Assembly (NCBI GenBank): GCA_002269645.1 | Contig: NIVC01001659.1 | Location: forward strand, 1 to 64,000 | DNA: 64,000 nucleotides | Reading direction: 5' to 3' | From: Macrostomum lignano | Taxonomy: Eukaryota | Shown: positions 1 through 64,000 of the stretch, piece after piece | How the letters are laid out: every line of letters starts with the position of its first letter | Position numbering within the stretch: the first letter of the stretch is position 1 | The notes under the pieces: model-generated | Told to the model about the DNA's origin: nothing | The model's database searches: none | Seen by the model: the letters and a program-made list of their open reading frames with translations, nothing else | Translations under genes and position numbers: made by a program

Positions 1-345
1 CCCATGATAAAGCAGGGTGAGGGAGGTTGCTGTGCCCATGATAAAGCAGGGTGAGGGAGGTTGCTGTGCCATGATAAGGCAGTGAGGGAGGTTGCTGTGG
101 CCCATGATAAAGCAGGGTGAGGGGTTGCTGTGCCATGATAAAGCAGGGTGAGGGAGGTTGCTGTGGCCCATGATAAAGCAGAGTGAGGGAGGTTGCTGTG
201 CCCATGATAAAGCAGGGTGAGGTTTGCTGTGCCCATGATAAAGCAGGGTGAGGTTGCTGTGCCCATGATAAAGCAGGGTGAGGGAGGTTGCTGTGCCCAT
301 GATAAAGCAGGGTGAGGTTTGCTGTGCCCATGATAAAGCAGGGTA
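1..345. repeat. Minisatellite, ~35-38 bp unit (CCCATGATAAAGCAGGGTGAGGGAGGTTGCTGTG), probably intronic upstream of the GST exon
   Basis: About 10 imperfect tandem copies are directly visible from base 1. Confidence 0.9.
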
Positions 346-568
346 AAGCATGATATAAATTAATTTAAGTTATCCCAAAGTTTACACTATTGTTTACCAA
401 AGTCTTAAGTTAAATAGAGAGGAGTTTTGTAGAGGTAAATTCTGTATTCTGTTGGATGCACGGCGGGTGCTGGCATCTCTTACTGCACTTTTACAAGGCG
501 ACAGTAGAGCTGCAGCTGCAGCACTGAGGCTACTTCGGACTGATGTTGGCCGATATTTCACCTCCCAG

Positions 569-1088
569 GCGACTTCGAGCTGGGCCAGACGGCCACCATC
601 TGCCGCTACCTGGCCGAGAGGCTCGGCCTGCTGCCGATGGCGAGCCGGACCGCTGGCGGGCCGACCAGACCTGCGCCACCGTCATGGACTTCATCACGGA
701 GGGCCGGCTGGCCTTCCACGGCCGCAACTTCTACGAGTCGTACTTCGACCAGGAGGCGGAGACGCGGCCCTACATTGACTATTTTGAGCGGCACCGGCTG
801 CCCAAGTTCCTGCGCCACTTCGAGCAGGTGCTCAGCTTCAACGCGGCCAACTGGGACGCTTCTGGCGGCGGCCGGTTTGTCGTTGGCCGGCGGGTGACTT
901 ACTGCGACCTCTGCCTGCTGCACGTGCTGCGTGCTGCGGAGTCGCAGTTTCCGGCCGCCTGGGCCCGCAGCATCGGCGACTGTCCGAGGCTGGCCGAGTT
1001 CAAGGCCGGAATGGAGGACCGGCCGAGAGTTCGCGACTACCTGAGCTCGGCCAGGTGCAAGCCGTTTGAGGGAACAGCATGATGTGAT
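569..1088 (+). CDS. Last exon of a glutathione S-transferase-like gene, with two apparent 1-bp deletions (assembly error or pseudogene)
   Basis: Acceptor CTCCCAG|GC at 568/569. It reads GDFELGQTATICRYLAERLGLLP (GST N-domain end), shifts frame at ~635 to DGEPDRWRADQ...LPKFLRHFEQVL...GRRVTYCDLCLLHVL...PRVRDYLSSARCKPFEG (GST C-domain with the conserved T/S-x-x-D N-cap). A second shift at ~1072 would give FEGNSMM*. AATAAA at 1220-1225. Confidence 0.8.
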
Positions 1089-1424
1089 GGGGCCGGGCCA
1101 TCGGTACACTGCAGATGGATCATCGCTATAGACTACAGGCGTTCGATCTTTACTGCATTAATTTGCTCGTAGTTTTAATGCAATGAAGTGCAGCTTCTTG
1201 GTGATGGTGCTTTGTAACAAATAAAGGCAAGTTCGGTTGCTCAAATACTTGAATATTAGCGAATGTGAACATTAAAAGCATTTGATTGCTTGAAATTCAC
1301 CGAATTTCAGTTTCCTGATCACATGAAGTACAGCATCAAGATTGCTTCTTTATCGGGAATTGTTGGACCGCATTCGGCACTGAAGAGTTGGAACGAAGTC
1401 TAACTGAGCTTCTGGGTGCTACCG

Positions 1425-1890
1425 ACACCGCTCCTGACCTCCTTCAGTGGGCACCACCGCTCGTTCCTGACCTCCTTCAGTGGGCACCACCGCTCCCGAT
1501 CTCCTTCAGTGGGCATCACCGCTCCCGACCTCCTTCAGTGGGCATCACCGCTTCTGACCTCCTTCAGTGGGCCCACCGCTCCCGACCTCCTTCAGTGGGC
1601 ATCACCGCTTCTGACCTCCTTCAGTGGGCCCACCGCTCCCGACCTCCTTCAGTGGGCATCACCGCTCCCGACCTCCTTCAGTGGGCATCACCGCTCCCGA
1701 TCTCCTTCAGTGGGCATCACCGCTCCCGACCTCCTTCAGTGGGCATCACCGCTCCCGATCTCCTTCAGTGGCATCACCGCTCCCGATCTCCTTCAGTGGG
1801 CATCACCGCTTCTGACCTCCTTCAGTGGGCACCACCGCTCCTGACCTCCTTCAGTGGGCATCACCGCTTCTGACCTCCTTCAGTGGGCAC
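1425..1890. repeat. Minisatellite, ~29 bp unit (CCGCTCCCGACCTCCTTCAGTGGGCATCA)
   Basis: Visible tandem copies; they account for ORFs 1388-1873 and 1416-1844. Confidence 0.9.
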
Positions 1891-2392
1891 CAACACAAGC
1901 CTCAGCCTACAACGCTAGTCTTGTTCATACGCCAATGTGCGTTTCAAGCAAGACCCAGAAGGAATATATTGTGCACTAAAATGAAGTCAAGCAGACGCAC
2001 ATTGTCAGTCACTGTTTGTCATAAATTCCTCATGTTTTTATTTATTAATTATGTCTCCTTGAATTATGATCCATATTTATTTGAAAACATTCAACTAGAA
2101 TTATTTCCATCAAATTTTAATTGATAAGATCAGGGAAAAATCATGACGAACTTACAGGTAAAATTAGCACTTGGGATCATCTGTTGACTAAATTTCGTAT
2201 AGCGCGTTTGCAAAAGAAATTACTGGGAGTTTTTCTAGCCTTTTTGTGGTTTTTGTGGGGATTTTGCTGTCTAAGGACAGCATGCTTACACAGACTCAAG
2301 ATTTGGAGCTTTTGTTAATGCTGCTGTCTATGCGTGAGCAGTCTCTGATGGCGCTTGCTGTCTTTTGGCCAATAAGGATGAACTTGGCATGC

Positions 2393-3106
2393 TCAATGAT
2401 GATGTCCGTCGTGCATGCGATGGTCATGTCCATCGTGCAGATGATGGTCATGTCCGTCGTGCAGATGATGGTCATGTCCGTCGTGCAGATGATGGTCATG
2501 TCCGTCGTGCAGATGATGGTCATGTCCGTCGTGCAGATGATGGTCATGTCCGTCGTGCAGATGATGGTCATGTCCGTCGTGCAGATGATGGTCATGTCCG
2601 TCGTGCAGATGATGGTCATGTCCGTCGTGCGGATGATGGTCATGTCCGTCGTGCAGATGATGGTCATGTCCGTCGTGCAGATGATAGTCATGTCCGTCGT
2701 GCGGATGATGGTCATGTCCGTCATGCAGATGATGGTCATGTCCGTCATGCAGATGATGGTCATGTCCGTCGTGCAGATGATGGTCATGTCCGTCGTGCAG
2801 ATGATGGTCATGTCCGTCGTGCAGATGATGGTCATGTCCGTCGTGCAGATGATGGTCATGTCCGTCGTGCAGATGATGGTCATGTCCGTCGTGCAGATGA
2901 TGGTCATGTCCGTCGTGCAGATGATGGTCATGTCCGTCGTGCGGATGATGGTCATGTCCGTCATGCAGATGATGGTCATGTCCGTCTTGCCGGGTCCTCA
3001 GTTGATTCCTCAACAGCATTTCGCCAGCGCTGAGGGCCTCCGTGCTGACCGCCAGCGCTGCCAGGCTCGTCACAACGAATGTTAGGATTGCGATAGTCGA
3101 TGTCAT
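2393..3106 (-). CDS. Secreted His/Asp-rich repeat protein 1 (237 aa): signal peptide, LSAGEML motif, then 24 x DGHDHHLH
   Basis: ATG at 3106 begins a hydrophobic leader MTSTIAILTFVVTSLAALAVSTEA, in frame with a 24-nt repeat and ending at TGA 2395-2393. The leader aligns without gaps to the paralog at 5609-5974 (14/31 identical). Confidence 0.8.
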   Translation of the reverse strand: MTSTIAILTFVVTSLAALAVSTEALSAGEMLLRNQLRTRQDGHDHHLHDGHDHHPHDGHDHHLHDGHDHHLHDGHDHHLHDGHDHHLHDGHDHHLHDGHDHHLHDGHDHHLHDGHDHHLHDGHDHHLHDGHDHHPHDGHDYHLHDGHDHHLHDGHDHHPHDGHDHHLHDGHDHHLHDGHDHHLHDGHDHHLHDGHDHHLHDGHDHHLHDGHDHHLHDGHDHHLHDGHDHRMHDGHHH

Positions 3107-3595
3107 GCTGGCGGTTGATCGAGCTTGCTGGTACGATGCTGCAACTTGAGAGTATCTGCCCACCACTTGCTTTGGCTGTCGCTTGCTCACTAAACCTGAG
3201 AGGCTGCCCCAACCACCGCTCCGGCCTGTGGCCTCTTATGCTGTGTGCGGCAGTGACACTTTCGTCTGTGGCTGAAACCGTTGGCCTGTAGGCGCAATTT
3301 CTCAAGCTTAAGGCCTGAACTGTTATGCCGAGCGAAACTTTGGCCATAGACTATTATCTGCTTGTCCCAGCCCGCGTAGCTGAATCGCTGAATTCAGAAA
3401 AGTACAACGATTCAATATAGCTGGTAAGCATGCAAACAGTTTCGAAAAAGACTTTTTTGAGCGATCCATCTTGATCATTTAGTATCTGGGCCCGCTTGTA
3501 CTTTTAGTCAACATCAAGAATTCGCTTTTTTGTCATACTCGTAGATTTAAAGACTGGGTGGTTTTCCAAAAAATAGTGGCTAACAAATAAATCTG

Positions 3596-3860
3596 TCATT
3601 CTATCCACTGGTTCTTGCTTCTATCCACTGGTCTTTGCCTCTATCCACTGGTCCTTGCCTCTTATCCACTGTTCCTTGCCTCTATCCACTGGTCCTTACC
3701 TATATCCACTGGTCCTTACCTATATCCACTGGTCCTTACCTATATCCACTGGTCCTTATACCTATATCCACTGGTCCTTATACCTATATCCACTGGTCCT
3801 TATACCTATATCCACTGGTCCTTGCCTCTATCCACTGGTCTTTGCTTTTTCTATCCATAC
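3596..3860. repeat. Minisatellite, 20-22 bp unit (CTATCCACTGGTCCTTGCCT variants)
   Basis: Visible tandem copies. Confidence 0.9.
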
Positions 3861-3879
3861 AAGAACAACAAGAAAATGG

Positions 3880-5120
3880 GACAAAGCGCCGAGTGCGCGC
3901 CAGTCTTCGCCGGTAGGGTGCCTGCAGCGTCACCAGTAGCACCTGCATCACCGGCTGTGGGCAGTACCACTCAACGCGGATGATTTGGCCTGCCATGCAG
4001 ATTCGGCGATGGCACAAAAAGTTTGTCATGAATTTGTTTAATGAGGGACTGATTATTTCCTGATTTTTTATCTGCAGTCTTAACCTGAGCTGCAGGCGAA
4101 GCTAGCGTTTGACCTAAGCTGCGATATCATTGCACCGCAGGAGGTGTCTATCAAGGCTGACCTGGGACTTCACCATGAGGACCTGGGCGCTGGAGGGACT
4201 TTCGGGGCCGTATAGGAGTTGGAGCGCTGATCGAACCGAGACTGTCGCCTCGTCGTTCCGGCGACACTACAGCTGACGGGCGCAGAATGAGCTGCACGAA
4301 CTCTTCGCCGCGATCGTGAACGCGCTGACACTCCCGCTGCCAGACAATCCGACGCTGTCGGAGACACCGCCGGATACAGCCCGAGACGCCGTCGCCGGAA
4401 GAGGAGAGCTTTAGCATAGTCCCGGTAAGCACAGCCGACGTTTTGAGGCTTGCCCAATTGTCGCCGGGCAGGAAAGCGCTGGGTCCTGACGCTAGTTAAG
4501 TCGCCAGAGTAATGAACCGGCCGCGTGCTCTTCGGCGAGGATCGGCGCCCAACGAATGGACCACGGAATACATCGCAGCTATTCCTCAGAAGCCGCGCAT
4601 CACAACCTTGAGGAGTATCAGCTAGGGCATCTGCCTTCGGTCGTGGAGTAGTGGCGCAGATTCTGGCTTTTCGCTGAGGCATCGAAGAGGCGCGGATACG
4701 CTAGCAGATCCTGATGTTATCTTGGGGATTCGCAGATACAGATTCACAGATTTGTAGATTATGTATTCGTCGGTGGATAAGTACACGTGCTGCGCTCCCA
4801 ATAATGGTGCCAAATCAGCTGGTTTCCGCCATCATGGCGATGTGCTGTGACACGAAACTGCGTGTCAACACCGGAAGGCCAATCGAGACCGTTCTGCTTT
4901 ACAACGCCGAGGCTTCTGGACGCTGACAGCTGTAGACTGCTGTAGAGCTGTAGATCAAGCGGCGCACGCTGGCCTGCTACTCGTCGACTTCAAGATCGGC
5001 GACAAACGAGTTCCAACGCGTGCCCTGCACTGTATCATCGCACCGGCCCAGAGCGTCCAAGCGACCTGTTGTGCCATCGGCGACTCTAACTGGTTTTATG
5101 TTTCTGTCAATGGTCGTTCC
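3880..5120 (+). mobile_element. Degenerate, rearranged non-LTR retrotransposon (LINE; APE endonuclease and RT fragments)
   Basis: Fragments: ADDLA (RT YADD-like) at ~3976; DIIAPQEVSIKADLGLHHEDLGAG (APE endonuclease N-terminal QE motif) at 4123; VPNQLVSAIMAM at ~4805; ETVLLYNAE...AAHAGLL (post-RT region) at 4885. No continuous ORF. Confidence 0.7.
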
Positions 5121-5608
5121 TTCTATCAACTTATAACTAATCCTTTCCACCATCCCCAGCTCCATCAACAGTATTCAGGGCCTCGCGACTATGGCAATTT
5201 AAATATTATTTAAACGCAAGAACTGACACAGCATTTTTTTCTGATTTAAATTACAGATTTCTGATTTAATTTTCTCAATTTGCTTCAATTTTTTATTTAT
5301 TTCAAGTGCATCGATACCAGAATCAAAGCAAATAATTGGTTAGCTTCAACATGCACGACTGATTAGCAGTTTGATGTAATCATGCAACAGCGGACACTAG
5401 AATTGAAATAAAAGGCGGAAAGATGCTTAGATGAAGGTGCGATCAATATAGAGTTTTCTGTTGTGTTAGGATTATGATTTGTGTGTGGATAATTGGACTG
5501 ATTGGCTTACGCACAATAACAAGTGGATTAGAGGAAGCGGAATAAAACTTTGACATGCGAATGTCTTTCACGTTTCAGTCTTCTGGCTTGAATTCAGTGA
5601 CCACGATA

Positions 5609-5974
5609 TTAGTGATGCTGGTCGTCATGGTGGTGATGACCGTCATGATGATGGTGATGACCGTCATGATGATGGTGATGACCGACATGGTGGTGGTGAT
5701 GGTCGTCATGGTGATGGAGATGACCGTCATGGTGATGGTGATGACCGTCATGTTGGTGGTGATGGTCGTCGTGGTGGTGATAACCATCATAGTGGTGGCG
5801 ATGGCCTTCATGGTGGTGGTGATGACCGTCATGGTGGTGGTGATGGTCGTCATGGTGGTGGCCGTCATTGGCTAGTTCGAAGAGCATCTCGCCAGTACTG
5901 ATGGCGTCGGCCTTGGTCAGCAGGGCAGCGGCGCTCATCAGGCCGACTGCCAGAAGTGCGAAATACGAGCTCAT
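5609..5974 (-). CDS. Secreted His-rich repeat protein 2 (121 aa): signal peptide, ISTGEML motif, then ~13 degenerate DGHHHHH units
   Basis: Complete ORF from ATG 5974 to TAA 5611-5609. Leader MSSYFALLAVGLMSAAALLTKADA; 53 of the last 85 residues are His. Paralog of 2393-3106. Confidence 0.85.
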   Translation of the reverse strand: MSSYFALLAVGLMSAAALLTKADAISTGEMLFELANDGHHHDDHHHHHDGHHHHHEGHRHHYDGYHHHDDHHHQHDGHHHHHDGHLHHHDDHHHHHVGHHHHHDGHHHHHDGHHHHDDQHH

Positions 5975-6921
5975 TGCTGTAGCGGCGTTTCGGGTGGTCC
6001 TATGCCAGTGAAAAACGTGGTGCTCTCGTATCTAGCAGATTCGGAAATTAGCTCAAATGCTGCAGCTCTCACTTAAACTGCTGCGCTTGAGACTCAGCCC
6101 ATCGAACCTGTCTCCACAGTCCAGTTTTGTTTGTGTAAAAAACCCTGGCGTTGATGCCACAAATACGTCTATGGCAATGAAACGAAATTAACTAATGGCT
6201 TCTTTAAACAGATATTTGTTTTTTTCAATGTTTTTTCAATAGACTTTAAGAAGCAGCTCACCTGAGAACTGCTGATGTCCCCAATTGCTTAGTTGTATTA
6301 GATGTATGTACATTAGGCATGCAAAACCATTTGACAACAACAAACGCATGATTTGCTCATGAATTCGTACGCACTGTGCCAGTAAGCCAGATGGCCATTT
6401 ATGCACAGCTGAGTGTATTTTGCACACGCACCTTAAATACATAGAGTGGAGCTATGATGGGTGAATGATGATCATGTTCTGACTTTATCTTTCACTTAAT
6501 GACGAGGCTTTTCTCTAAATTTACTATATAAACCAGAATAATTGCATGGTTCTACAACAGTACCTGTGTGGGAAAATGACAACCATCAACTTAGCACAGC
6601 TGTATACAGTGTGCGTATTTTCAATTCACAAATATGAATTATTTGATAAATAATTATGAAGAATTTTCGCCATTTCGGGTAGCTACTGTATTCCTTATTT
6701 AATTATTTAGAGACAAGACAAGCCTCGAAGAATGAAATATAGCTCAAAAGAATCGGTAACATAGCTTCCATATTAGAAACTATAGAACACAGCAGTGAAA
6801 CGATAAATTTTCGTTCAAGAAACAGTTAGTTTTGAGCTTGGAAAAAGAAACAAGAAAAATTAAAAGTTTCAAACTGATTCTCACTGTTCTAGAATCGGGA
6901 ATAAGCCAATCCTGATAAGAT

Positions 6922-7028
6922 AACAATCAGAATCTGCTAGCGTATCCGCGCCTCTTCGATGACTTGACGAAAAGCCCGGATCTGCACCACTATACTCCAC
7001 GACATTAAGACAGTATAGGCAGATGCGC
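6922..7028 (-). mobile_element. Short inverted copy of the LINE-remnant segment at 4625-4715
   Basis: ATCAGAATCTGCTAGCGTATCCGCGCCTCTTCGATG...CTCCACGAC...GGCAGATGC matches the reverse complement of 4625-4715. Confidence 0.7.
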
Positions 7029-8698
7029 GCCCTGATAATCGTAGAAAATGAAAACATTTTGGTGGATTGTTTAGTATAGTAGGTAAACGGAGGGGAATAA
7101 TGGTAGACACTCGTGCGCTAACGCACAGCGATGGTTGAATGGATAAATAATTATATAATGGATATTATTATTTATCCATTAAAGTATAGTTACACACAAA
7201 GTATAGAGCGGTCACGTGCTGCGACCGCTGATTCTTTAGCATTGTTTTTCTGGATTGTTCTGCATAAAATGTGCAAACAACGATCGTCAAGTTGCTAAAC
7301 AAAACATTGCAATGCATAAAAATGTGAACAGCTATAGCTAAAAATGATCGTCAAGTTGCTAAACAATACATTGCAATGCATAAAAATGTGAATAGCTAGC
7401 TAATGATCGTCAAATTGCTCGAAAATGTATGAATAAAATCAAACACTTCATTCTCCAACATTTTTGAAACAATTGTCACCACATTTAAATTTTTTAAAAT
7501 CAAACAAAAATGAAAAACCAAGTCTGCTAATATACTTCTAGGCTTTCCAAAATTATAAGTAAAAGGTTTTAGGGCCTATCTATCTTTAAAAAATCATTCT
7601 TAAAATAAAATTATCAAAAAACGGAATTCAGTCAAATGCTGCTGCAGATTATGATCTTGGAATTCTTTGAATTCTTGTTAAAGGCATCAGAGGTCAGGAC
7701 ACATATTCTTTCCAATATATTTAATCCCCTTAGCATGTCATAATCTCTTAGGCTTAGCCGCGGCATAGGTACCTAATTCTGCAAAAGTTCTCACCAAGTT
7801 GGCAAATCGAAACAAAACAAAACTGAGTTGAAACCTATTCTATATCTTTTTACACATATCCCAACTACAGGCCTATGCGATCATACTCATACGTCATGAC
7901 TTAAAATATAGTAATAGAATGGCATGGGTGCAGTTGAATACGTCGTGCTACTTATTAAATAAATATCTGAGAAAACTCGTGGCGAGCTACCAATCTATTT
8001 GATATTTTACTAATCAGTCTTATTAAAGGTAGGCCTAGTAGGGTCAAGGTACTCGTACTCTAGGACTAGTGTTCCGCCGTAATTACGGATACGGTTACGG
8101 AAAACTACGGGGCGGGAACAAAACTGCCGTAATTTTGGTTACGGATTACGGTTATTGTTGAAAGGGGCAGTTACGGAACGACTACGGGATTACTGCCAGG
8201 AGGACGCTTTTCACGAATTTTGCCGGAACGTAATTGAATTTAAATTTTTTTAATACGAATTGTTGCATTTCTTTTTGCAAAGGTATAAAGTATAATATTC
8301 AAAAAATTAAATCTCTAAATTTTTTCCTGTCATGTTTAAAATGAAATACAAATTACCATGGTAGTTTGTTTAAATTGAAAAATAATGCTCGCATTTCAAA
8401 GTGACTTTGGGCCTTCCAATCCCTAATTACTCGATTGAATGAAGGCGATTCGTGAACGGCAACGGGAACGGGTGGTAAACCTGAAATGATTTATTGGATT
8501 GGGAATTAGCTATTAGATTTTTATAAACTTTAAATGTAAACTTTTTTGCTGTGTAGTTGGAGTTTTTAATTTTATACCCTATTTTTGTCTCGTTTTTGAG
8601 AAACAAGCACTCTATGATGTGATGTGTTTATGTTGCATATTGAAAATTAAATAGATATAAAATTGCCAGTTTTGAAGATCTCGACGATCTATGGGAAG

Positions 8699-9337
8699 AC
8701 CTGTATAACTTTCGCCGACACATCTTCAGACAGATCTTCCGACACTTTTTCGACACTTAAAATGTTGGAAAAAGTGTTGGAAAAAATGTCGTACCAGTTA
8801 ACTTTCACCGACACATCTTCAGACAGATCTTCTGACACTTTACGACACTTAAAATGTCGGAAAAAGTGTTGTAACAAAATTTTGAAGCAGTTGAAGAAAC
8901 AGTTCTTGTATCTTGTTCCATGAAGGGATCTTTAAAACAGGGAAACAGGGAAATGTTTCTCAAATCACAAACTTACATTTAATGGTTTGATCTACTATAT
9001 TTATCTGACTGAAGATTAATTTAAATGAATCTGTCATGTACTGCAGGCTGCTGCGTAGTGTGTACTTAACAAACATACATTACATGAATAGTAGGAGCTA
9101 CATGTACGTACATCACCTAGCTTTAAGAAGTGACATTTCAAGTGTTGGAAGATGTGTTGGCAGAATTTTAACCATACGACACTTTTTCAGACACTTTTTT
9201 GCAGTATTAATTTAAGTGTCGGAAAATATGTGTCAGCGAAGGTCAACTGTTACGACACTTTTTGCAACATTTTAAGTGTCGTAAAAAGTGTCGGAAGATC
9301 TATCTGAAAATGTGTCGGTGAAAGTTATAGTACAGGT
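8699..9337. mobile_element. Foldback/MITE element with long, internally repetitive TIRs and a 9-bp TSD (Mutator-like)
   Basis: Left end ACCTGTATAACTTTCGCCGACACATCTTCAGACAGATCTTCCGACAC is the reverse complement of the right end ...GTGTCGGAAGATCTATCTGAAAATGTGTCGGTGAAAGTTATAGTACAGGT. Flanks are TATGGGAAG (8690-8698) and TATGGAAAG (9338-9346). Confidence 0.8.
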
Positions 9338-9618
9338 TATGGAAAGGTAGTTTTTACATGTGGTACATGTTACGAATCTACATGTTTTTTTACATCATTT
9401 TCCTTACCATGTCTATTCCTAATTTTTGTTATATTACGGCTACAGTTACAGGAAACTAGGGGATTATAGAGAAGTGGGCACAAAATTGGCAGTAAAATAT
9501 AGGTACAGTTAGGCAACTTAATTTGTTATATGGCCAGAACTTTTGCATTGCTTGCACTTGCAAGTAGCTAATTATATGTTGCTAGAAAATATTTAGTAGG
9601 TAATGACAAATTGACAAC

Positions 9619-9820
9619 AAGGGATGGATCCAGAGAGGGAGAGCCAAGGGGTAGGGGGCCATGGCCATCATGGCCCCCGTCAGCTGCAGGCTGCAGCCAA
9701 AAAATTTGGTCATCTTTTGGCCTGCTACTATGCCAGGTCCCAGGTCTATTTTCTAATATGGGGTTGTAGTGCTTGGTATAGCTTGGCCCCCTCCTCAAAA
9801 ATTTTCTGGATCTGCACCTG
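9619..9820. mobile_element. Possible small MITE with GGATCCAGA...TCTGGATC ends
   Basis: AGGGATGGATCCAGAG at the left and TCTGGATCTGCACCTG at the right form an imperfect inverted repeat around a GC-richer island. TSD not identified. Confidence 0.4.
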
Positions 9821-10814
9821 ATGATAATAGGTTGGTTGTAATTTTGTATATAGTGTGTGAATGCCTTAAAAACGTATGCACTACACTCATTAACACTGTT
9901 CTCCCTTTAGGCTAGACAATCTATCAGAGCTAAAAATCCCTTATGATAATGAATTTTTTTCTAAAAAAAATTTTATTTCTGGCACAAATTTTCCTGAGTA
10001 TTGCAGTACATTAGACTTATGTCAGGGTTCTGGATAGTAGAGTAGTGTATACTAGAGCAAAAATCTTATTCTAAAGTTATAGTCCAGAAAATTATCAAAT
10101 AACTATAGTTTTCAGTGATAAAATTTTTTTAATATTTTTTTTATTTAATGTTGTTGATTTAATTGTGTAATTTTTTATCATTGACTCTTTCTTTAATACT
10201 AAATTTGTCTTAATTTTGCATAAAAATATCAATATTTTCATTATTCATATTAGTGTATTATGAGGTAGGCCTTATCTTAGCGATTGCTTGTTTCTTAGAA
10301 AGTAGTACGTTTTAAATTAGACTATTTTTGTTTTAATGCATATAATATTAGTAGTATTGTAAATATTATGAATATTATGAAATGTTATTTGTTTAAAATG
10401 AACTAAGAGGGGAGTATAAATACACGAGCTGAAACTGAAGGAGAGATACTTGCCTCGTTGCATGGCTTCAAAGCTTAAACTGTTCTAGTATCCTAAAATT
10501 GAAGCTTGATACTTATTGACTTAGTTATTTAGCAGCATTAGGATCCCCAAATTGGAAGAAACTTAGTCCGTTCTCAGAGAATGAGAAATCCTAGACTTAG
10601 AAGTCTAGTAACCCGCCTTTAGAAAGGCAGAAATCCTACCATAGGGTAGAGAAATCCAGGCTTAGAGTCTGAGAAACCCGCCTAAGGGCAGAATACCCAG
10701 CAAAGTGCGCTGTGACCCTCTGATCCCGGGAACGCCTAGGACTGAGAGAATAACATCTTTAGAGGAATATATAAGAATAGGATAGACAGTGCCTAAAAAG
10801 ACCGCTCAGGCCCG

Positions 10815-10950
10815 AAAGTGCAATAGAAGTACAGACGCTACCAATAAAAGTACATACAAAAGTGCAATAGAAGTACAGACGCTACCAATAAAAGTACATA
10901 CGAAAGTGCAATAGAAGTACAGACGCTACCAGTAAAAAGTACATGCGCTA
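10815..10950. repeat. Three tandem ~43 bp copies (AAAGTGCAATAGAAGTACAGACGCTACCAATAAAAGTACATAC)
   Basis: Directly visible. Confidence 0.8.
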
Positions 10951-12769
10951 CCAGTAAGTAAACAGTAAGAACAGTAAAAAGGATCACACCTGTAACAACT
11001 TTAGTGACAGCGGTAAAATCATTTGAAGGGACAGAAGTCACCCCTACAGCAACTTTGGTGGCAATAGTGGGATATTATTAATAGAGGCAGAAGTAAGCCC
11101 TACGTCAACTTTGGTGTCAGCGATTGAGATTCTTATAGGGAGCCAAAAGGCCTGTAACAATTACATAATAATATATTTTTAAATATAAAAATTTATATGT
11201 TATGCATTCCTAAATTTATATATTTTTTCTATGGCAAAACTTATAGGCCTCTGCTACTTGTATATCATAAAAATGGCAAAATATATATGCCAACTTTAAA
11301 AGAGTTCATTTATGAATTTTTTATTTACACTTAACCTTCTAGAGCCTAGGACCTTTGCAGAGCATAAAGCCTAAATTGCATGCCTAACACAATAAATTGG
11401 CTAGGATAAGCAAAGTGATAGCCATCTATGAATGCAGTATAAGCATTAGTAATGAGTGCTAGTAAACTTGTCAACTTTTTTGTCAACTGGCCTAGCTGTA
11501 TAGTAAATTTGTCAATTGGTAAATTCATCAACTAGTAAATTCCTCAACACAGTATGGTATGTACAGCTATCTCAGTGCACAGATAAAACAGAATAATAAA
11601 AACAATGAGCTGAGCCATGTTATTGTAATGCTGGTTTTTAGGCATAGGACATGTCAATTGTCAATTGTAACAATGCCTGCCTTTATTGTTGCCAGATAGG
11701 CAGATCGTCAATTGCTAGAATGTCTTTTTGCTAGATTGACTAGATAAGAGACAGCAGTGCATTGCAGCACCCAATAAGCTGCCATGTACAACATACTCAA
11801 ATATGAGATACAATAAAATTAAAAACAATGAAACCAATAATCTTCCATTTCAACAACTAGCTAGGGGACTGCAATTAATTGTTCCAGGATCCCAATCCTA
11901 ATCAATATTGATTTTTCAATCAAATTTTAATAAATGTGTTTAGCAAAAAATATTACTTAATCAACTTTTTATCCATATATAAATTAAAACCTTATTGTTT
12001 TTGCTTTGTTTGTATCTCTTACTTCTATACACTTCATTATATTGCATATCAGTTACACATTTTACAAACTGTGGTAAACAAATAAAAATTTGACAAGTTT
12101 ACCCAGAAAGGTAAAATTCCAAAGAACCTAGTATAATATTGCAGGCCTATAAAAAATTCAAAGAAAAGCATACATATTTGATAGTGTCAAATATACAGAA
12201 GTACAGTACTAAATCATTGATTAAAATTATTTATGTATAAAATTATCGATATATTGTTAGAAAAAAGTCTTCTTGCAAATAAAATAACACCAATGCTATT
12301 ATTATCTAAAAATTATAGAACAACCTTAATTAACATTCCTTATAGACATTGCAATTTTTTAATTATTGCCAAGTCATGAAAAAAACATTATTCTATATTC
12401 TTGTTATTTTATATTCTTATTAAACTGTGATACTTTCAAAGTATCTTTAAAGCATGACTATAAAAATCTTATTTCTTTATTCATCTTTAGCTAGGCCTAT
12501 TTTTTATACTTTTATTTATATTGTTTTTAGTTATTATAGTTGAAGCTTACATTAAAAAAGATAAGTTGAAATTTTTAATCCATTTGTTTTTTATTAGCAA
12601 TTTCAATTTTATTGTTTTTCCTATTTTTTAATTGCTATGCGAAATATTCTAGGCTTTAGTATGTATTATGAATATATAAAAATGCTGTAATATGGACTTT
12701 TTAATTTTGGTTCAAATACTGTCAAAATCAAATCTTTGCTTATAATCCCACTTATTGATCTTCATTGAT

Positions 12770-13229
12770 GCAGGGAATTAATTCCCCAGACACTCACAAT
12801 CGCTAACCAGCTGCAGCAGGGAATTAATTCCCCGGACACTCGCAATTGCTAACCAGCTGCAGCAGGGAATTAATTCCCTGGACACTCGCACTCGCTAACC
12901 AGCTGCAGCAGGGAATTAATTCCCTGGACACTCGCACTCGCTAACCAGCTGCAGCAGGGAATTAATTCCCCAGACACTCGCAATTGCTAACCAGCTGCAG
13001 CAGGGAATTAATTCCCCAGGCACTCGCAATCGCTAACCAGCTGCAGCAGGGAATTAATTCCCCAGACACTCGCAATCACTAACCAGCTGCAGCAGGGAAT
13101 TAATTCCCCAGACACTCGCACTCGCTAACCAGCTGCAGCAGGGAATTAATTCCCCAGACACTCGCAATCACTAACCAGCTGCAGCTGGGAATTAATTCCC
13201 CAGACACTCGCAATCGCTAACCAGCTGCA
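12770..13229. repeat. Minisatellite, 46 bp unit x ~10, abutting the RPA43-like start codon
   Basis: CAGGGAATTAATTCCCCAGACACTCGCAATCGCTAACCAGCTGCAG copies; the last copy runs ...CCAGCTGCA|ATG at 13230. Confidence 0.9.
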
Positions 13230-13886
13230 ATGCCGCCATCTCCCGCTAAGCCAAAGCGCAAGCGGCGCCGCTCAGCCGCTTCCACAACCGAGGAGGCTGA
13301 CTGGCCCAGCAGCCTGGCAACTGAGATGGAGAAGCCGCCGGCAGCTGCGCCAGCTGACGTAAAAGAAAAAGACGAAGGTGGCGAATGCTTTGAGCGGGTT
13401 CGCCGGGAGCTGACGATCCCGCTGCATCCCTGGCAGCTGGGCGGCGACGCCGGCGCCCTGGTGGCCGAGCAGCTCCGCTGCCGCCTGCACCGCCACGTGC
13501 CCAGCCTGGGCGGCATCCTGCACAGCGTAGACTCGCTGCGCCTCCTGGCCAGCGCTGATGCCGGCCGGCGCCGCCTGGCCGCCCCGCTGGTAGCCTGCGG
13601 CCCCAGCCTGGTGCAGTGCCCGGTGCGCCTCCGCCTGCACTGCCGCCTGTTCCGGCCGCGGCCCGGCCTCAGCCTGGCCTGCACAGTCACCGCCGTGCTG
13701 CCCGAGCTGCTGTCCTGCGTCTGCCACGGCGTCTACCAGGTCACCGTGGCCGTGCCGCCCGCCACCCCGACGCTGGCGCCAGGCGATCGAGTGTTGGCCA
13801 GGGTGGTCCGGGTTCGAACCCACAGCCGGCTGCAGGTCAGCGTGGAGGCGGAGTTCGTGGTCATCCTGCCGGACCGGGTGGACTGA
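13230..13886 (+). CDS. POLR1F: RNA polymerase I subunit RPA43-like (218 aa, single coding exon)
   Basis: CFERVRRELTIPLHPWQL...LGGILHSVDSLRLL...FRPRPGLSLACTVTAVLPELLSCVCHGVYQVTV matches the RPA43/Rpb7-like tip plus OB fold pattern (F-x-P-x-x-G-x-x-L...C-x-x-HG). GC-rich codons; AATAAA at 13938. Confidence 0.75.
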   Translation: MPPSPAKPKRKRRRSAASTTEEADWPSSLATEMEKPPAAAPADVKEKDEGGECFERVRRELTIPLHPWQLGGDAGALVAEQLRCRLHRHVPSLGGILHSVDSLRLLASADAGRRRLAAPLVACGPSLVQCPVRLRLHCRLFRPRPGLSLACTVTAVLPELLSCVCHGVYQVTVAVPPATPTLAPGDRVLARVVRVRTHSRLQVSVEAEFVVILPDRVD

Positions 13887-14594
13887 CAGAGCCTGGAAAC
13901 TCGCATTTTTGCATGCTTTGAACGTAAATGATAAATGAATAAAAGTACGCACTGTTCTTTCAATCGAGTATCGATGTTTGTCTTTTTTAATTATCTGCTG
14001 TCACTCCTACAGCTACAGCTAGCTATGCTGCTACAGCAGGATCAGCATTAACCCTTTAGCTTATCTTCATCGCTTTTACCCAGGATTCTGCTTTCTTCAC
14101 GTTGGTGACTACTACCCGATCGTGCAAAGAAATCAGATTGTTTTTTGAGATAATTTTGCGAATCATTCAACTTCTGGTTCTTTCCCATTCGCCTCAATAA
14201 TGTCCCGAATTCCCCCTGCGACTCCCACAATTCCCTCTGAAGCCGTTAAAACCGTTACCGGGACAAGAATCGCTAAATAGTCATTGCAAATCACTCACTG
14301 CTGGCCCTAGCGACTTTAAGGTGACTCTTGTGACTTTTTAACAACTCAAAGAGGGCTGTAATGCAACGGATTTGTAGAAGCTTATAAATAGTCCAAGAGT
14401 CCTCGTGTTGAGTGCTTAACTTTATACTCACTCAAGTAGACTAAATAGAGTGGTTATAAATGCGAAATGCGCTTTAGACGCAACTCAGTAATTCTACAGC
14501 GACTCTGGCACGTCTCAGATTCGACTCAGAGTCGATTCGGCCCCTGCGGCGCCTCCCAGCTCAAAGTCGCAGACAATAAAACGACTCAAAATGA

Positions 14595-15320
14595 CTCGAT
14601 TCCCCCAAACCCATCTGAAGAATCTCCTGCATTCCCCTTGTGATTCCCTCAATTCCTCTTGAAGAATCTCCTGCATTCCCCTTGTGATTCCCTCAATTCC
14701 TCTTGAAGAATCTCCTGCATTCCCCTTGTGATTCCCCCAATTCCTCCTGAAGAATCTCCTGCATTCCCCTTGTGATTCCCCCAATTCCTCCTGAAGAATC
14801 TCCTGCATTCCCCTTGTGATTCCCCAATTCCTCTTGAAGAATCTCCTGCATTCCCCTTGTGATTCCCCCAATTTCTCTTGAAGAATCTCCTGGATTCCCC
14901 TTGTGATTTCCCCCAATTCCTCTTGAAGAATCTCCTGGATTCCCCTTGTGATTTCCCCCAATTCCTCAAGAAGAATCTCCTGGATTCCCCTTGTGATTCC
15001 CCCAATTCCTCCTGAAGAATCTCCTGCATTCCCCTTGTGATTCCCCCAATTCCTCCTGAAGAATCTCCTGGATTCCCCTTGTGATTCCCCCAATTCCTCC
15101 TGAAGAATCTCCTGCATTCCCCTTGTGATTCCCCCAATTCCTCCTGAAGAATCTCCTGGATTCCCCTTGTGATTCCCCCAATTCCTCCTGAAGAATCTCC
15201 TGCATTCCCCTTGTGATTCCCCAATTCCTCCTGAAGAATCTCCTGCATTCCCCTTGTGATTCCCCAATTCCTCCTGAAGAATCTCCTGCATTCCCCTTGT
15301 GATTCCCTCAATTCCTGCTG
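14595..15320. repeat. Minisatellite, ~44 bp unit (GATTCCCCCAATTCCTCCTGAAGAATCTCCTGCATTCCCCTTGT)
   Basis: About 16 visible copies just upstream of the NEMP ATG. Confidence 0.9.
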
Positions 15321-15446
15321 AAAAATGGTGCTAACACGGGAGTTTTATCAGTCTGCTTTAGCCGGCAGCCCTGCAGATATTCCCTTTCTGTTATCCATTG
15401 TTCATGCAATCCTCTGGCATTCCCTAGCAACAAAAGTTCATCCAGC

Positions 15447-17990
15447 ATGAATTGGCGGTGCCCGAATCCGCTGCTGCTGCTGCTGCTGTCGCTGCTGCTT
15501 TTTCATCGCCTCGACGGCACTCTGGCGGCTCAGCGCGATAGGCCGCTGATCTTCCAACTTGGCAGCCAGCCAATCACCATCAGGCGCGACTCGGTCTCGC
15601 TGGCTGGCGATTGGACACAGCGGCTCTGCGTGTTCTGCTCGCCCGGCCTGCCCGCCCACCCGCGCTTCGCCTTCCACGGCGCCTCGCTGCGCATCTCGCT
15701 GGCGTCGTCCAATTCGGCGGCGCCGCGCCTCTTCCTCGGGACGAACGAGAGCGATGTTACTGACCGGGTGCGGCAGGCCTCGGAGGCCTCGCTGTTCCAC
15801 CGGCTGCTCCTGCCGGCCGCCTTCCGTGACGGATTTTTCTGGGAGCCGCTGATGGCCGCTCGGCAGGCTTTTCTCGGCCCGCTGGCGCTGCCGCTGCCGC
15901 TGCTGGAGCCGTCCTGCGCCGGCGTGCTGATCGAAGGCAAGGAGGAGCCGCCGAGGGCCATCGGTGCGTCCGCAGCAGGGCCTGCCGCCCATGGTGCTGG
16001 GGATCTTGGCTGCAGGGATGAACCTGGGAAATTGATCCCCAATCTAGGGATACTGATCCCCAATCTAGGGATACTGATCCCCAATCTAGGGATACTGATC
16101 CCCAATCTAGGGATACTGATCCCCAATCTAGGGATACTGATCCCCAATCTAGGGATATTGATCCCCAATCTAGGGATTTCGATCTATACGACTATAAACA
16201 GTAGATATGAATCACTAATTTGAGGATTATCGATACCAAATATATGAATTTTACGCCTGAACTACCCGTAGAGATGTTACTCGTATTCCCTATTCGGGGA
16301 TACTAATCCCAGTCAGGGGATATTCCTCAATCTCCCCAACCCGGCACCGCAGCAGAAGGCGACGCCGCCGTCTACACTGTGCGCGCCGTCGCCGGCCTCA
16401 GCCTCGCCCGCCTTGCCGCATTCGTCATCGGCTGCGGCCTGCTGGCCTGGGCGCCCGAACTCAGCCGCCGGGCCACCTTCCACTACGCTGGCGGCGCCAT
16501 GGCCGGCGTCCTGCTGTCTGCGGCGCTCCTGGTGCTGCTGCTCAACCGCCTGCTGCCGCTGCGCCGCCTCTTTTGGCCGCTCTTCCTGGCCAGCGCTGCC
16601 GGCGCCGGCGCCATCTGGACTTTCGCCGCCGCGCACGCCGCCGAACTCGCCGAGCGGCACTGGACGACTCTGTCTGCCTACCTGGCCTGCTCTGCCGGCC
16701 TCTCCGTGGTCATCTGCTACTGGCTGGGGCCCGTCACCAGCCAGCGGACTTTCCGCCTGCTGGAGATCGCGCTGAGGGCCCTGGCGCTCCTCTGCATGCT
16801 GGCCTCCTGTCAGGTATGACCTCTGTCCGATTCCCACTACTGATCCCCTTCCACCTGCCTGATCCCCTTCCACCTGTCTGATCCCCTTCCACCTGCCTGA
16901 TCCCCTTCCACTTGCCTGATCCCCTTCCACCTGTCTGATCCCCTTCCACCTGTCTGATCCCCTTCCACCTGCCTGATCCCCTTCCACCTGCCTGATCCCC
17001 TTCCACCTGCTCGATTTCCGTTCTGACGCTTATCAGCTCCCCTCCGCCCTCAGTTCTGGCAGGTATCGGGGGTGGCAGCGGTGGCAATCCTGTTGCGCGG
17101 CTTCTTGACATCCGCCGTGTCGGCCGTCGCGAAGGTCTCGATGTTACGCCTGCGCTGGGCGCTGTGGCAGCGCCTAGAGTCGGCCTTCTGGCGCTGCTGC
17201 CCCCGCTGGTTGCGACCGCTGCACCGGCGGCGCTGGCTGACCGAGGAAGACTTCAGCAGGCAGGGCCGCGAGTGCACTGAGGTGGCGCTGGAGCAGCTGC
17301 GGCGGCACTGCGCCAGCCCCGACTGCGACGCCTGGCGGGTCAGCGCGCGCCTGCGGGACCCGGCCGGGTTCGCCCAGTTTGTGCAGGTGAGTGCTGTCAC
17401 TGCTGTGCCAATGAGGCCTGTGCACCTCCTCACACATGGATACGGCAGGCAAGCAGGCACGAGTATAAGTATAAAATCAATACTCGCAGAACAGCTGTGG
17501 GCACCGCGGAGCTACGGTGAGGCCATTCTGCGCTTCCGCATGCGCATTCCGAGCACATACAGGCACGCCAATACTGTACAGAGGCATGCACTCATACACA
17601 CGACAGCCCCACATAAATGTAGCTGCGCACGGAATTGAACCAGGGGCCTTTGCGCAAGAGTCTGACGCAGTTACCGCTGCGGATGCTCTGCCAAGTATTG
17701 CGGAGCTCACAGCTCAAACACCCGGCGCACTTCAGGGCGGCAGCCACCTGCAGTCGCTGCTGGACTCCACGGACCTGTCTTCGGACAGCGACAGTTCGAC
17801 CGTGGCCCCCGCCGCCACCACCTCTTCGCCGGCTCCCAACGGATGGAAGGCCACGCCCGGTTCGACGCGCGCCCCCGCAGTGAACGGCAACGGATGTGCA
17901 CGAGGCGCCCGCATGGCGCCGTCCGCGACTCAGATTCGGCAGAGGCGGCCAGTTCTGGACGACTCGGACGACGGCTCCCTCACTGACTGA
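15447..17990 (+). CDS. NEMP1: Nuclear envelope integral membrane protein (NEMP/TMEM194 family), 4 exons
   Basis: Exons 15447-15963, 16353-16813, 17054(or 17063)-17386 and 17736-17990, all GT-AG and phase-consistent. Signal peptide; TM block LSRRATFHYAGG...VICYWLGPVTSQRTFRLL; conserved RRWLTEEDFSRQGRECTEVALEQLRRHCASPDCDAWRVSARLRDPAGFAQFV|GGSHL. Confidence 0.9.
16030..16175. repeat. 21-bp minisatellite in NEMP intron 1 (GATCCCCAATCTAGGGATACT x ~7)
   Basis: Directly visible. Confidence 0.9.
16840..17010. repeat. 19-bp minisatellite in NEMP intron 2 (CTGATCCCCTTCCACCTGC)
   Basis: Directly visible. Confidence 0.9.
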
Positions 17991-18592
17991 GCTGGGGTGT
18001 CCGGTGGCTCCCTCACTGACTGAGCTGGGATGTCCGGTGGCTCTCTCACTGACTGAGCTGGGGTGTCCGGTGGCTCCCTCACTGATTGAGCTGGGGTGTC
18101 CGATGGCTCCCTCACTGACTGAGCTGAGGTGTCCGATGGCTCCCTCACTGACTGAGCTGAGGTGTCCGATGGCTCCCTCACTGACTGAGCTGGGATGTCC
18201 GGTGGCTCCCTCACTGACTGAGCTGGGGTGTCCCATGGCTCCCTCACTGACTGAGCTGAGGTGTCCGGTGGCTCCCTCACTGACTGAGCTGGGATGTCCG
18301 GTGGCTCCCTCACTGACTGAGCTGGGATGTCCGGTGGCTCCCTCACTGACTGAGCTGGGATGTCCGGTGGCTCCCTCACTGACTGAGCTGGGGTGTCCGG
18401 TGGCTCCCTCACTGACTGAGCTGGGATGTCCGGTGGCTCCCTCACTGACTGAGCTGAGGTGTCCGGTGGCTCCCTCACTGATTGAGCTGGGGTGTCCGAT
18501 GGCTCCCTCACTGACTGAGCTGAGGTGTCCGGTGGCTCCCTCACTGACTGAGCTGGGATGTCCGGTGGCTCCCTCACTGACTGAGCTGGGAT
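17973..18592. repeat. 33-bp minisatellite whose first unit contains the last codons and stop codon of NEMP
   Basis: GGCTCCCTCACTGACTGAGCTGGGGTGTCCGGT x ~19; the first unit reads GSLTD*. Confidence 0.9.
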
Positions 18593-19060
18593 TTCCTATT
18601 TCTATTTCGCAAATTTGCACATTTTCTCTTCCGCCCAGAATACAGCAGTTTAGTGTTGTGCACTCGGCACTTGAGCGAAGTTGCTTGTATTCTAATCTCT
18701 TGTTTATTTTGGCAATTATCAATTTTCTATTACCGTAACTTTTGCATTCAGTCAGTATAGATGAGTGCTAATGTTCTGACTACTTTTGCATTTCTCTCAT
18801 GTACAAATGATTTGATATTGGCCAGGGTCCCAGTGAGCCAGCTGTTTGGTTGTGACCTACATGTACTTGCATGGCTTTATTGAACGAACACAGTTAAAAG
18901 CAAGGACTTCATCTTGCTTGATGTTTGATCGTTAAGGAGAAAATACAGCGGGCACAGTGCAATAGCCGTTCTATTTTTCTATAAATGTGCGTGGCTTATC
19001 AAATTTGCTGGTCTGCTACTCAAAACTGATGAAATTAATCACGAAAAACGTTTCCCAACA

Positions 19061-19857
19061 AGGGGCGTAGCCAGGTTTTTGATTGTCGTGTTGTCATCTT
19101 GTGGCGACATCCAGGGGTGACATCCGGGGGTGACATCCTGGGGCGACATCCTGGGGCGACATCCTGGGGCCGCCATTTTGGGGTGACATCCTGGGGTCGC
19201 CATTTTGGGGTGACATCCTGGGGCCGCCATTTTGGGGTGACATCCTGGGGCCGCCATTTTGGGGTGACATCCTGGGGCGACATCCTGGGGCCGCCATTTT
19301 GGGGTGACATCCTGGGGCCGCCATTTTGGGGTGACATCCTGGGGCGACATCCTGGGGCCGCCATTTTGGGGTGACATCCTGGGGCCGCCATTTTGGGGTG
19401 ACATCCTTGGGCCGCCATTTTGGGGTGACATCCTGGGGCCGCCATTTTGGGGTGACATCCTGGGGCCGCCATTTTGGGGTGACATCCTGGGGTAACATCC
19501 TGAGGTGACATCCTGGGGTAGTGACATCCCGGGGTAACATCCTGGGGTAGTACATCCTGGGCTGACATCCTGGTGTAGTACATCTTGGATGACATCCTGG
19601 GGTGACGGCATCCTGGATTGGCATTCTATGGGTACATCTTTCGGGTGAAATCTTGGCGTGACATCCTAGGTTAGTACATCTTGGGGTGACATCTTAGAGT
19701 GACATCCTGGGGTGACATCGTAAGACACACTATCGTAGGGTCGCTAGCAGCTTATTGGGGAACTGCTAAGATTGCGATCAAGGGGGCTGAACCTGCTGTG
19801 CAGGAATTGCCAAATGAGCGGGCTGGCGCGCCAGTTTTTGCCCCCCTGGCTACACCT
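19061..19857. mobile_element. MITE-like element with an internal GGGGTGACATCCTGGGGCCGCCATTTT tandem array
   Basis: Left end AGGGGCGTAGCCAGG and right end CCTGGCTACACCT form an imperfect inverted repeat; the internal array spans ~19100-19720. Confidence 0.6.
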
Positions 19858-20514
19858 AGCGTGGTAACTGCGGAGGTTCCAGAGTAAAATGTGATGCTGG
19901 GGATGCATGTAAAACTGTAAAAGCCACTAGAATAAACACGCACGCTGACTAGCCTCACGACACTTAAAGCTTTGCTCAAGAAGAGCGATGCGCTTTGTAA
20001 AAGCAGTAGCAGCAACGCAGAACTGTTTTTGCATTTTATCAGTTATGCTGAAAACGAGTCAGCCGGTGCGATATGCCACAGAATGGGAGAGAAATGGCGA
20101 TAAAACAGCTGTAAAATAATACATTAAAAACTTTCTATCGAGTCTACTGCTCTGAGTTATGCAGTAGTATGGTCAGTATTCGCATTGCCAGAATTCAAAA
20201 ATAATGCAATAACAAATCTAAAAGGACAAAAAATCTCTAAACTTGTGTACGCGGTTAAAAATGTGTACGGGAGTGGCGATACAGTAAATAATAAAGCACA
20301 AAAATCAAAGCAGGGTGAAACTCCAATAACAGTGTGAATATGGGAAAATGGTTTGTATCGACAGAACGGGCGAAGCCAAAGCAGAATTGGATTCGCTGCC
20401 CACTTGATCAGATAATAAAGATTTATAAACGAGGTTACAGCAAATTGTTTAAGCAATAGGACTAGATAATTGTATACGTCGTAGAGTAGCCATCAGTTCA
20501 ATATCACAGCTCAA

Positions 20515-20825
20515 TCAACCGCTATCCCAGCTGTACCAACCGCTATCCAAGCTCAATTCACTGCTATTCCAGCTGTATCAACCGCTATCCCACCCAATAA
20601 ACCGCTATCTCAGCTGCACCAACCGCTATCCAAGCTCAATTAACTGCTATTCCAGCTGAATCAACCGCTATCCCACCTCAATAAACCGCTATCCCAGCTG
20701 TATCAACCGCTATCCAAGCTCAATTAACTGCTATTCCAGCTGTATCAACCGCTGTCCAAGCTCAATTAACTGCTATTCCAGCTGTATCAACTGCTATCCA
20801 AACTCAATCAACCGCTATCCCAGCT
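20515..20825. repeat. Degenerate ~21-bp repeat (AACCGCTATCCCAGCTGTATC) in the INPP5A-like 3' UTR region
   Basis: Directly visible. Confidence 0.8.
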
Positions 20826-20846
20826 CGATTGAGATCAGATGTGCCG

Positions 20847-23800
20847 TCACACCGCAGTCTCCCTGAACACGCAGATCGTGGTGCCGTCCCGACGCACGTG
20901 GGCGTACACCGCCCCGTTGCGGTCAGTCAGCTTCACCTGTACGCCCGGCTGGTCGAGCAGCCTGCTGAGCAGCGGCGGGGAGGGCATGTCGGCGGGGTCC
21001 AGGATGCAGCCGGCGGCATCGGCTGTTGGGGAGGGGGAGGCAGGCGGTTTGTCTGAGAAATTGGCATCTAGTTGAACACTGGCACTAAGAATGTCGCTGA
21101 AGGCTAGCAGTCACATTCGCATGGGAGTTAAGATAACAGGAAGAATACTCTTCGAGGAAGAGAGACAGGAGGAGCGAGAGAGGAGACAGGCGAGGGAGGG
21201 GGAGACAGGCAGTGAGGGGGGAGACAGGCAGTGAAGGGGAGGAGACAGGCAGTGAGGGGAGGAGACAGGCAGTGAGGGGAGGAGACAGGCAGTGAGGGGA
21301 GGAGACAGGCAGTGAGGGGAGGAGACAGGCAGTGAGGGGAGGAGACAGGCAGTGAGGGGAGGAGACAGGCAGTGAGGGGAGGAGACAGGCAGTGAGGGGG
21401 AGGAGACAGGCAGGGGAGGGGAAGGAGACAGGCGGTGAGGGGGAGGAGACAGGCAGGGGAGGGGGAGGAGACAGGCAGGGGAGGGGGAGGAGACAGGTGG
21501 GGAAGGGAGAAGAGACAGACAGGGTTGAATAAAGTCAGCAATAATTTATGATTAAAATGCAAGACAGTCAAAATCCAATAAAAGTACAATTTTAGCAGCA
21601 GTGAAAGCCCGCATGAGTCTGTTTGCCGGGCACAGTGCAAACACTGGTTGGATTGCTAGAATGTGACCAAGTGAAAGTGACTTATGGTGTGCGAACTCGA
21701 GAAAAACTTAAAGAAAACAATTGAGGAAAACAGAAGAGGAGAGAAGCAAAGTACAGATTAGGGCGGGAGTAAATTGGGAGGCAGAAAAAGCAAAAACCTA
21801 CTTGGTCACAGCTCACTGCGGCTTTCTTCTGAAAGAGAAGGTCATAAATCAATGTTTAGTCATCTGTTTAGGCAATGCGGACTAAGGCTTTGGGAAGCAA
21901 TTGGCAGCACACTCAATGCTGAGAAAAGTACAGATGCACGATAGGTGCACCAAAACACCAGTCTAGTGCGTGCTACTGGTTCATTAATTGCTCCTCCTGA
22001 CCTCCAGACTTAGGCTATACTGGTCGGTTCTAGAATTTTTAAAGTACTCAGTCTACAAGTAATACATGTACCAGCCACAGGTGTACCAGCTACAGGTGTA
22101 CCAGCTACAAGTGCACCAGCTACAGGTGTACCAGCTACAGGTGTACCAGCTACAGGTGTACCAGCTACAGGTGTACCAGCTACAGGTGTACCAGCTACAA
22201 GTGCACCAGCTACAGGTGTACCAGCTACAGGTGTACCAGCTACAGGTGTACCAGCTACAGGTGTACCAGCTACAGGTGTACCAGCTACAGGTGTACCAGC
22301 TACAATTGCACCAGCTACAGGTGTACCAGCTACAGGTGTACCAGCTACAGGTGTATCAGCTACAGGTGTACCAGCTACAGGTACCAGCTACAGGTGCACC
22401 AGCTACAGGTGTACCAGCTACAGGTGCACCAGCTACAGGTGCACCAGCTAGAGGTGCACCAGCCACAGGTGCACTAGCTACAGGTGCACCAGCTAGAGGT
22501 GCACCAGCCACAGGTGCACTAGCTACAGGTGCACCAGCTACAGGTGTACCAGCTACAGGTGTACCAGCTACAGGTGTATCAGCTACAGGTGTACCAGCTA
22601 CAGGTACCAGCTACAGGTGTACCAGCTACAGGTGTACCAGCTAGAAGTGCACCAGCTACAGGTGTACCAGCTACAGGTGTACCAGCTACAGATGTATCAG
22701 CTACAGGTGTACCAGCTACAGGTACCAGCTACAGGTGCACCAGCTACAGGGGTACCAGCTACAGGTGCACCAGCTACAGGTGCACCAGCTACAGGTGCAC
22801 CAGCTACAGGTGTACAAAAACAGCCTGGTGGACCATCGGAACCCCAACTTTGCTGGTCCCTACCTTCGGCATCTGCCGCGGTGCACAGCAGGGTGGAGAG
22901 GAACACGGGCTTGTGGTCGCCCAGGCAGTCGTCCAGGCCGAGGACGGCGTACTGAGTCGGCTGGTCAGGCGGGCACAGCAGGGCGCGCCGGGCGGAGTGG
23001 CTGCAGAGCACGCGGTCGCACCAGCCGGGCAGGCGGGTGGCCATGTAGCCGGTGGCCGCGCCCGGCGCCTGGCAGTCCTCGCTGAACGGGTAGGTCGGCG
23101 GGAAGGTCACGGGGAACTCAAACAGGTGCTGGTCGAACGATTTCAGCTCGAAGTCGAGTTCGTTTAGCTGCGATGGGGGCGGCAGTGAGGTATGCGGGGA
23201 GCTGCGGCCATGCAGTGATGTAAGTGCTTCAGCCACACATCAGTCACACATCATTATCACATCAGTCACACATCATTATCACATCAGTCACACATCATTA
23301 TCACACCATTCGCACATCATTATCACATCAGTCACACATCGTTATCACATAATTTATATTATCATCATTCATCATCTCATCATCTGATTCATCATTATCA
23401 CACCATTCGCACATAATTACCACATCAGTCACACATCATTATCACATCAGTCACACATAATTATCACATCAGTCGCACATCATTATCACATCAGTCGCAC
23501 ATCATTATCACATCAGTCACACATCATTAACACATCAGTCACACATCATTATCACATCAGTCGCACATCATTAACACATAATTCACACATCAGTCCCACA
23601 CCATTCGCACATCATGCACACAGCGCAGCCTCACCCAGCAGTTCTTGTTCTCATAGAACTCATTAGCGCCGTTGTCCGAGCGCCGCTCGAACAGCTTCTT
23701 GCCGACCGACAGCAGGCAGCCGCCGTTCTCGCCGTCACCGGCGGCCAGGAAGTCGACGCGGCTCGGCCGGCCGCTCTTGTCAGACTGCTCCCGCCGCTCG

Positions 23801-26800
23801 GCGCCGTCCGCGACCGCCTGTGCAAGAAAAAACGAAAGCTTGAGCCGGGGGGAATTCCAGAGGGGAATAGGGGTGCTGAGCCGGGGGGGAATTCCACAGG
23901 GGAATAGAGGAGCTGAGCCCGGGGGGAATTCCACAGGGGAATAGAGGAGCTGAGCCCGGGGGGAATTCCACAGGGGAATAGAGGAGCTGAGCCGGGAAGA
24001 ATTCCACAGGGGAATAGAGGAGCTGAGCCGGGAAGAATTCCACAGGGGAATAGAGGAGCTGAGCCGGGGGGAATTCCACAGGGGAATAGAGGAGCTGAGC
24101 CGGGGAGAATTCCACAGGGGAATAGAGGAGCTGAGCCGGGGGGAATTCCACAGGGGAATTGGGGAACTGAGCCCGGGGTGAATTTCACAAAAGAATAGGG
24201 AAACTGAGCCCATGGGAATTTTTTTTAATTAGAGGCAGGGGGGTTTGTGTGCACCCTGGCGCACTTTAAGCGACATAGACACACAACCGGCGAGAGGCAT
24301 TACTGCCCATTCCGCCGACTCGCCTGAGCAGGCATACAAGCGCGCGGATACGTACACAGGCACACACTCACACAGGAGTGTAAAACGGCCCTAATTTTAT
24401 TTTATCGTTAGGCATGTACACTTCACTGCGCCTTGGGGGGTTGGCTCTCAAGGCCGTTAATTGCACAAGCAGAGAGCCAAGCCGAGATTCCAATTCAGCC
24501 CCAAATTAATGTGACTTGCACTTGGAATCGAGCCTGGGTCGCTGGCACACCAGAGCAGCTGCGCTACCGCTCGGCTACGGCCCCCCTTGCCCAGGGGAAT
24601 TCCACAGGGGAATTGGGGAGCTGAGCCTGGGGGAATTCCACAGGGGAATTGGGGAGCTGAGCCTGGGGGAATTCCACAGGGGAATAGGGGATCTGAGCCT
24701 GGGGGAATTCCACAGGGAAATTGGGGAGTTGAGCCCGAGCTGTCTGCGGTATTTCACAGGCAAACATTGGCAAAACTTGGAAGCCCAACCTTGAGATAGC
24801 CGACCATGTCCAGGCGGAAGTTGAAGTCGCCGAACAGAAAGGTCGGGAGTTCGATGCTCGCCGACCCGTCGCGCAGCTGGTCGAGCGTCCAGTTGAAAGC
24901 GCCGCGTCTGAAGTCCGCGTAGATTGACGGCGTCTGCGGGACGAAGTGGCTGCTATGATTCGATATCTGCCGTCTGTGACTACTGGATACCTGCCGTCTG
25001 TGACTACTGGATATCTGCCGTCTGTGACTACTGGATACCTGCCGTCTGTGACTACTGGATATCTGCCGTCTGTGATTACTGGATACCTGCCGTCTGTGAC
25101 TACTGGATACCTACCGTCTGTGATTACTGGGTACCTGCCGTCTGTGACTACTGGACAACTGCCGTCTGTGACATCCACATCCTGCAGAGTAACTGCCACA
25201 TCCTATGGGATAACTATAACATCATATAAAATTATATCTGCCTATTGGATGACTGCCCTATAGATCGAACAACACTTCTGCGATATCTGCCAATCTGCCG
25301 AACTTACCCGAGACATGCTCTCCAGATTTGAGTCGTCGTGAAACAGGTGCACATTGACCAAGTCAAAGCTGAGCCGCCCCACCTGCCAGCGGGTGCGCAT
25401 GTAGCCTTTGCGAGACCAGGTGCGCTGCGGGCCGAACGGGAGGGTGGGAGCTGCATGGCCGATTGATATTAAACTGGGGTAGCACCCGGCACCGGGTGAA
25501 TAAGGGGCTGAGGTAGGCTAGCACCAGGTGTACATGAGCCCAGATGGGCTAGCACCAGGTGCACATGAGCCCAGGTGGGCAAGCACCAGGTGCACATGAG
25601 CCCAGGTGGGCAAGCACCAGGTGCACATGAGCCCAGGTGGGCAAGCACCAGGTGTACATGAGCCCAGCGGGCTAGCACCAAGTGACAAATGCAAACACCA
25701 ATGCCAACAACACACATGGCAGACAACACACATGGCAGACAACACACATGGCAGACAACACACATGGCAGACAACACACATGGCAGACAACTCACATGGC
25801 AGACAACACACATGACAACAACACACATGGCAGACAACTCACATTGGGAAAAAGTTCCAATGGAAATTTCTGCTTGTCCTTTTCGCCCACCGATTCGATG
25901 GACCCGTCGTAGACCTGAAAGCAACGTCGGCGTGCGTTACATGACAAGATTTCAACGAGAGAACTTTATAATCGTATGAGAGAAAAGGAGCAATACGAAG
26001 GTAAAGATTCAGATCCTCAGTTGCTGGGCCAGTCCCCCAGATCCTCAGTTGCTGGGCCAGTCCCCCAGATCCTCAGTTGCTGGGCCAGTCCCCCAGATCC
26101 TCAGTTGCTGGGCCAGTCCCCCAGATCCTCAGTTGCTGGGCCAGTCCCCCAGATCCTCAGTTGCTGGGCCAGTCCCCCAGATCCTCAGTTGCTGGGCCAG
26201 TCCCCCAGATCCTCAGTTGCTGGGCCAGTCCCCCAGATCCTCAGTTGCTGGGCCAGCCTCCCAGATCCTCAGTTGCTGGGCCAGTCCACCAGATCCTCAG
26301 TTGCTGGGCCAGCTTCCCAGATCCCCAGTCGCTGGGCCAGTCCCCCAGATCCTCAGTTGCTGGGCCAGCCTCCCAGATTCTCAGTTGCTGGACCAGCCTC
26401 CCAGATCCTCAGTTGCTGGGCCAGCCTCCCAGATCCCCAGTCGCTGGGCCAGCCTCCCAGATCCCCAGTCGCTGGGCCAGTCCCCCAGATCCTCAGTTGC
26501 TGGGCCAGCCTCCCAGATTCTCAGTTGCTGGACCAGCCTCCCAGATCCTCAGTTGCTGGGCCAGCCTCCCAGATCCCCAGTCGCTGGGCCAGTCCCCCAG
26601 ATCCTCAGTTGCTGGGCCAGCCTCCCAGATCCTCAGTTGCTGGGCCAGTCCACCAGATCCTCAGTTGCTGGGCCAGCCTCCCAGATCCCCAGTCGCTGGG
26701 CCAGTCCCCCAGATCCTCAGTTGCTGGGCCAGCCTCCCAGATTCTCAGTTGCTGGACCAGCCTCCCAGATCCTCAGTTGCTGGGCCAGCCTCCCAGATCC

Positions 26801-29800
26801 CCAGTCGCTGGGCCAGCCTCCCAGATCCCCAGTCGCTGGGCCAGTCCCCCAGATCCTCAGTTGCTGGGCCAGCCTCCCAGATTCTCAGTTGCTGGACCAG
26901 CCTCCCAGATCCTCAGTTGCTGGGCCAGCCTCCCAGATCCCCAGTCGCTGGGCCAGTCCCCCAGATCCTCAGTTGCTGGGCCAGCCTCCCAGATTCTCAG
27001 TTGCTGGACCAGCCTCCCAGATCCTCAGTTGCTGGGCCAGCCTCCCAGATCCCCAGTCGCTGGGCCAGTCCCCCAGATCCTCAGTTGCTGGGCCAGTCCA
27101 CCAGATCCTCAGTTGCTGGGCCAGCCTCCCAGATCCCCAGTCGCTGGGCCAGCTTCCCAGATCCCCAGTCGCTGGGCCAGCTTCCCAGATCCCCAGTCGC
27201 TGGGCCAGCCTCCCAGATCCCCAGTCGCTAGGCCAGCCTCCCAGATCCCCAGTCGCTAGGCCTCGCTCCTGACTCTTTCTAATTAATCAATCCAGCACAA
27301 TATCGTAAAAGCCGCAGCCTCTGCGTGCTGCAATCCGGAGGAGGCGATCCCAGCGCATCAGCTGGAGCCGCCAGAAGGCAAAAATCTGGCAGCCGTTTTT
27401 GGCAGACGGGTTTGAGCCGTTGCTGGGGCTCTGGGCGGCTTAGAGATTAATGGCTGGGGTTTGGCCTCGCAGACTCAGTGGGAATCAAAAGTGCACGGGA
27501 GAACTCAGAGTTCGGAGCAGAGCAGAGACGATGGCTGCTCAAATATTTATTGACATCGGGCTGGCTTTGAAGAGCCGAGAGAGGCGTCAGTCCGCCTGGA
27601 GCGGGTCGATAGCCAAAGGCAAGTCAAACAGGTCCGGGTGGAAGCAGATTTCGGAGTGCAATGCCACAGATCTCGGAGCAGACTCTGTGCAGCATCGGAT
27701 GGCGTGGGTCAGGATGAGATTCTCAGTGTGGGTCAGGGTGAGATTCTCAGTGTGGGTCAGGGTGAGATTCTCAGTGTGGGTCAGGGTGAGATTCTCAGTG
27801 TGGGTCAGGGTGAGATTCTCAGTGTGGGTCAGGGTGAGATTCTCAGTGTGAGCCAGGGTGAGATTCTCAGTGTGGGTCAGGGTGAGATTCTCAGTGTGGG
27901 TCAGGGTGAGATTCTCAGTGTGGGTCAGGGTGAGATTCTCAGTGTGGGTCAGGGTGAGATTCTCAGTGTGGGTCAGGGTGAGATTCTCAGTGTGGGTCAG
28001 GGTGAGATTCTCAGTGTGAGCCAGGGTGAGATTCTCAGTGTGGGTCAGGGTGAGATTCTCAGTGTGGGCCAGGGTGAGATTCTCAGTGTGGGTCAGGATG
28101 AGATTCTGGATTTGGGTCAGGGTGAGATTCTTGATTTGGGTCAGGGTGAGATTCTCAATGTGGATCAGGGTGAGATTCTCAGTGTGGGTCAGGGTGAGAT
28201 TCTCAGTGTGGGCCAGGGTGAGATTCTCAGTGTGGGCCAGGGTGAGATTCTCAGTGTGGGTCAGGGTGAGATTCTCAATAATTATCATATCAACGCGTGG
28301 CTCTCGTGGGTCCAAAATAAACCTGAATGTCCGCCACGAGAGCCCCCAGACTCACCTTGGTATCTTTAACGTTGACAAAGTCGGAGCTGGCGAAGTCCCA
28401 GATGCGGATGTCAGCGACTCGCGAGTGTACGAAGTAGAGCGAGCCCAGGGCCTGTGGAGGGATGGGATCAGTGAGTCATAGCTCTGTGGGATAAGTGAGT
28501 CATGGCTCTGTGGGATCAGCGAGTCATGGCTCTGTGGGATCAGCGAGTCATGGCTCTGTGGGATAAGTGAGTCATGGCTCTGTGGGATCAGCGAGTCATG
28601 GCTCTGTGGGATCAGTGAGTCATGGCTCTGTGGGATCAGTGAGTCATGGCTCTGTGGGATCAGTGAGTCATGGCTCTGTGGGATCAGCGAGTCATGGCTC
28701 TGTGGGATAAGTGAGTCATGGCTCTGTGGGATCAGTGAGTCATGGCTCTGTGGGATCAGTGAGTCATGGCTCTGTGGGATCAGCGAGTCATGGCTCTGTG
28801 GGATCAGTGAGTCATGGCTCTGTGGGATCAGCGAGTCATGGCTCTGTGAGATCAGTGAGTCATGGCTATATGGGTGCGGTGGGCGATATATCTATGGGTG
28901 ATGTCGGTTATAGACTTATAGCTCTGTAGACTTTGTGAGCCTGTGCGTGAGGATCGTGGCTGTATGAGGGTCATGGCTCTGTGCTGTCTATGGAATGGGT
29001 GATTCTCATATCTGTGGTCCACAACAGACTCAGAGCCAGCACGAACCGTGAAGGTTTCAGCAGTTTTGAAGTCTTCGTCTAGGAATATGCGAACTCTGTC
29101 ATAATTTTTTAGGTCTGGCGACGCCAGCAGATCTCTGCAAATTTGATTACAGGTGAGTCATTTATAATGCCAATATCAATAAAAATCAACTAACTCTTTA
29201 CTAAAGCAATAAATCTGTCAATCTGCTCGCTCATCGATCATCAATCAATCTGCTCGCCCATCGATCATCAATCAATCTGCTCGCCCATCGATCATCAATC
29301 AATCTGCTCGCCCATCGATCATCAATCAATCTGCTCGCCCATCGATCATCAATCAATCTGCTCGCCCATCGATCATCAATCAATCTGCTCGCCCATCGAT
29401 CATCAATCAATCAATCTGCTCGCCCATCGATCATCAATCAATAAATCTGCTCGCCCATCGATCATCAATCAATCTGCTCTCCCATCGATCATCAATCAAT
29501 CAATCTGCTCTCCCATCGATCATCAATCAATCAATCTGCTCTCCCATCGATCATCAATCAATCAATCTGCTCTCCCATCGATCATCAATCAATCTGCTCG
29601 CCCATCGATCATCAATCAATCAATCTGCTCGCCCATCGATCATCAATCAATAAATCTGCTCGCCCATCGATCATCAATCAATCTGCTCTCCCATCGATCA
29701 TCAATCAATCAATCTGCTCTCCCATCGATCATCAATCAATCAATCTGCTCGCCCATCGATCATCAATCAATCTGCTCGCCCATCGATCATCAATCAATCT

Positions 29801-32448
29801 GCTCGCCCATCGATCATCAATCAATCAATCTGCTCGCCCATCGATCATCAATCAATAAATCTGCTCGCCCATCGATCATCAATCAATCTGCTCTCCCATC
29901 GATCATCAATCAATCAATCTGCTCTCCCATCGATCATCAATCAATCAATCTGCTCGCCCATCGATCATCAATCAATCTGCTCGCCCATCGATCATCAATC
30001 AATCTGCTCTCCCATCGATCATCAATCAATCAATCTGCTCGCCCATCGATCATCAATCAATAAATCTGCTCGCCCATCGATCATCAATCAATCTGCTCTC
30101 CCATCGATCATCAATCAATCAATCTGCTCGCCCATCATCAATCAATCAATCTGCTCGCCCATCGATCATCAATCAATAAATCTGCTCGCCCATCGATCAT
30201 CAATCAATCTGCTCTCCCATCGATCATCAATCAATCAATCTGCTCTCCCATCGATCATCAATCAATCAATCTGCTCTCCCATCGATCATCAATCAATCAA
30301 TCTGCTCTCCCATCGATCATCAATCAATCAATCTGCTCTCCCATCGATCATCAATCAATCAATCTGCTCTCCCATCGATCATCAATCAATAAATCTGCTC
30401 GCCCATCGATCATCAATCAATCTGCTCTCCCATCGATCATCAATCAATCAATCTGCTCTCCCATCGATCATCAATCAATCAATCTGCTCGCCCATCGATC
30501 ATCAATCAATCTGCTCGCCCATCGATCATCAATCAATCTGCTCTCCCATCGATCATCAATCAATCAATCTGCTCGCCCATCGATCATCAATCAATAAATC
30601 TGCTCTCCCATCGATCATCAATCAATCAATCTGCTCGCCCATCATCAATCAATCAATAAATCTGCTCGCCCATCATCAATCAATCAATCTGCTCGCCCAT
30701 CGATCATCAATCAATAAATCTGCTCGCCCATCGATCATCAATCAATCTGCTCTCCCATCGATCATCAATCAATCAATCTGCTCTCCCATCGATCATCAAT
30801 CAATCAATCTGCTCTCCCATCGATCATCAATCAATCAATCTGCTCTCCCATCGATCATCAATCAATCAATCTGCTCTCCCATCGATCATCAATCAATCAA
30901 TCTGCTCTCCCATCGATCATCAATCAATCAATCTGCTCTCCCATCGATCATCAATCAATCTGCTCTCCCATCCATCATCAATCAATCAATCTGCTCTCCC
31001 ATCCATCATCAATCAATCTGCTCTCCCATCCATCATCAATCAATCAATCTGCTCTCCCATCGATCATCAATCAATCAATCTGCTCTCCCATCCATCATCA
31101 ATCAATCAATCTGCTCGCCCATCGATCATCAATCAATCTGCTCGCCCATCGATCATCAATCAATCTGCTCTCCCATCCATCATCAATCAATCAATCTGCT
31201 CTCCCATCGATCATCAATCAATCAATCTGCTCTCCCATCCATCATCAATCAATCAATCTGCTCGCCCATCGATCATCAATCAATCTGCTCGCCCATCGAT
31301 CATCAATCAATCAATCTGCTCTCCCACCGATCATCAATCAATAAATCTGCTCGCCCATCGATCATCAATCAATCAATCTCCTCCCCATCGGTCATCAATC
31401 ATTACAGTAATCTTACTGAATCCACTTTTTCACGTTCGGCATTGACTGGGCAAAGTTTTTGCCGCCGACCTCCTGGCAGTGCAGAGCGATGAAGTCGGGG
31501 TCTTTGTCCCTGACGACCTGCATAATTAGCAGTTTGTGCAAGCTTGACTTCCAGATATCAAATTCCCTCAGCAACATATTTAAAGTTTCCACCCCGGAAA
31601 CCAGTGGGCAACTTTTCTCAGATCTCAGCGCCCCAAGTGACGCAATTCACACCAGGCCCGCGGTTCTCGTCTCAAACGTGGGCGATGATGCGATTCGCGT
31701 CACGAGTATAGCTTAAAGTTTTAAACAAGCAGCATAATTTTTATTTGTTTTAAACAACGCACCTGATAGAACTGATTCAGCCACTTCTTGAAGAGATTCT
31801 CGGGCTAAAATTTGAAATGTGATTCTAGAGAAGGGAGGACAGGCAGTAGAGTTCAAGAATTTAAAACAATTGTTATAATTTTTTACATCTGCTAGAAGAT
31901 TGATTTAAATATTTTATAGAATTTGAAGGTTTTGCCATGGAGAAGGTATGGTTGTAAAGATTTATAGCAAATCCAGATGTTTATAAGGATGTAATATGAA
32001 CAAGACAAAATAAATATGCACTTGGTTGTGTGAAATTATATGCTGCAAAATATATAAATAATTACATAAACTTATTTATTTCTGATTAAGGTTAGGAGTT
32101 GAAAGTCTGATCCAAATTAGCTGCTAGTAAAAATCCATGAAAATTATATCTATACAATAGTTTAGTTATAAACACAAAAATACTCTATTAGTTTAAAAAT
32201 GAACTAAAAAACACAAATAACAAACCTAAATTAATGACAATGACATCATCAGTTATTAACTAGATTGTTGTTTAATGTTTTAATGTTTTAATGAATTTCT
32301 ATTAAAAACAAGGTAAACCTATATTAAATAAATCAATCAACCATGATGATCATACTAAAATTTACTTGCCTCAATCAGCAATAGCACTTACATCATCAAA
32401 CAATGATCCTACATTTGCTGAGATAAGAAGGGTTTTAAGATTTTTCAT
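20847..32448 (-). CDS. INPP5A: Type I inositol-1,4,5-trisphosphate 5-phosphatase (INPP5A-like), 11 exons, 459 aa
   Basis: Exons (5' to 3') 32448-32392, 31804-31763, 31517-31417, 29134-29047, 28451-28356, 25914-25843, 25424-25308, 24933-24790, 23817-23635, 23167-22864, 21022-20847; total 1380 nt, all GT-AG and in phase. Motifs: [99 protein letters not shown]. Confidence 0.95.
21160..21500. repeat. 20-bp G-rich minisatellite (GGAGACAGGCAGTGAGGGGA) in INPP5A intron 10
   Basis: Directly visible. Confidence 0.9.
22065..22815. repeat. 15-bp minisatellite (CCAGCTACAGGTGTA) in INPP5A intron 10
   Basis: About 50 copies visible. Confidence 0.95.
23235..23610. repeat. ~22-bp repeat (CACATCATTATCACATCAGTCA) in INPP5A intron 9
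   Basis: Directly visible. Confidence 0.85.
23840..24745. repeat. ~35-bp minisatellite (GGGGGAATTCCACAGGGGAATAGAGGAGCTGAGCC) in INPP5A intron 8, split by a SINE
   Basis: The same unit occurs at 23840-24218 and 24589-24745. Confidence 0.9.
24219..24586 (-). mobile_element. tRNA-derived SINE (~370 bp)
   Basis: The minus strand begins GGGGGCCGTAGCCGAGCGGTAGCGC (A box TAGCCGAGCGG) ... GGCTCGATTCC (B box, one mismatch) and ends TAATTAAAAAAAA. It is flanked by GCCCATGGGAATT and GCCCAGGGGAATT direct repeats. Confidence 0.7.
24965..25170. repeat. 24-bp minisatellite (GATACCTGCCGTCTGTGACTACTG) in INPP5A intron 7
   Basis: Directly visible. Confidence 0.9.
25520..25842. repeat. Two adjacent arrays in INPP5A intron 6: a ~31-bp GCACCAGGTGCACATGAGCCCAGGTGGGCAA unit and a 16-bp CACACATGGCAGACAA unit
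   Basis: Directly visible; the 16-mer abuts the splice donor. Confidence 0.9.
26010..27265. repeat. 28-bp minisatellite (CCAGATCCTCAGTTGCTGGGCCAGCCTC) in INPP5A intron 5
   Basis: About 45 copies with variant units; explains ORFs 25976-27272. Confidence 0.95.
27705..28278. repeat. 24-bp minisatellite (GGTCAGGGTGAGATTCTCAGTGTG) in INPP5A intron 5
   Basis: Directly visible. Confidence 0.95.
28465..28870. repeat. 24-bp minisatellite (GGGATCAGTGAGTCATGGCTCTGT) in INPP5A intron 4, next to the acceptor
   Basis: Directly visible. Confidence 0.95.
29215..31400. repeat. 27/31-bp minisatellite (TCGATCATCAATCAATCTGCTCGCCCA, with or without an extra TCAA) filling INPP5A intron 3
   Basis: An array of ~2.2 kb, directly visible. 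Confidence 0.95.
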
Positions 32449-33455
32449 TGCAAGAGACTGTGCCTTGTAACTTGAATACATTTTAAATTCTAATACTGCA
32501 TTGTTGGTAATAAGAAATGACAATGCAACTACAACAACAGATACCAAAATGAAACGTTTTTTGAATACTTTATTTTGAATTGATCCCACTTTTGCGCTTA
32601 GGAGGAAATTTTATCCTTTTCAGATAAAGCTTTTTATAAAGTAGACAAATGATGCTGCGTTTCTTACAGTCCAGCTAAGTATTGATATACTTAAAGTTAA
32701 AATGAATACAGAAGTGGCAAACTTAATAAAAATAAACACTAAAAAACGACGAACAACTACTTCTAATCAGCCTAAACAATTTAATGTATTTAATAAAACT
32801 GTATTCGTGACTTTAAAACGTTAGGTATCGTACCTCAAAAACCAAACATTACAGTTTTCATGGAATATTTTTAGTATTTTGATATTTTTTAATTGAACTT
32901 CGCTGAATTTTCGCTTAGTTATTTACCTGTTTTGATTGCAGTTTACTTTATATCAAAAACACACTACAAGGTTTTACTCTAAAGCTTATTTAACTTCTTG
33001 AGTATGCTTCAATGTCTATTTTTTCGTTTGTTATATTTTGAAACAATTTGCATTGCTACCGTAGAACTGGCATCGTTTGATTATGGCTATGAGTACACGA
33101 GTATATTTCATTATATTAAGAGTAAACCTCTTAAATTTCCTCTTAAAGATTTTCCTGATAACATGTGTATACGCTAATACTTTACTGGTTCCTGAATCAA
33201 ACCCTGAACTCGAACCAAATACAACTGACATGGAAATTGCCTCCTGTGCGGACGGACTGTACGTACCTATACGTACTGTATGTGCTCTGACATTCATCAG
33301 GATAAAACTGAGTGGGCATTCGACATTGTGATTTTATTTTTTACAATAAACCAATCTCAATGCAGTCACAATTTATACTCGTATGCGTGTAGTAATGCAG
33401 GCCTCGTGTAAGCTTTGCTTTAAATTCTACAAGTCCGCTGAATGCGCATGCTAAC

Positions 33456-33647
33456 CATGGAGGAAAGAATAGAACGGAGAGCTAATCTGAGCCAGTTATT
33501 TTTATCTCGCTCGATTTTCGCTTTTAACATCCCTTTCCCCCGTTCCTTCCTATTGGCTGAAAGCATATTTTGATGCGAGCTCATACTATGCTGGGACAGA
33601 CCTTTCAGAGTAGAGGGGAACGAAAACGTTCTATTCTTTCCTCCATG
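33456..33647. mobile_element. hAT-type MITE, 192 bp, with perfect 21-bp TIRs and a perfect 8-bp TSD
   Basis: TIRs CATGGAGGAAAGAATAGAACG (33456-33476) and CGTTCTATTCTTTCCTCCATG (33627-33647); TSD ATGCTAAC at 33448-33455 and 33648-33655. Confidence 0.9.
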
Positions 33648-35571
33648 ATGCTAACCCAATGCCAATTGCATAGATTAATTATGGCAGGCCAGGGCGGGTC
33701 AAAATGTGGGTGAAACCAACGATATTTGCCCGCGGCCGATGTCTATGGCCAAACCAAAAGGCATATATTCTTTACATTTATGCCTCTCTTTGAAAACAAG
33801 AGCTAGGTGAATAAACAAGCAGAATCAATATCTAAAATAACAGATTAAAACAAAACATGAGCTAATAAATATTGCTCGTATTTACGTATACAATGGTAGA
33901 TTGTATAGTATGCAACTGAGTTGAATAATGGCCAAAACTCGAGTGCGCGTAGCGCACGAGTGTCTATGGCCATTATTCAACGAAGTTGCATACTATACAA
34001 GTGCATTGTATTTATACTTTCACTCAGCGCTCAGTCATTATTCCACACTTTTGCGGCCATTATTCCACACTTTTGTCGCTGTCATTATTCCACACTTTTT
34101 ATCATGCTTCAATTGGCTGTTTTAAGAGTTGTTTTACCCATAGACGACTGAGTGTGTGGCTTAGTTTGACCATAGACAACACTGTGATAAGTGCTGATTT
34201 TGCTTGCGTCTTGCAAGAAATCAGGAAAGCGAGTAGTGGGAGAAAAAGCTATTTGACTTGTCAAACAACTATGGCTATAGTGCATCTCGTCAAACAGCCG
34301 CGCTTATTAATTGAAAAAATCTTCCTGTCGACGACTGAACGAACCGTGCGGCGCTACCTAGGAAGAAAACGCGACCATGCAGTCTTCAACGCCTCGACGG
34401 CTATAAACGATGCCTGAAAGCGGCCAATCGATTCAGTCGAGCAGCCGACAGTCCCAAAGAATCCCAGCTTCGATACTGCGGTACCAAAGAAGCTTATCAG
34501 ACGAAGCTCATCAGTCGCATGCCAACTTAACCAAGACGTGTATCTTTCAAATGGTAAGTTCGGCAACTATACTTGAGCACCTGTATTTCTCTTTCATAGA
34601 AAACATTCAACATAGACCAACTCCTTTTGCAGTGCCAAATCATCAGGCTAAAGTGTCGAGCATCTTTGGAAACTGCGGCTTTGAGAACCGTGCATGTTTC
34701 ACTTTGGGTGACAAATTGATTTTTACATTGTCAAATTTCTACTACAAACTGATAAACTGCACTAGCTGTGACATTTATTATTAACTCTTTTCGTGTAGCT
34801 GGTACTTTAGTTTTAATGATTTTTCCTTTTTGTTCATTTACTTCTTGTTGCTCTGTATTTATTAACAAAAATACTGAGCGATGGATTTTTTCAATTTAAA
34901 ATGTCTATGGTACACATCAAAACTGTGGAATAATGGCCAAAATATTTTTTCATTGCGTCTGGGTAAAAGTATAATTACAATGAAAAGCAAGTATCTCTTC
35001 AATAGCTTGATTCTCCCAATAAGGATTAAATTGCTTGCTCCTAGGCTCAACTGGCTTGGAAAATGCTATAATATACGGATGGGCTGCTACGGGCAGAAAT
35101 TAACAAATCGGCCTCGGCGTTTCGCTCATTTCTGCCCTAAGCAGCCCATCCATATTGGTATATTACCGCAACAATTTTCTTCTTGAACAAATTCATAAAA
35201 TTAAGACGCAAATTAAATAGGGCAAAATCGGCAACCGACCGCTTGTAGCCAAGCTCATTGATGGAATCCGGAGCCGTATACATAACTTTTTACTTAATAA
35301 GAAGATTGGTACCTGAACGACAGTCAATAATCAAGTAGTCTTAGATAAGCACCTCGAGAAGTATTCGTATGGTCTTTCAGATGAAAACTTCGGACTGAGC
35401 CAATTAAAGTTCTTAAAAAGTATATTTTCATAAGAAAACCAGTATAAACTTTCTTGTTATTCCAATTAGACATTTTTGCTGAAAAATTAAAATAATCAAC
35501 TTGTATATATAGTAAGAGTCTAGAGTCGCTAACTATCTGCAATTTAGAGTTTCTCCTGGTTGAATTTCAGA

Positions 35572-37655
35572 TCACACAGGAGTGACACCTTTCACTGCCT
35601 TATTGTACTTAAAGAACAAAAAGCCCAGAGCGGCCCCGGTGAGGAGGTTCGTGGGCAGCAAAACGCCCAGAGTGATTGCCGCGGCCGTGTTGAAAACGAA
35701 GTTGCAGCTGGGGACCGGACCAATCGGTGGCCTTGTGCTGGGCTCAGGCGTAGCCGTTGTTGTGTCCGTGGTCGTGGTCGTGGCGGTGGTCGTGGTCGAG
35801 GTCGTTGTCGAGGTCATGGCCGTGGTGGTGGGAGAAGACTCAACCAGAGTGTTTACATAGTTAAGCGTTTGATCCCAGAAGCCGCAGTCGTCACGTCGGA
35901 AGCCATACGGCACGTTGTAGCTCGACGCAAAAGTTTCAAGGTCGATAGTGAAGTTGTGGTAGAACCGGTGGCTGCTGTTGTACTTGGCCCAGACTTCCTC
36001 CTCGTCCCTAGGCACGGGATCGCCCGTCTCAACAAACTTGGCCAGGTAGTCCATCATGCGGACAGACAGATCGGCCTGCTCGGGTTTTACGATCGGAGCA
36101 TCGTCGGTCGGGTTTCCGAAGAAGTAGTACGCGTCCGAGCCGTGAGAGGCGCCGATGTAGTTGGGTGTGTTGTCCTGCTCCGAGAACACGTAGAAGTAGA
36201 CGTCGTTCGACGTTCCCTGCATTAAAAAATAGTTCGAAAATGCTGCAATCATACACTGCTCAGAGTTGCATGACTAGTTAAAGCGATATTACAGATGCTA
36301 GATAAGCTCACCTGGTTCTTCTCGGACATCTTCTCGGCGAACTCGTTCGCAGCGCTCACGAAGAGCCGATCAGAGGCTCCATCCAGCCACCGCTTGTACT
36401 GCGCCGGTCCCGATGGGTTTCCGAAGTCCGTCAGTCGGTCGTACATCACATTCTGTCCAGTAACGCTCAGTAGGTCCGGTTGCCTCTCGTAGTACCTGAA
36501 CTGGTCCCGGAGAACTCTCTCATAAGTGGCCCTGTCAGCCAGCTGGTCCTGTGTGAGCTTCTGCGACTCCAGGCTGCGCTCAACATACACAGCAGCTTCT
36601 GCATTCGTCACTCCAATCATGAGACTCATCCCCTCAAAACGACCATTACGGAAGGCCTCAATGGGATCCTCCTTGATGTAGTCACCGTCGATGACTGGAG
36701 GAAACTCGACGCCCTGGAACAGACGGTTGTAGTTAAGCTGCTCGTTGACAAGCTTCTCGGGGGAAACCTCACGAAGGCACTGGATTGTGGCATTGAAGTC
36801 GCCCTGATCCGGAAGAGGGCAGCTGAGCTGACGGACGGCAAAGTCCAAGTGAAGCCTCTCTACTAGGCTGGTGTCGTTCCGCACCGACCAGAAGACCATC
36901 GGAGAGCCGCCCAGCATGACGGCTCGCTTGAAGTACGTCTTCGTATTGTCGTTCAGCATGTGGTACCCGACGGCTGCAGCTCCGGCGTCCAGACCCATCA
37001 GCGTCACCGTCTGCAGGTTTCCTCCGAACCTCTCGATGTTTTTATGCACGAACTCGAGTCCCAAGGCCTGATCCTTCAAGCCCATGTTTCCAGGCGCCAC
37101 GGTAGAGCTGAGTCGAAGAAAGCCGAGTACGCCAAGTCGGTACTGGAGACTCACGGTGACGATCGACTCGTGGGCTGTTAGAACGCGGCCCGAATTGATT
37201 TCTTCGATGATGGAGCCGGTCTCGAAGCGGCCTCCATGGATCCACACGAGCACTGGGTAGCTTCCGGGGTTCGAGGAGGTTCCGTTGTACGGCGTCCAGA
37301 TGTTGGCAGCGATGCAGCTCTCCGACATGGTCTGATAGTCTCCGCTCGCTCCGGGGTCTTGGTAGCACCTGCGGTCGAAATCGAGAACATCCTGGACGAA
37401 GTCCCACTTAGTGAAGACGGGGTGAGCAAATCGAAACTCTCCAGTGGGAACCTTGGCGAAGTTGATGCCCAAGAAGGAACCGATGTGTACCATTTTGTTG
37501 TCTCCAGATCCTTTTGTCTCAATTACGGCGCCTCTGATAGGGCCTTGGGTTGTGGTGACGTTAAGGTACCGCACGATGGTGAAGTTCCTCTGGGCAGAGA
37601 CCGCCGCGGCTGACAGAGCCAGCAGCAGCAGCAGGGTAGTGAGGGTCGATTCCAT
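35572..37655 (-). CDS. Cholinesterase-like (carboxylesterase type B fold) type I membrane protein, copy A, 662 aa; nucleophile Ser replaced by Asp; Thr-rich stalk, TM segment and PDZ-type tail
   Basis: Exons 37655-36312 and 36216-35572 (95-bp GT-AG intron). Motifs: signal peptide, FLGINFAKVPTGEFRF, SESCIAANIWTP, VWIHGGRF, YRLGVLGFL, GNMGLKDQALGLEFV, FGGN, TLMGLDAGA, PVIDG, GVTNAEA, GASHGSD, W-x-K-Y, CGFW, TM segment, KYNKAVKGVTPV*. Confidence 0.92.
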
Positions 37656-37892
37656 GGCCAGTCTGTGTGGTGTGAGAGGTCTCTGGATCAGCTCCGCGGC
37701 CTCTGGCTCGGGCGAACGCTGCTAATATTTCTGCGCTGATTAGATACTGTAAGTTTGTTTTTAGTAACCAAGGCAACTAGAATTTTAACTTTTATTGATA
37801 AGGCCTTAGTAGACATATTGGTCTTCGCTCAGAGGCGCATTTGGTTTCACAAAAATTACTTTTGGAAACGCCACTCAATACCAGCAATTTCG
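37656..37892. promoter_or_regulatory. 237-bp spacer between divergent start codons (candidate bidirectional promoter or 5' leader region)
   Basis: Position between ATG 37655 (-) and ATG 37893 (+); no motif verified. Confidence 0.45.
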
Positions 37893-39928
37893 ATGGCATC
37901 GGCCCTCACTACCCTGCTGCTGCTGCTGGCTCTGTCAGCCGCGGCGGTCTCTGCCCAGAGGAACTTCACCATCGTGCGGTACCTCAACGTCACCACAACT
38001 CAAGGCCCTATCAGAGGCGCCGTGATTGAGACAAAAGGATCTGGAGACAAAAACATGGTACACATCGGTTCCTTCCTCGGCATCAACTTTGCCAAGGTTC
38101 CCACTGGAGAGTTTCGATTTGCTCATCCCGTCTTCACTAAGTGGGACTTCGTCCAGGATGTTCTCGATTTCGACCGCAGGTGCTACCAAGACCCCGGAGC
38201 GAGCGGAGACTATCAGACCATGTCGGAGAGCTGCATCGCTGCCAACATCTGGACGCCGTACAACGGAACCTCCTCGAACCCCGGAAGCTACCCAGTGCTC
38301 GTGTGGATCCATGGAGGCCGCTTCGAGACCGGCTCCATCATCGAAGAAATCAATTCGGGCCGCGTTCTAACAGCCCACGAGTCGATCGTCACCGTGAGTC
38401 TCCAGTACCGACTTGGCGTACTCGGCTTTCTTCGACTCAGCTCTACCGTGGCGCCTGGAAACATGGGCTTGAAGGATCAGGCCTTGGGACTCGAGTTCGT
38501 GCATAAAAACATCGAGAGGTTCGGAGGAAACCTGCAGACGGTGACGCTGATGGGTCTGGACGCCGGAGCTGCAGCCGTCGGGTACCACATGCTGAACGAC
38601 AATACGAAGACGTACTTCAAGCGAGCCGTCATGCTGGGCGGCTCTCCGATGGTCTTCTGGTCGGTGCGCCAAAGCACAACCGACGTGGAGAGGCTTCACG
38701 CAAAATTCGCCAGGGAGAAGCTGAACTGCGATCCTGATCGACTCGGTCTTGATGAAGCATTGAAGTGCTTGCGACAAGTGGGTCCCGAGGCACTGATTAA
38801 TGCTCAAAAAGAGTTCATCAAGGATTTTCAAGGTATTGAGTTTCCCCCGGTGATCGACGGTGACTACATCAAGGAGGACCCAGTTGTGGCGCTGCGAGGC
38901 CTCCGATTCGAACCAAAGCAGCTAATTATTGGCTTCACAAACTCAGAGGCCGCTACTTACGTAGAGTCATCGCTTCGTGACAAGGGTTGGTCAAAGGAGG
39001 ATCTTCAGGATCCCGCCAAGTACCGCAGCGTTATCGAGGACAACTTCCGCACCTACGAGCGAGAGCCGGACATCATGTCTACCGCCGCCCGCAAGTTCAT
39101 GACTGACAGATTCACCAGCTTTAGCAATCCTTCCGCTGAAGTCAACTTCCGGCGATGGCTCGATGCCGCCTCGGACCGCCTGTTCGTCTGCGCAGCCAAC
39201 GAGTTCGCGGATCTTTCTACGCGGGTGACCGGTCAGGTGAGGGTTCCTTCAGTGCGCTTTTTTGTGTGTGTACATGTATACAAGGACTCCTGCGAACAAT
39301 AATGATTCAGTTTCCATCCAAGTTCGCCTTGTATCAAACATCCATCTACTTATTTCAGTCGGTGGACATCTACTTCTACGTGTTCTCCGAGCAAGACAAC
39401 ACACCCAACTACGTCGGCGCCTCCCATGGCTCGGACGCGTACTACTTCTTCGGAAACCCGACCGACGATGCGCCGATCGTGTCGCCTGAGCAGGCCCAGC
39501 TGTCCGTCCGCATGATGGACTACCTGTCCAGGTTCGTGGCTACCGGGGACCCGGTGCCCAGGGACAACGACGGGGTCTGGGCCAAGTTCAACATCAGCCA
39601 GAAGTACTACCACAACTTCACCGCCGATTCAAGCGCCGGTTACAACATCAAATACGGTTTTCACCGCGATGACTGCGGCTTCTGGGACAAGACGCTGAAG
39701 TACGTCAACAGTCTCCAGTCAACGGCGCTAGCCCCAGCACCAGAGGATGTCCCGAAGGTCCGCGTAGTCCGAGACGTTCACACTAACCTGACCTTAAATG
39801 AAGCGGGGATCTGCGATAATGTCGTGAACGCCACCACCCTGGCCATCATGATCCCCCTGCTCATCAGCAATGTTGCCCTGCTGGGCGCGCTGGTGTGGCT
39901 CCTGATCAAGTACAACTCGCTGGGCTGA
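37893..39928 (+). CDS. Cholinesterase-like type I membrane protein, copy B, 637 aa; same Ser-to-Asp substitution; very short tail
   Basis: Exons 37893-39236 and 39359-39928. Exon 1 has the same length (1344 nt) and intron position as copy A. Same motifs as copy A; ends with TM LAIMIPLLISNVALLGALVWLLI then KYNSLG*. Confidence 0.92.
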
Positions 39929-41159
39929 GCTGGCGGTTTGAGCAGTCGAAACTGAGCGGATTTGACTTTCTAACTAACAATGTAGAGTGCACTGCACGAG
40001 CTCGTTCTTAGATTTATACATTTATTTATATATCTATACATATCGGTTTCAAACAAGGCTATTTGAGACGCGCTTAATAGGTAAACTAATTCGAGAAATT
40101 GATAATCTGTTTTTTTCCAACGACCAACTCTTCAATGTTCCAACGAAACAAATAAATTTTATAAATTTTATATTTCCGTTTCTTAGTGAGGTGGTTTTTT
40201 GTGAGTAAAATTACCAACAAAGACTGGTCCTTGTGTCAAGTTTCACTTCTTCTGTAGCACTTCATCTCTACATTTTTTAATCCCAAGTCTAATGGGACCA
40301 CGTTTAGTGACACCTTTGCTTTGCCGGCAGTTTTGAGCATTCATATATGGCAGCAAGCACAACTCTAAAGACTTCGCTAAGGTTAGCCAAGACAGCAACC
40401 ATTGACAACACCAGCCATCAGGCAGGTTCGATCAGAGAGAAAAGCGCAGCGCCTCCACGGGGGCAAGTAGCGGTTGCCAGTAGCAACCGGTGGCAACAAA
40501 ACTCTCTCTGGGGTGGCCTGTCGCTTATCTTAAGGGAATTTCAAGCGGTCCAAATCTCAAGTGGCGCGCACTGACATGCTTAAGAATACTTTTTTGGCCC
40601 CCTCACGCATCTTGCAGATAAGCGGAGCCGCAGCTGATGCCCAGCTGGCACCACTCGGCTCGGAGCCGCCTTCGGGTCAGGCCGCGCCACCCCCCCCCCC
40701 CCCTATCAGCTCCTCCGACAGTAGAGAGAGAATTTTCTCTCTCGCCGTCTGCATTTGAAACTTTCTGCCGCTGCTTCGATAAGGCGCATTACTTTTAGAG
40801 GCCATCAGCCGTTATCTCGGTTCACTGTTCAATATTTTTCAAGCTTCACCTGCCCGCAGGTTGCTGCAGAAGTGGTTTTATCTTCTACAGAGTTTCAGAT
40901 CAGCGGGTCTACAGCAGTCAGCTATTGCAATTTGATCTTGACATTCTAGATTCAACCAGATTTTACTGCTCAAAATTTTTATCAACACTTTTGTTGGCGA
41001 TTGTCTGTCTTTTAAAATTGATAAATAGTTTTCTCTTAGACATGAACTTTTAAAACTTGGATACGCAGTGGTGGCAAAAGTCAGCAAACAATCCTGTTTT
41101 GATTCGAGGAGCATGCAGGCTGATCCCAGACCATCTCTCCTCATCTAAGGTCAAACTTT

Positions 41160-41405
41160 GACACATCCCAACTCTGACACATCCCAACTCTAGCACATCC
41201 CAACTCTGACACATCCCAACTCTGACACATCCCAACTCTGACACATCCCAACTCTGACACATCCCAACTCTGACACATCCCAACTCTGGCACATCCCAAC
41301 TCTGACACATCCCAACTCTGACACATCCCAACTCTGACACATCCCAACTCTGACACATCCCAACTCTGACACATCCCAACTCTGACACATCCCAACTCTG
41401 ACACA
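41160..41405. repeat. 16-bp minisatellite (CACATCCCAACTCTGA)
   Basis: Directly visible. Confidence 0.9.
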
Positions 41406-42102
41406 TTACTTTATTTCTTTTCCCCACCAAAATTCAAAATTCGGTGTGTCACTAAAAGCTGAAAGTTACTACTGCAGCTGGTTCTGGAGCAGTAGTGCGA
41501 ATTGAGTCCACCTCGCTGTCTTCAATATTCAGCCTGGGAGGCGCCTCACCTCCATGCATCCCGAATTACGCAACGGAGTTGAGCAGTGTAGCAGAACCTC
41601 AATGCCAGGTGTGCGGGAGCAGCCTGAGCGGCCATAAAGGCAGAAGTCACCTCCGCTCTCACTCAGGTGGCGCCAAAGCTCGGCACCCATGTTGAGCATG
41701 ACTCACTGGGCCTTTGCTATGAGATTTTCGTGAGGTCGCCTTTGATAAACTACACGGCAGGTTCTGGTAATTGGAGTCGGGGCCGCCGCTTGTCTCCTCC
41801 CCCCTTTGTCCTCGGCTGATCCCCGCAAATCGTCCGAGGCCCCCCAGCCCCGCCTCTGTGGGCAGCGGAGAATCTTGGAGGATCGGCGGGCAGGAAATTC
41901 CCTGTGCAACGGAGTCGCGTGCGGGCAATAAAGGGGAAAATCTGCGGGGATCACAAAGGTGGGAGGAGACCAAGAGGAGAAGGGGTGGGGCAGAGGAGAG
42001 CCGGATCGGAGGAAGAGGCTATGGGGATAAAAAGGCAGTTCAGGTGCTCCATTTCTGCTTGTCATGCGTGGCTGCGGCACGTGAGGCTAGAGATGGACTG
42101 TT

Positions 42103-42534
42103 GAGTGAGTGAGTGAGTGAGTGAGTGAGTGAGTGAGTGAGTGAGTGAGTGAGTGAGTGAGTGAGTGAGTGAGTGAGTGAGTGAGTGAGTGAGTGAGTGA
42201 GTGAGTGAGTGAGTGAGTGAGTGAGTGAGTGAGTGAGTGAGTGAGTGAGTGAGTGAGTGAGTGAGTGAGTGAGTGAGTGAGTGAGTGAGTGAGTGAGTGA
42301 GTGAGTGAGTGAGTGAGTGAGTGAGTGAGTGAGTGAGTGAGTGAGTGAGTGAGTGAGTGAGTGAGTGAGTGAGTGAGTGAGTGAGTGAGTGAGTGAGTGA
42401 GTGAGTGAGTGAGTGAGTGAGTGAGTGAGTGAGTGAGTGAGTGAGTGAGTGAGTGAGTGAGTGAGTGAGTGAGTGAGTGAGTGAGTGAGTGAGTGAGTGA
42501 GTGAGTGAGTGAGTGAGTGAGTGAGTGAGTGAGT
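42103..42534. repeat. (GAGT)n microsatellite, >100 perfect units
   Basis: Directly visible. Confidence 0.98.
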
Positions 42535-44304
42535 AGGCAGCAATTAGATTGGCAGTGAGGAATTCAATAATCAGCCAGCTGCTGAGTGCAGCTTCATCAT
42601 CATAATCCATCAATAGCCTGGACTATGCCTGGCGCAATGCCTCCACACTGAAATTGCATTTTTCGTATTTATGCGAAATATTCGAGTATTGGAGCTCGCC
42701 GAGCAGTCGAACCTATCGCCGCCGTCGAATAGCGCTCAGAAAATGAGATGCTGAGGCGGAGAGTCGATGGATGACGCAATCAGGGGGGGGGGGCGATGCT
42801 GCGCAGCCTGCGGGGACTTTGGCGGCGCTGTAATTGGATTTGGCGCAGCCCGAACCCTGCGGCTACTTGAGCTGGGGAATTCCCCCCCCCCCAGCCACTG
42901 CCAGCCCGCTCGCTCGAGACGCAGACGGACAGCCAAACTCTGCGATGCGGAGTGTGAGACCATCTGACAGCATCTGACAGCATCTGACAGCGGAACCTGC
43001 CGCCTCCGTGGGGAACTTGGCGATTGGTTTTGACGCGGGAAATCGGCTGAGGCGTCGCGGCGCCGGTAATGCGCGCCCGGGCAGGAAATGAATGGGAAAG
43101 CTGGCTGGTGACAAGGACAAAGACACAAGGACCTGGACAAAGACTGATTGGAAGATTGCGGCTGGCTTCCCCGCCCCTTTCCTTGCCTTCCCCCCCCGGG
43201 TCACGGAAGCCGCAACTCCGTTGTCTGGGTGAAATTGGATTCAACCCGGCATTTGGGAGAGCTGAGAGATGAGGCGCGGGTCGGCCGTGACTCACCGGGC
43301 CGGGTGAGACAATCGGCAGTCCGTCAGCGCCAGCGAAATTGAATTCGGCGTGAAATCGGCCGCCCTCATCAGTTTATCAGCCCGGCAGGCCGCAGAAGTG
43401 CGCCGAGGCCGCCCCGCCGAAATTCGATCAGTCCAGCGCGCGAGGTCGCCAGCGAACTGAAAAAGCGGCGGCGCGGGGACACTTAAAAGGTCTGTGACCC
43501 TCCCCGACCCCTCCCGACCCCCTCACTGCAGAATGGTTCAGAGCTTTTATTCAACTAAATTCTCGCCGAAAGTTCGAGAGCTCAAAGAGGGGTCGGGTGA
43601 GGCGAGAAAATCTATCGAGTGCCGGGGCTCAGGCAGGCAGCCTGAGAGCTGAGAGAAAAAGTCTGATTTTCCTAGAAACTGTCAATCAAAGCGCCGGCAT
43701 TCGATCACAGGCCAGCTTTGAGCCGGGCAAAGGAAGTGAAAATGCAAAGCCGGGGTGCCTTCTTCATCAGGGCAGCTCGGGACACAGCGCGAAAGACTGA
43801 AAGTCACAAGAGCCCGGCTGCTCAAAGTCAAGACCTTCAGCCCCTTCCCGGTGCTCAAGGCGGCCCGAATCCCGGGGATTTTTGCTCAGTTCTCAAGATT
43901 CTTCGCGGCCTTCTAGGTGCGCGAAAGAAACTCGAATTGATGAAGCTGGCTGCCACGGAGGCTAGGGGGGGGGGGAGGCTCAAACCTGCTAATTGTCGGG
44001 CGGGAAGAAAGCGGAGGGGATCAAACATCGAAAGTGGGAGAATGAGGGGAGCTGCACTGCATGGGGGCGGTTCGGTTCTCGCCTGGAGTCGGGAAAGTAA
44101 AATGATGGGGCTGCGGTTGCATAACCGGCCCTTCTGGCCCCCCCCCCTCAGTAGCCGCATTTTCGAGTGCCCCCCTCCAGCCCCGATGACTGGCCGGCCC
44201 ACTTGAGTCGGGAGTGACTTGTGCCAGGGAGATCCGGGATGCAAAACTGGGTTGGAAGCTCCTACATTTACCTTAGGACTCATGCATATTGCTGGAAACT
44301 TCAG

Positions 44305-44670
44305 TTTTTGGGCCAGCCTCCCAGATCCTCAGCTGCTGGGCCAGCCTCCCAGATCCTCAGCTGCTGGGCCAGCCTCCCAGATCCTCAGCTGCTGGGCAAG
44401 CCTCCCAGATCCTCAGCTGCTGGGCAAGCCTCCCAGATCCTCAGCTGCTGGGCAAGCCTCCCAGATCCTCAGCTGCTGGGCAAGCCTCCCAGATCCTCAG
44501 CTGCTGGGCAAGCCTCCTAGATCCTCAGCTGCTGGGCCGGCCTCCCAGATCCTCAGTTGCTAGACCAGCCTCCCAGATCCTCAGTAGCTGGGCCGGCCTC
44601 CCGGATCCTCAGCTGCTGGGCCGGCCTCCCAGATCCTCAGTTGCTGTACCAGCATCCCAGATACTCAGTT
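44305..44670. repeat. Second array of the 28-bp CCAGATCCTCAGCTGCTGGGCCAGCCTC unit
   Basis: Same unit as 26010-27265, in the same orientation. Confidence 0.9.
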
Positions 44671-45141
44671 GTTACCGACAAGCTTCAAGCTTGTCACAAG
44701 CAAACAAGCTTCAGTCCTACTTATTGAAAAGTCACGTTTTACTTGTCATTATTTGTCAGGCCAGTAAAAGTAGCAAATTGATGGGTTTAAAATTGCATTG
44801 ATTTAGCCCGGCCGAACTCGATCCCATCCCAATATCGCACTGGAGTGGCGCTCCAGACTCAAGATCTGGAACTCCTGGAGAGAAGCTGGAAAGAATAATG
44901 GGCTACGGCTGGAGTGGGAAAATATCCCTTCTCCAAATTTTACAACCCCTCACAACCCCGTGAGTGGGTGAGAATGAGAGGCAGCAAATGGGAGCTGCCG
45001 CCCTCCCCCCCCCCCCAGGCCCACCTCATTGCCGAGGAAACCCCGAGAAAAAAATCTCGCTCGCTTAGGCAGGACCGGCGCCCAGTCAGACGGAGCAAAA
45101 TCTCCCGTCCCCCGCCTTGCTCCTAGAAGCACACTGGCAAG

Positions 45142-46104
45142 ATGGCTCCGTTGGAGTTCCTCCCGCTACTCCTGACCATCCTCCTTTGCGCCCGCGCTGC
45201 CGCCGGTTCCAGAGACCGGAGCTCCTTTGACGACGCGTCCGCCTGCGCCCAGCGACCGCCTCCGCGCCGCAGCCTGACGGAGCGCGTGGGAGGGAAAGTC
45301 GTGCGCCAGGAGGTCGAGTTGCGACAGACGGCGGTGCACGGCTGCGTGTGGGCGCTGCCGGGGGGCAACCGCACCGACTACACCTTGGCGGGCCGCTGCC
45401 TGCGCGTCAGCGCCACCATCAGCGTCAGCGAGGAGGAAGGCGCCGGCGGCTTTTGGAGGTCGCGCGTAGTGGCGCCGGCCGACGCCGAGCCGGCGGACCC
45501 GCGCCTGACCGGCAAGTGCCGCCTCCGCCGCTCCGTGGACTGCCGTCTGCACCAGGTGGCCTTCTGGGACCCGCGGCTGCCCTGCGACGAGGCGGCGGCC
45601 CTCCGCTGCCCACAGCTGCCGCGGCTTCACTGGCGCCTGCTGGCGGGCCGCAACGTCAGCCAGACGCTGATCAGCCTGGCGACTTCGGGGCTGCGCGCTA
45701 GAGACGGTGCCGCCTGCGAGTGGGCGCTGCTGGGCGGCTGGGCCGGCGACTTCACTCGCTGGGTGGGCAGCGCCGAGCAGCCGTGCGCGCGGTGCCGCGG
45801 CGGCGGCGGCGGCGGCATCGCTGACTGCGTAGCTCCAACGTCGCCGCCTTCGCCACCGCGGATGGGCTGCGCGGCGCGGCTTGGACCCGACTGCCGCCTG
45901 CACCTCACCGCCGCTGACGACCCCGAAGCCGCCTGCCCGCCGCTCAAGCCAGCAGCCGCTTCCAGCGTCGTCGGCGAAGGCGCCAGCAGGGGCAGCGGAG
46001 GCGGCGGCAACGGCGGCGACTCCACCGTGGAAGTTGCGGCGACTTCGGCGCTCTTAAGTGCCGTGCTGGCTGGCTCGTTAGCCGCCAACCTGCGGGCTCT
46101 CTGA
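45142..46104 (+). CDS. Orphan Cys-rich secreted, probably GPI-anchored protein (320 aa, single exon) with an internal two-domain duplication
   Basis: Signal peptide MAPLEFLPLLLTILLCARAAA, high GC3, N-glycosylation sequons (NRT, NVS), a G/S-rich spacer and a hydrophobic C-terminus with no cytosolic tail. Confidence 0.8.
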   Translation: MAPLEFLPLLLTILLCARAAAGSRDRSSFDDASACAQRPPPRRSLTERVGGKVVRQEVELRQTAVHGCVWALPGGNRTDYTLAGRCLRVSATISVSEEEGAGGFWRSRVVAPADAEPADPRLTGKCRLRRSVDCRLHQVAFWDPRLPCDEAAALRCPQLPRLHWRLLAGRNVSQTLISLATSGLRARDGAACEWALLGGWAGDFTRWVGSAEQPCARCRGGGGGGIADCVAPTSPPSPPRMGCAARLGPDCRLHLTAADDPEAACPPLKPAAASSVVGEGASRGSGGGGNGGDSTVEVAATSALLSAVLAGSLAANLRAL

Positions 46105-46204
46105 TGAGGGACCGGCCTCTCGGCCTTTTGGCCTTTTAGCTGCTGCTGCTCGGAACTTGGAGACTTCATTCGCGTGCTGCCTGCTGCACTTGATTGATTC
46201 CACT

Positions 46205-46750
46205 GGGTGAATGTTCACCCGCGTGTATACAGGTTCTATCTGAATGTTCACCCGCATGCATACAGACTCTATCTGAATGTTCACCCGCATGCATACAGAC
46301 TCTATCTGAATGTTCACCCGCATGCATACAGACTCTATCTGAATGTTCACCCGTATGTATACAGACTCTGTCTGAATGTTCACCCGTATGTATACAGGCT
46401 CTATCTGAATGTTCACCCGTATGTATACAGGCTCTATCTGAATGTTCACCCGTATGTATACAGGCTCTATCTGAATGTTCACCCGTATGTATACAGGCTC
46501 TATCTGAATGTTCACCCGTATGTATACAGGCTCTATCTGAATGTTCACCCGTATGCATACAGACTCTATCTGAATGTTCACCCGTATGTATACAGGCTCT
46601 ATCTGAATGTTCACCCGTATGTATACAGGCTCTATCTGAATGTTCACCCGTATGTATACAGGCTCTATCTGAATTTTCACCCGCATGCATACAGACTCTA
46701 TCTGAATGTTCACCCGCATGCATACAGACTCTGTCTGAATTTTCACCCGC
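46205..46750. repeat. 33-bp minisatellite (TGAATGTTCACCCGTATGTATACAGGCTCTATC) downstream of the orphan gene
   Basis: Directly visible. Confidence 0.95.
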
Positions 46751-47410
46751 GTAGGTAGCCATGTACATCCGAAACCCACTGATCCACAATATTTATGCAC
46801 TTTTTTCTGTCTCAGCAATTCATATTTATGCTGATTGCAAGCTCTGTCTGCTCACTGCGCTTCAACCTGTATTCGAATACCTCATGGCACGCGCAGCACT
46901 TCAAGATCCCGGACAACGCAGCTCTTGCTTAAATCATGCCTAAACTGCAGCTGTGTACCGAATCCTCGCACAATAAATTTGTTAATTACAAAATAGGCAG
47001 AATTTCTTCATTTCACTTTATTTGAGTCGATGAGACCATCCCCAGGAAATCCGACTCAAATTACCGGCTCAAAGATAAACGGCCACTTTAGCAGCGTGGA
47101 TCTGCAAATCTGGGCTAAGCGTCGAGCTGAGGAGAAAAATTTGAGTCAACAAAAAATCTATGAATGACGTAAGCGTCTCAGCCGGTGGTCTGGGCTGAGC
47201 CGAACTGGCAGAAATCTGTCAAGTTTTTTGCGAAAAATTTGAGCTGCGCGTCCCCGTGGCTTAGGAAGGCCGAATGCTCGGGTTTTCAATCTCTAATTTC
47301 TCCCCACACGCAGCTCTTCCAGGTTTTACGCTTCGGTGGAGGGGGTGGATGGAGTCTGCTCGGTGCCCCAGTGGCAGCGCCCTAACGGCCGTGAAATCCT
47401 ATATATTATC

Positions 47411-47920
47411 TCTACATATAAAAATCAAAATCTCCTCTCCCCTTATACTAAAACTGACGCGATGTTTGTCTGTCTGTCTGTATGTAGTAAGTGAACTCCT
47501 ACAATTCTGCCAAGTCAGCGTTGAAACTTATATGGGAAAACTGCAAATTTTCCGGAGCAGGCTTTAGGCTATTTTAATTTTTAATTTTCACATTTTAACA
47601 TCCCTAAAAAAGCAGAAAACTGCTTTTTTAACCCCCAATAACCTTCTTTGGCTACTCTGCCTGGGGCTGAAGCCAGTTTGTAAAAATAGCCACCCCAACC
47701 TCCGCCCGCGGGCCGCTGTGTATTGAGGGGTGGTGGGTGCGCGTGTTCTGGGTTCAATGCAAATAAAACCCCCGCGTGTTGTAGGGTTCAGTTAAATTTA
47801 ATGCTTCCCCCAGAACGGGGGGTTGGGCTTGGGCTGAGTGTACATAGCAGTTGTACAGTGTAAACAGATAGATAGGACTGTGTCGAGATTCATTTGGTTT
47901 TATTATTGGCGCCTTTTTTT
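47411..47920 (+). mobile_element. Divergent partial copy of the Helitron-like repeat found at 50223 and 52113
   Basis: Shares TCTAC.TATAAAAATCAAAA, a TGTCTGTCTG tract, CCACCCCAACCTCCGCCCGC and GGGCTGA.TGTACATAGCA..TGTACAGTGT. Confidence 0.55.
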
Positions 47921-48389
47921 CTCCATAGGCATCCCTGTGTATTAGCTTAGCAGTGAAATTCAATGAATTGCGAGCTTCTCTAGCAAGCAGTCGGGAAATC
48001 GGTAAATTTCAAACGCTAACTGTTCCTTGAGTTTTAAACTTTGAGAGGAGAGACTTATATTGCTGGAAAGATCTTGCAACGCTGAGTTCTGGGATATAAG
48101 TTGTTTGCTTTAAATATGAAAAGAAAAAGCACCGCATTTAAAAAACTATTTCCATACTTTTAACTTTCTGCAAAAATTGTACTCAGTTTTGCGAGACGTA
48201 ATAGATAAAGTTGGGGAAGGGTTCAACTTCTCACTGCTGCTGTGTATTGGAGGGTTGATTTAGATTGCGCAATGTTTTGTGAACTTTAACTGAGACTGAT
48301 ACTGACTGACTGTGAAATCGGTTGCGCAATGAATTGATTCAATTAGTTCAATATTTTTATCAGTGCCTTTTAACACGAAGCTGTGCGTT

Positions 48390-48419
48390 CTAACCCTAAC
48401 CCTAACCCTAACCCTAACC
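48390..48419. repeat. Short interstitial telomeric-type (CCCTAA)n tract
   Basis: CTAACCCTAACCCTAACCCTAACCCTAACC. Confidence 0.85.
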
Positions 48420-48759
48420 AATGAATCCGGAGAGTTGAGTTGTTTGACGTCAAAAAATTCGATTGAGTCCAGTTTAGCGGAGACGATTTCAATGTTTTAA
48501 TTTTGACGGAGAGGATTTCTGTTTCGTGTAGAGGATTTCGATGGTGTTCAGTTTCACGGAGAGGATTTCGATGATGTTCAGCTTCACGGAGAGGATTTCT
48601 GTTTCGCGGAGATAATTTATGATTGATTTCTGTTGTATGGAGACGATTTTGATGGATTTAAGTTTCAAGGAGAGGATTTCGATGGTTTTCAGTTGCACGG
48701 ACAGGATTTCTGCTTCGCGGAGAGGATCTTGATGGATTTGGCATCTTCAATCAGTCAGA

Positions 48760-50040
48760 GAAGAGAGTAAAGAGAAGAATGAAAAGAGAAGAGAGATGAG
48801 ATGATAGAAAACAGTAGAAATGAGTGGAGAGATTAGACATGACAGATGGGAGAGAAGAGGGGAGTAAGGCGGGAACGAAGGAGAGAGAAGAGAAGAGAGA
48901 GAGGAGAGAGAAGAGAGAGGAGAAGGGAGAGAGAATAAAGATCAGAAAAAATGTGAGAGTTATGAGAAATAAGCAGTAAGGAGAAAGAAGAGGGTTAAAG
49001 ATAAGAGTGCAGAGAGGAGAGATGAGAGATGCAATGAGAAAAGAGAGTGAGAAAATAGGAGAGAAGAGATTAGAGAATAGAGAAGGTAGAAAATGAGAGG
49101 AGAGAAGAGAGAATAGAAAGGATAGAAAAGAGAGAAGAGAGGAGATAAGAGATGGTAGAAAGGAAGGAAGAAAGATGGAGATAAGAAAGGAAAGGGTGAG
49201 AGCATATAGGAGATATGAAAAATAGGAGCAGAGAGGAGAGAGAAAAAGAAAAGATAGAGGTTAGAGGAGAGAGATAAGAGAGTAAAGACATGAGAGAGTA
49301 AATGAGAGATGAGAGAGGAGAGAAGAGGGGAGAGATAAGAAAGAAGAGAGGAGACAGGAGACAGAAGTGAAGAGGAGAGATACATGTATGAGAGGAGATA
49401 CAAGAGACAGGAGAGGGTACAGACGAAAGACGAGGGAGAAGAGGTAAATAAGGGTGTAGAGATGAGATGAGAGAGAGGAGAGAGAAGCGAGAGGAGAAGA
49501 GAGAGGAGAGAGGAGATAAATGGAAGATCAGAGATGAGAGAGTTAAGAGAGGAAAGTAGTGAGGAGAGGAGAGATGAGAGATGCGATGAGAAAAGAGATG
49601 AGTGAGAACATAAGAGAAAAGTGATAAATAAGGGAGTAGGGGTAGAGATAAAATGAGAGAGAATTTTAATAGATTTTTGTTTCGTGGAGAGGAGCTCAAT
49701 CGATTCGCCACCTTCAGTCAGTCAGATAAGATCGATTAGAGAGAAGTGAACAGAGAAGAGAGGAGAGATGGTAGAAAAGAGAATAGATATGGGAGAGGTG
49801 GGATTACAGATGCGATGAGAAAATAGATGAGCGAGAAAAGAAGAGACAGAAGAGATTACAGAGAAGAGAAGAGAGGGGGAGAAGATGAGAGGAGAAAGGA
49901 GAAAAATGAGAGCGCAGGACGCAGAGTTGGGAGATGAGAGATGATACATAAGACAGTAGAGATGAGAGTGGACAGATGAGAGACTAGAGATGAGATAGCA
50001 AAGAGGAGAGAGGAGACAGAAGACTCTGAGTCTAGACAAT
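48760..50040. repeat. Purine-rich (GA) low-complexity tract
   Basis: Almost entirely A/G on the + strand; explains the Leu/Ser-rich minus-strand ORFs. Confidence 0.9.
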
Positions 50041-50222
50041 GGCAGTCAGTTTTTGCAAACATGGAAAACAAGATATGATATTTGAAAGGCCTTACAGAGT
50101 ATTTGGAGACGATTTGGAAGATGGGGTTTAAGTCATGGGATTTCAGCTGATGGATTTCAGGGAATGGAATTCCGGTGATGGGATTTCTTCCCCTATCTCC
50201 TCCGGAGGAGGAGTTCCACTCG

Positions 50223-52110
50223 TCTACCTATAAAAGTCAAAACTCTGTCTGTGTGTGGACAATTTTGATCGCTATGGACTCCCAAACCGCTCAACCAAAT
50301 TACACCAAACTTTACACCCACCCTAAACTTACTACGGAGAATGTCTTAGGCTACCTTTTAATTTCCTAGACTCAAGTCTTCCTATCTAAAAGTACAAAAA
50401 ACTGCTCAAAATGCGCGATTTTTTCACTAAATCCTCCATAGCGCCGCTCCACTTCTACCGATTCTCTTCAAATTTGACACAGGCAATTTTCAACTATTTT
50501 GACACAATCGTGTAAAATTTCAAATCTCAAAGTTAATCCTGAAAGCCGCTGTGCACTTTTAAAGTTAGGCTGTTTTTTTCAGCGAGGCAGCCACCCCAAC
50601 CTCCGCCCGCCTGCCTCTCTTTCCCGATCTGGGCAAAGGGTGTGAATAGGTTTTAAAATGCCTAACTTTCGGCTGCCATAGTTTTGCTCCACGTGAAGCG
50701 ATTGACTTCAAATTTGACAAAATTCTTTATTGACTCATTCTCTGCCTATATGTAAAGTCTCAACTCTGTATCTCAATCAGGACAGAAACTGTAAGCATGT
50801 GAAGTTTGTCTGCTTTTTCTGTTGTTTGTGCCGCTCACTCACTCATTCCCCCAGCTCAGACGAAGGGTCAGGCGATAGGGCTCAATGTACATAGCGAGTG
50901 TACAGTGTTTTGGAATAACTTTTTAATTGCCTTCTCTGTACCCCGCGACCGCGATTAGAGAGGCGTGGAGAGGAGAGACAGTTTAGCGAGAGATTCAAAC
51001 CACTGTCCTCTGTATAGACAAGTCTGCAACAGTTTAACTGTGGATGGCAAATCAAGAGTCAAGACAATGTGGGATGGTTTGTAAAAATAGGGAAAAATAA
51101 ATGAATAAACTGATTACAACGCAATTCTACTAAATCAGTTAGTTACAGCATGAAGCTTTTAACAATAAAATTCGCATAAGGTAACTTTAAAATTTAAATG
51201 GCCTCCTAAGATTAAGAAATGCGTATTTCCATGGTTGTTAGACTGCTGCAGACTGTGGTGGTGGAGCTGGAGATATACAAATTTCTCTCAGGGCTGCTAA
51301 TTGACCAGAAAGATGACGTGATTAAAGCATGAGAAATGATAACAACTATGATAGTACTACGTCCCACAAACTGGCTTTCGAAGCAGGGATCGGCAGATTT
51401 TTATCTCAAAGGCCAGATAAAGAATCCAACTCATGGCTACGGGCCAGATGAGAGTGAAAACTGAAAAGGAAAAGGAATAGACTATTAGAAAGGGAGGAGG
51501 GGCGAGAGGGGATAAAAGAAAAGATAGAAGATAACAGGAGAGACGTACGAGGAGGTTGAGGAGAGAGCAGAGAATATGGTACGAAGAAGCGAGAGGAGGG
51601 GAGAGAGAAGGGAGAGGAAATAGTAGAGGTGAGAAGATGGAGAGAGAAGAGGGGAGAGATGAGACAGAGGATCAATGAGAGAGGAGAGTAGAGAAGAGTG
51701 AGATGAGAGAACAAAGAGGAGATGAGAGTATCGAGAGGGGGGATTAGAAAGGATAGAGGGGAGGAGATAAGAGGGGGAGAGACGAGTGAGAAGAGAGAAG
51801 ATAGAGATGAGAGAGAGAGTTGAGAGAGATGAGAGGACAAAGGAGAGATGATAGAGTAAAGGGAAGAGGAGGAGAGAGGAAAGAGATGAGATTGTAGAGA
51901 TGAGTGAGATGAAAGGAAATTTGAGAAAGTAGAGTAGAGATGAGAGATGAAGGAAGAGAGAGCAGAGTGCGGAGTGACGAGAAAAGAGAATAGAGGGGAG
52001 AGAGTATAGAAGAGGGAAGAGAAGAGACGAGAAGAAAGAAGAAAGGATCGAGTCCTCCTGAGTCAAAAAGGGGAAAGAGAGGAGTACAAGGGGAGAGAGG
52101 TGAGAGAACA
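50223..52110 (+). mobile_element. Composite repeat unit 1: ~1.2 kb Helitron-like non-autonomous element plus ~0.7 kb GA-rich tail
   Basis: Starts TCTACCTATAAAAGTCAAAACTCTGTCTGTGTGTG...CCCAAACCGCTCAACCAAATTACACCAAACTTT (Lep1/Helitron-like 5' architecture, from memory) and is colinear with 52113-54050. Confidence 0.6.
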
Positions 52111-52112
52111 TC

Positions 52113-54050
52113 TCTACCTATAAAAATCAAAACTCTGTGTGTGTGTGTGTGGACAATTTTGATCGCTATGGACTCCCAAACCGCTCAACCAAATTACACC
52201 AAACTTTACACCCACCCTAAACTTACTACGGAGAATGTCTTAGGCTACCTTTTAATTTCCTAAATTTGAGTCTTCCTACCTAAAAGTGCAAAAAACTGCT
52301 CAAAATGCGCAATTTTTTCATTAAATCCTCCATAGCGCCGCTCCACTTCTACCGATTCTCTTCAAATTTGACACAGGCAATTTTCAACTATTTTGACACA
52401 ATCGTGTAAAATTTCAAATCTCAAAGTTAATCCTGAGCGGTGCTGTGCACTTTTAAAGTTAGGCTGTTTTTTTCAGCGTAGCAACCACCCCAACCTCCGC
52501 CCGCCTGCCTCTCCTGATCTGGGCCCAGATGTGTAAAAGGGTTTCAAAATTGACTAACTTTCAGCTGCCATAAGTTTGCTCCACGTAAAGCGATTGACTT
52601 CAAACTTGACACAATTCTTCATTGACCCATTCTCTATCTAAGTGTAAAGTTTCAACTCTGTAACTCAACCGAAAAAGAAACTGTAAGCATGTGAAGTTTG
52701 TCTGCTTTTTCTGTTGTTTGTGCCACTCACTCACTCATTGCCCCAGAGCCAGACGAAGGGTCAGGCGATAGGGCTGAATGTACATAGCAAATGTACAGTG
52801 TTTTAGAATAACTTTTTTATAGCCTTCTCGCACCCCGAGAGTGGAGAGGCTACGTTTAGCCATAACAGTTTAGTGAGAAATTCTAACCACTGCCCTCCCC
52901 TCTGTATTGGCAAACTCTGCAGCAGTTTAACACTGGATGGCAATTGGCAAATCGAGGGAATCCAGCATGGTTTGTAAAAGCGAAAGATTTATGAAAAGGC
53001 GATGCGATGCAATGCAATAAAACCCTACTAAATTAGGCACACCATGGAAATTTTAGGTTTCTTTTAAAGTTACTGTGTAAATTTTAAATGGCCTCCTAAG
53101 AAATGCGTATTTCCTTGGTTGTTAGACTGATGCAGACTGCAGTGGAGCTGAAGATACACAAATTCCTTTCAGGGCTGCAAATTGGCAAGAAAGATGACGT
53201 GATCAAAGCATGAGAACAACCATGAGAGTACTACGAGCTACGTCCCACAAACTGGCTTTCCAAGCAGGAATGGGCAGACTTTTACCTCTAAGTCCAGAAA
53301 AGAATCCAGCTTATGGCTGAGGGGCAGTTGAGAGTGGGGAGAAGAAGGAATAGACTATTCGAAAAGAGAGGAGAGGTGAGAGAGGGAATAAGATAAAAGA
53401 TAAAAGATAATAGGAGAGATGAGGGAGTGAGGACGATGAGAGGGGAGAGTAGAGAGGAGAGAGGAGAGAAGAGAGAGAGAGAGAGCGCAGAGCAGAGAGA
53501 AACGAGAAGAGATAAGAAAGAAAAGATAAAAGAAGAGAAAGGAGAGATAAAAACGCAGACAAGAGAGAAGAGAGGTGAGGGAAGAGACGAGTGACGAGGG
53601 GAGAGAGAAGAGAGAGGAGAAGAGAGAAAACGAAAAAGTAGAGAGGAGAGAGGAGAGGAGAGAGAAAAGAAAAGGGAAGAGATGAGATAAGAGATATGAA
53701 AGAGAAGAGAGATGAGGGAAGATACGAAAGAAGATAGGAGAGAGGAGAGGAGAGAGAAAAGAAAAGGGAAGAGATGAGATAAGAGATATGAAAGAGAAGA
53801 GAGATGAGGGAAGATACGAAAGAAGATAGGAGAGAGGAGAGGAAAGAGAAAACGAAAGAGTAGAGAGGAGAGAGGAGAGGAGAGAGAAAACGAAAAGTAG
53901 AGGAGACAGGAGAGAGGAGAGAAGAGAGAAGAGACAAGAGATAAGAGAGATGAAAGAGAAGAGAGAGGAGAGAAGAGAGAGGAGAGACGAGGGACGAGAG
54001 AGAAGAGAGGAAACAGAAGAGACGATAGAAATTTTAAAGGATCCAAGGGA
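52113..54050 (+). mobile_element. Composite repeat unit 2 (tandem direct duplicate of 50223-52110)
   Basis: Long near-identical stretches with scattered substitutions over ~1.2 kb, followed by a GA-rich tail with the same entry motif (CCAGA.AA(A)GAATCCA.CT). Confidence 0.75.
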
Positions 54051-55569
54051 CATAGGGGCCAGAGAGGCCAGAGTTTGCCAATACATGTTTTAGAGTCAGA
54101 CAGACATTGCCTGACATTCTGTGCAGTACCCCAGCCAACAATATCAATGTTTGCCTCAAATCCTAATTTTACACGAATGTGTCCACTTTATGTCTACCTC
54201 TATCCTACTAACTATTAACAAGTTTTTGTTTGTGTATGACCTTAGATTTCAGAATACATGCAAAAGTAGTTCCGGGGATTGAAATTCCCCGGGTTCAAAA
54301 TCCGCGGGTTTCAACAGCTTGTACTCCATATTTGAGGCGCTTGGCAAACCTTGGCTGGCCGCGATATGAACTGCGAGTTCTGTCAACACCGTCTGGCACC
54401 TTCTTCTTTCTCCTCTTCAGTCAATTTGGTTTCCCGGCGCGCAAGCAGGCGCTCCAGATTGGCGATCCAGATCATACATGCGAAACCTCCAAAATTCGGT
54501 CGGCCGTGCGACTTAGTTTTAACAAAAATGCGACGTAGTTTTTGGCCAAAATTGCGACTTACATGTAAAAAAAACCCTAAAGCAAAATTAACGCAATTTT
54601 GGGTAAACGGCAGGAGTAACTATAACTGTCTTATTAAGCCAAAATGCCTCGTCAGCTACTTAGTACTACTACTTGGGTGTTTTTTCGGGTGGGCATTTTT
54701 GCGACTTCCTTAGTTGGCCGCCAAATCGGTCGGCCGGATCGGCCGACTCGGCCGACTGTTGCGCATGTATGATCCAGATTGGGAATTGGAACCCCCCCAT
54801 GCTCTGGCCAACAGTGTTGGCTCCTTTGTTAGTTGTTCTGTGTATGAGACCATCATCATCGGGTGCATTCCTAATGTCACTAACTGCATGTGACTGTCAT
54901 GTCAGTTAGACTATTTTGGTCAAATATTCCTATTTCGTTTTTACTCTACCTGCAGTTTAACAAACTTATCGATTTTATTATCATTTTACCTTTCCTTATC
55001 AGCTAAAATTGATGCTTCAGGGCTTACGGGGGGAATTGCTGATATGGCAAGGCTTGGGGGCATTGCTAAGACACAAAGGCTGAGGTCAGAAGTCACGTAC
55101 GAGTACATTCCTTGTTGGCTCCCCCAACAGGGGGCGTAGATTGCTAGTCTATATACTAAAAATGGTTTGTCGGTAGGTGTGTGTGTGATCGATTTTAGAA
55201 AAATAAATCAACTAAAATTGATGCTTGCTTCCACATATAATTACTACTGGCAATAGCATGTAAGTAGGCAAAAACGAATGTAACTTTATAAAGTTCGCTA
55301 AAAATTTGCTAAAAATCCGTTCTCAAAATCAGATAAGAACTTGCTGCCATGCAGTTTTGGAATCGCCAGGCGCTGGGAGGAATACTAACGGAGCAAGCGC
55401 AACTCCCAGCTGTCTTATCATTCAGAGGCCCGGCTTTCCAGCGACTGCGGCTTCTTCTACAGTCAGGGGCTCGGCAAACTCCATGCATGCAAACATGCAA
55501 ACATGCAATGAACCCTATATAACTGGCTAACGGGTTCTTTGCAACTTCACAATCTGGCCAGCTCAAGGT

Positions 55570-56035
55570 TTATGTCTTCTTTCTTCTCTCGTCTCTTCTC
55601 TCACATCTCCTCTCTTTCTCTATTCTCTCCTCTCATCTCTCCCTCTATCTCTCTTCTCCTCTCATCTCTCCTCCCCCTCATCTCTCCTCTCCCTTCATCT
55701 CTCCTCCCCCCTTATCTCTTCCCCCTCATCTCTCCTCTCCCTTCATCTCTCCTTTCCCCATCTCCTCTCTTCCCTTATCTCTCCTCTCCTCTCATCTCTC
55801 CTCTCTCCCCTAATCTCTCCTCTCTCCCCTAATTTCTACTCTCTCTCTCCCTTCTCTTATTTTTTGTCTTATCTATCCTCTCTCCCCTAATCTCTTTTCT
55901 CTCCCCTCTTCACTCCTCTCTCCTCTCTTTTCTCCTCTCTCCTGTTCTTTCCTCTTCTCTCTCCTCTATTCCTTCTCCTTTACTCTCTCATCTGGCTCGC
56001 AGTTATGAGCTGGATTCTTTATCTGGCCTTAATAA
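55570..56035 (-). repeat. Inverted partial copy of the GA-rich tail and its entry motif
   Basis: CT-rich on the + strand; GAGCTGGATTCTTTTATCTGGCCTT at ~56005-56030 is the reverse complement of the motif at ~51410 and ~53290. Confidence 0.7.
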
Positions 56036-56419
56036 GGTAATACATGTAAGTTTGCCGACCCCTTTTCTAATCAAATACGAATCCAGTCTGTGAGGACCAG
56101 CTGGACTTTGGCCGTTAAAATTATTTGACAATATTTTCAACGGTTCTCTGCGGAGAAATTCTGCACGAGGAGTTGCCGCAGACGGAAAGTACTGGGCGGT
56201 AAAGTTTTTCTTTCTCAATTTGACTTTAGCAGTTTTGCAAAGAACTGTGGGTTGAATGCTAGTACACACAGTCTGAAAAGCAAAGAATCGTCTTATCTAC
56301 AGGGCAAGCAGGGGTTGCAGACCCTGAAGCTTCAGGTTGAGTAAGATTAGGAGTTAGTACCCCTGAGCAGAGTTTTGGACCCCTGAAAGCTTCAGGTGAG
56401 TAAAAGCTGGAGTCCTAAA

Positions 56420-56960
56420 GCTTCAGGGTAAGCAGCAGTTGATTCCCTTAAAGCTTCAGGGTGAACAGCAGTTGATTTCGTTAAAGCTTCAGGGTGAACA
56501 GCAGTTGATTCCCTTAAAGCTTCATGGTGAACAGCAGTTGATTCCCTTAAAGCTTCAGGGTGAACAGCAGTTGATTTCCTTAAAGCTTCAGGGTGAACAG
56601 CAGTTGATTTCCTTAAAGCTTCAGGGTGAACAGCAGTTGATTTCCTTAAAGCTTCAGGGTGAACAGCAGTTGATTCCCTTAAAGCTTCAGGGTGAACAGC
56701 AGTTGATTCCCTTAAAGCTTCAGGGTGAACAGCAGTTGATTCCCTTAAAGCTTCATGGTGAACAGCAGTTGATTTCCTTAAAGCTTCAGGGTGAACAGCA
56801 GTTGATTTCCTTAAAGCTTCGGGTGAACAGCAGTTGATTTCCTTAAAGCTTCAGGGTGAACAGCAGTTGATTCCCTTAAAGCTTCGGGGTGAATAAAATT
56901 TGATTCCCCTAAAGCTTCAGGGTGAAAAGCAGTTGATTCAAAGCTTCAGGGTGAACATAA
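56420..56960. repeat. 33-bp minisatellite (AAGCTTCAGGGTGAACAGCAGTTGATTTCCTTA) upstream of MTHFR
   Basis: Directly visible. Confidence 0.95.
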
Positions 56961-57454
56961 CTTTAAGCCTTCCTGAAGCTTCATTGTGAGTAAAAATCAG
57001 TCACTTGTCACTAATGCCGGGGCCTCCACTTTGGTTCGGATAATTAGTTGGGGAATTTCCATTCGCAAGCGAGCGCATCGTTAGATCGGATGAAAATCAG
57101 CCCCCCCCCCCGACCTTGAGCGGGGGTTGCACGCGGGCGAGGCGAGGCGGGAAATTCCTGCCCAGCAAACAATGTAGTGTACATACATTCAATGTACATT
57201 GCGGTTATCTTGAAAATCAGGGGCTTATCAAGGGAGCCCCTCGGCCGCTCAGATAAGTTCTAAATTTAGAAACGCAAGTCCCTAAAAAGAAATAGCGGGG
57301 AGAGGGTGGCTGAGTTTGATTTTGAAGAATTTTCCGCTACCCCAGACAGCGTGGAAATCCTTCGCCTGGCCTAATTTTCTCAGCTATAAATGCCAGTCAG
57401 TCAGTCAGGAAATTCTCAACCAAAGCAATATACATTCCTAGAGAACTCAGCGCC

Positions 57455-60400
57455 ATGCCAGAAAACTCGAGCTCCGTTGCCAAGATGCCGGCTAAAGAGA
57501 AGCTCCAGCAGGAGGAGCAGGAGCGGCCGCAGCCGCCAACCAGCCGCCAGTACCGCCCGCTGGCCACCCGCATCCGCCGCCGCATTGAGAAGGGCCGGCG
57601 CTGGTTCTCCTGCGAGTTCTTCCCGCCGCGCACCCCGGCGGCCGCTGTGAACCTCGTCTCCAAGTTCGACAGCTTCGCCAGGGGCCGGCCGCTGTTCTGC
57701 GACGTCACCTGGCACCCGGCCGGAAACCCGGCGGGCGACTCGCCCACCTCATCTACCTCGGTGAGAATCTCTGGAGTCTCTCAATTGGACTGGTTTTGTT
57801 TAACATTTAAGAATAACATCCAGCCTTCTCTACTTCTCCATGTAGCATTTTGAGTGCTTTTGTGTCTCCATGGCGCCTTTTTGTGTCTTCCTGGCGCCTT
57901 CTGTGCCTTACTAGCGCAATAATGGCACCTGCTGTGACTCATTGACATCTTGTGTGTCCCCATGGCGCCTTGTGTCTCCATGGCATCTTCTGTCTCCATG
58001 GCAATGGCGCCTTCTCCATGGCGCCTTGTGTCTCCATGCCACCTTGTGTCTCCATGGCTACTTGTGTCTCATTAGCATATTGTATGTCTCCATGGCGCCT
58101 TGCACCTCCATGACACCTTCTGTCTCCATGGCACCCTGTGTCTCGTTAGCATCTTGTGTCTCCATTGAGCCTTGTGTGTCTCCATGGCACCTTGTGTGTC
58201 TCCCTAAAGCTTTATGTATTCTTCTGTGGCATACTGTCTCCCTGGGCAGTTTGCGTTTCCCTGACGCCTCTACAACAGGATCTAAATTGCAGTCTCCCGC
58301 CTCATTGCCCTGCGCCAGGTGGCCTCCGCCATGCTGAACTACTGCGGCATCGACACCGTGCTGCACCTGACCTGCGTCGGCCAGACCGAGGCCCGGCTGG
58401 TGCGCGTGCTGGATCGCGCAAAGTCGCTCGGACTCAAAAACATCCTGGCGCTGCGCGGCGACCTGCCCGAAGACGCCGACGGCAACCCAGGCGGCGCCTC
58501 AGCCGCGGCCAGCGGAGGCCCGGCCTTCGCCAGCGACCTGGTGCGGCTGATCCGGCGGCGCTATGGCAGCTTCTTCTGCATCGGCGTGGCCGGCTACCCG
58601 GCGGGCCACCCGGAGGCCGCCAGCTACGCCGAGGACCTGCGCCGGCTGAAGGAGAAGGTTGGGGCGGGTTCTGTGCTGAGCACATGGCTGAGTCACTGCT
58701 CACAGCTGCTCACAGCTGTTAATTCTTGGGTTTCTCTGCTCAAATTTGTACTTGTCTGTCTCCCTCTTCTCCCTTCTCCCCTTCCTCCCTTCTCCCCTTC
58801 CTCCCTTCTCCCCTTCCTCCCTTCTCCCCTTTCCTCCCTTCTCCCCTTCCTCCCTTCTCCCCTTTCTCCCTTCTCCCCTTCCGCCCTTCTCCCCTTCCTC
58901 CCTTCTCCCCTTCCTCCCTTCTCCCCTTCCTCCCTTCTCCCCTTCCTCCCTTCTCCCCTTCCTCCCTTCTCCCCTTCCTCCCTTCTCGCCTTCCTCCCTT
59001 CTCCCCTTCCGCCCTTCTCCCCTTCCTCCCTTCTCGCCTTCCTCCCTTCTCCCCTTCCTCCCTTCTCGCCTTCCTCCCTTCTCGCCTTCCTCCCTTCTCC
59101 CCTTCCGCCCTTCTCGCCTTCCTCCCTTCTCCCCTTCCTCCCTTCTCCCCTTCCTCCCTTCTCCCCTTCCTCCCTTCTCCCCTTCCTCCCTTCTCCCCTT
59201 CCTCCCTTCTCGCCTTCCTCCCTTCTCCCCTTCCTCCCTTCTCCCCTTCCTCCCTTCTCCCCTTCCTCCCTTCTCCCCTTCCTCCCTTCTCCCCTTCCTC
59301 CCTTCTCCCCTTCCTCCCTTCTCCCCTTCCGCCCTTCTCCCCTTCCTCCCTTCTCGCCTTCCTCCCTTCTCCCCTTCCTCCCTTCTCCCCTTCCTCCCTT
59401 CTCCCCTTCCGCCCTTCTCCCCTTCCTCCCTTCTCCCCTTCCTCCCTTCTCCCCTTCCTCCCTTCTCCCCTTCCGCCCTTCTCCCCTTCCGCCCTTCTCC
59501 CCTTCCTCCCTTCTCCCTCCTCCCCTTTCTTCTCCCTTCTCCATCTCTTTTCACCAAACTAAATCAACTCGTCTGACTTCTGATCTTTCTAAGAAATAGC
59601 CTACTAAGAATAAGAGTAGCTGCTAAGCTACTAAGAGTAGCTAGTACAGAATTTCAAGCAATTTTCTTATAGGGTGTGCGATAGAAGTTGCGCACTGATA
59701 GTTGAAAAGAAAACCGAGCTGTGTGTCCACTGAGTTACTGGCTGACTCAGCTGACTCAGAGTCTCAGCTGACTCAGACTCAGCAACCGGCCCGAAGTCAC
59801 GAGCAGACTCGAATTCCCCCTCACGCAGGTGGACGCCGGCGGCGAGTTCATCATCACGCAGCTGTTCTTCGATTCGGCCGACTTCATCCGCTTCGTGTCC
59901 GACTGCCGGCGGGTCGGCATCGACTGCCCCATCATCCCCGGCGTGCTTCCCGTGCAGGGCTACCAGTCCCTGCGCCACATCGTCAAGCTGTCCAAGCTGA
60001 CGGTCCCGGACAGCATGCTGCGCGTAATCGAGCCGATCCGAGACAACGACGAGGCCATTCGCAACTACGGCATCGCGCAGTGCACGCAGATGTGCCAGGA
60101 GCTTCTGCAGAGCGGCCAGGTGCACGGTAAGACCCAGTCGGCCATCGAGTATTGGGACCATGGTAGTAATAGTTTCCCGAAATCAAAAGTATTAATTATT
60201 AGAATGGCTGATGCGCTTTCTTGGAAATTCGTCTTGCAAGTGTCAAGTCTAGATCATGGCCAACTAAAGACAAAAGATTGACCTACAAGTTTGTCCGAGG
60301 TTGACTCAAGCTTATCAGAGGTTGACTCAAGCTTATCAGAGGTTGACTCAAGCTTATCAGAGGTTGACTCAAGCTTATCAGAGGTTGACTCAAGCTTATC

Positions 60401-62469
60401 AGAGGTTAACTCAAGCTTATCAGAGGTTGACTCAAGCTTATCAGAGGTTAACTCAAGCTTATCAGAGGTTGACTCAAGCTTATCAGAGGTTGACTCAAGC
60501 TTATCAGAGGTTGACTCAAGCTTATCAGAGGTTGACTCAAGCTTATCAGAGGTTAACTCAAGCTTATCAGAGGTTAACTCAAGCTTATCAGAGGTTGACT
60601 CAAGCTTATCAGAGGTTGACTCAAGCTTATCAGAGGTTAACTCAAGCTTATCAGAGGTTAACTCAAGCTTATCAGAGGTTAACTCAAGCTTATCAGAGGT
60701 TAACTCAAGCTTATCAGAGGTTAACTCAAGCTTATCAGAGGTTGACTCAAGCTTATCAGAGGTTAACTCAAGCTTATCAGAGGTTGACTCAAGCTTATCA
60801 GAGGTTAACTCAAGCTTATCAGAGGTTAACTCGCAAGTTTGCAAAATTTGCGGCGTTCCTAGAAAGGAAGCAAAGTTCCCGGCTCTCTTAGAAAATCTCG
60901 ACCTAATTTTTTACGGTCATATTTCAACTATACTCTAAAAGTACAAAAATACCCCCGCGCAGGCATTCACTTCTACACGCTGAACCGGGACGCGGCGACC
61001 ATCCGCATTTTGAAAAACATCGGGCTCTGGCGCGAGGATCTGCCTCGGCCGTTGCCATGGCAACCGTCCGCCAATTACGAGCGCTGCGCCGAGGCCGTGC
61101 GACCCGTGTTCTGGTCCCGGCGGCCCACCAGCTACGTGCACCGGACCCGGCACTGGGATGATTATCCCCACGGCCGGTGGGGCTCCGAGTGTGCCGAGAT
61201 TGGCGAGCTCAGGGACTATTATTTGTTTTACCTGACTGGTGAGTCCGGCCGGGTTCGAACCCTGGGTCAGTCAGTCAGTCAGTCAGTCAGTCAGTCAGTC
61301 AGTCAGTCAGTCAGTCAGTCAGTCAGTCAGTCAGTCAGTCAGTCAGTCAGTCAGTCAGTCAGTCAGTCAGTCAGTCAGTCAGTCAGTCAGTCAGTCAGTC
61401 AGTCAGTCAGTCAGTCAGTCAGTCAGTCAGTCAGTCAGTCAGTCAGTCAGTTAGCCACCGCCATCCCGCAGTCCGCGCCAGCAAGCAGGAGCGGCTCCGC
61501 ATGTGGGGCAGCGAGCCAACCAGCGAGCCGGACATCTGGCGGGTGTTCGCCAGCCACCTGTCCGGGAAACCAGTCAGCCCGGACGGTGTCCGAGTCACCC
61601 GGCTGCCCTGGGGCGACGAGGAGCCGCTGCCGTCTTCGTCGGAGTCCAACGAGGCGGCGGAGGCGCGGCAGCGGCTGGCCGGTCTGAGCGAGCGCGGCCT
61701 GCTGGCCACCAACCACCTGCTGCGGGTGAACGGCGCCAGCAGCGACCACCCGGTGCACGGCTGGGGCGGCTCCGGCGGCTTCGTGTACCAGCGAGCCTAC
61801 CTGGAGTTTTTCCTGCCCGGCCGCCGGCTGCCAGCGCTGCAGGTGAGCCGCGGCAGTTCGAGCTCGGCTGAGCAGGGCAGTGCTGAGTCTGAACTCGGCC
61901 AGTTTATCTGAGTGTCTGAACTCGGCCAGTTTATCTGAGTGTCTGAACTCAGCCAGTTTATCTGAGTGTCTGAACTCGGCCAGTTTATCTGAGTGTCTGA
62001 ACTCGGCTAGTCAAGGATTTTAAGCAAATCTCAGCAGCTATCTCAGGTTCGAATCCCACTTTTTGACGCATCTTCACCTCCCCTGCAGTCGGCACTGAGC
62101 AGCCACGGTGGCGGCCGCGTGAGCTTCCACATCGCCGACCGGTCGGGCAACGTCAACTTGGCGAACTTCTCGGAGCCCATCGCCCTCACCTGGGGCGTCT
62201 TCCCCGCCTCGGAGGTCGCTCAGCCCACCGTCTGCGACGGCGCCGCCTTCCTGGCCTGGCGGGACGAGGCCTTCGCCCTGTGGACGGAGGAGTGGGGCCG
62301 CCTGTACGAGGAGGGCTCGCCGAGCCGCCGCCTGATCGAGTCGGTGGCCGAGACCTACCTGCTGGTGGCGCTGGTGGACAATGACTTCACTGAGGACAGC
62401 GTCTTGTGGGACCTGACTGACCAGGTGGCCCGGGCGGCCGACGGCTCGGACGAGGTGGAGCTCGCTTGA
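57455..62469 (+). CDS. MTHFR: Methylenetetrahydrofolate reductase (eukaryotic type, catalytic and regulatory domains), 6 exons, 656 aa
   Basis: Exons 57455-57760, 58319-58657, 59829-60126, 60963-61238, 61472-61842 and 62089-62469 (1971 nt, GT-AG, in phase). Motifs: [137 protein letters not shown]. The first ATG could instead be 57485. Confidence 0.96.
57865..58210. repeat. Degenerate ~18-bp repeat (CCATGGCGCCTTGTGTCT) in MTHFR intron 1
   Basis: Directly visible. Confidence 0.8.
58765..59545. repeat. 16-bp polypyrimidine minisatellite (CCTTCTCCCCTTCCTC) in MTHFR intron 2
   Basis: Directly visible. Confidence 0.95.
60295..60832. repeat. 21-bp minisatellite (GACTCAAGCTTATCAGAGGTT) in MTHFR intron 3
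   Basis: Directly visible. Confidence 0.95.
61267..61450. repeat. (TCAG)n microsatellite filling MTHFR intron 4
   Basis: Directly visible. Confidence 0.98.
61885..62005. repeat. 27-bp repeat (GTCTGAACTCGGCCAGTTTATCTGAGT x ~4) in MTHFR intron 5
   Basis: Directly visible. Confidence 0.9.
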
Positions 62470-62477
62470 AAGCTTGT

Positions 62478-63470
62478 TCACCTGGGCTGGCTCACCTGGG
62501 CTGGCTCACCTGGGCTGGCTCACCTGGGCTGGCTCACCTGGGCTGGCTCACCTGGGCTGGCTCACCTGGGCTGACTCACCTGGGCTGGCTCACCTGGGCT
62601 TGCTCACCTGGGCTAGCTCACCTGGGCTGGCTCACCTGGGCTGGCACACCTGGGCTGACTCACCTGGGCTGGCTCACTTGGGCTGGCTCACTTGAAGGCT
62701 AGCTCACCTGAGGGTTAGCTCACATGAGGGTTAGCTCACCTGAGGGTTAGCTCACATGAGGGCTATCTCACCTGAGGGCTAGCTCATCTGAGGGTTAGCT
62801 CACCTGAGGGTTAGCTCACCTGAGGGTTAGCTCACCTGAGGGTTAGCTCACCTGAGGGTTAGCTCACCTGAGGGTTAGCTCACCTGAGGGTTAGCTCACC
62901 TGAGGGTTAGCTCACCTGAGGGTTAGCTCACCTGAGGGTTAGCTCACCTGAGGGTTAGCTCACCTGAGGGTTAGCTCACCTGAGGGTTAGCTCACCTGAG
63001 GGTTAGCTCACCTGAGGGTTAGCTCACCTGAGGGTTAGCTCACCTGAGGGTTAGCTCACCTGAGGGTTAGCTCACCTGAGGGTTAGCTCACCTGAGGGTT
63101 AGCTCACCTGAGGGTTAGCTCACCTGAGGGTTAGCTCACCTGAGGGTTAGCTCACCTGAGGGTTAGCTCACCTGAGGGTTAGCTCACCTGAGGGTTAGCT
63201 CACCTGAGGGTTAGCTCACCTGAGGGTTAGCTCACCTGAGGGTTAGCTCACCTGAGGGTTAGCTCACCTGAGGGTTAGCTCACCTGAGGGTTAGCTCACC
63301 TGAGGGTTAGCTCACCTGAGGGTTAGCTCACCTGAGGGTTAGCTCACCTGAGGGTTAGCTCACCTGAGGGTTAGCTCACCTGAGGGTTAGCTCACCTGAG
63401 GGTTAGCTCACCTGAGGGTTAGCTCACATGAGGGTTAGCTCACCTGAGGGTTAGCTCACATGAGGGCTAA
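62478..63470. repeat. 14-bp (CACCTGGGCTGGCT) array changing into a 16-bp (CACCTGAGGGTTAGCT) array just after the MTHFR stop
   Basis: Directly visible; the switch is at ~62695. Confidence 0.95.
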
Positions 63471-63701
63471 CTAGCGAGAATAGGACTACGTAACTCTGTT
63501 TTGTTTCAATTTTTATGATTTATTGTATATTTTGCAAATTTTAAAGGCCACGATAAGTTTTAATCAAGCGTGTTACGTGCTGCGATTCATGACGAATTTG
63601 TTTGCAATTTTTCCATTTTGTATATATACTTGCACTTTTAACTTGTGCCTTAGCGACGTGCTGATTCAAGTTCGGGATCGAACGCTCGTTTTTTCTTTTT
63701 T

Positions 63702-64000
63702 CAGTCAGTCAGTCAGTCAGTCAGTCAGTCAGTCAGTCAGTCAGTCAGTCAGTCAGTCAGTCAGGCAGTCAGTCAGTCAGTCAGTCAGTCAGTCAGTCAG
63801 TCAGTCAGTCAGTCAGTCAGTCAGTCAGTCAGGCAGTCAGTCAGTCAGTCAGTCAGTCAGTCAGTCAGTCAGTCAGTCAGTCAGTCAGTCAGTCAGTCAG
63901 TCAGTCAGTCAGGCAGTCAGTCAGTCAGTCAGTCAGTCAGTCAGTCAGTCAGTCAGTCAGTTAGTCAGTCAGTCAGTCAGTCAGTCAGGCAGGCAGTCAG
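63702..64000. repeat. (TCAG)n microsatellite running to the window end
   Basis: Directly visible. Confidence 0.98.

What the first reader, a model, noticed from the sequence alone, without database searches (positions are those of the whole stretch)
2393..5974. Tandem pair of secreted poly-His/Asp proteins with a conserved A[L/I]S[A/T]GEML motif: candidate new metal-binding or biomaterial protein family
Seen in sequence: two intronless minus-strand ORFs 2.5 kb apart. Each has a ~24-aa signal-peptide-like leader. The leaders align without gaps (14/31 identical, GEML at positions 28-31 in both), and almost all of the remainder is His/Asp/Gly (50% His in copy 1; 53 His in 85 aa in copy 2). Conservation of the leader at protein level, while the repeat DNA differs, argues these are real genes and not satellite ORFs. 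Established knowledge: secreted His-rich proteins harden or adhere through Zn/Cu coordination (Nereis jaw Nvjp-1, squid beak His-rich proteins, mussel byssus) or sequester metal/heme (Plasmodium HRP2, Helicobacter Hpn). Inference: these could be structural metal-crosslinked proteins of a gland secretion or sclerotised part (for example stylet, rhabdite or eggshell), or metal-detoxifying/antimicrobial peptides.
Basis: partly seen in the sequence, partly recalled or inferred. Interest (0 to 1): 0.85.

Follow-up and report, generated by a model that had tools for sequence, protein, structure and literature searches.

The report
Unannotated secreted histidine-rich flatworm gene pair
Two neighbouring, so far unannotated genes of the flatworm Macrostomum lignano appear to encode small secreted proteins that are about half histidine; they belong to a tiny species-restricted family that probably binds metal ions and flips charge with pH, but whether they are expressed, and in which tissue, could not be tested here.

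Summary
Minus-strand ORFs 2393-3106 (237 aa) and 5609-5974 (121 aa) each have a hydrophobic leader followed by a His/Asp/Gly array. The leaders are homologous (14/31 identical, shuffle p about 5e-6). The arrays use different DNA units (24 bp and 21 bp).

The genome is Macrostomum lignano. The family has three gene types: t1 (DGHDHHLH)n, t2, and t3. Each is present in 3-6 near-identical assembly copies, and the t2-t1 order is kept in the four loci inspected.

No annotated protein, Pfam family, PDB chain or any of 1.84 billion representative proteins is related. This is an orphan family, missing from the public M. lignano proteomes.

Evidence for real minus-strand genes:
- t1/t2 homology is limited to the leader.
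- A shared upstream motif lies at -89 and -104.
- Poly(A) signals cluster about 270-350 nt after both stops.
- Other minisatellites in this repeat-dense window lack such leaders.

The homeologous copies are too similar for dN/dS, and no RNA data could be reached. The mature proteins are predicted to be disordered, with pI about 6 and a charge from about +28 (pH 5.5) to -47 (pH 8.1). Best reading: secreted metal-binding, pH-switchable polyampholytes, a new member of a known compositional kind. Tissue and role remain unknown.

The parts
2393..3106 (-). t1 gene (ORF1), 237 aa: leader, a short linker (LLRNQLRTRQ), then (DGHDHHLH) x about 24, ending HDGHHH-stop
   Evidence: Copies with 100% identical leaders lie on C151, C1368, C581 and C1315.
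3044..3106 (-). t1 signal-peptide-like leader, residues 1-21 (MTSTIAILTFVVTSLAALAVS). It has an uncharged hydrophobic core of about 16 residues and -3/-1 rule cleavage candidates AVS|TE or TEA|LS.
   Evidence: crude rule-based tests; SignalP was not available
3014..3037 (-). conserved motif ALSAGEML (t1 residues 24-31), predicted to lie at or near the mature N-terminus
2402..2990 (-). 24-bp tandem array, 24.5 copies, 96% identity. It encodes DGHDHHLH in the frame that continues from the leader.
3185..3195 (-). upstream motif GTTTAGTGAG, 89 nt before the t1 ATG and shared with t2. Candidate core-promoter or 5'-UTR element.
   Evidence: only 3 matches on both strands of the 64-kb window, two of them here. 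The roughly 0.04 expected by chance is my own arithmetic, not a tool output.
2037..2121 (-). cluster of AATAAA/ATTAAA signals 272-356 nt after the t1 stop. Candidate poly(A) site.
5609..5974 (-). t2 gene (ORF2), 121 aa: leader, then an irregular D[G/D]HHHHH array, ending DDQHH-stop
   Evidence: Copies lie on C151, C1368, C581, C1315 and C4195.
5909..5974 (-). t2 signal-peptide-like leader, residues 1-22 (MSSYFALLAVGLMSAAALLTKA). Cleavage candidate TKA|DA.
   Evidence: AlphaFold2 models residues 2-36 as one helix.
5882..5905 (-). conserved motif AISTGEML (t2 residues 24-31)
5628..5861 (-). 21-bp tandem array, about 11 copies, 82% identity. The units are 15, 18 or 21 nt long, always a multiple of three. 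His codons are CAT 27 and CAC 26.
6067..6078 (-). upstream motif GTTTAAGTGAG, 104 nt before the t2 ATG. It is conserved in t2 and t3 copies.
5265..5301 (-). cluster of AATAAA signals 308-344 nt after the t2 stop, conserved in all t2/t3 copies. Candidate poly(A) site.

Best explanation
The two ORFs are real, paralogous, single-exon genes of Macrostomum lignano, transcribed from the minus strand. They belong to a three-member, lineage-restricted family (t1, t2, t3).

Inferred route: each product enters the secretory pathway through a cleavable N-terminal signal peptide of about 21-22 residues. That leaves a short conserved N-terminal motif (A[L/I]S[A/T]GEML) on an otherwise disordered His/Asp(/Gly) polymer with no Cys and no Lys.

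Inferred mechanism, from composition and from established chemistry of His/Asp clusters: the dense imidazole and carboxylate side chains bind divalent transition metals (Zn2+, Cu2+, Ni2+) reversibly and at high capacity. Because the pI is about 6, the chain is a polycation at secretory-granule pH and a polyanion in sea water. The proteins would therefore serve one of two purposes. They could act as a metal- and pH-switchable packaging or cross-linking component of a gland secretion, or as a secreted metal buffer.

Shown here: the anatomy, the paralogy, the absence of relatives, and the predicted disorder and charge curve. Inferred: secretion, metal binding and the physiological role. Unknown: the tissue.
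For: Gene status:
- The leaders are homologous (14/31, p about 5e-6), while the flanks are not alignable. DNA homology between t1 and t2 is limited to ATG..GEML.
- The two arrays are built from different units (24 and 21 bp). Both encode His/Asp/Gly in the frame set by the leader ATG.
- A third type, t3, has the same layout.
- The t2-then-t1 order is kept in the four loci inspected in full: the window, C1368, C581 and C1315. C151 carries a 100% identical copy of the window's pair.
- The motif GTTTA(A)GTGAG sits 89 and 104 nt upstream of the two ATGs.
- AATAAA/ATTAAA signals cluster 270-350 nt after both stops on the minus strand. On the plus strand, the matching 600-nt stretches hold only one such signal in total.
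- Upstream of the ATGs the paralogous copies differ by indels of 1, 2, 5, 7 and 10 nt. Inside the leader coding sequence the only indel is 3 nt.
- Of 20 arrays tested in this window (period a multiple of three), only one other has an upstream ATG with a signal-like hydrophobic leader.

Secretion:
- Only 6 of 120 ORFs of at least 60 aa in the window pass a crude signal-peptide filter. These are the two His ORFs, the two carboxylesterases, which carry textbook-looking leaders, and two others.
- -3/-1 rule cleavage sites are present.

Disorder and charge:
- AlphaFold2 gives a helix at residues 2-36 and then no structure, with block-mean pLDDT of about 42-56.
- pI is 6.0-6.3. Net charge of mature t1 is +28 at pH 5.5 and -47 at pH 8.1.

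Metal binding by analogy:
- The only database proteins that score are compositional look-alikes. One is a 509-aa protein with an (EPDGHHH)n insertion, which I recognise from memory as resembling the nickel-insertion protein LarC.
Against: - No transcript or protein evidence could be reached. The genes are absent from both public M. lignano proteomes in every frame.
- The homeologous copies are 93-98% identical across coding and non-coding DNA alike, so they give no power to show purifying selection.
- Leader dN/dS between t1 and t2 is only about 0.7.
- One antisense frame, Val/Met-rich, is also open through the arrays.
- Several copies carry frame-breaking changes: a 5-nt deletion in the C1315 t1 copy, a shared 1-nt deletion in the C1368 and C581 t2 copies, and a TAG in the C4195 leader. 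These are either decay or long-read indel errors.
- The n-region of both leaders has no positive charge.
- Any poly-His chain binds metal in vitro, so metal binding would not by itself establish function.
Confidence: 0.45

Rival explanations
1. There is no gene. The arrays are two of the many minisatellites of this genome, and the ORFs with leaders are fortuitous or are relics of a dead gene.
For: - The window holds more than 40 tandem arrays, many with periods that are multiples of three and open in several frames.
- No annotation exists in any frame.
- Some copies are frame-broken.
- There is no selection signal among the homeologs.
Against: - Leader homology has p about 5e-6.
- It persists after the flanks have diverged beyond alignment.
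- Two different repeat units give the same amino-acid composition in the leader's frame.
- A third type has the same layout.
- The upstream motif and the poly(A) clusters are shared.
- Other arrays lack leaders.
Confidence: 0.15
2. The proteins are structural precursors that are covalently or metal-cross-linked into a hardened product, such as the eggshell formed from shell granules or another sclerotised secretion. His would act as the nucleophile for quinone tanning or as the Zn/Cu cross-link site, as in Nereis jaws and squid beak.
For: - His content is very high, and the layout is secretory.
- In Schistosoma japonicum, a transcript annotated 'histidine-rich glycoprotein precursor' is among the most female-biased genes, listed alongside eggshell-synthesis proteins and tyrosinases (PMC4851400).
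- Array length varies between copies, as is common in structural repeat proteins.
Against: - The mature chains have almost no Tyr and no Lys or Cys, so they could only be acceptors, never DOPA donors.
- 19-25% acidic residues and a net charge of about -47 in sea water favour solubility.
- There is no sequence similarity to any flatworm eggshell protein among 1.84 billion representatives.
- The stylet forms inside cells (my recollection, not checked here).
Confidence: 0.15
3. The proteins are secreted antimicrobial or nutritional-immunity peptides that starve or kill microbes through Zn/Cu chelation or Zn-dependent activity. Histatin, clavanin, microplusin and calprotectin work this way.
For: They are small, secreted, His-rich, lineage-specific, tandemly duplicated and variable in length. 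These traits are typical of immune effectors (general knowledge).
Against: - They are anionic in sea water, whereas most membrane-active peptides are cationic.
- No amphipathic mature region is predicted.
- No expression or induction data are available.
Confidence: 0.1
4. The proteins are the unidentified negatively charged releasing factor of the duo-gland adhesive organ, displacing the Lys/Arg-rich cohesive protein Mlig-ap1.
For: - Published work predicts a secreted, negatively charged releasing molecule of unknown identity (PMC6410801; PMC9229212).
- Mature t1 would carry about -47 charges at sea-water pH.
Against: - The same study found attachment and release unaffected between pH 4 and pH 10. 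A His/Asp polymer would be strongly cationic at pH 4-5.
- The authors favour a small molecule.
- There is no evidence of expression in the tail.
Confidence: 0.03

Closest known systems
Plasmodium falciparum histidine-rich proteins HRP2/HRP3 (my own knowledge)
   Same: A hydrophobic N-terminal signal is followed by almost nothing but short tandem His/Asp-containing repeats. They are exported, bind Zn2+ and haem, exist as paralogous copies, and vary in array length between copies.
   Different: Their repeats are Ala-rich (AHHAHHAAD), with about 34% His. They carry an export motif and have a two-exon structure. They are not homologous: no hit. The flatworm repeats are DGHDHHLH and D[G/D]HHHHH, with 45-54% His in the mature chain.
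Helicobacter pylori Hpn / Hpn-2 nickel-storage proteins (my own knowledge)
   Same: About half of all residues are His. They are small, disordered and bind metal at high capacity.
   Different: Hpn is cytosolic, has no leader, contains Cys pairs and Gln/Glu, and is bacterial. There is no sequence relationship.
Nereis jaw protein Nvjp-1, squid-beak His-rich proteins, mussel mfp-4 (mfp-4 as the His-rich plaque-thread link: PMC12817120; the rest is my own knowledge)
   Same: They are secreted His-rich repeat proteins whose function rests on Zn/Cu coordination and pH-triggered assembly. mfp-4 also combines His-rich and Asp-rich repeats.
   Different: They are dominated by Gly/Ala (Nvjp-1, beak proteins) or carry Tyr/DOPA, Lys and Arg. 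The flatworm proteins have only 4-12% Gly, almost no Tyr and are strongly acidic above pH 6.5.
Vertebrate histidine-rich glycoprotein (GHHPH repeats) and sarcoplasmic histidine-rich Ca-binding protein HRC (my own knowledge)
   Same: Signal peptide plus tandem His-rich, or His plus acidic, repeats that act as Zn2+/pH sensors or as low-affinity, high-capacity cation buffers in a secretory or luminal compartment.
   Different: In those proteins the His-rich region is one module of a large multidomain protein (cystatin-like domains, Cys-rich tail). Here the array is essentially the whole mature protein.
His/Asp-rich metal-handling loops of bacterial proteins (ZnuA loop, HypB/SlyD tails, LarC insertions)
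   Same: The local sequence is nearly the same as the flatworm repeat. P0003 carries (EPDGHHH)n inside a protein that I recognise as LarC-like. These loops capture Ni/Zn.
   Different: They are loops or tails attached to folded enzymes or binding proteins, not free-standing secreted polymers. The similarity is compositional only.

Membership tests
Secreted histidine-rich repeat proteins (a compositional and functional class, not a homology family) | N-terminal cleavable signal peptide | tested here: inconclusive
   Each leader has an uncharged hydrophobic core of 15-16 residues, and -3/-1 rule sites are present. Both pass a crude filter that 6 of 120 window ORFs pass, including two carboxylesterases with clear leaders. 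No SignalP run or experiment was possible, and the n-region has no positive charge.
Secreted histidine-rich repeat proteins (a compositional and functional class, not a homology family) | His above about 25% of the mature chain, arranged in short tandem repeats | tested here: met
   45% (t1), 54% (t2) and 48% (t3) of the predicted mature chains. The repeats are 8 residues and about 7 residues long.
Secreted histidine-rich repeat proteins (a compositional and functional class, not a homology family) | Intrinsic disorder of the repeat region | tested here: met
   AlphaFold2 on the single sequence shows no secondary structure after residue 36, with block-mean pLDDT of about 42-56. This is a prediction only.
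Secreted histidine-rich repeat proteins (a compositional and functional class, not a homology family) | Binding of divalent metal or haem by the native protein | not testable with these tools
   Needs ITC or ICP-MS on recombinant and native protein.
Plasmodium HRP2/HRP3 | AHH-based repeats (AHHAHHAAD / AHHAAD) and detectable sequence similarity | tested here: not met
   The repeats here are DGHDHHLH and D[G/D]HHHHH. phmmer against 1.84 billion representatives gave five compositional hits. None of the five sequences has AHH-type repeats, and the library carries no names.
Hpn-type cytosolic Ni-storage proteins | No signal peptide; Cys pairs within the His runs | tested here: not met
   A hydrophobic leader is present and the sequences contain no Cys.
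Gly/His-rich jaw and beak proteins (Nvjp-1, HBPs) | Gly (+Ala) is the dominant partner of His; Asp is low | tested here: not met
   Gly is 4-12% and Asp+Glu is 19-25%.
Any Pfam family or solved structure | Significant profile or sequence match | tested here: not met
   Pfam gave nothing for t1. For t2 it gave one hit at E 0.26, far below the cutoff. The PDB gave nothing for t1 and one compositional hit for t2 at E 0.0045, a carbonic anhydrase.

The most novel reading that the evidence does not exclude
The family is a charge-reversing 'granule switch'. It would be polycationic at granule pH, where it condenses an anionic cargo, with or without Zn2+. On exocytosis into pH-8 sea water it would turn polyanionic within milliseconds, driving the explosive swelling or release of a flatworm secretion (rhabdite mucus, adhesive or releasing-gland content). 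The conserved GEML motif would serve as the granule-sorting signal. This would be a protein-encoded pH trigger for reversible secretions, and possibly the missing component of the duo-gland release mechanism.
Probability: 0.07. Interest if true: 0.8.

Novelty: new member of a known kind. Interest (0 to 1): 0.4.

Why it matters
If expressed, these are among the most His-dense animal proteins known to me: 45-54% of the predicted mature chain. They are also missing from the annotation of a widely used flatworm model.

They would add a genetically tractable example to the small set of His-rich proteins that inspire metal-cross-linked and pH-responsive biomaterials, because M. lignano supports RNAi, in situ hybridisation and transgenesis. 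They could also mark an uncharacterised gland secretion or a metal-handling route in flatworms.

The case also shows how genes built on minisatellites escape annotation in repeat-rich genomes. As it stands, it is a well-supported gene prediction with an inferred chemistry, not a new mechanism.

Tried and rejected
1. Looking for relatives, all negative:
- Exact look-up of both ORFs and three paralogs.
- Exact look-up of five alternative or antisense ORFs across the two arrays and three neighbouring ORFs.
- Leader-only word searches of 5.8 billion proteins.
- Full phmmer of t2 against 1.84 billion representatives, which returned only compositional hits.
- Pfam and the PDB.
- The control worked. 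The neighbouring carboxylesterase retrieves M. lignano proteins from NCBI and UniRef at 95% identity, so the species is in the database and these genes are simply not annotated.

2. Purifying selection among homeologous copies. This was abandoned because the loci are 93-98% identical throughout. Leader dN/dS between t1 and t2 is 0.69 and uninformative.

3. Frame test. The His frame is stop-free from GEML to the end in the window, C1315 and C3354 copies. One antisense frame is stop-free too, so this does not settle the strand.

4. Profile search of the own genome with the leader alignment.

5. Other His-rich loci suggested (C939, C4133, C587, C558, C1222). None has a His-rich ORF with a leader. 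Only C4195 is a family member.

6. Literature:
- No paper in the library links Macrostomum with a His-rich protein.
- The peptide strings occur in no relevant paper.
- The supplements of the seminal-fluid screen and of the adhesion paper contain no matching sequence.

7. Release-factor idea. Considered and marked down because adhesion and release are insensitive to pH 4-10.

8. RNA families and tRNAs in the window: none found.
Full report
**What is there**

On the minus strand, ORF1 (2393..3106, 237 aa) reads MTSTIAILTFVVTSLAALAVSTEALSAGEML-LRNQLRTRQ-(DGHDHHLH)x~24-DGHHH. ORF2 (5609..5974, 121 aa) reads MSSYFALLAVGLMSAAALLTKADAISTGEML-FELAN-(D[G/D]HHHHH)x~12. Tandem Repeats Finder gives a 24-bp unit with 24.5 copies at 96% identity for ORF1. 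For ORF2 it gives a 21-bp unit with about 11 copies at 82% identity. His counts are 97 of 237 and 53 of 121.

**Organism and genomic setting**

The assembly is 764 Mb in 5,269 contigs. A 34-nt spliced-leader sequence that I recalled for Macrostomum lignano matches exactly at 44 sites. With up to two mismatches it matches at 138 sites, often in regularly spaced arrays, and the reversed control matches nowhere. Independently, a carboxylesterase ORF in the window is 95% identical to NCBI 'BOX15_Mlig008387g1 [Macrostomum lignano]'. That protein lies on a contig of 862,727 bp, the length of C151. The window is therefore M. lignano.

The window is packed with minisatellites: more than 40 arrays with periods of 4-111 bp. 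The null hypothesis of an 'ORF across a satellite' has to be taken seriously.

**Is it more than a satellite ORF?**

- **Leader homology.** The two leaders are homologous. Shuffles give a mean of 4.7 identities and reach 14 in about 5e-6 of trials, or 1e-5 when the hydrophobic core and the tail are shuffled separately.
- **Homology limited to the leader.** At the DNA level, the only alignable stretch between the two genes and their 400-bp upstream regions runs from a few bases before the ATG to just past GEML. The duplication is therefore old (leader dS about 0.63). The leader and the His/Asp composition survived, while the flanks and the repeat units diverged.
- **Shared upstream motif.** GTTTA(A)GTGAG lies 89 and 104 nt upstream of the two ATGs. 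It occurs only three times on both strands of the window.
- **Poly(A) signals.** Three or four AATAAA/ATTAAA signals cluster 270-350 nt after each stop on the minus strand. The corresponding plus-strand positions have one and none. The clusters are conserved in the paralogous copies.
- **Indel pattern.** Among paralogous copies, indels upstream of the ATG are 1, 2, 5, 7 and 10 nt long. The only indel inside a leader coding sequence is 3 nt. Unit lengths in the t2 array are 15, 18 or 21 nt.
- **Control arrays.** Of 20 arrays in the window whose period is a multiple of three, only the two His arrays and one other (16026-16177) have an in-frame ATG with a signal-like hydrophobic leader in front. 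Most have no upstream ATG at all.
- **Signal-peptide filter.** A crude filter is passed by 6 of 120 ORFs of at least 60 aa. These are the two His ORFs, the two carboxylesterases (MASALTTLLLLLALSAAAVSA|QRN) and two others.

**Family census in the genome**

- **t1** lies on C1659 (the window), C151 (100% identical to the window), C1368 (about 20 units), C581 (only about 4 units, still in frame) and C1315 (a 5-nt deletion at the first unit causes a frameshift).
- **t2** lies on C1659, C151, C1315, C1368 and C581, and C4195. The C1368 and C581 copies share a 1-nt deletion that replaces roughly the last 20 residues with RRSSSLS. The C4195 copy has a TAG in the leader and a longer array.
- **t3** is 105 aa, has GKML in place of GEML, and is 87% identical to t2 in the leader. 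It lies on C3354, C1503 and C2908, without a t1 partner in the C3354 and C1503 stretches that were read.
- Sources.

The loci are colinear and 89-98% identical over both coding and non-coding DNA. That fits the recent genome duplication and uncollapsed haplotypes known for this species (my knowledge). It also means these copies cannot show purifying selection.

The frame-breaking differences are either decay or long-read indel errors. I cannot tell which.

**No relatives and no annotation**

- Exact look-ups of both ORFs, three paralogs, the alternative or antisense ORFs over the arrays, and three neighbouring ORFs find nothing.
- Word searches with the leaders find nothing.
- phmmer of t2 against 1.84 billion representatives gives five hits at E of 1e-3 or better. 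All are compositional. One is a protein with an (EPDGHHH)n insertion that I recognise as LarC-like.
- Pfam and the PDB give nothing meaningful.
- The M. lignano proteomes are in the database, as one search shows. The family is therefore unannotated and, as far as these libraries reach, restricted to this lineage.

**Properties of the predicted products**

The leaders have uncharged hydrophobic cores of 15-16 residues and good -3/-1 sites (AVS|TE; TKA|DA). Cleavage there would put the conserved A[L/I]S[A/T]GEML motif at residues 3-10 of the mature chain.

AlphaFold2 models residues 2-36 of t2 as a single helix and the rest as unstructured, with block-mean pLDDT of about 42-56.

The mature chains are 45-54% His and 19-25% Asp+Glu. 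They have no Cys, no Lys after the leader, and almost no Tyr. Calculated pI is 6.0-6.3. Mature t1 goes from about +28 at pH 5.5 to about -47 at pH 8.1, and t2 from +23 to -18.

**How it most likely works**

The chemistry of dense His/Asp clusters is well established: reversible, high-capacity coordination of Zn2+, Cu2+ and Ni2+, and titration near pH 6. Examples are HRP2, Hpn, the HRG His-Pro region, mfp-4, Nvjp-1, and the ZnuA, HypB and LarC loops (my knowledge; mfp-4 also).

I therefore read the family as secreted, disordered metal-binding polyampholytes whose charge reverses between an acidic granule and sea water. That suits one of two roles: a packaging or cross-linking component of a gland secretion, or a secreted metal buffer. 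The conserved N-terminal motif could be a sorting or docking element.

The tissue-specific roles remain rivals: eggshell or other hardened product, antimicrobial or nutritional immunity, seminal fluid, and the adhesive release factor.
- **Eggshell.** A flatworm precedent exists: a 'histidine-rich glycoprotein precursor' among the top female-biased S. japonicum genes, listed next to eggshell proteins and tyrosinases. There is no sequence similarity, however, and the strong negative charge and the lack of Tyr and Lys argue for a soluble partner more than a matrix protein.
- **Release factor.** A secreted negative releasing molecule is predicted for M. lignano. But adhesion and release work from pH 4 to pH 10, which a His-based switch would not tolerate.

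**Verdict**

- The gene-family interpretation is well supported by sequence logic but lacks any expression evidence.
- The functional interpretation is a reasonable inference and remains untested.
- This is a new, unannotated member of a known compositional kind (secreted or metal-handling His-rich repeat proteins). It is not a member of any known homology family.
- Interest is moderate, at 0.4.

Noticed in passing
window 36249-37721 (-) and 37740-39302 (+): A head-to-head pair of carboxylesterase (PF00135) genes with nearly identical signal peptides (M[AE]S[AT]LTTLLLLLALSAAAVSA|QRNF). One is 95% identical to M. lignano BOX15_Mlig008387g1. This was used to identify the organism.
   Followed up: partly
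window 15303-16223 (+), array 16026-16177: A 306-aa open frame that starts with a Leu-rich signal-like leader (MNWRCPNPLLLLLLSLLLF...) and runs into a 21-bp array encoding (GILIPNL)n. It is the only other minisatellite in the window with a leader in front, so it is possibly another unannotated secreted repeat protein. The exact sequence is not in the protein collection.
   Followed up: no
whole window: Extreme minisatellite density. There are more than 40 arrays with periods of 4-111 bp, and GC swings from 33% to 65% in 2-kb windows. Many long 'ORFs' in all frames are by-products of the repeats.
   Followed up: partly
G000:C151:778000-788000 (L021) vs window 1-12000: C151 carries a copy of the gene pair that is 100% identical to the window, including array lengths. 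This is probably redundancy in the assembly and not a separate locus.
   Followed up: partly
L024 (C1315) t1; L022/L023 (C1368/C581) t2; L041 (C4195) t2: Frame-breaking differences in some copies: a 5-nt deletion at the first t1 repeat, a shared 1-nt deletion near the 3' end of t2, and a TAG in the leader of a copy with a much longer array. The C581 t1 copy has only about 4 repeat units. These are either real decay or contraction, or long-read assembly errors.
   Followed up: partly
window 58286-59599 (+): An open frame whose first 150 residues match methylenetetrahydrofolate reductase (PF02219, E 7e-35). It then runs into a 16-bp tandem array (58759-59517). This is probably an MTHFR exon followed by an intronic or flanking satellite.
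   Followed up: no
G000: C1214, C3830, C4525, C4853 and others: Exact copies of the 34-nt spliced-leader sequence recur at spacings of roughly 11-25 kb on several contigs. This looks like tandem arrays of SL RNA genes.
   Followed up: no
P0003 (509 aa, library protein): A protein that I recognise as LarC-like carries an insertion of about ten EPDGHHH repeats. This is nearly the flatworm repeat and a convergent His/Asp/Gly metal-capture module.
   Followed up: no
window 3602-3840: A 20-bp minisatellite (11.6 copies) lies between the two genes. It is present, with varying copy number, in the paralogous loci.
   Followed up: no
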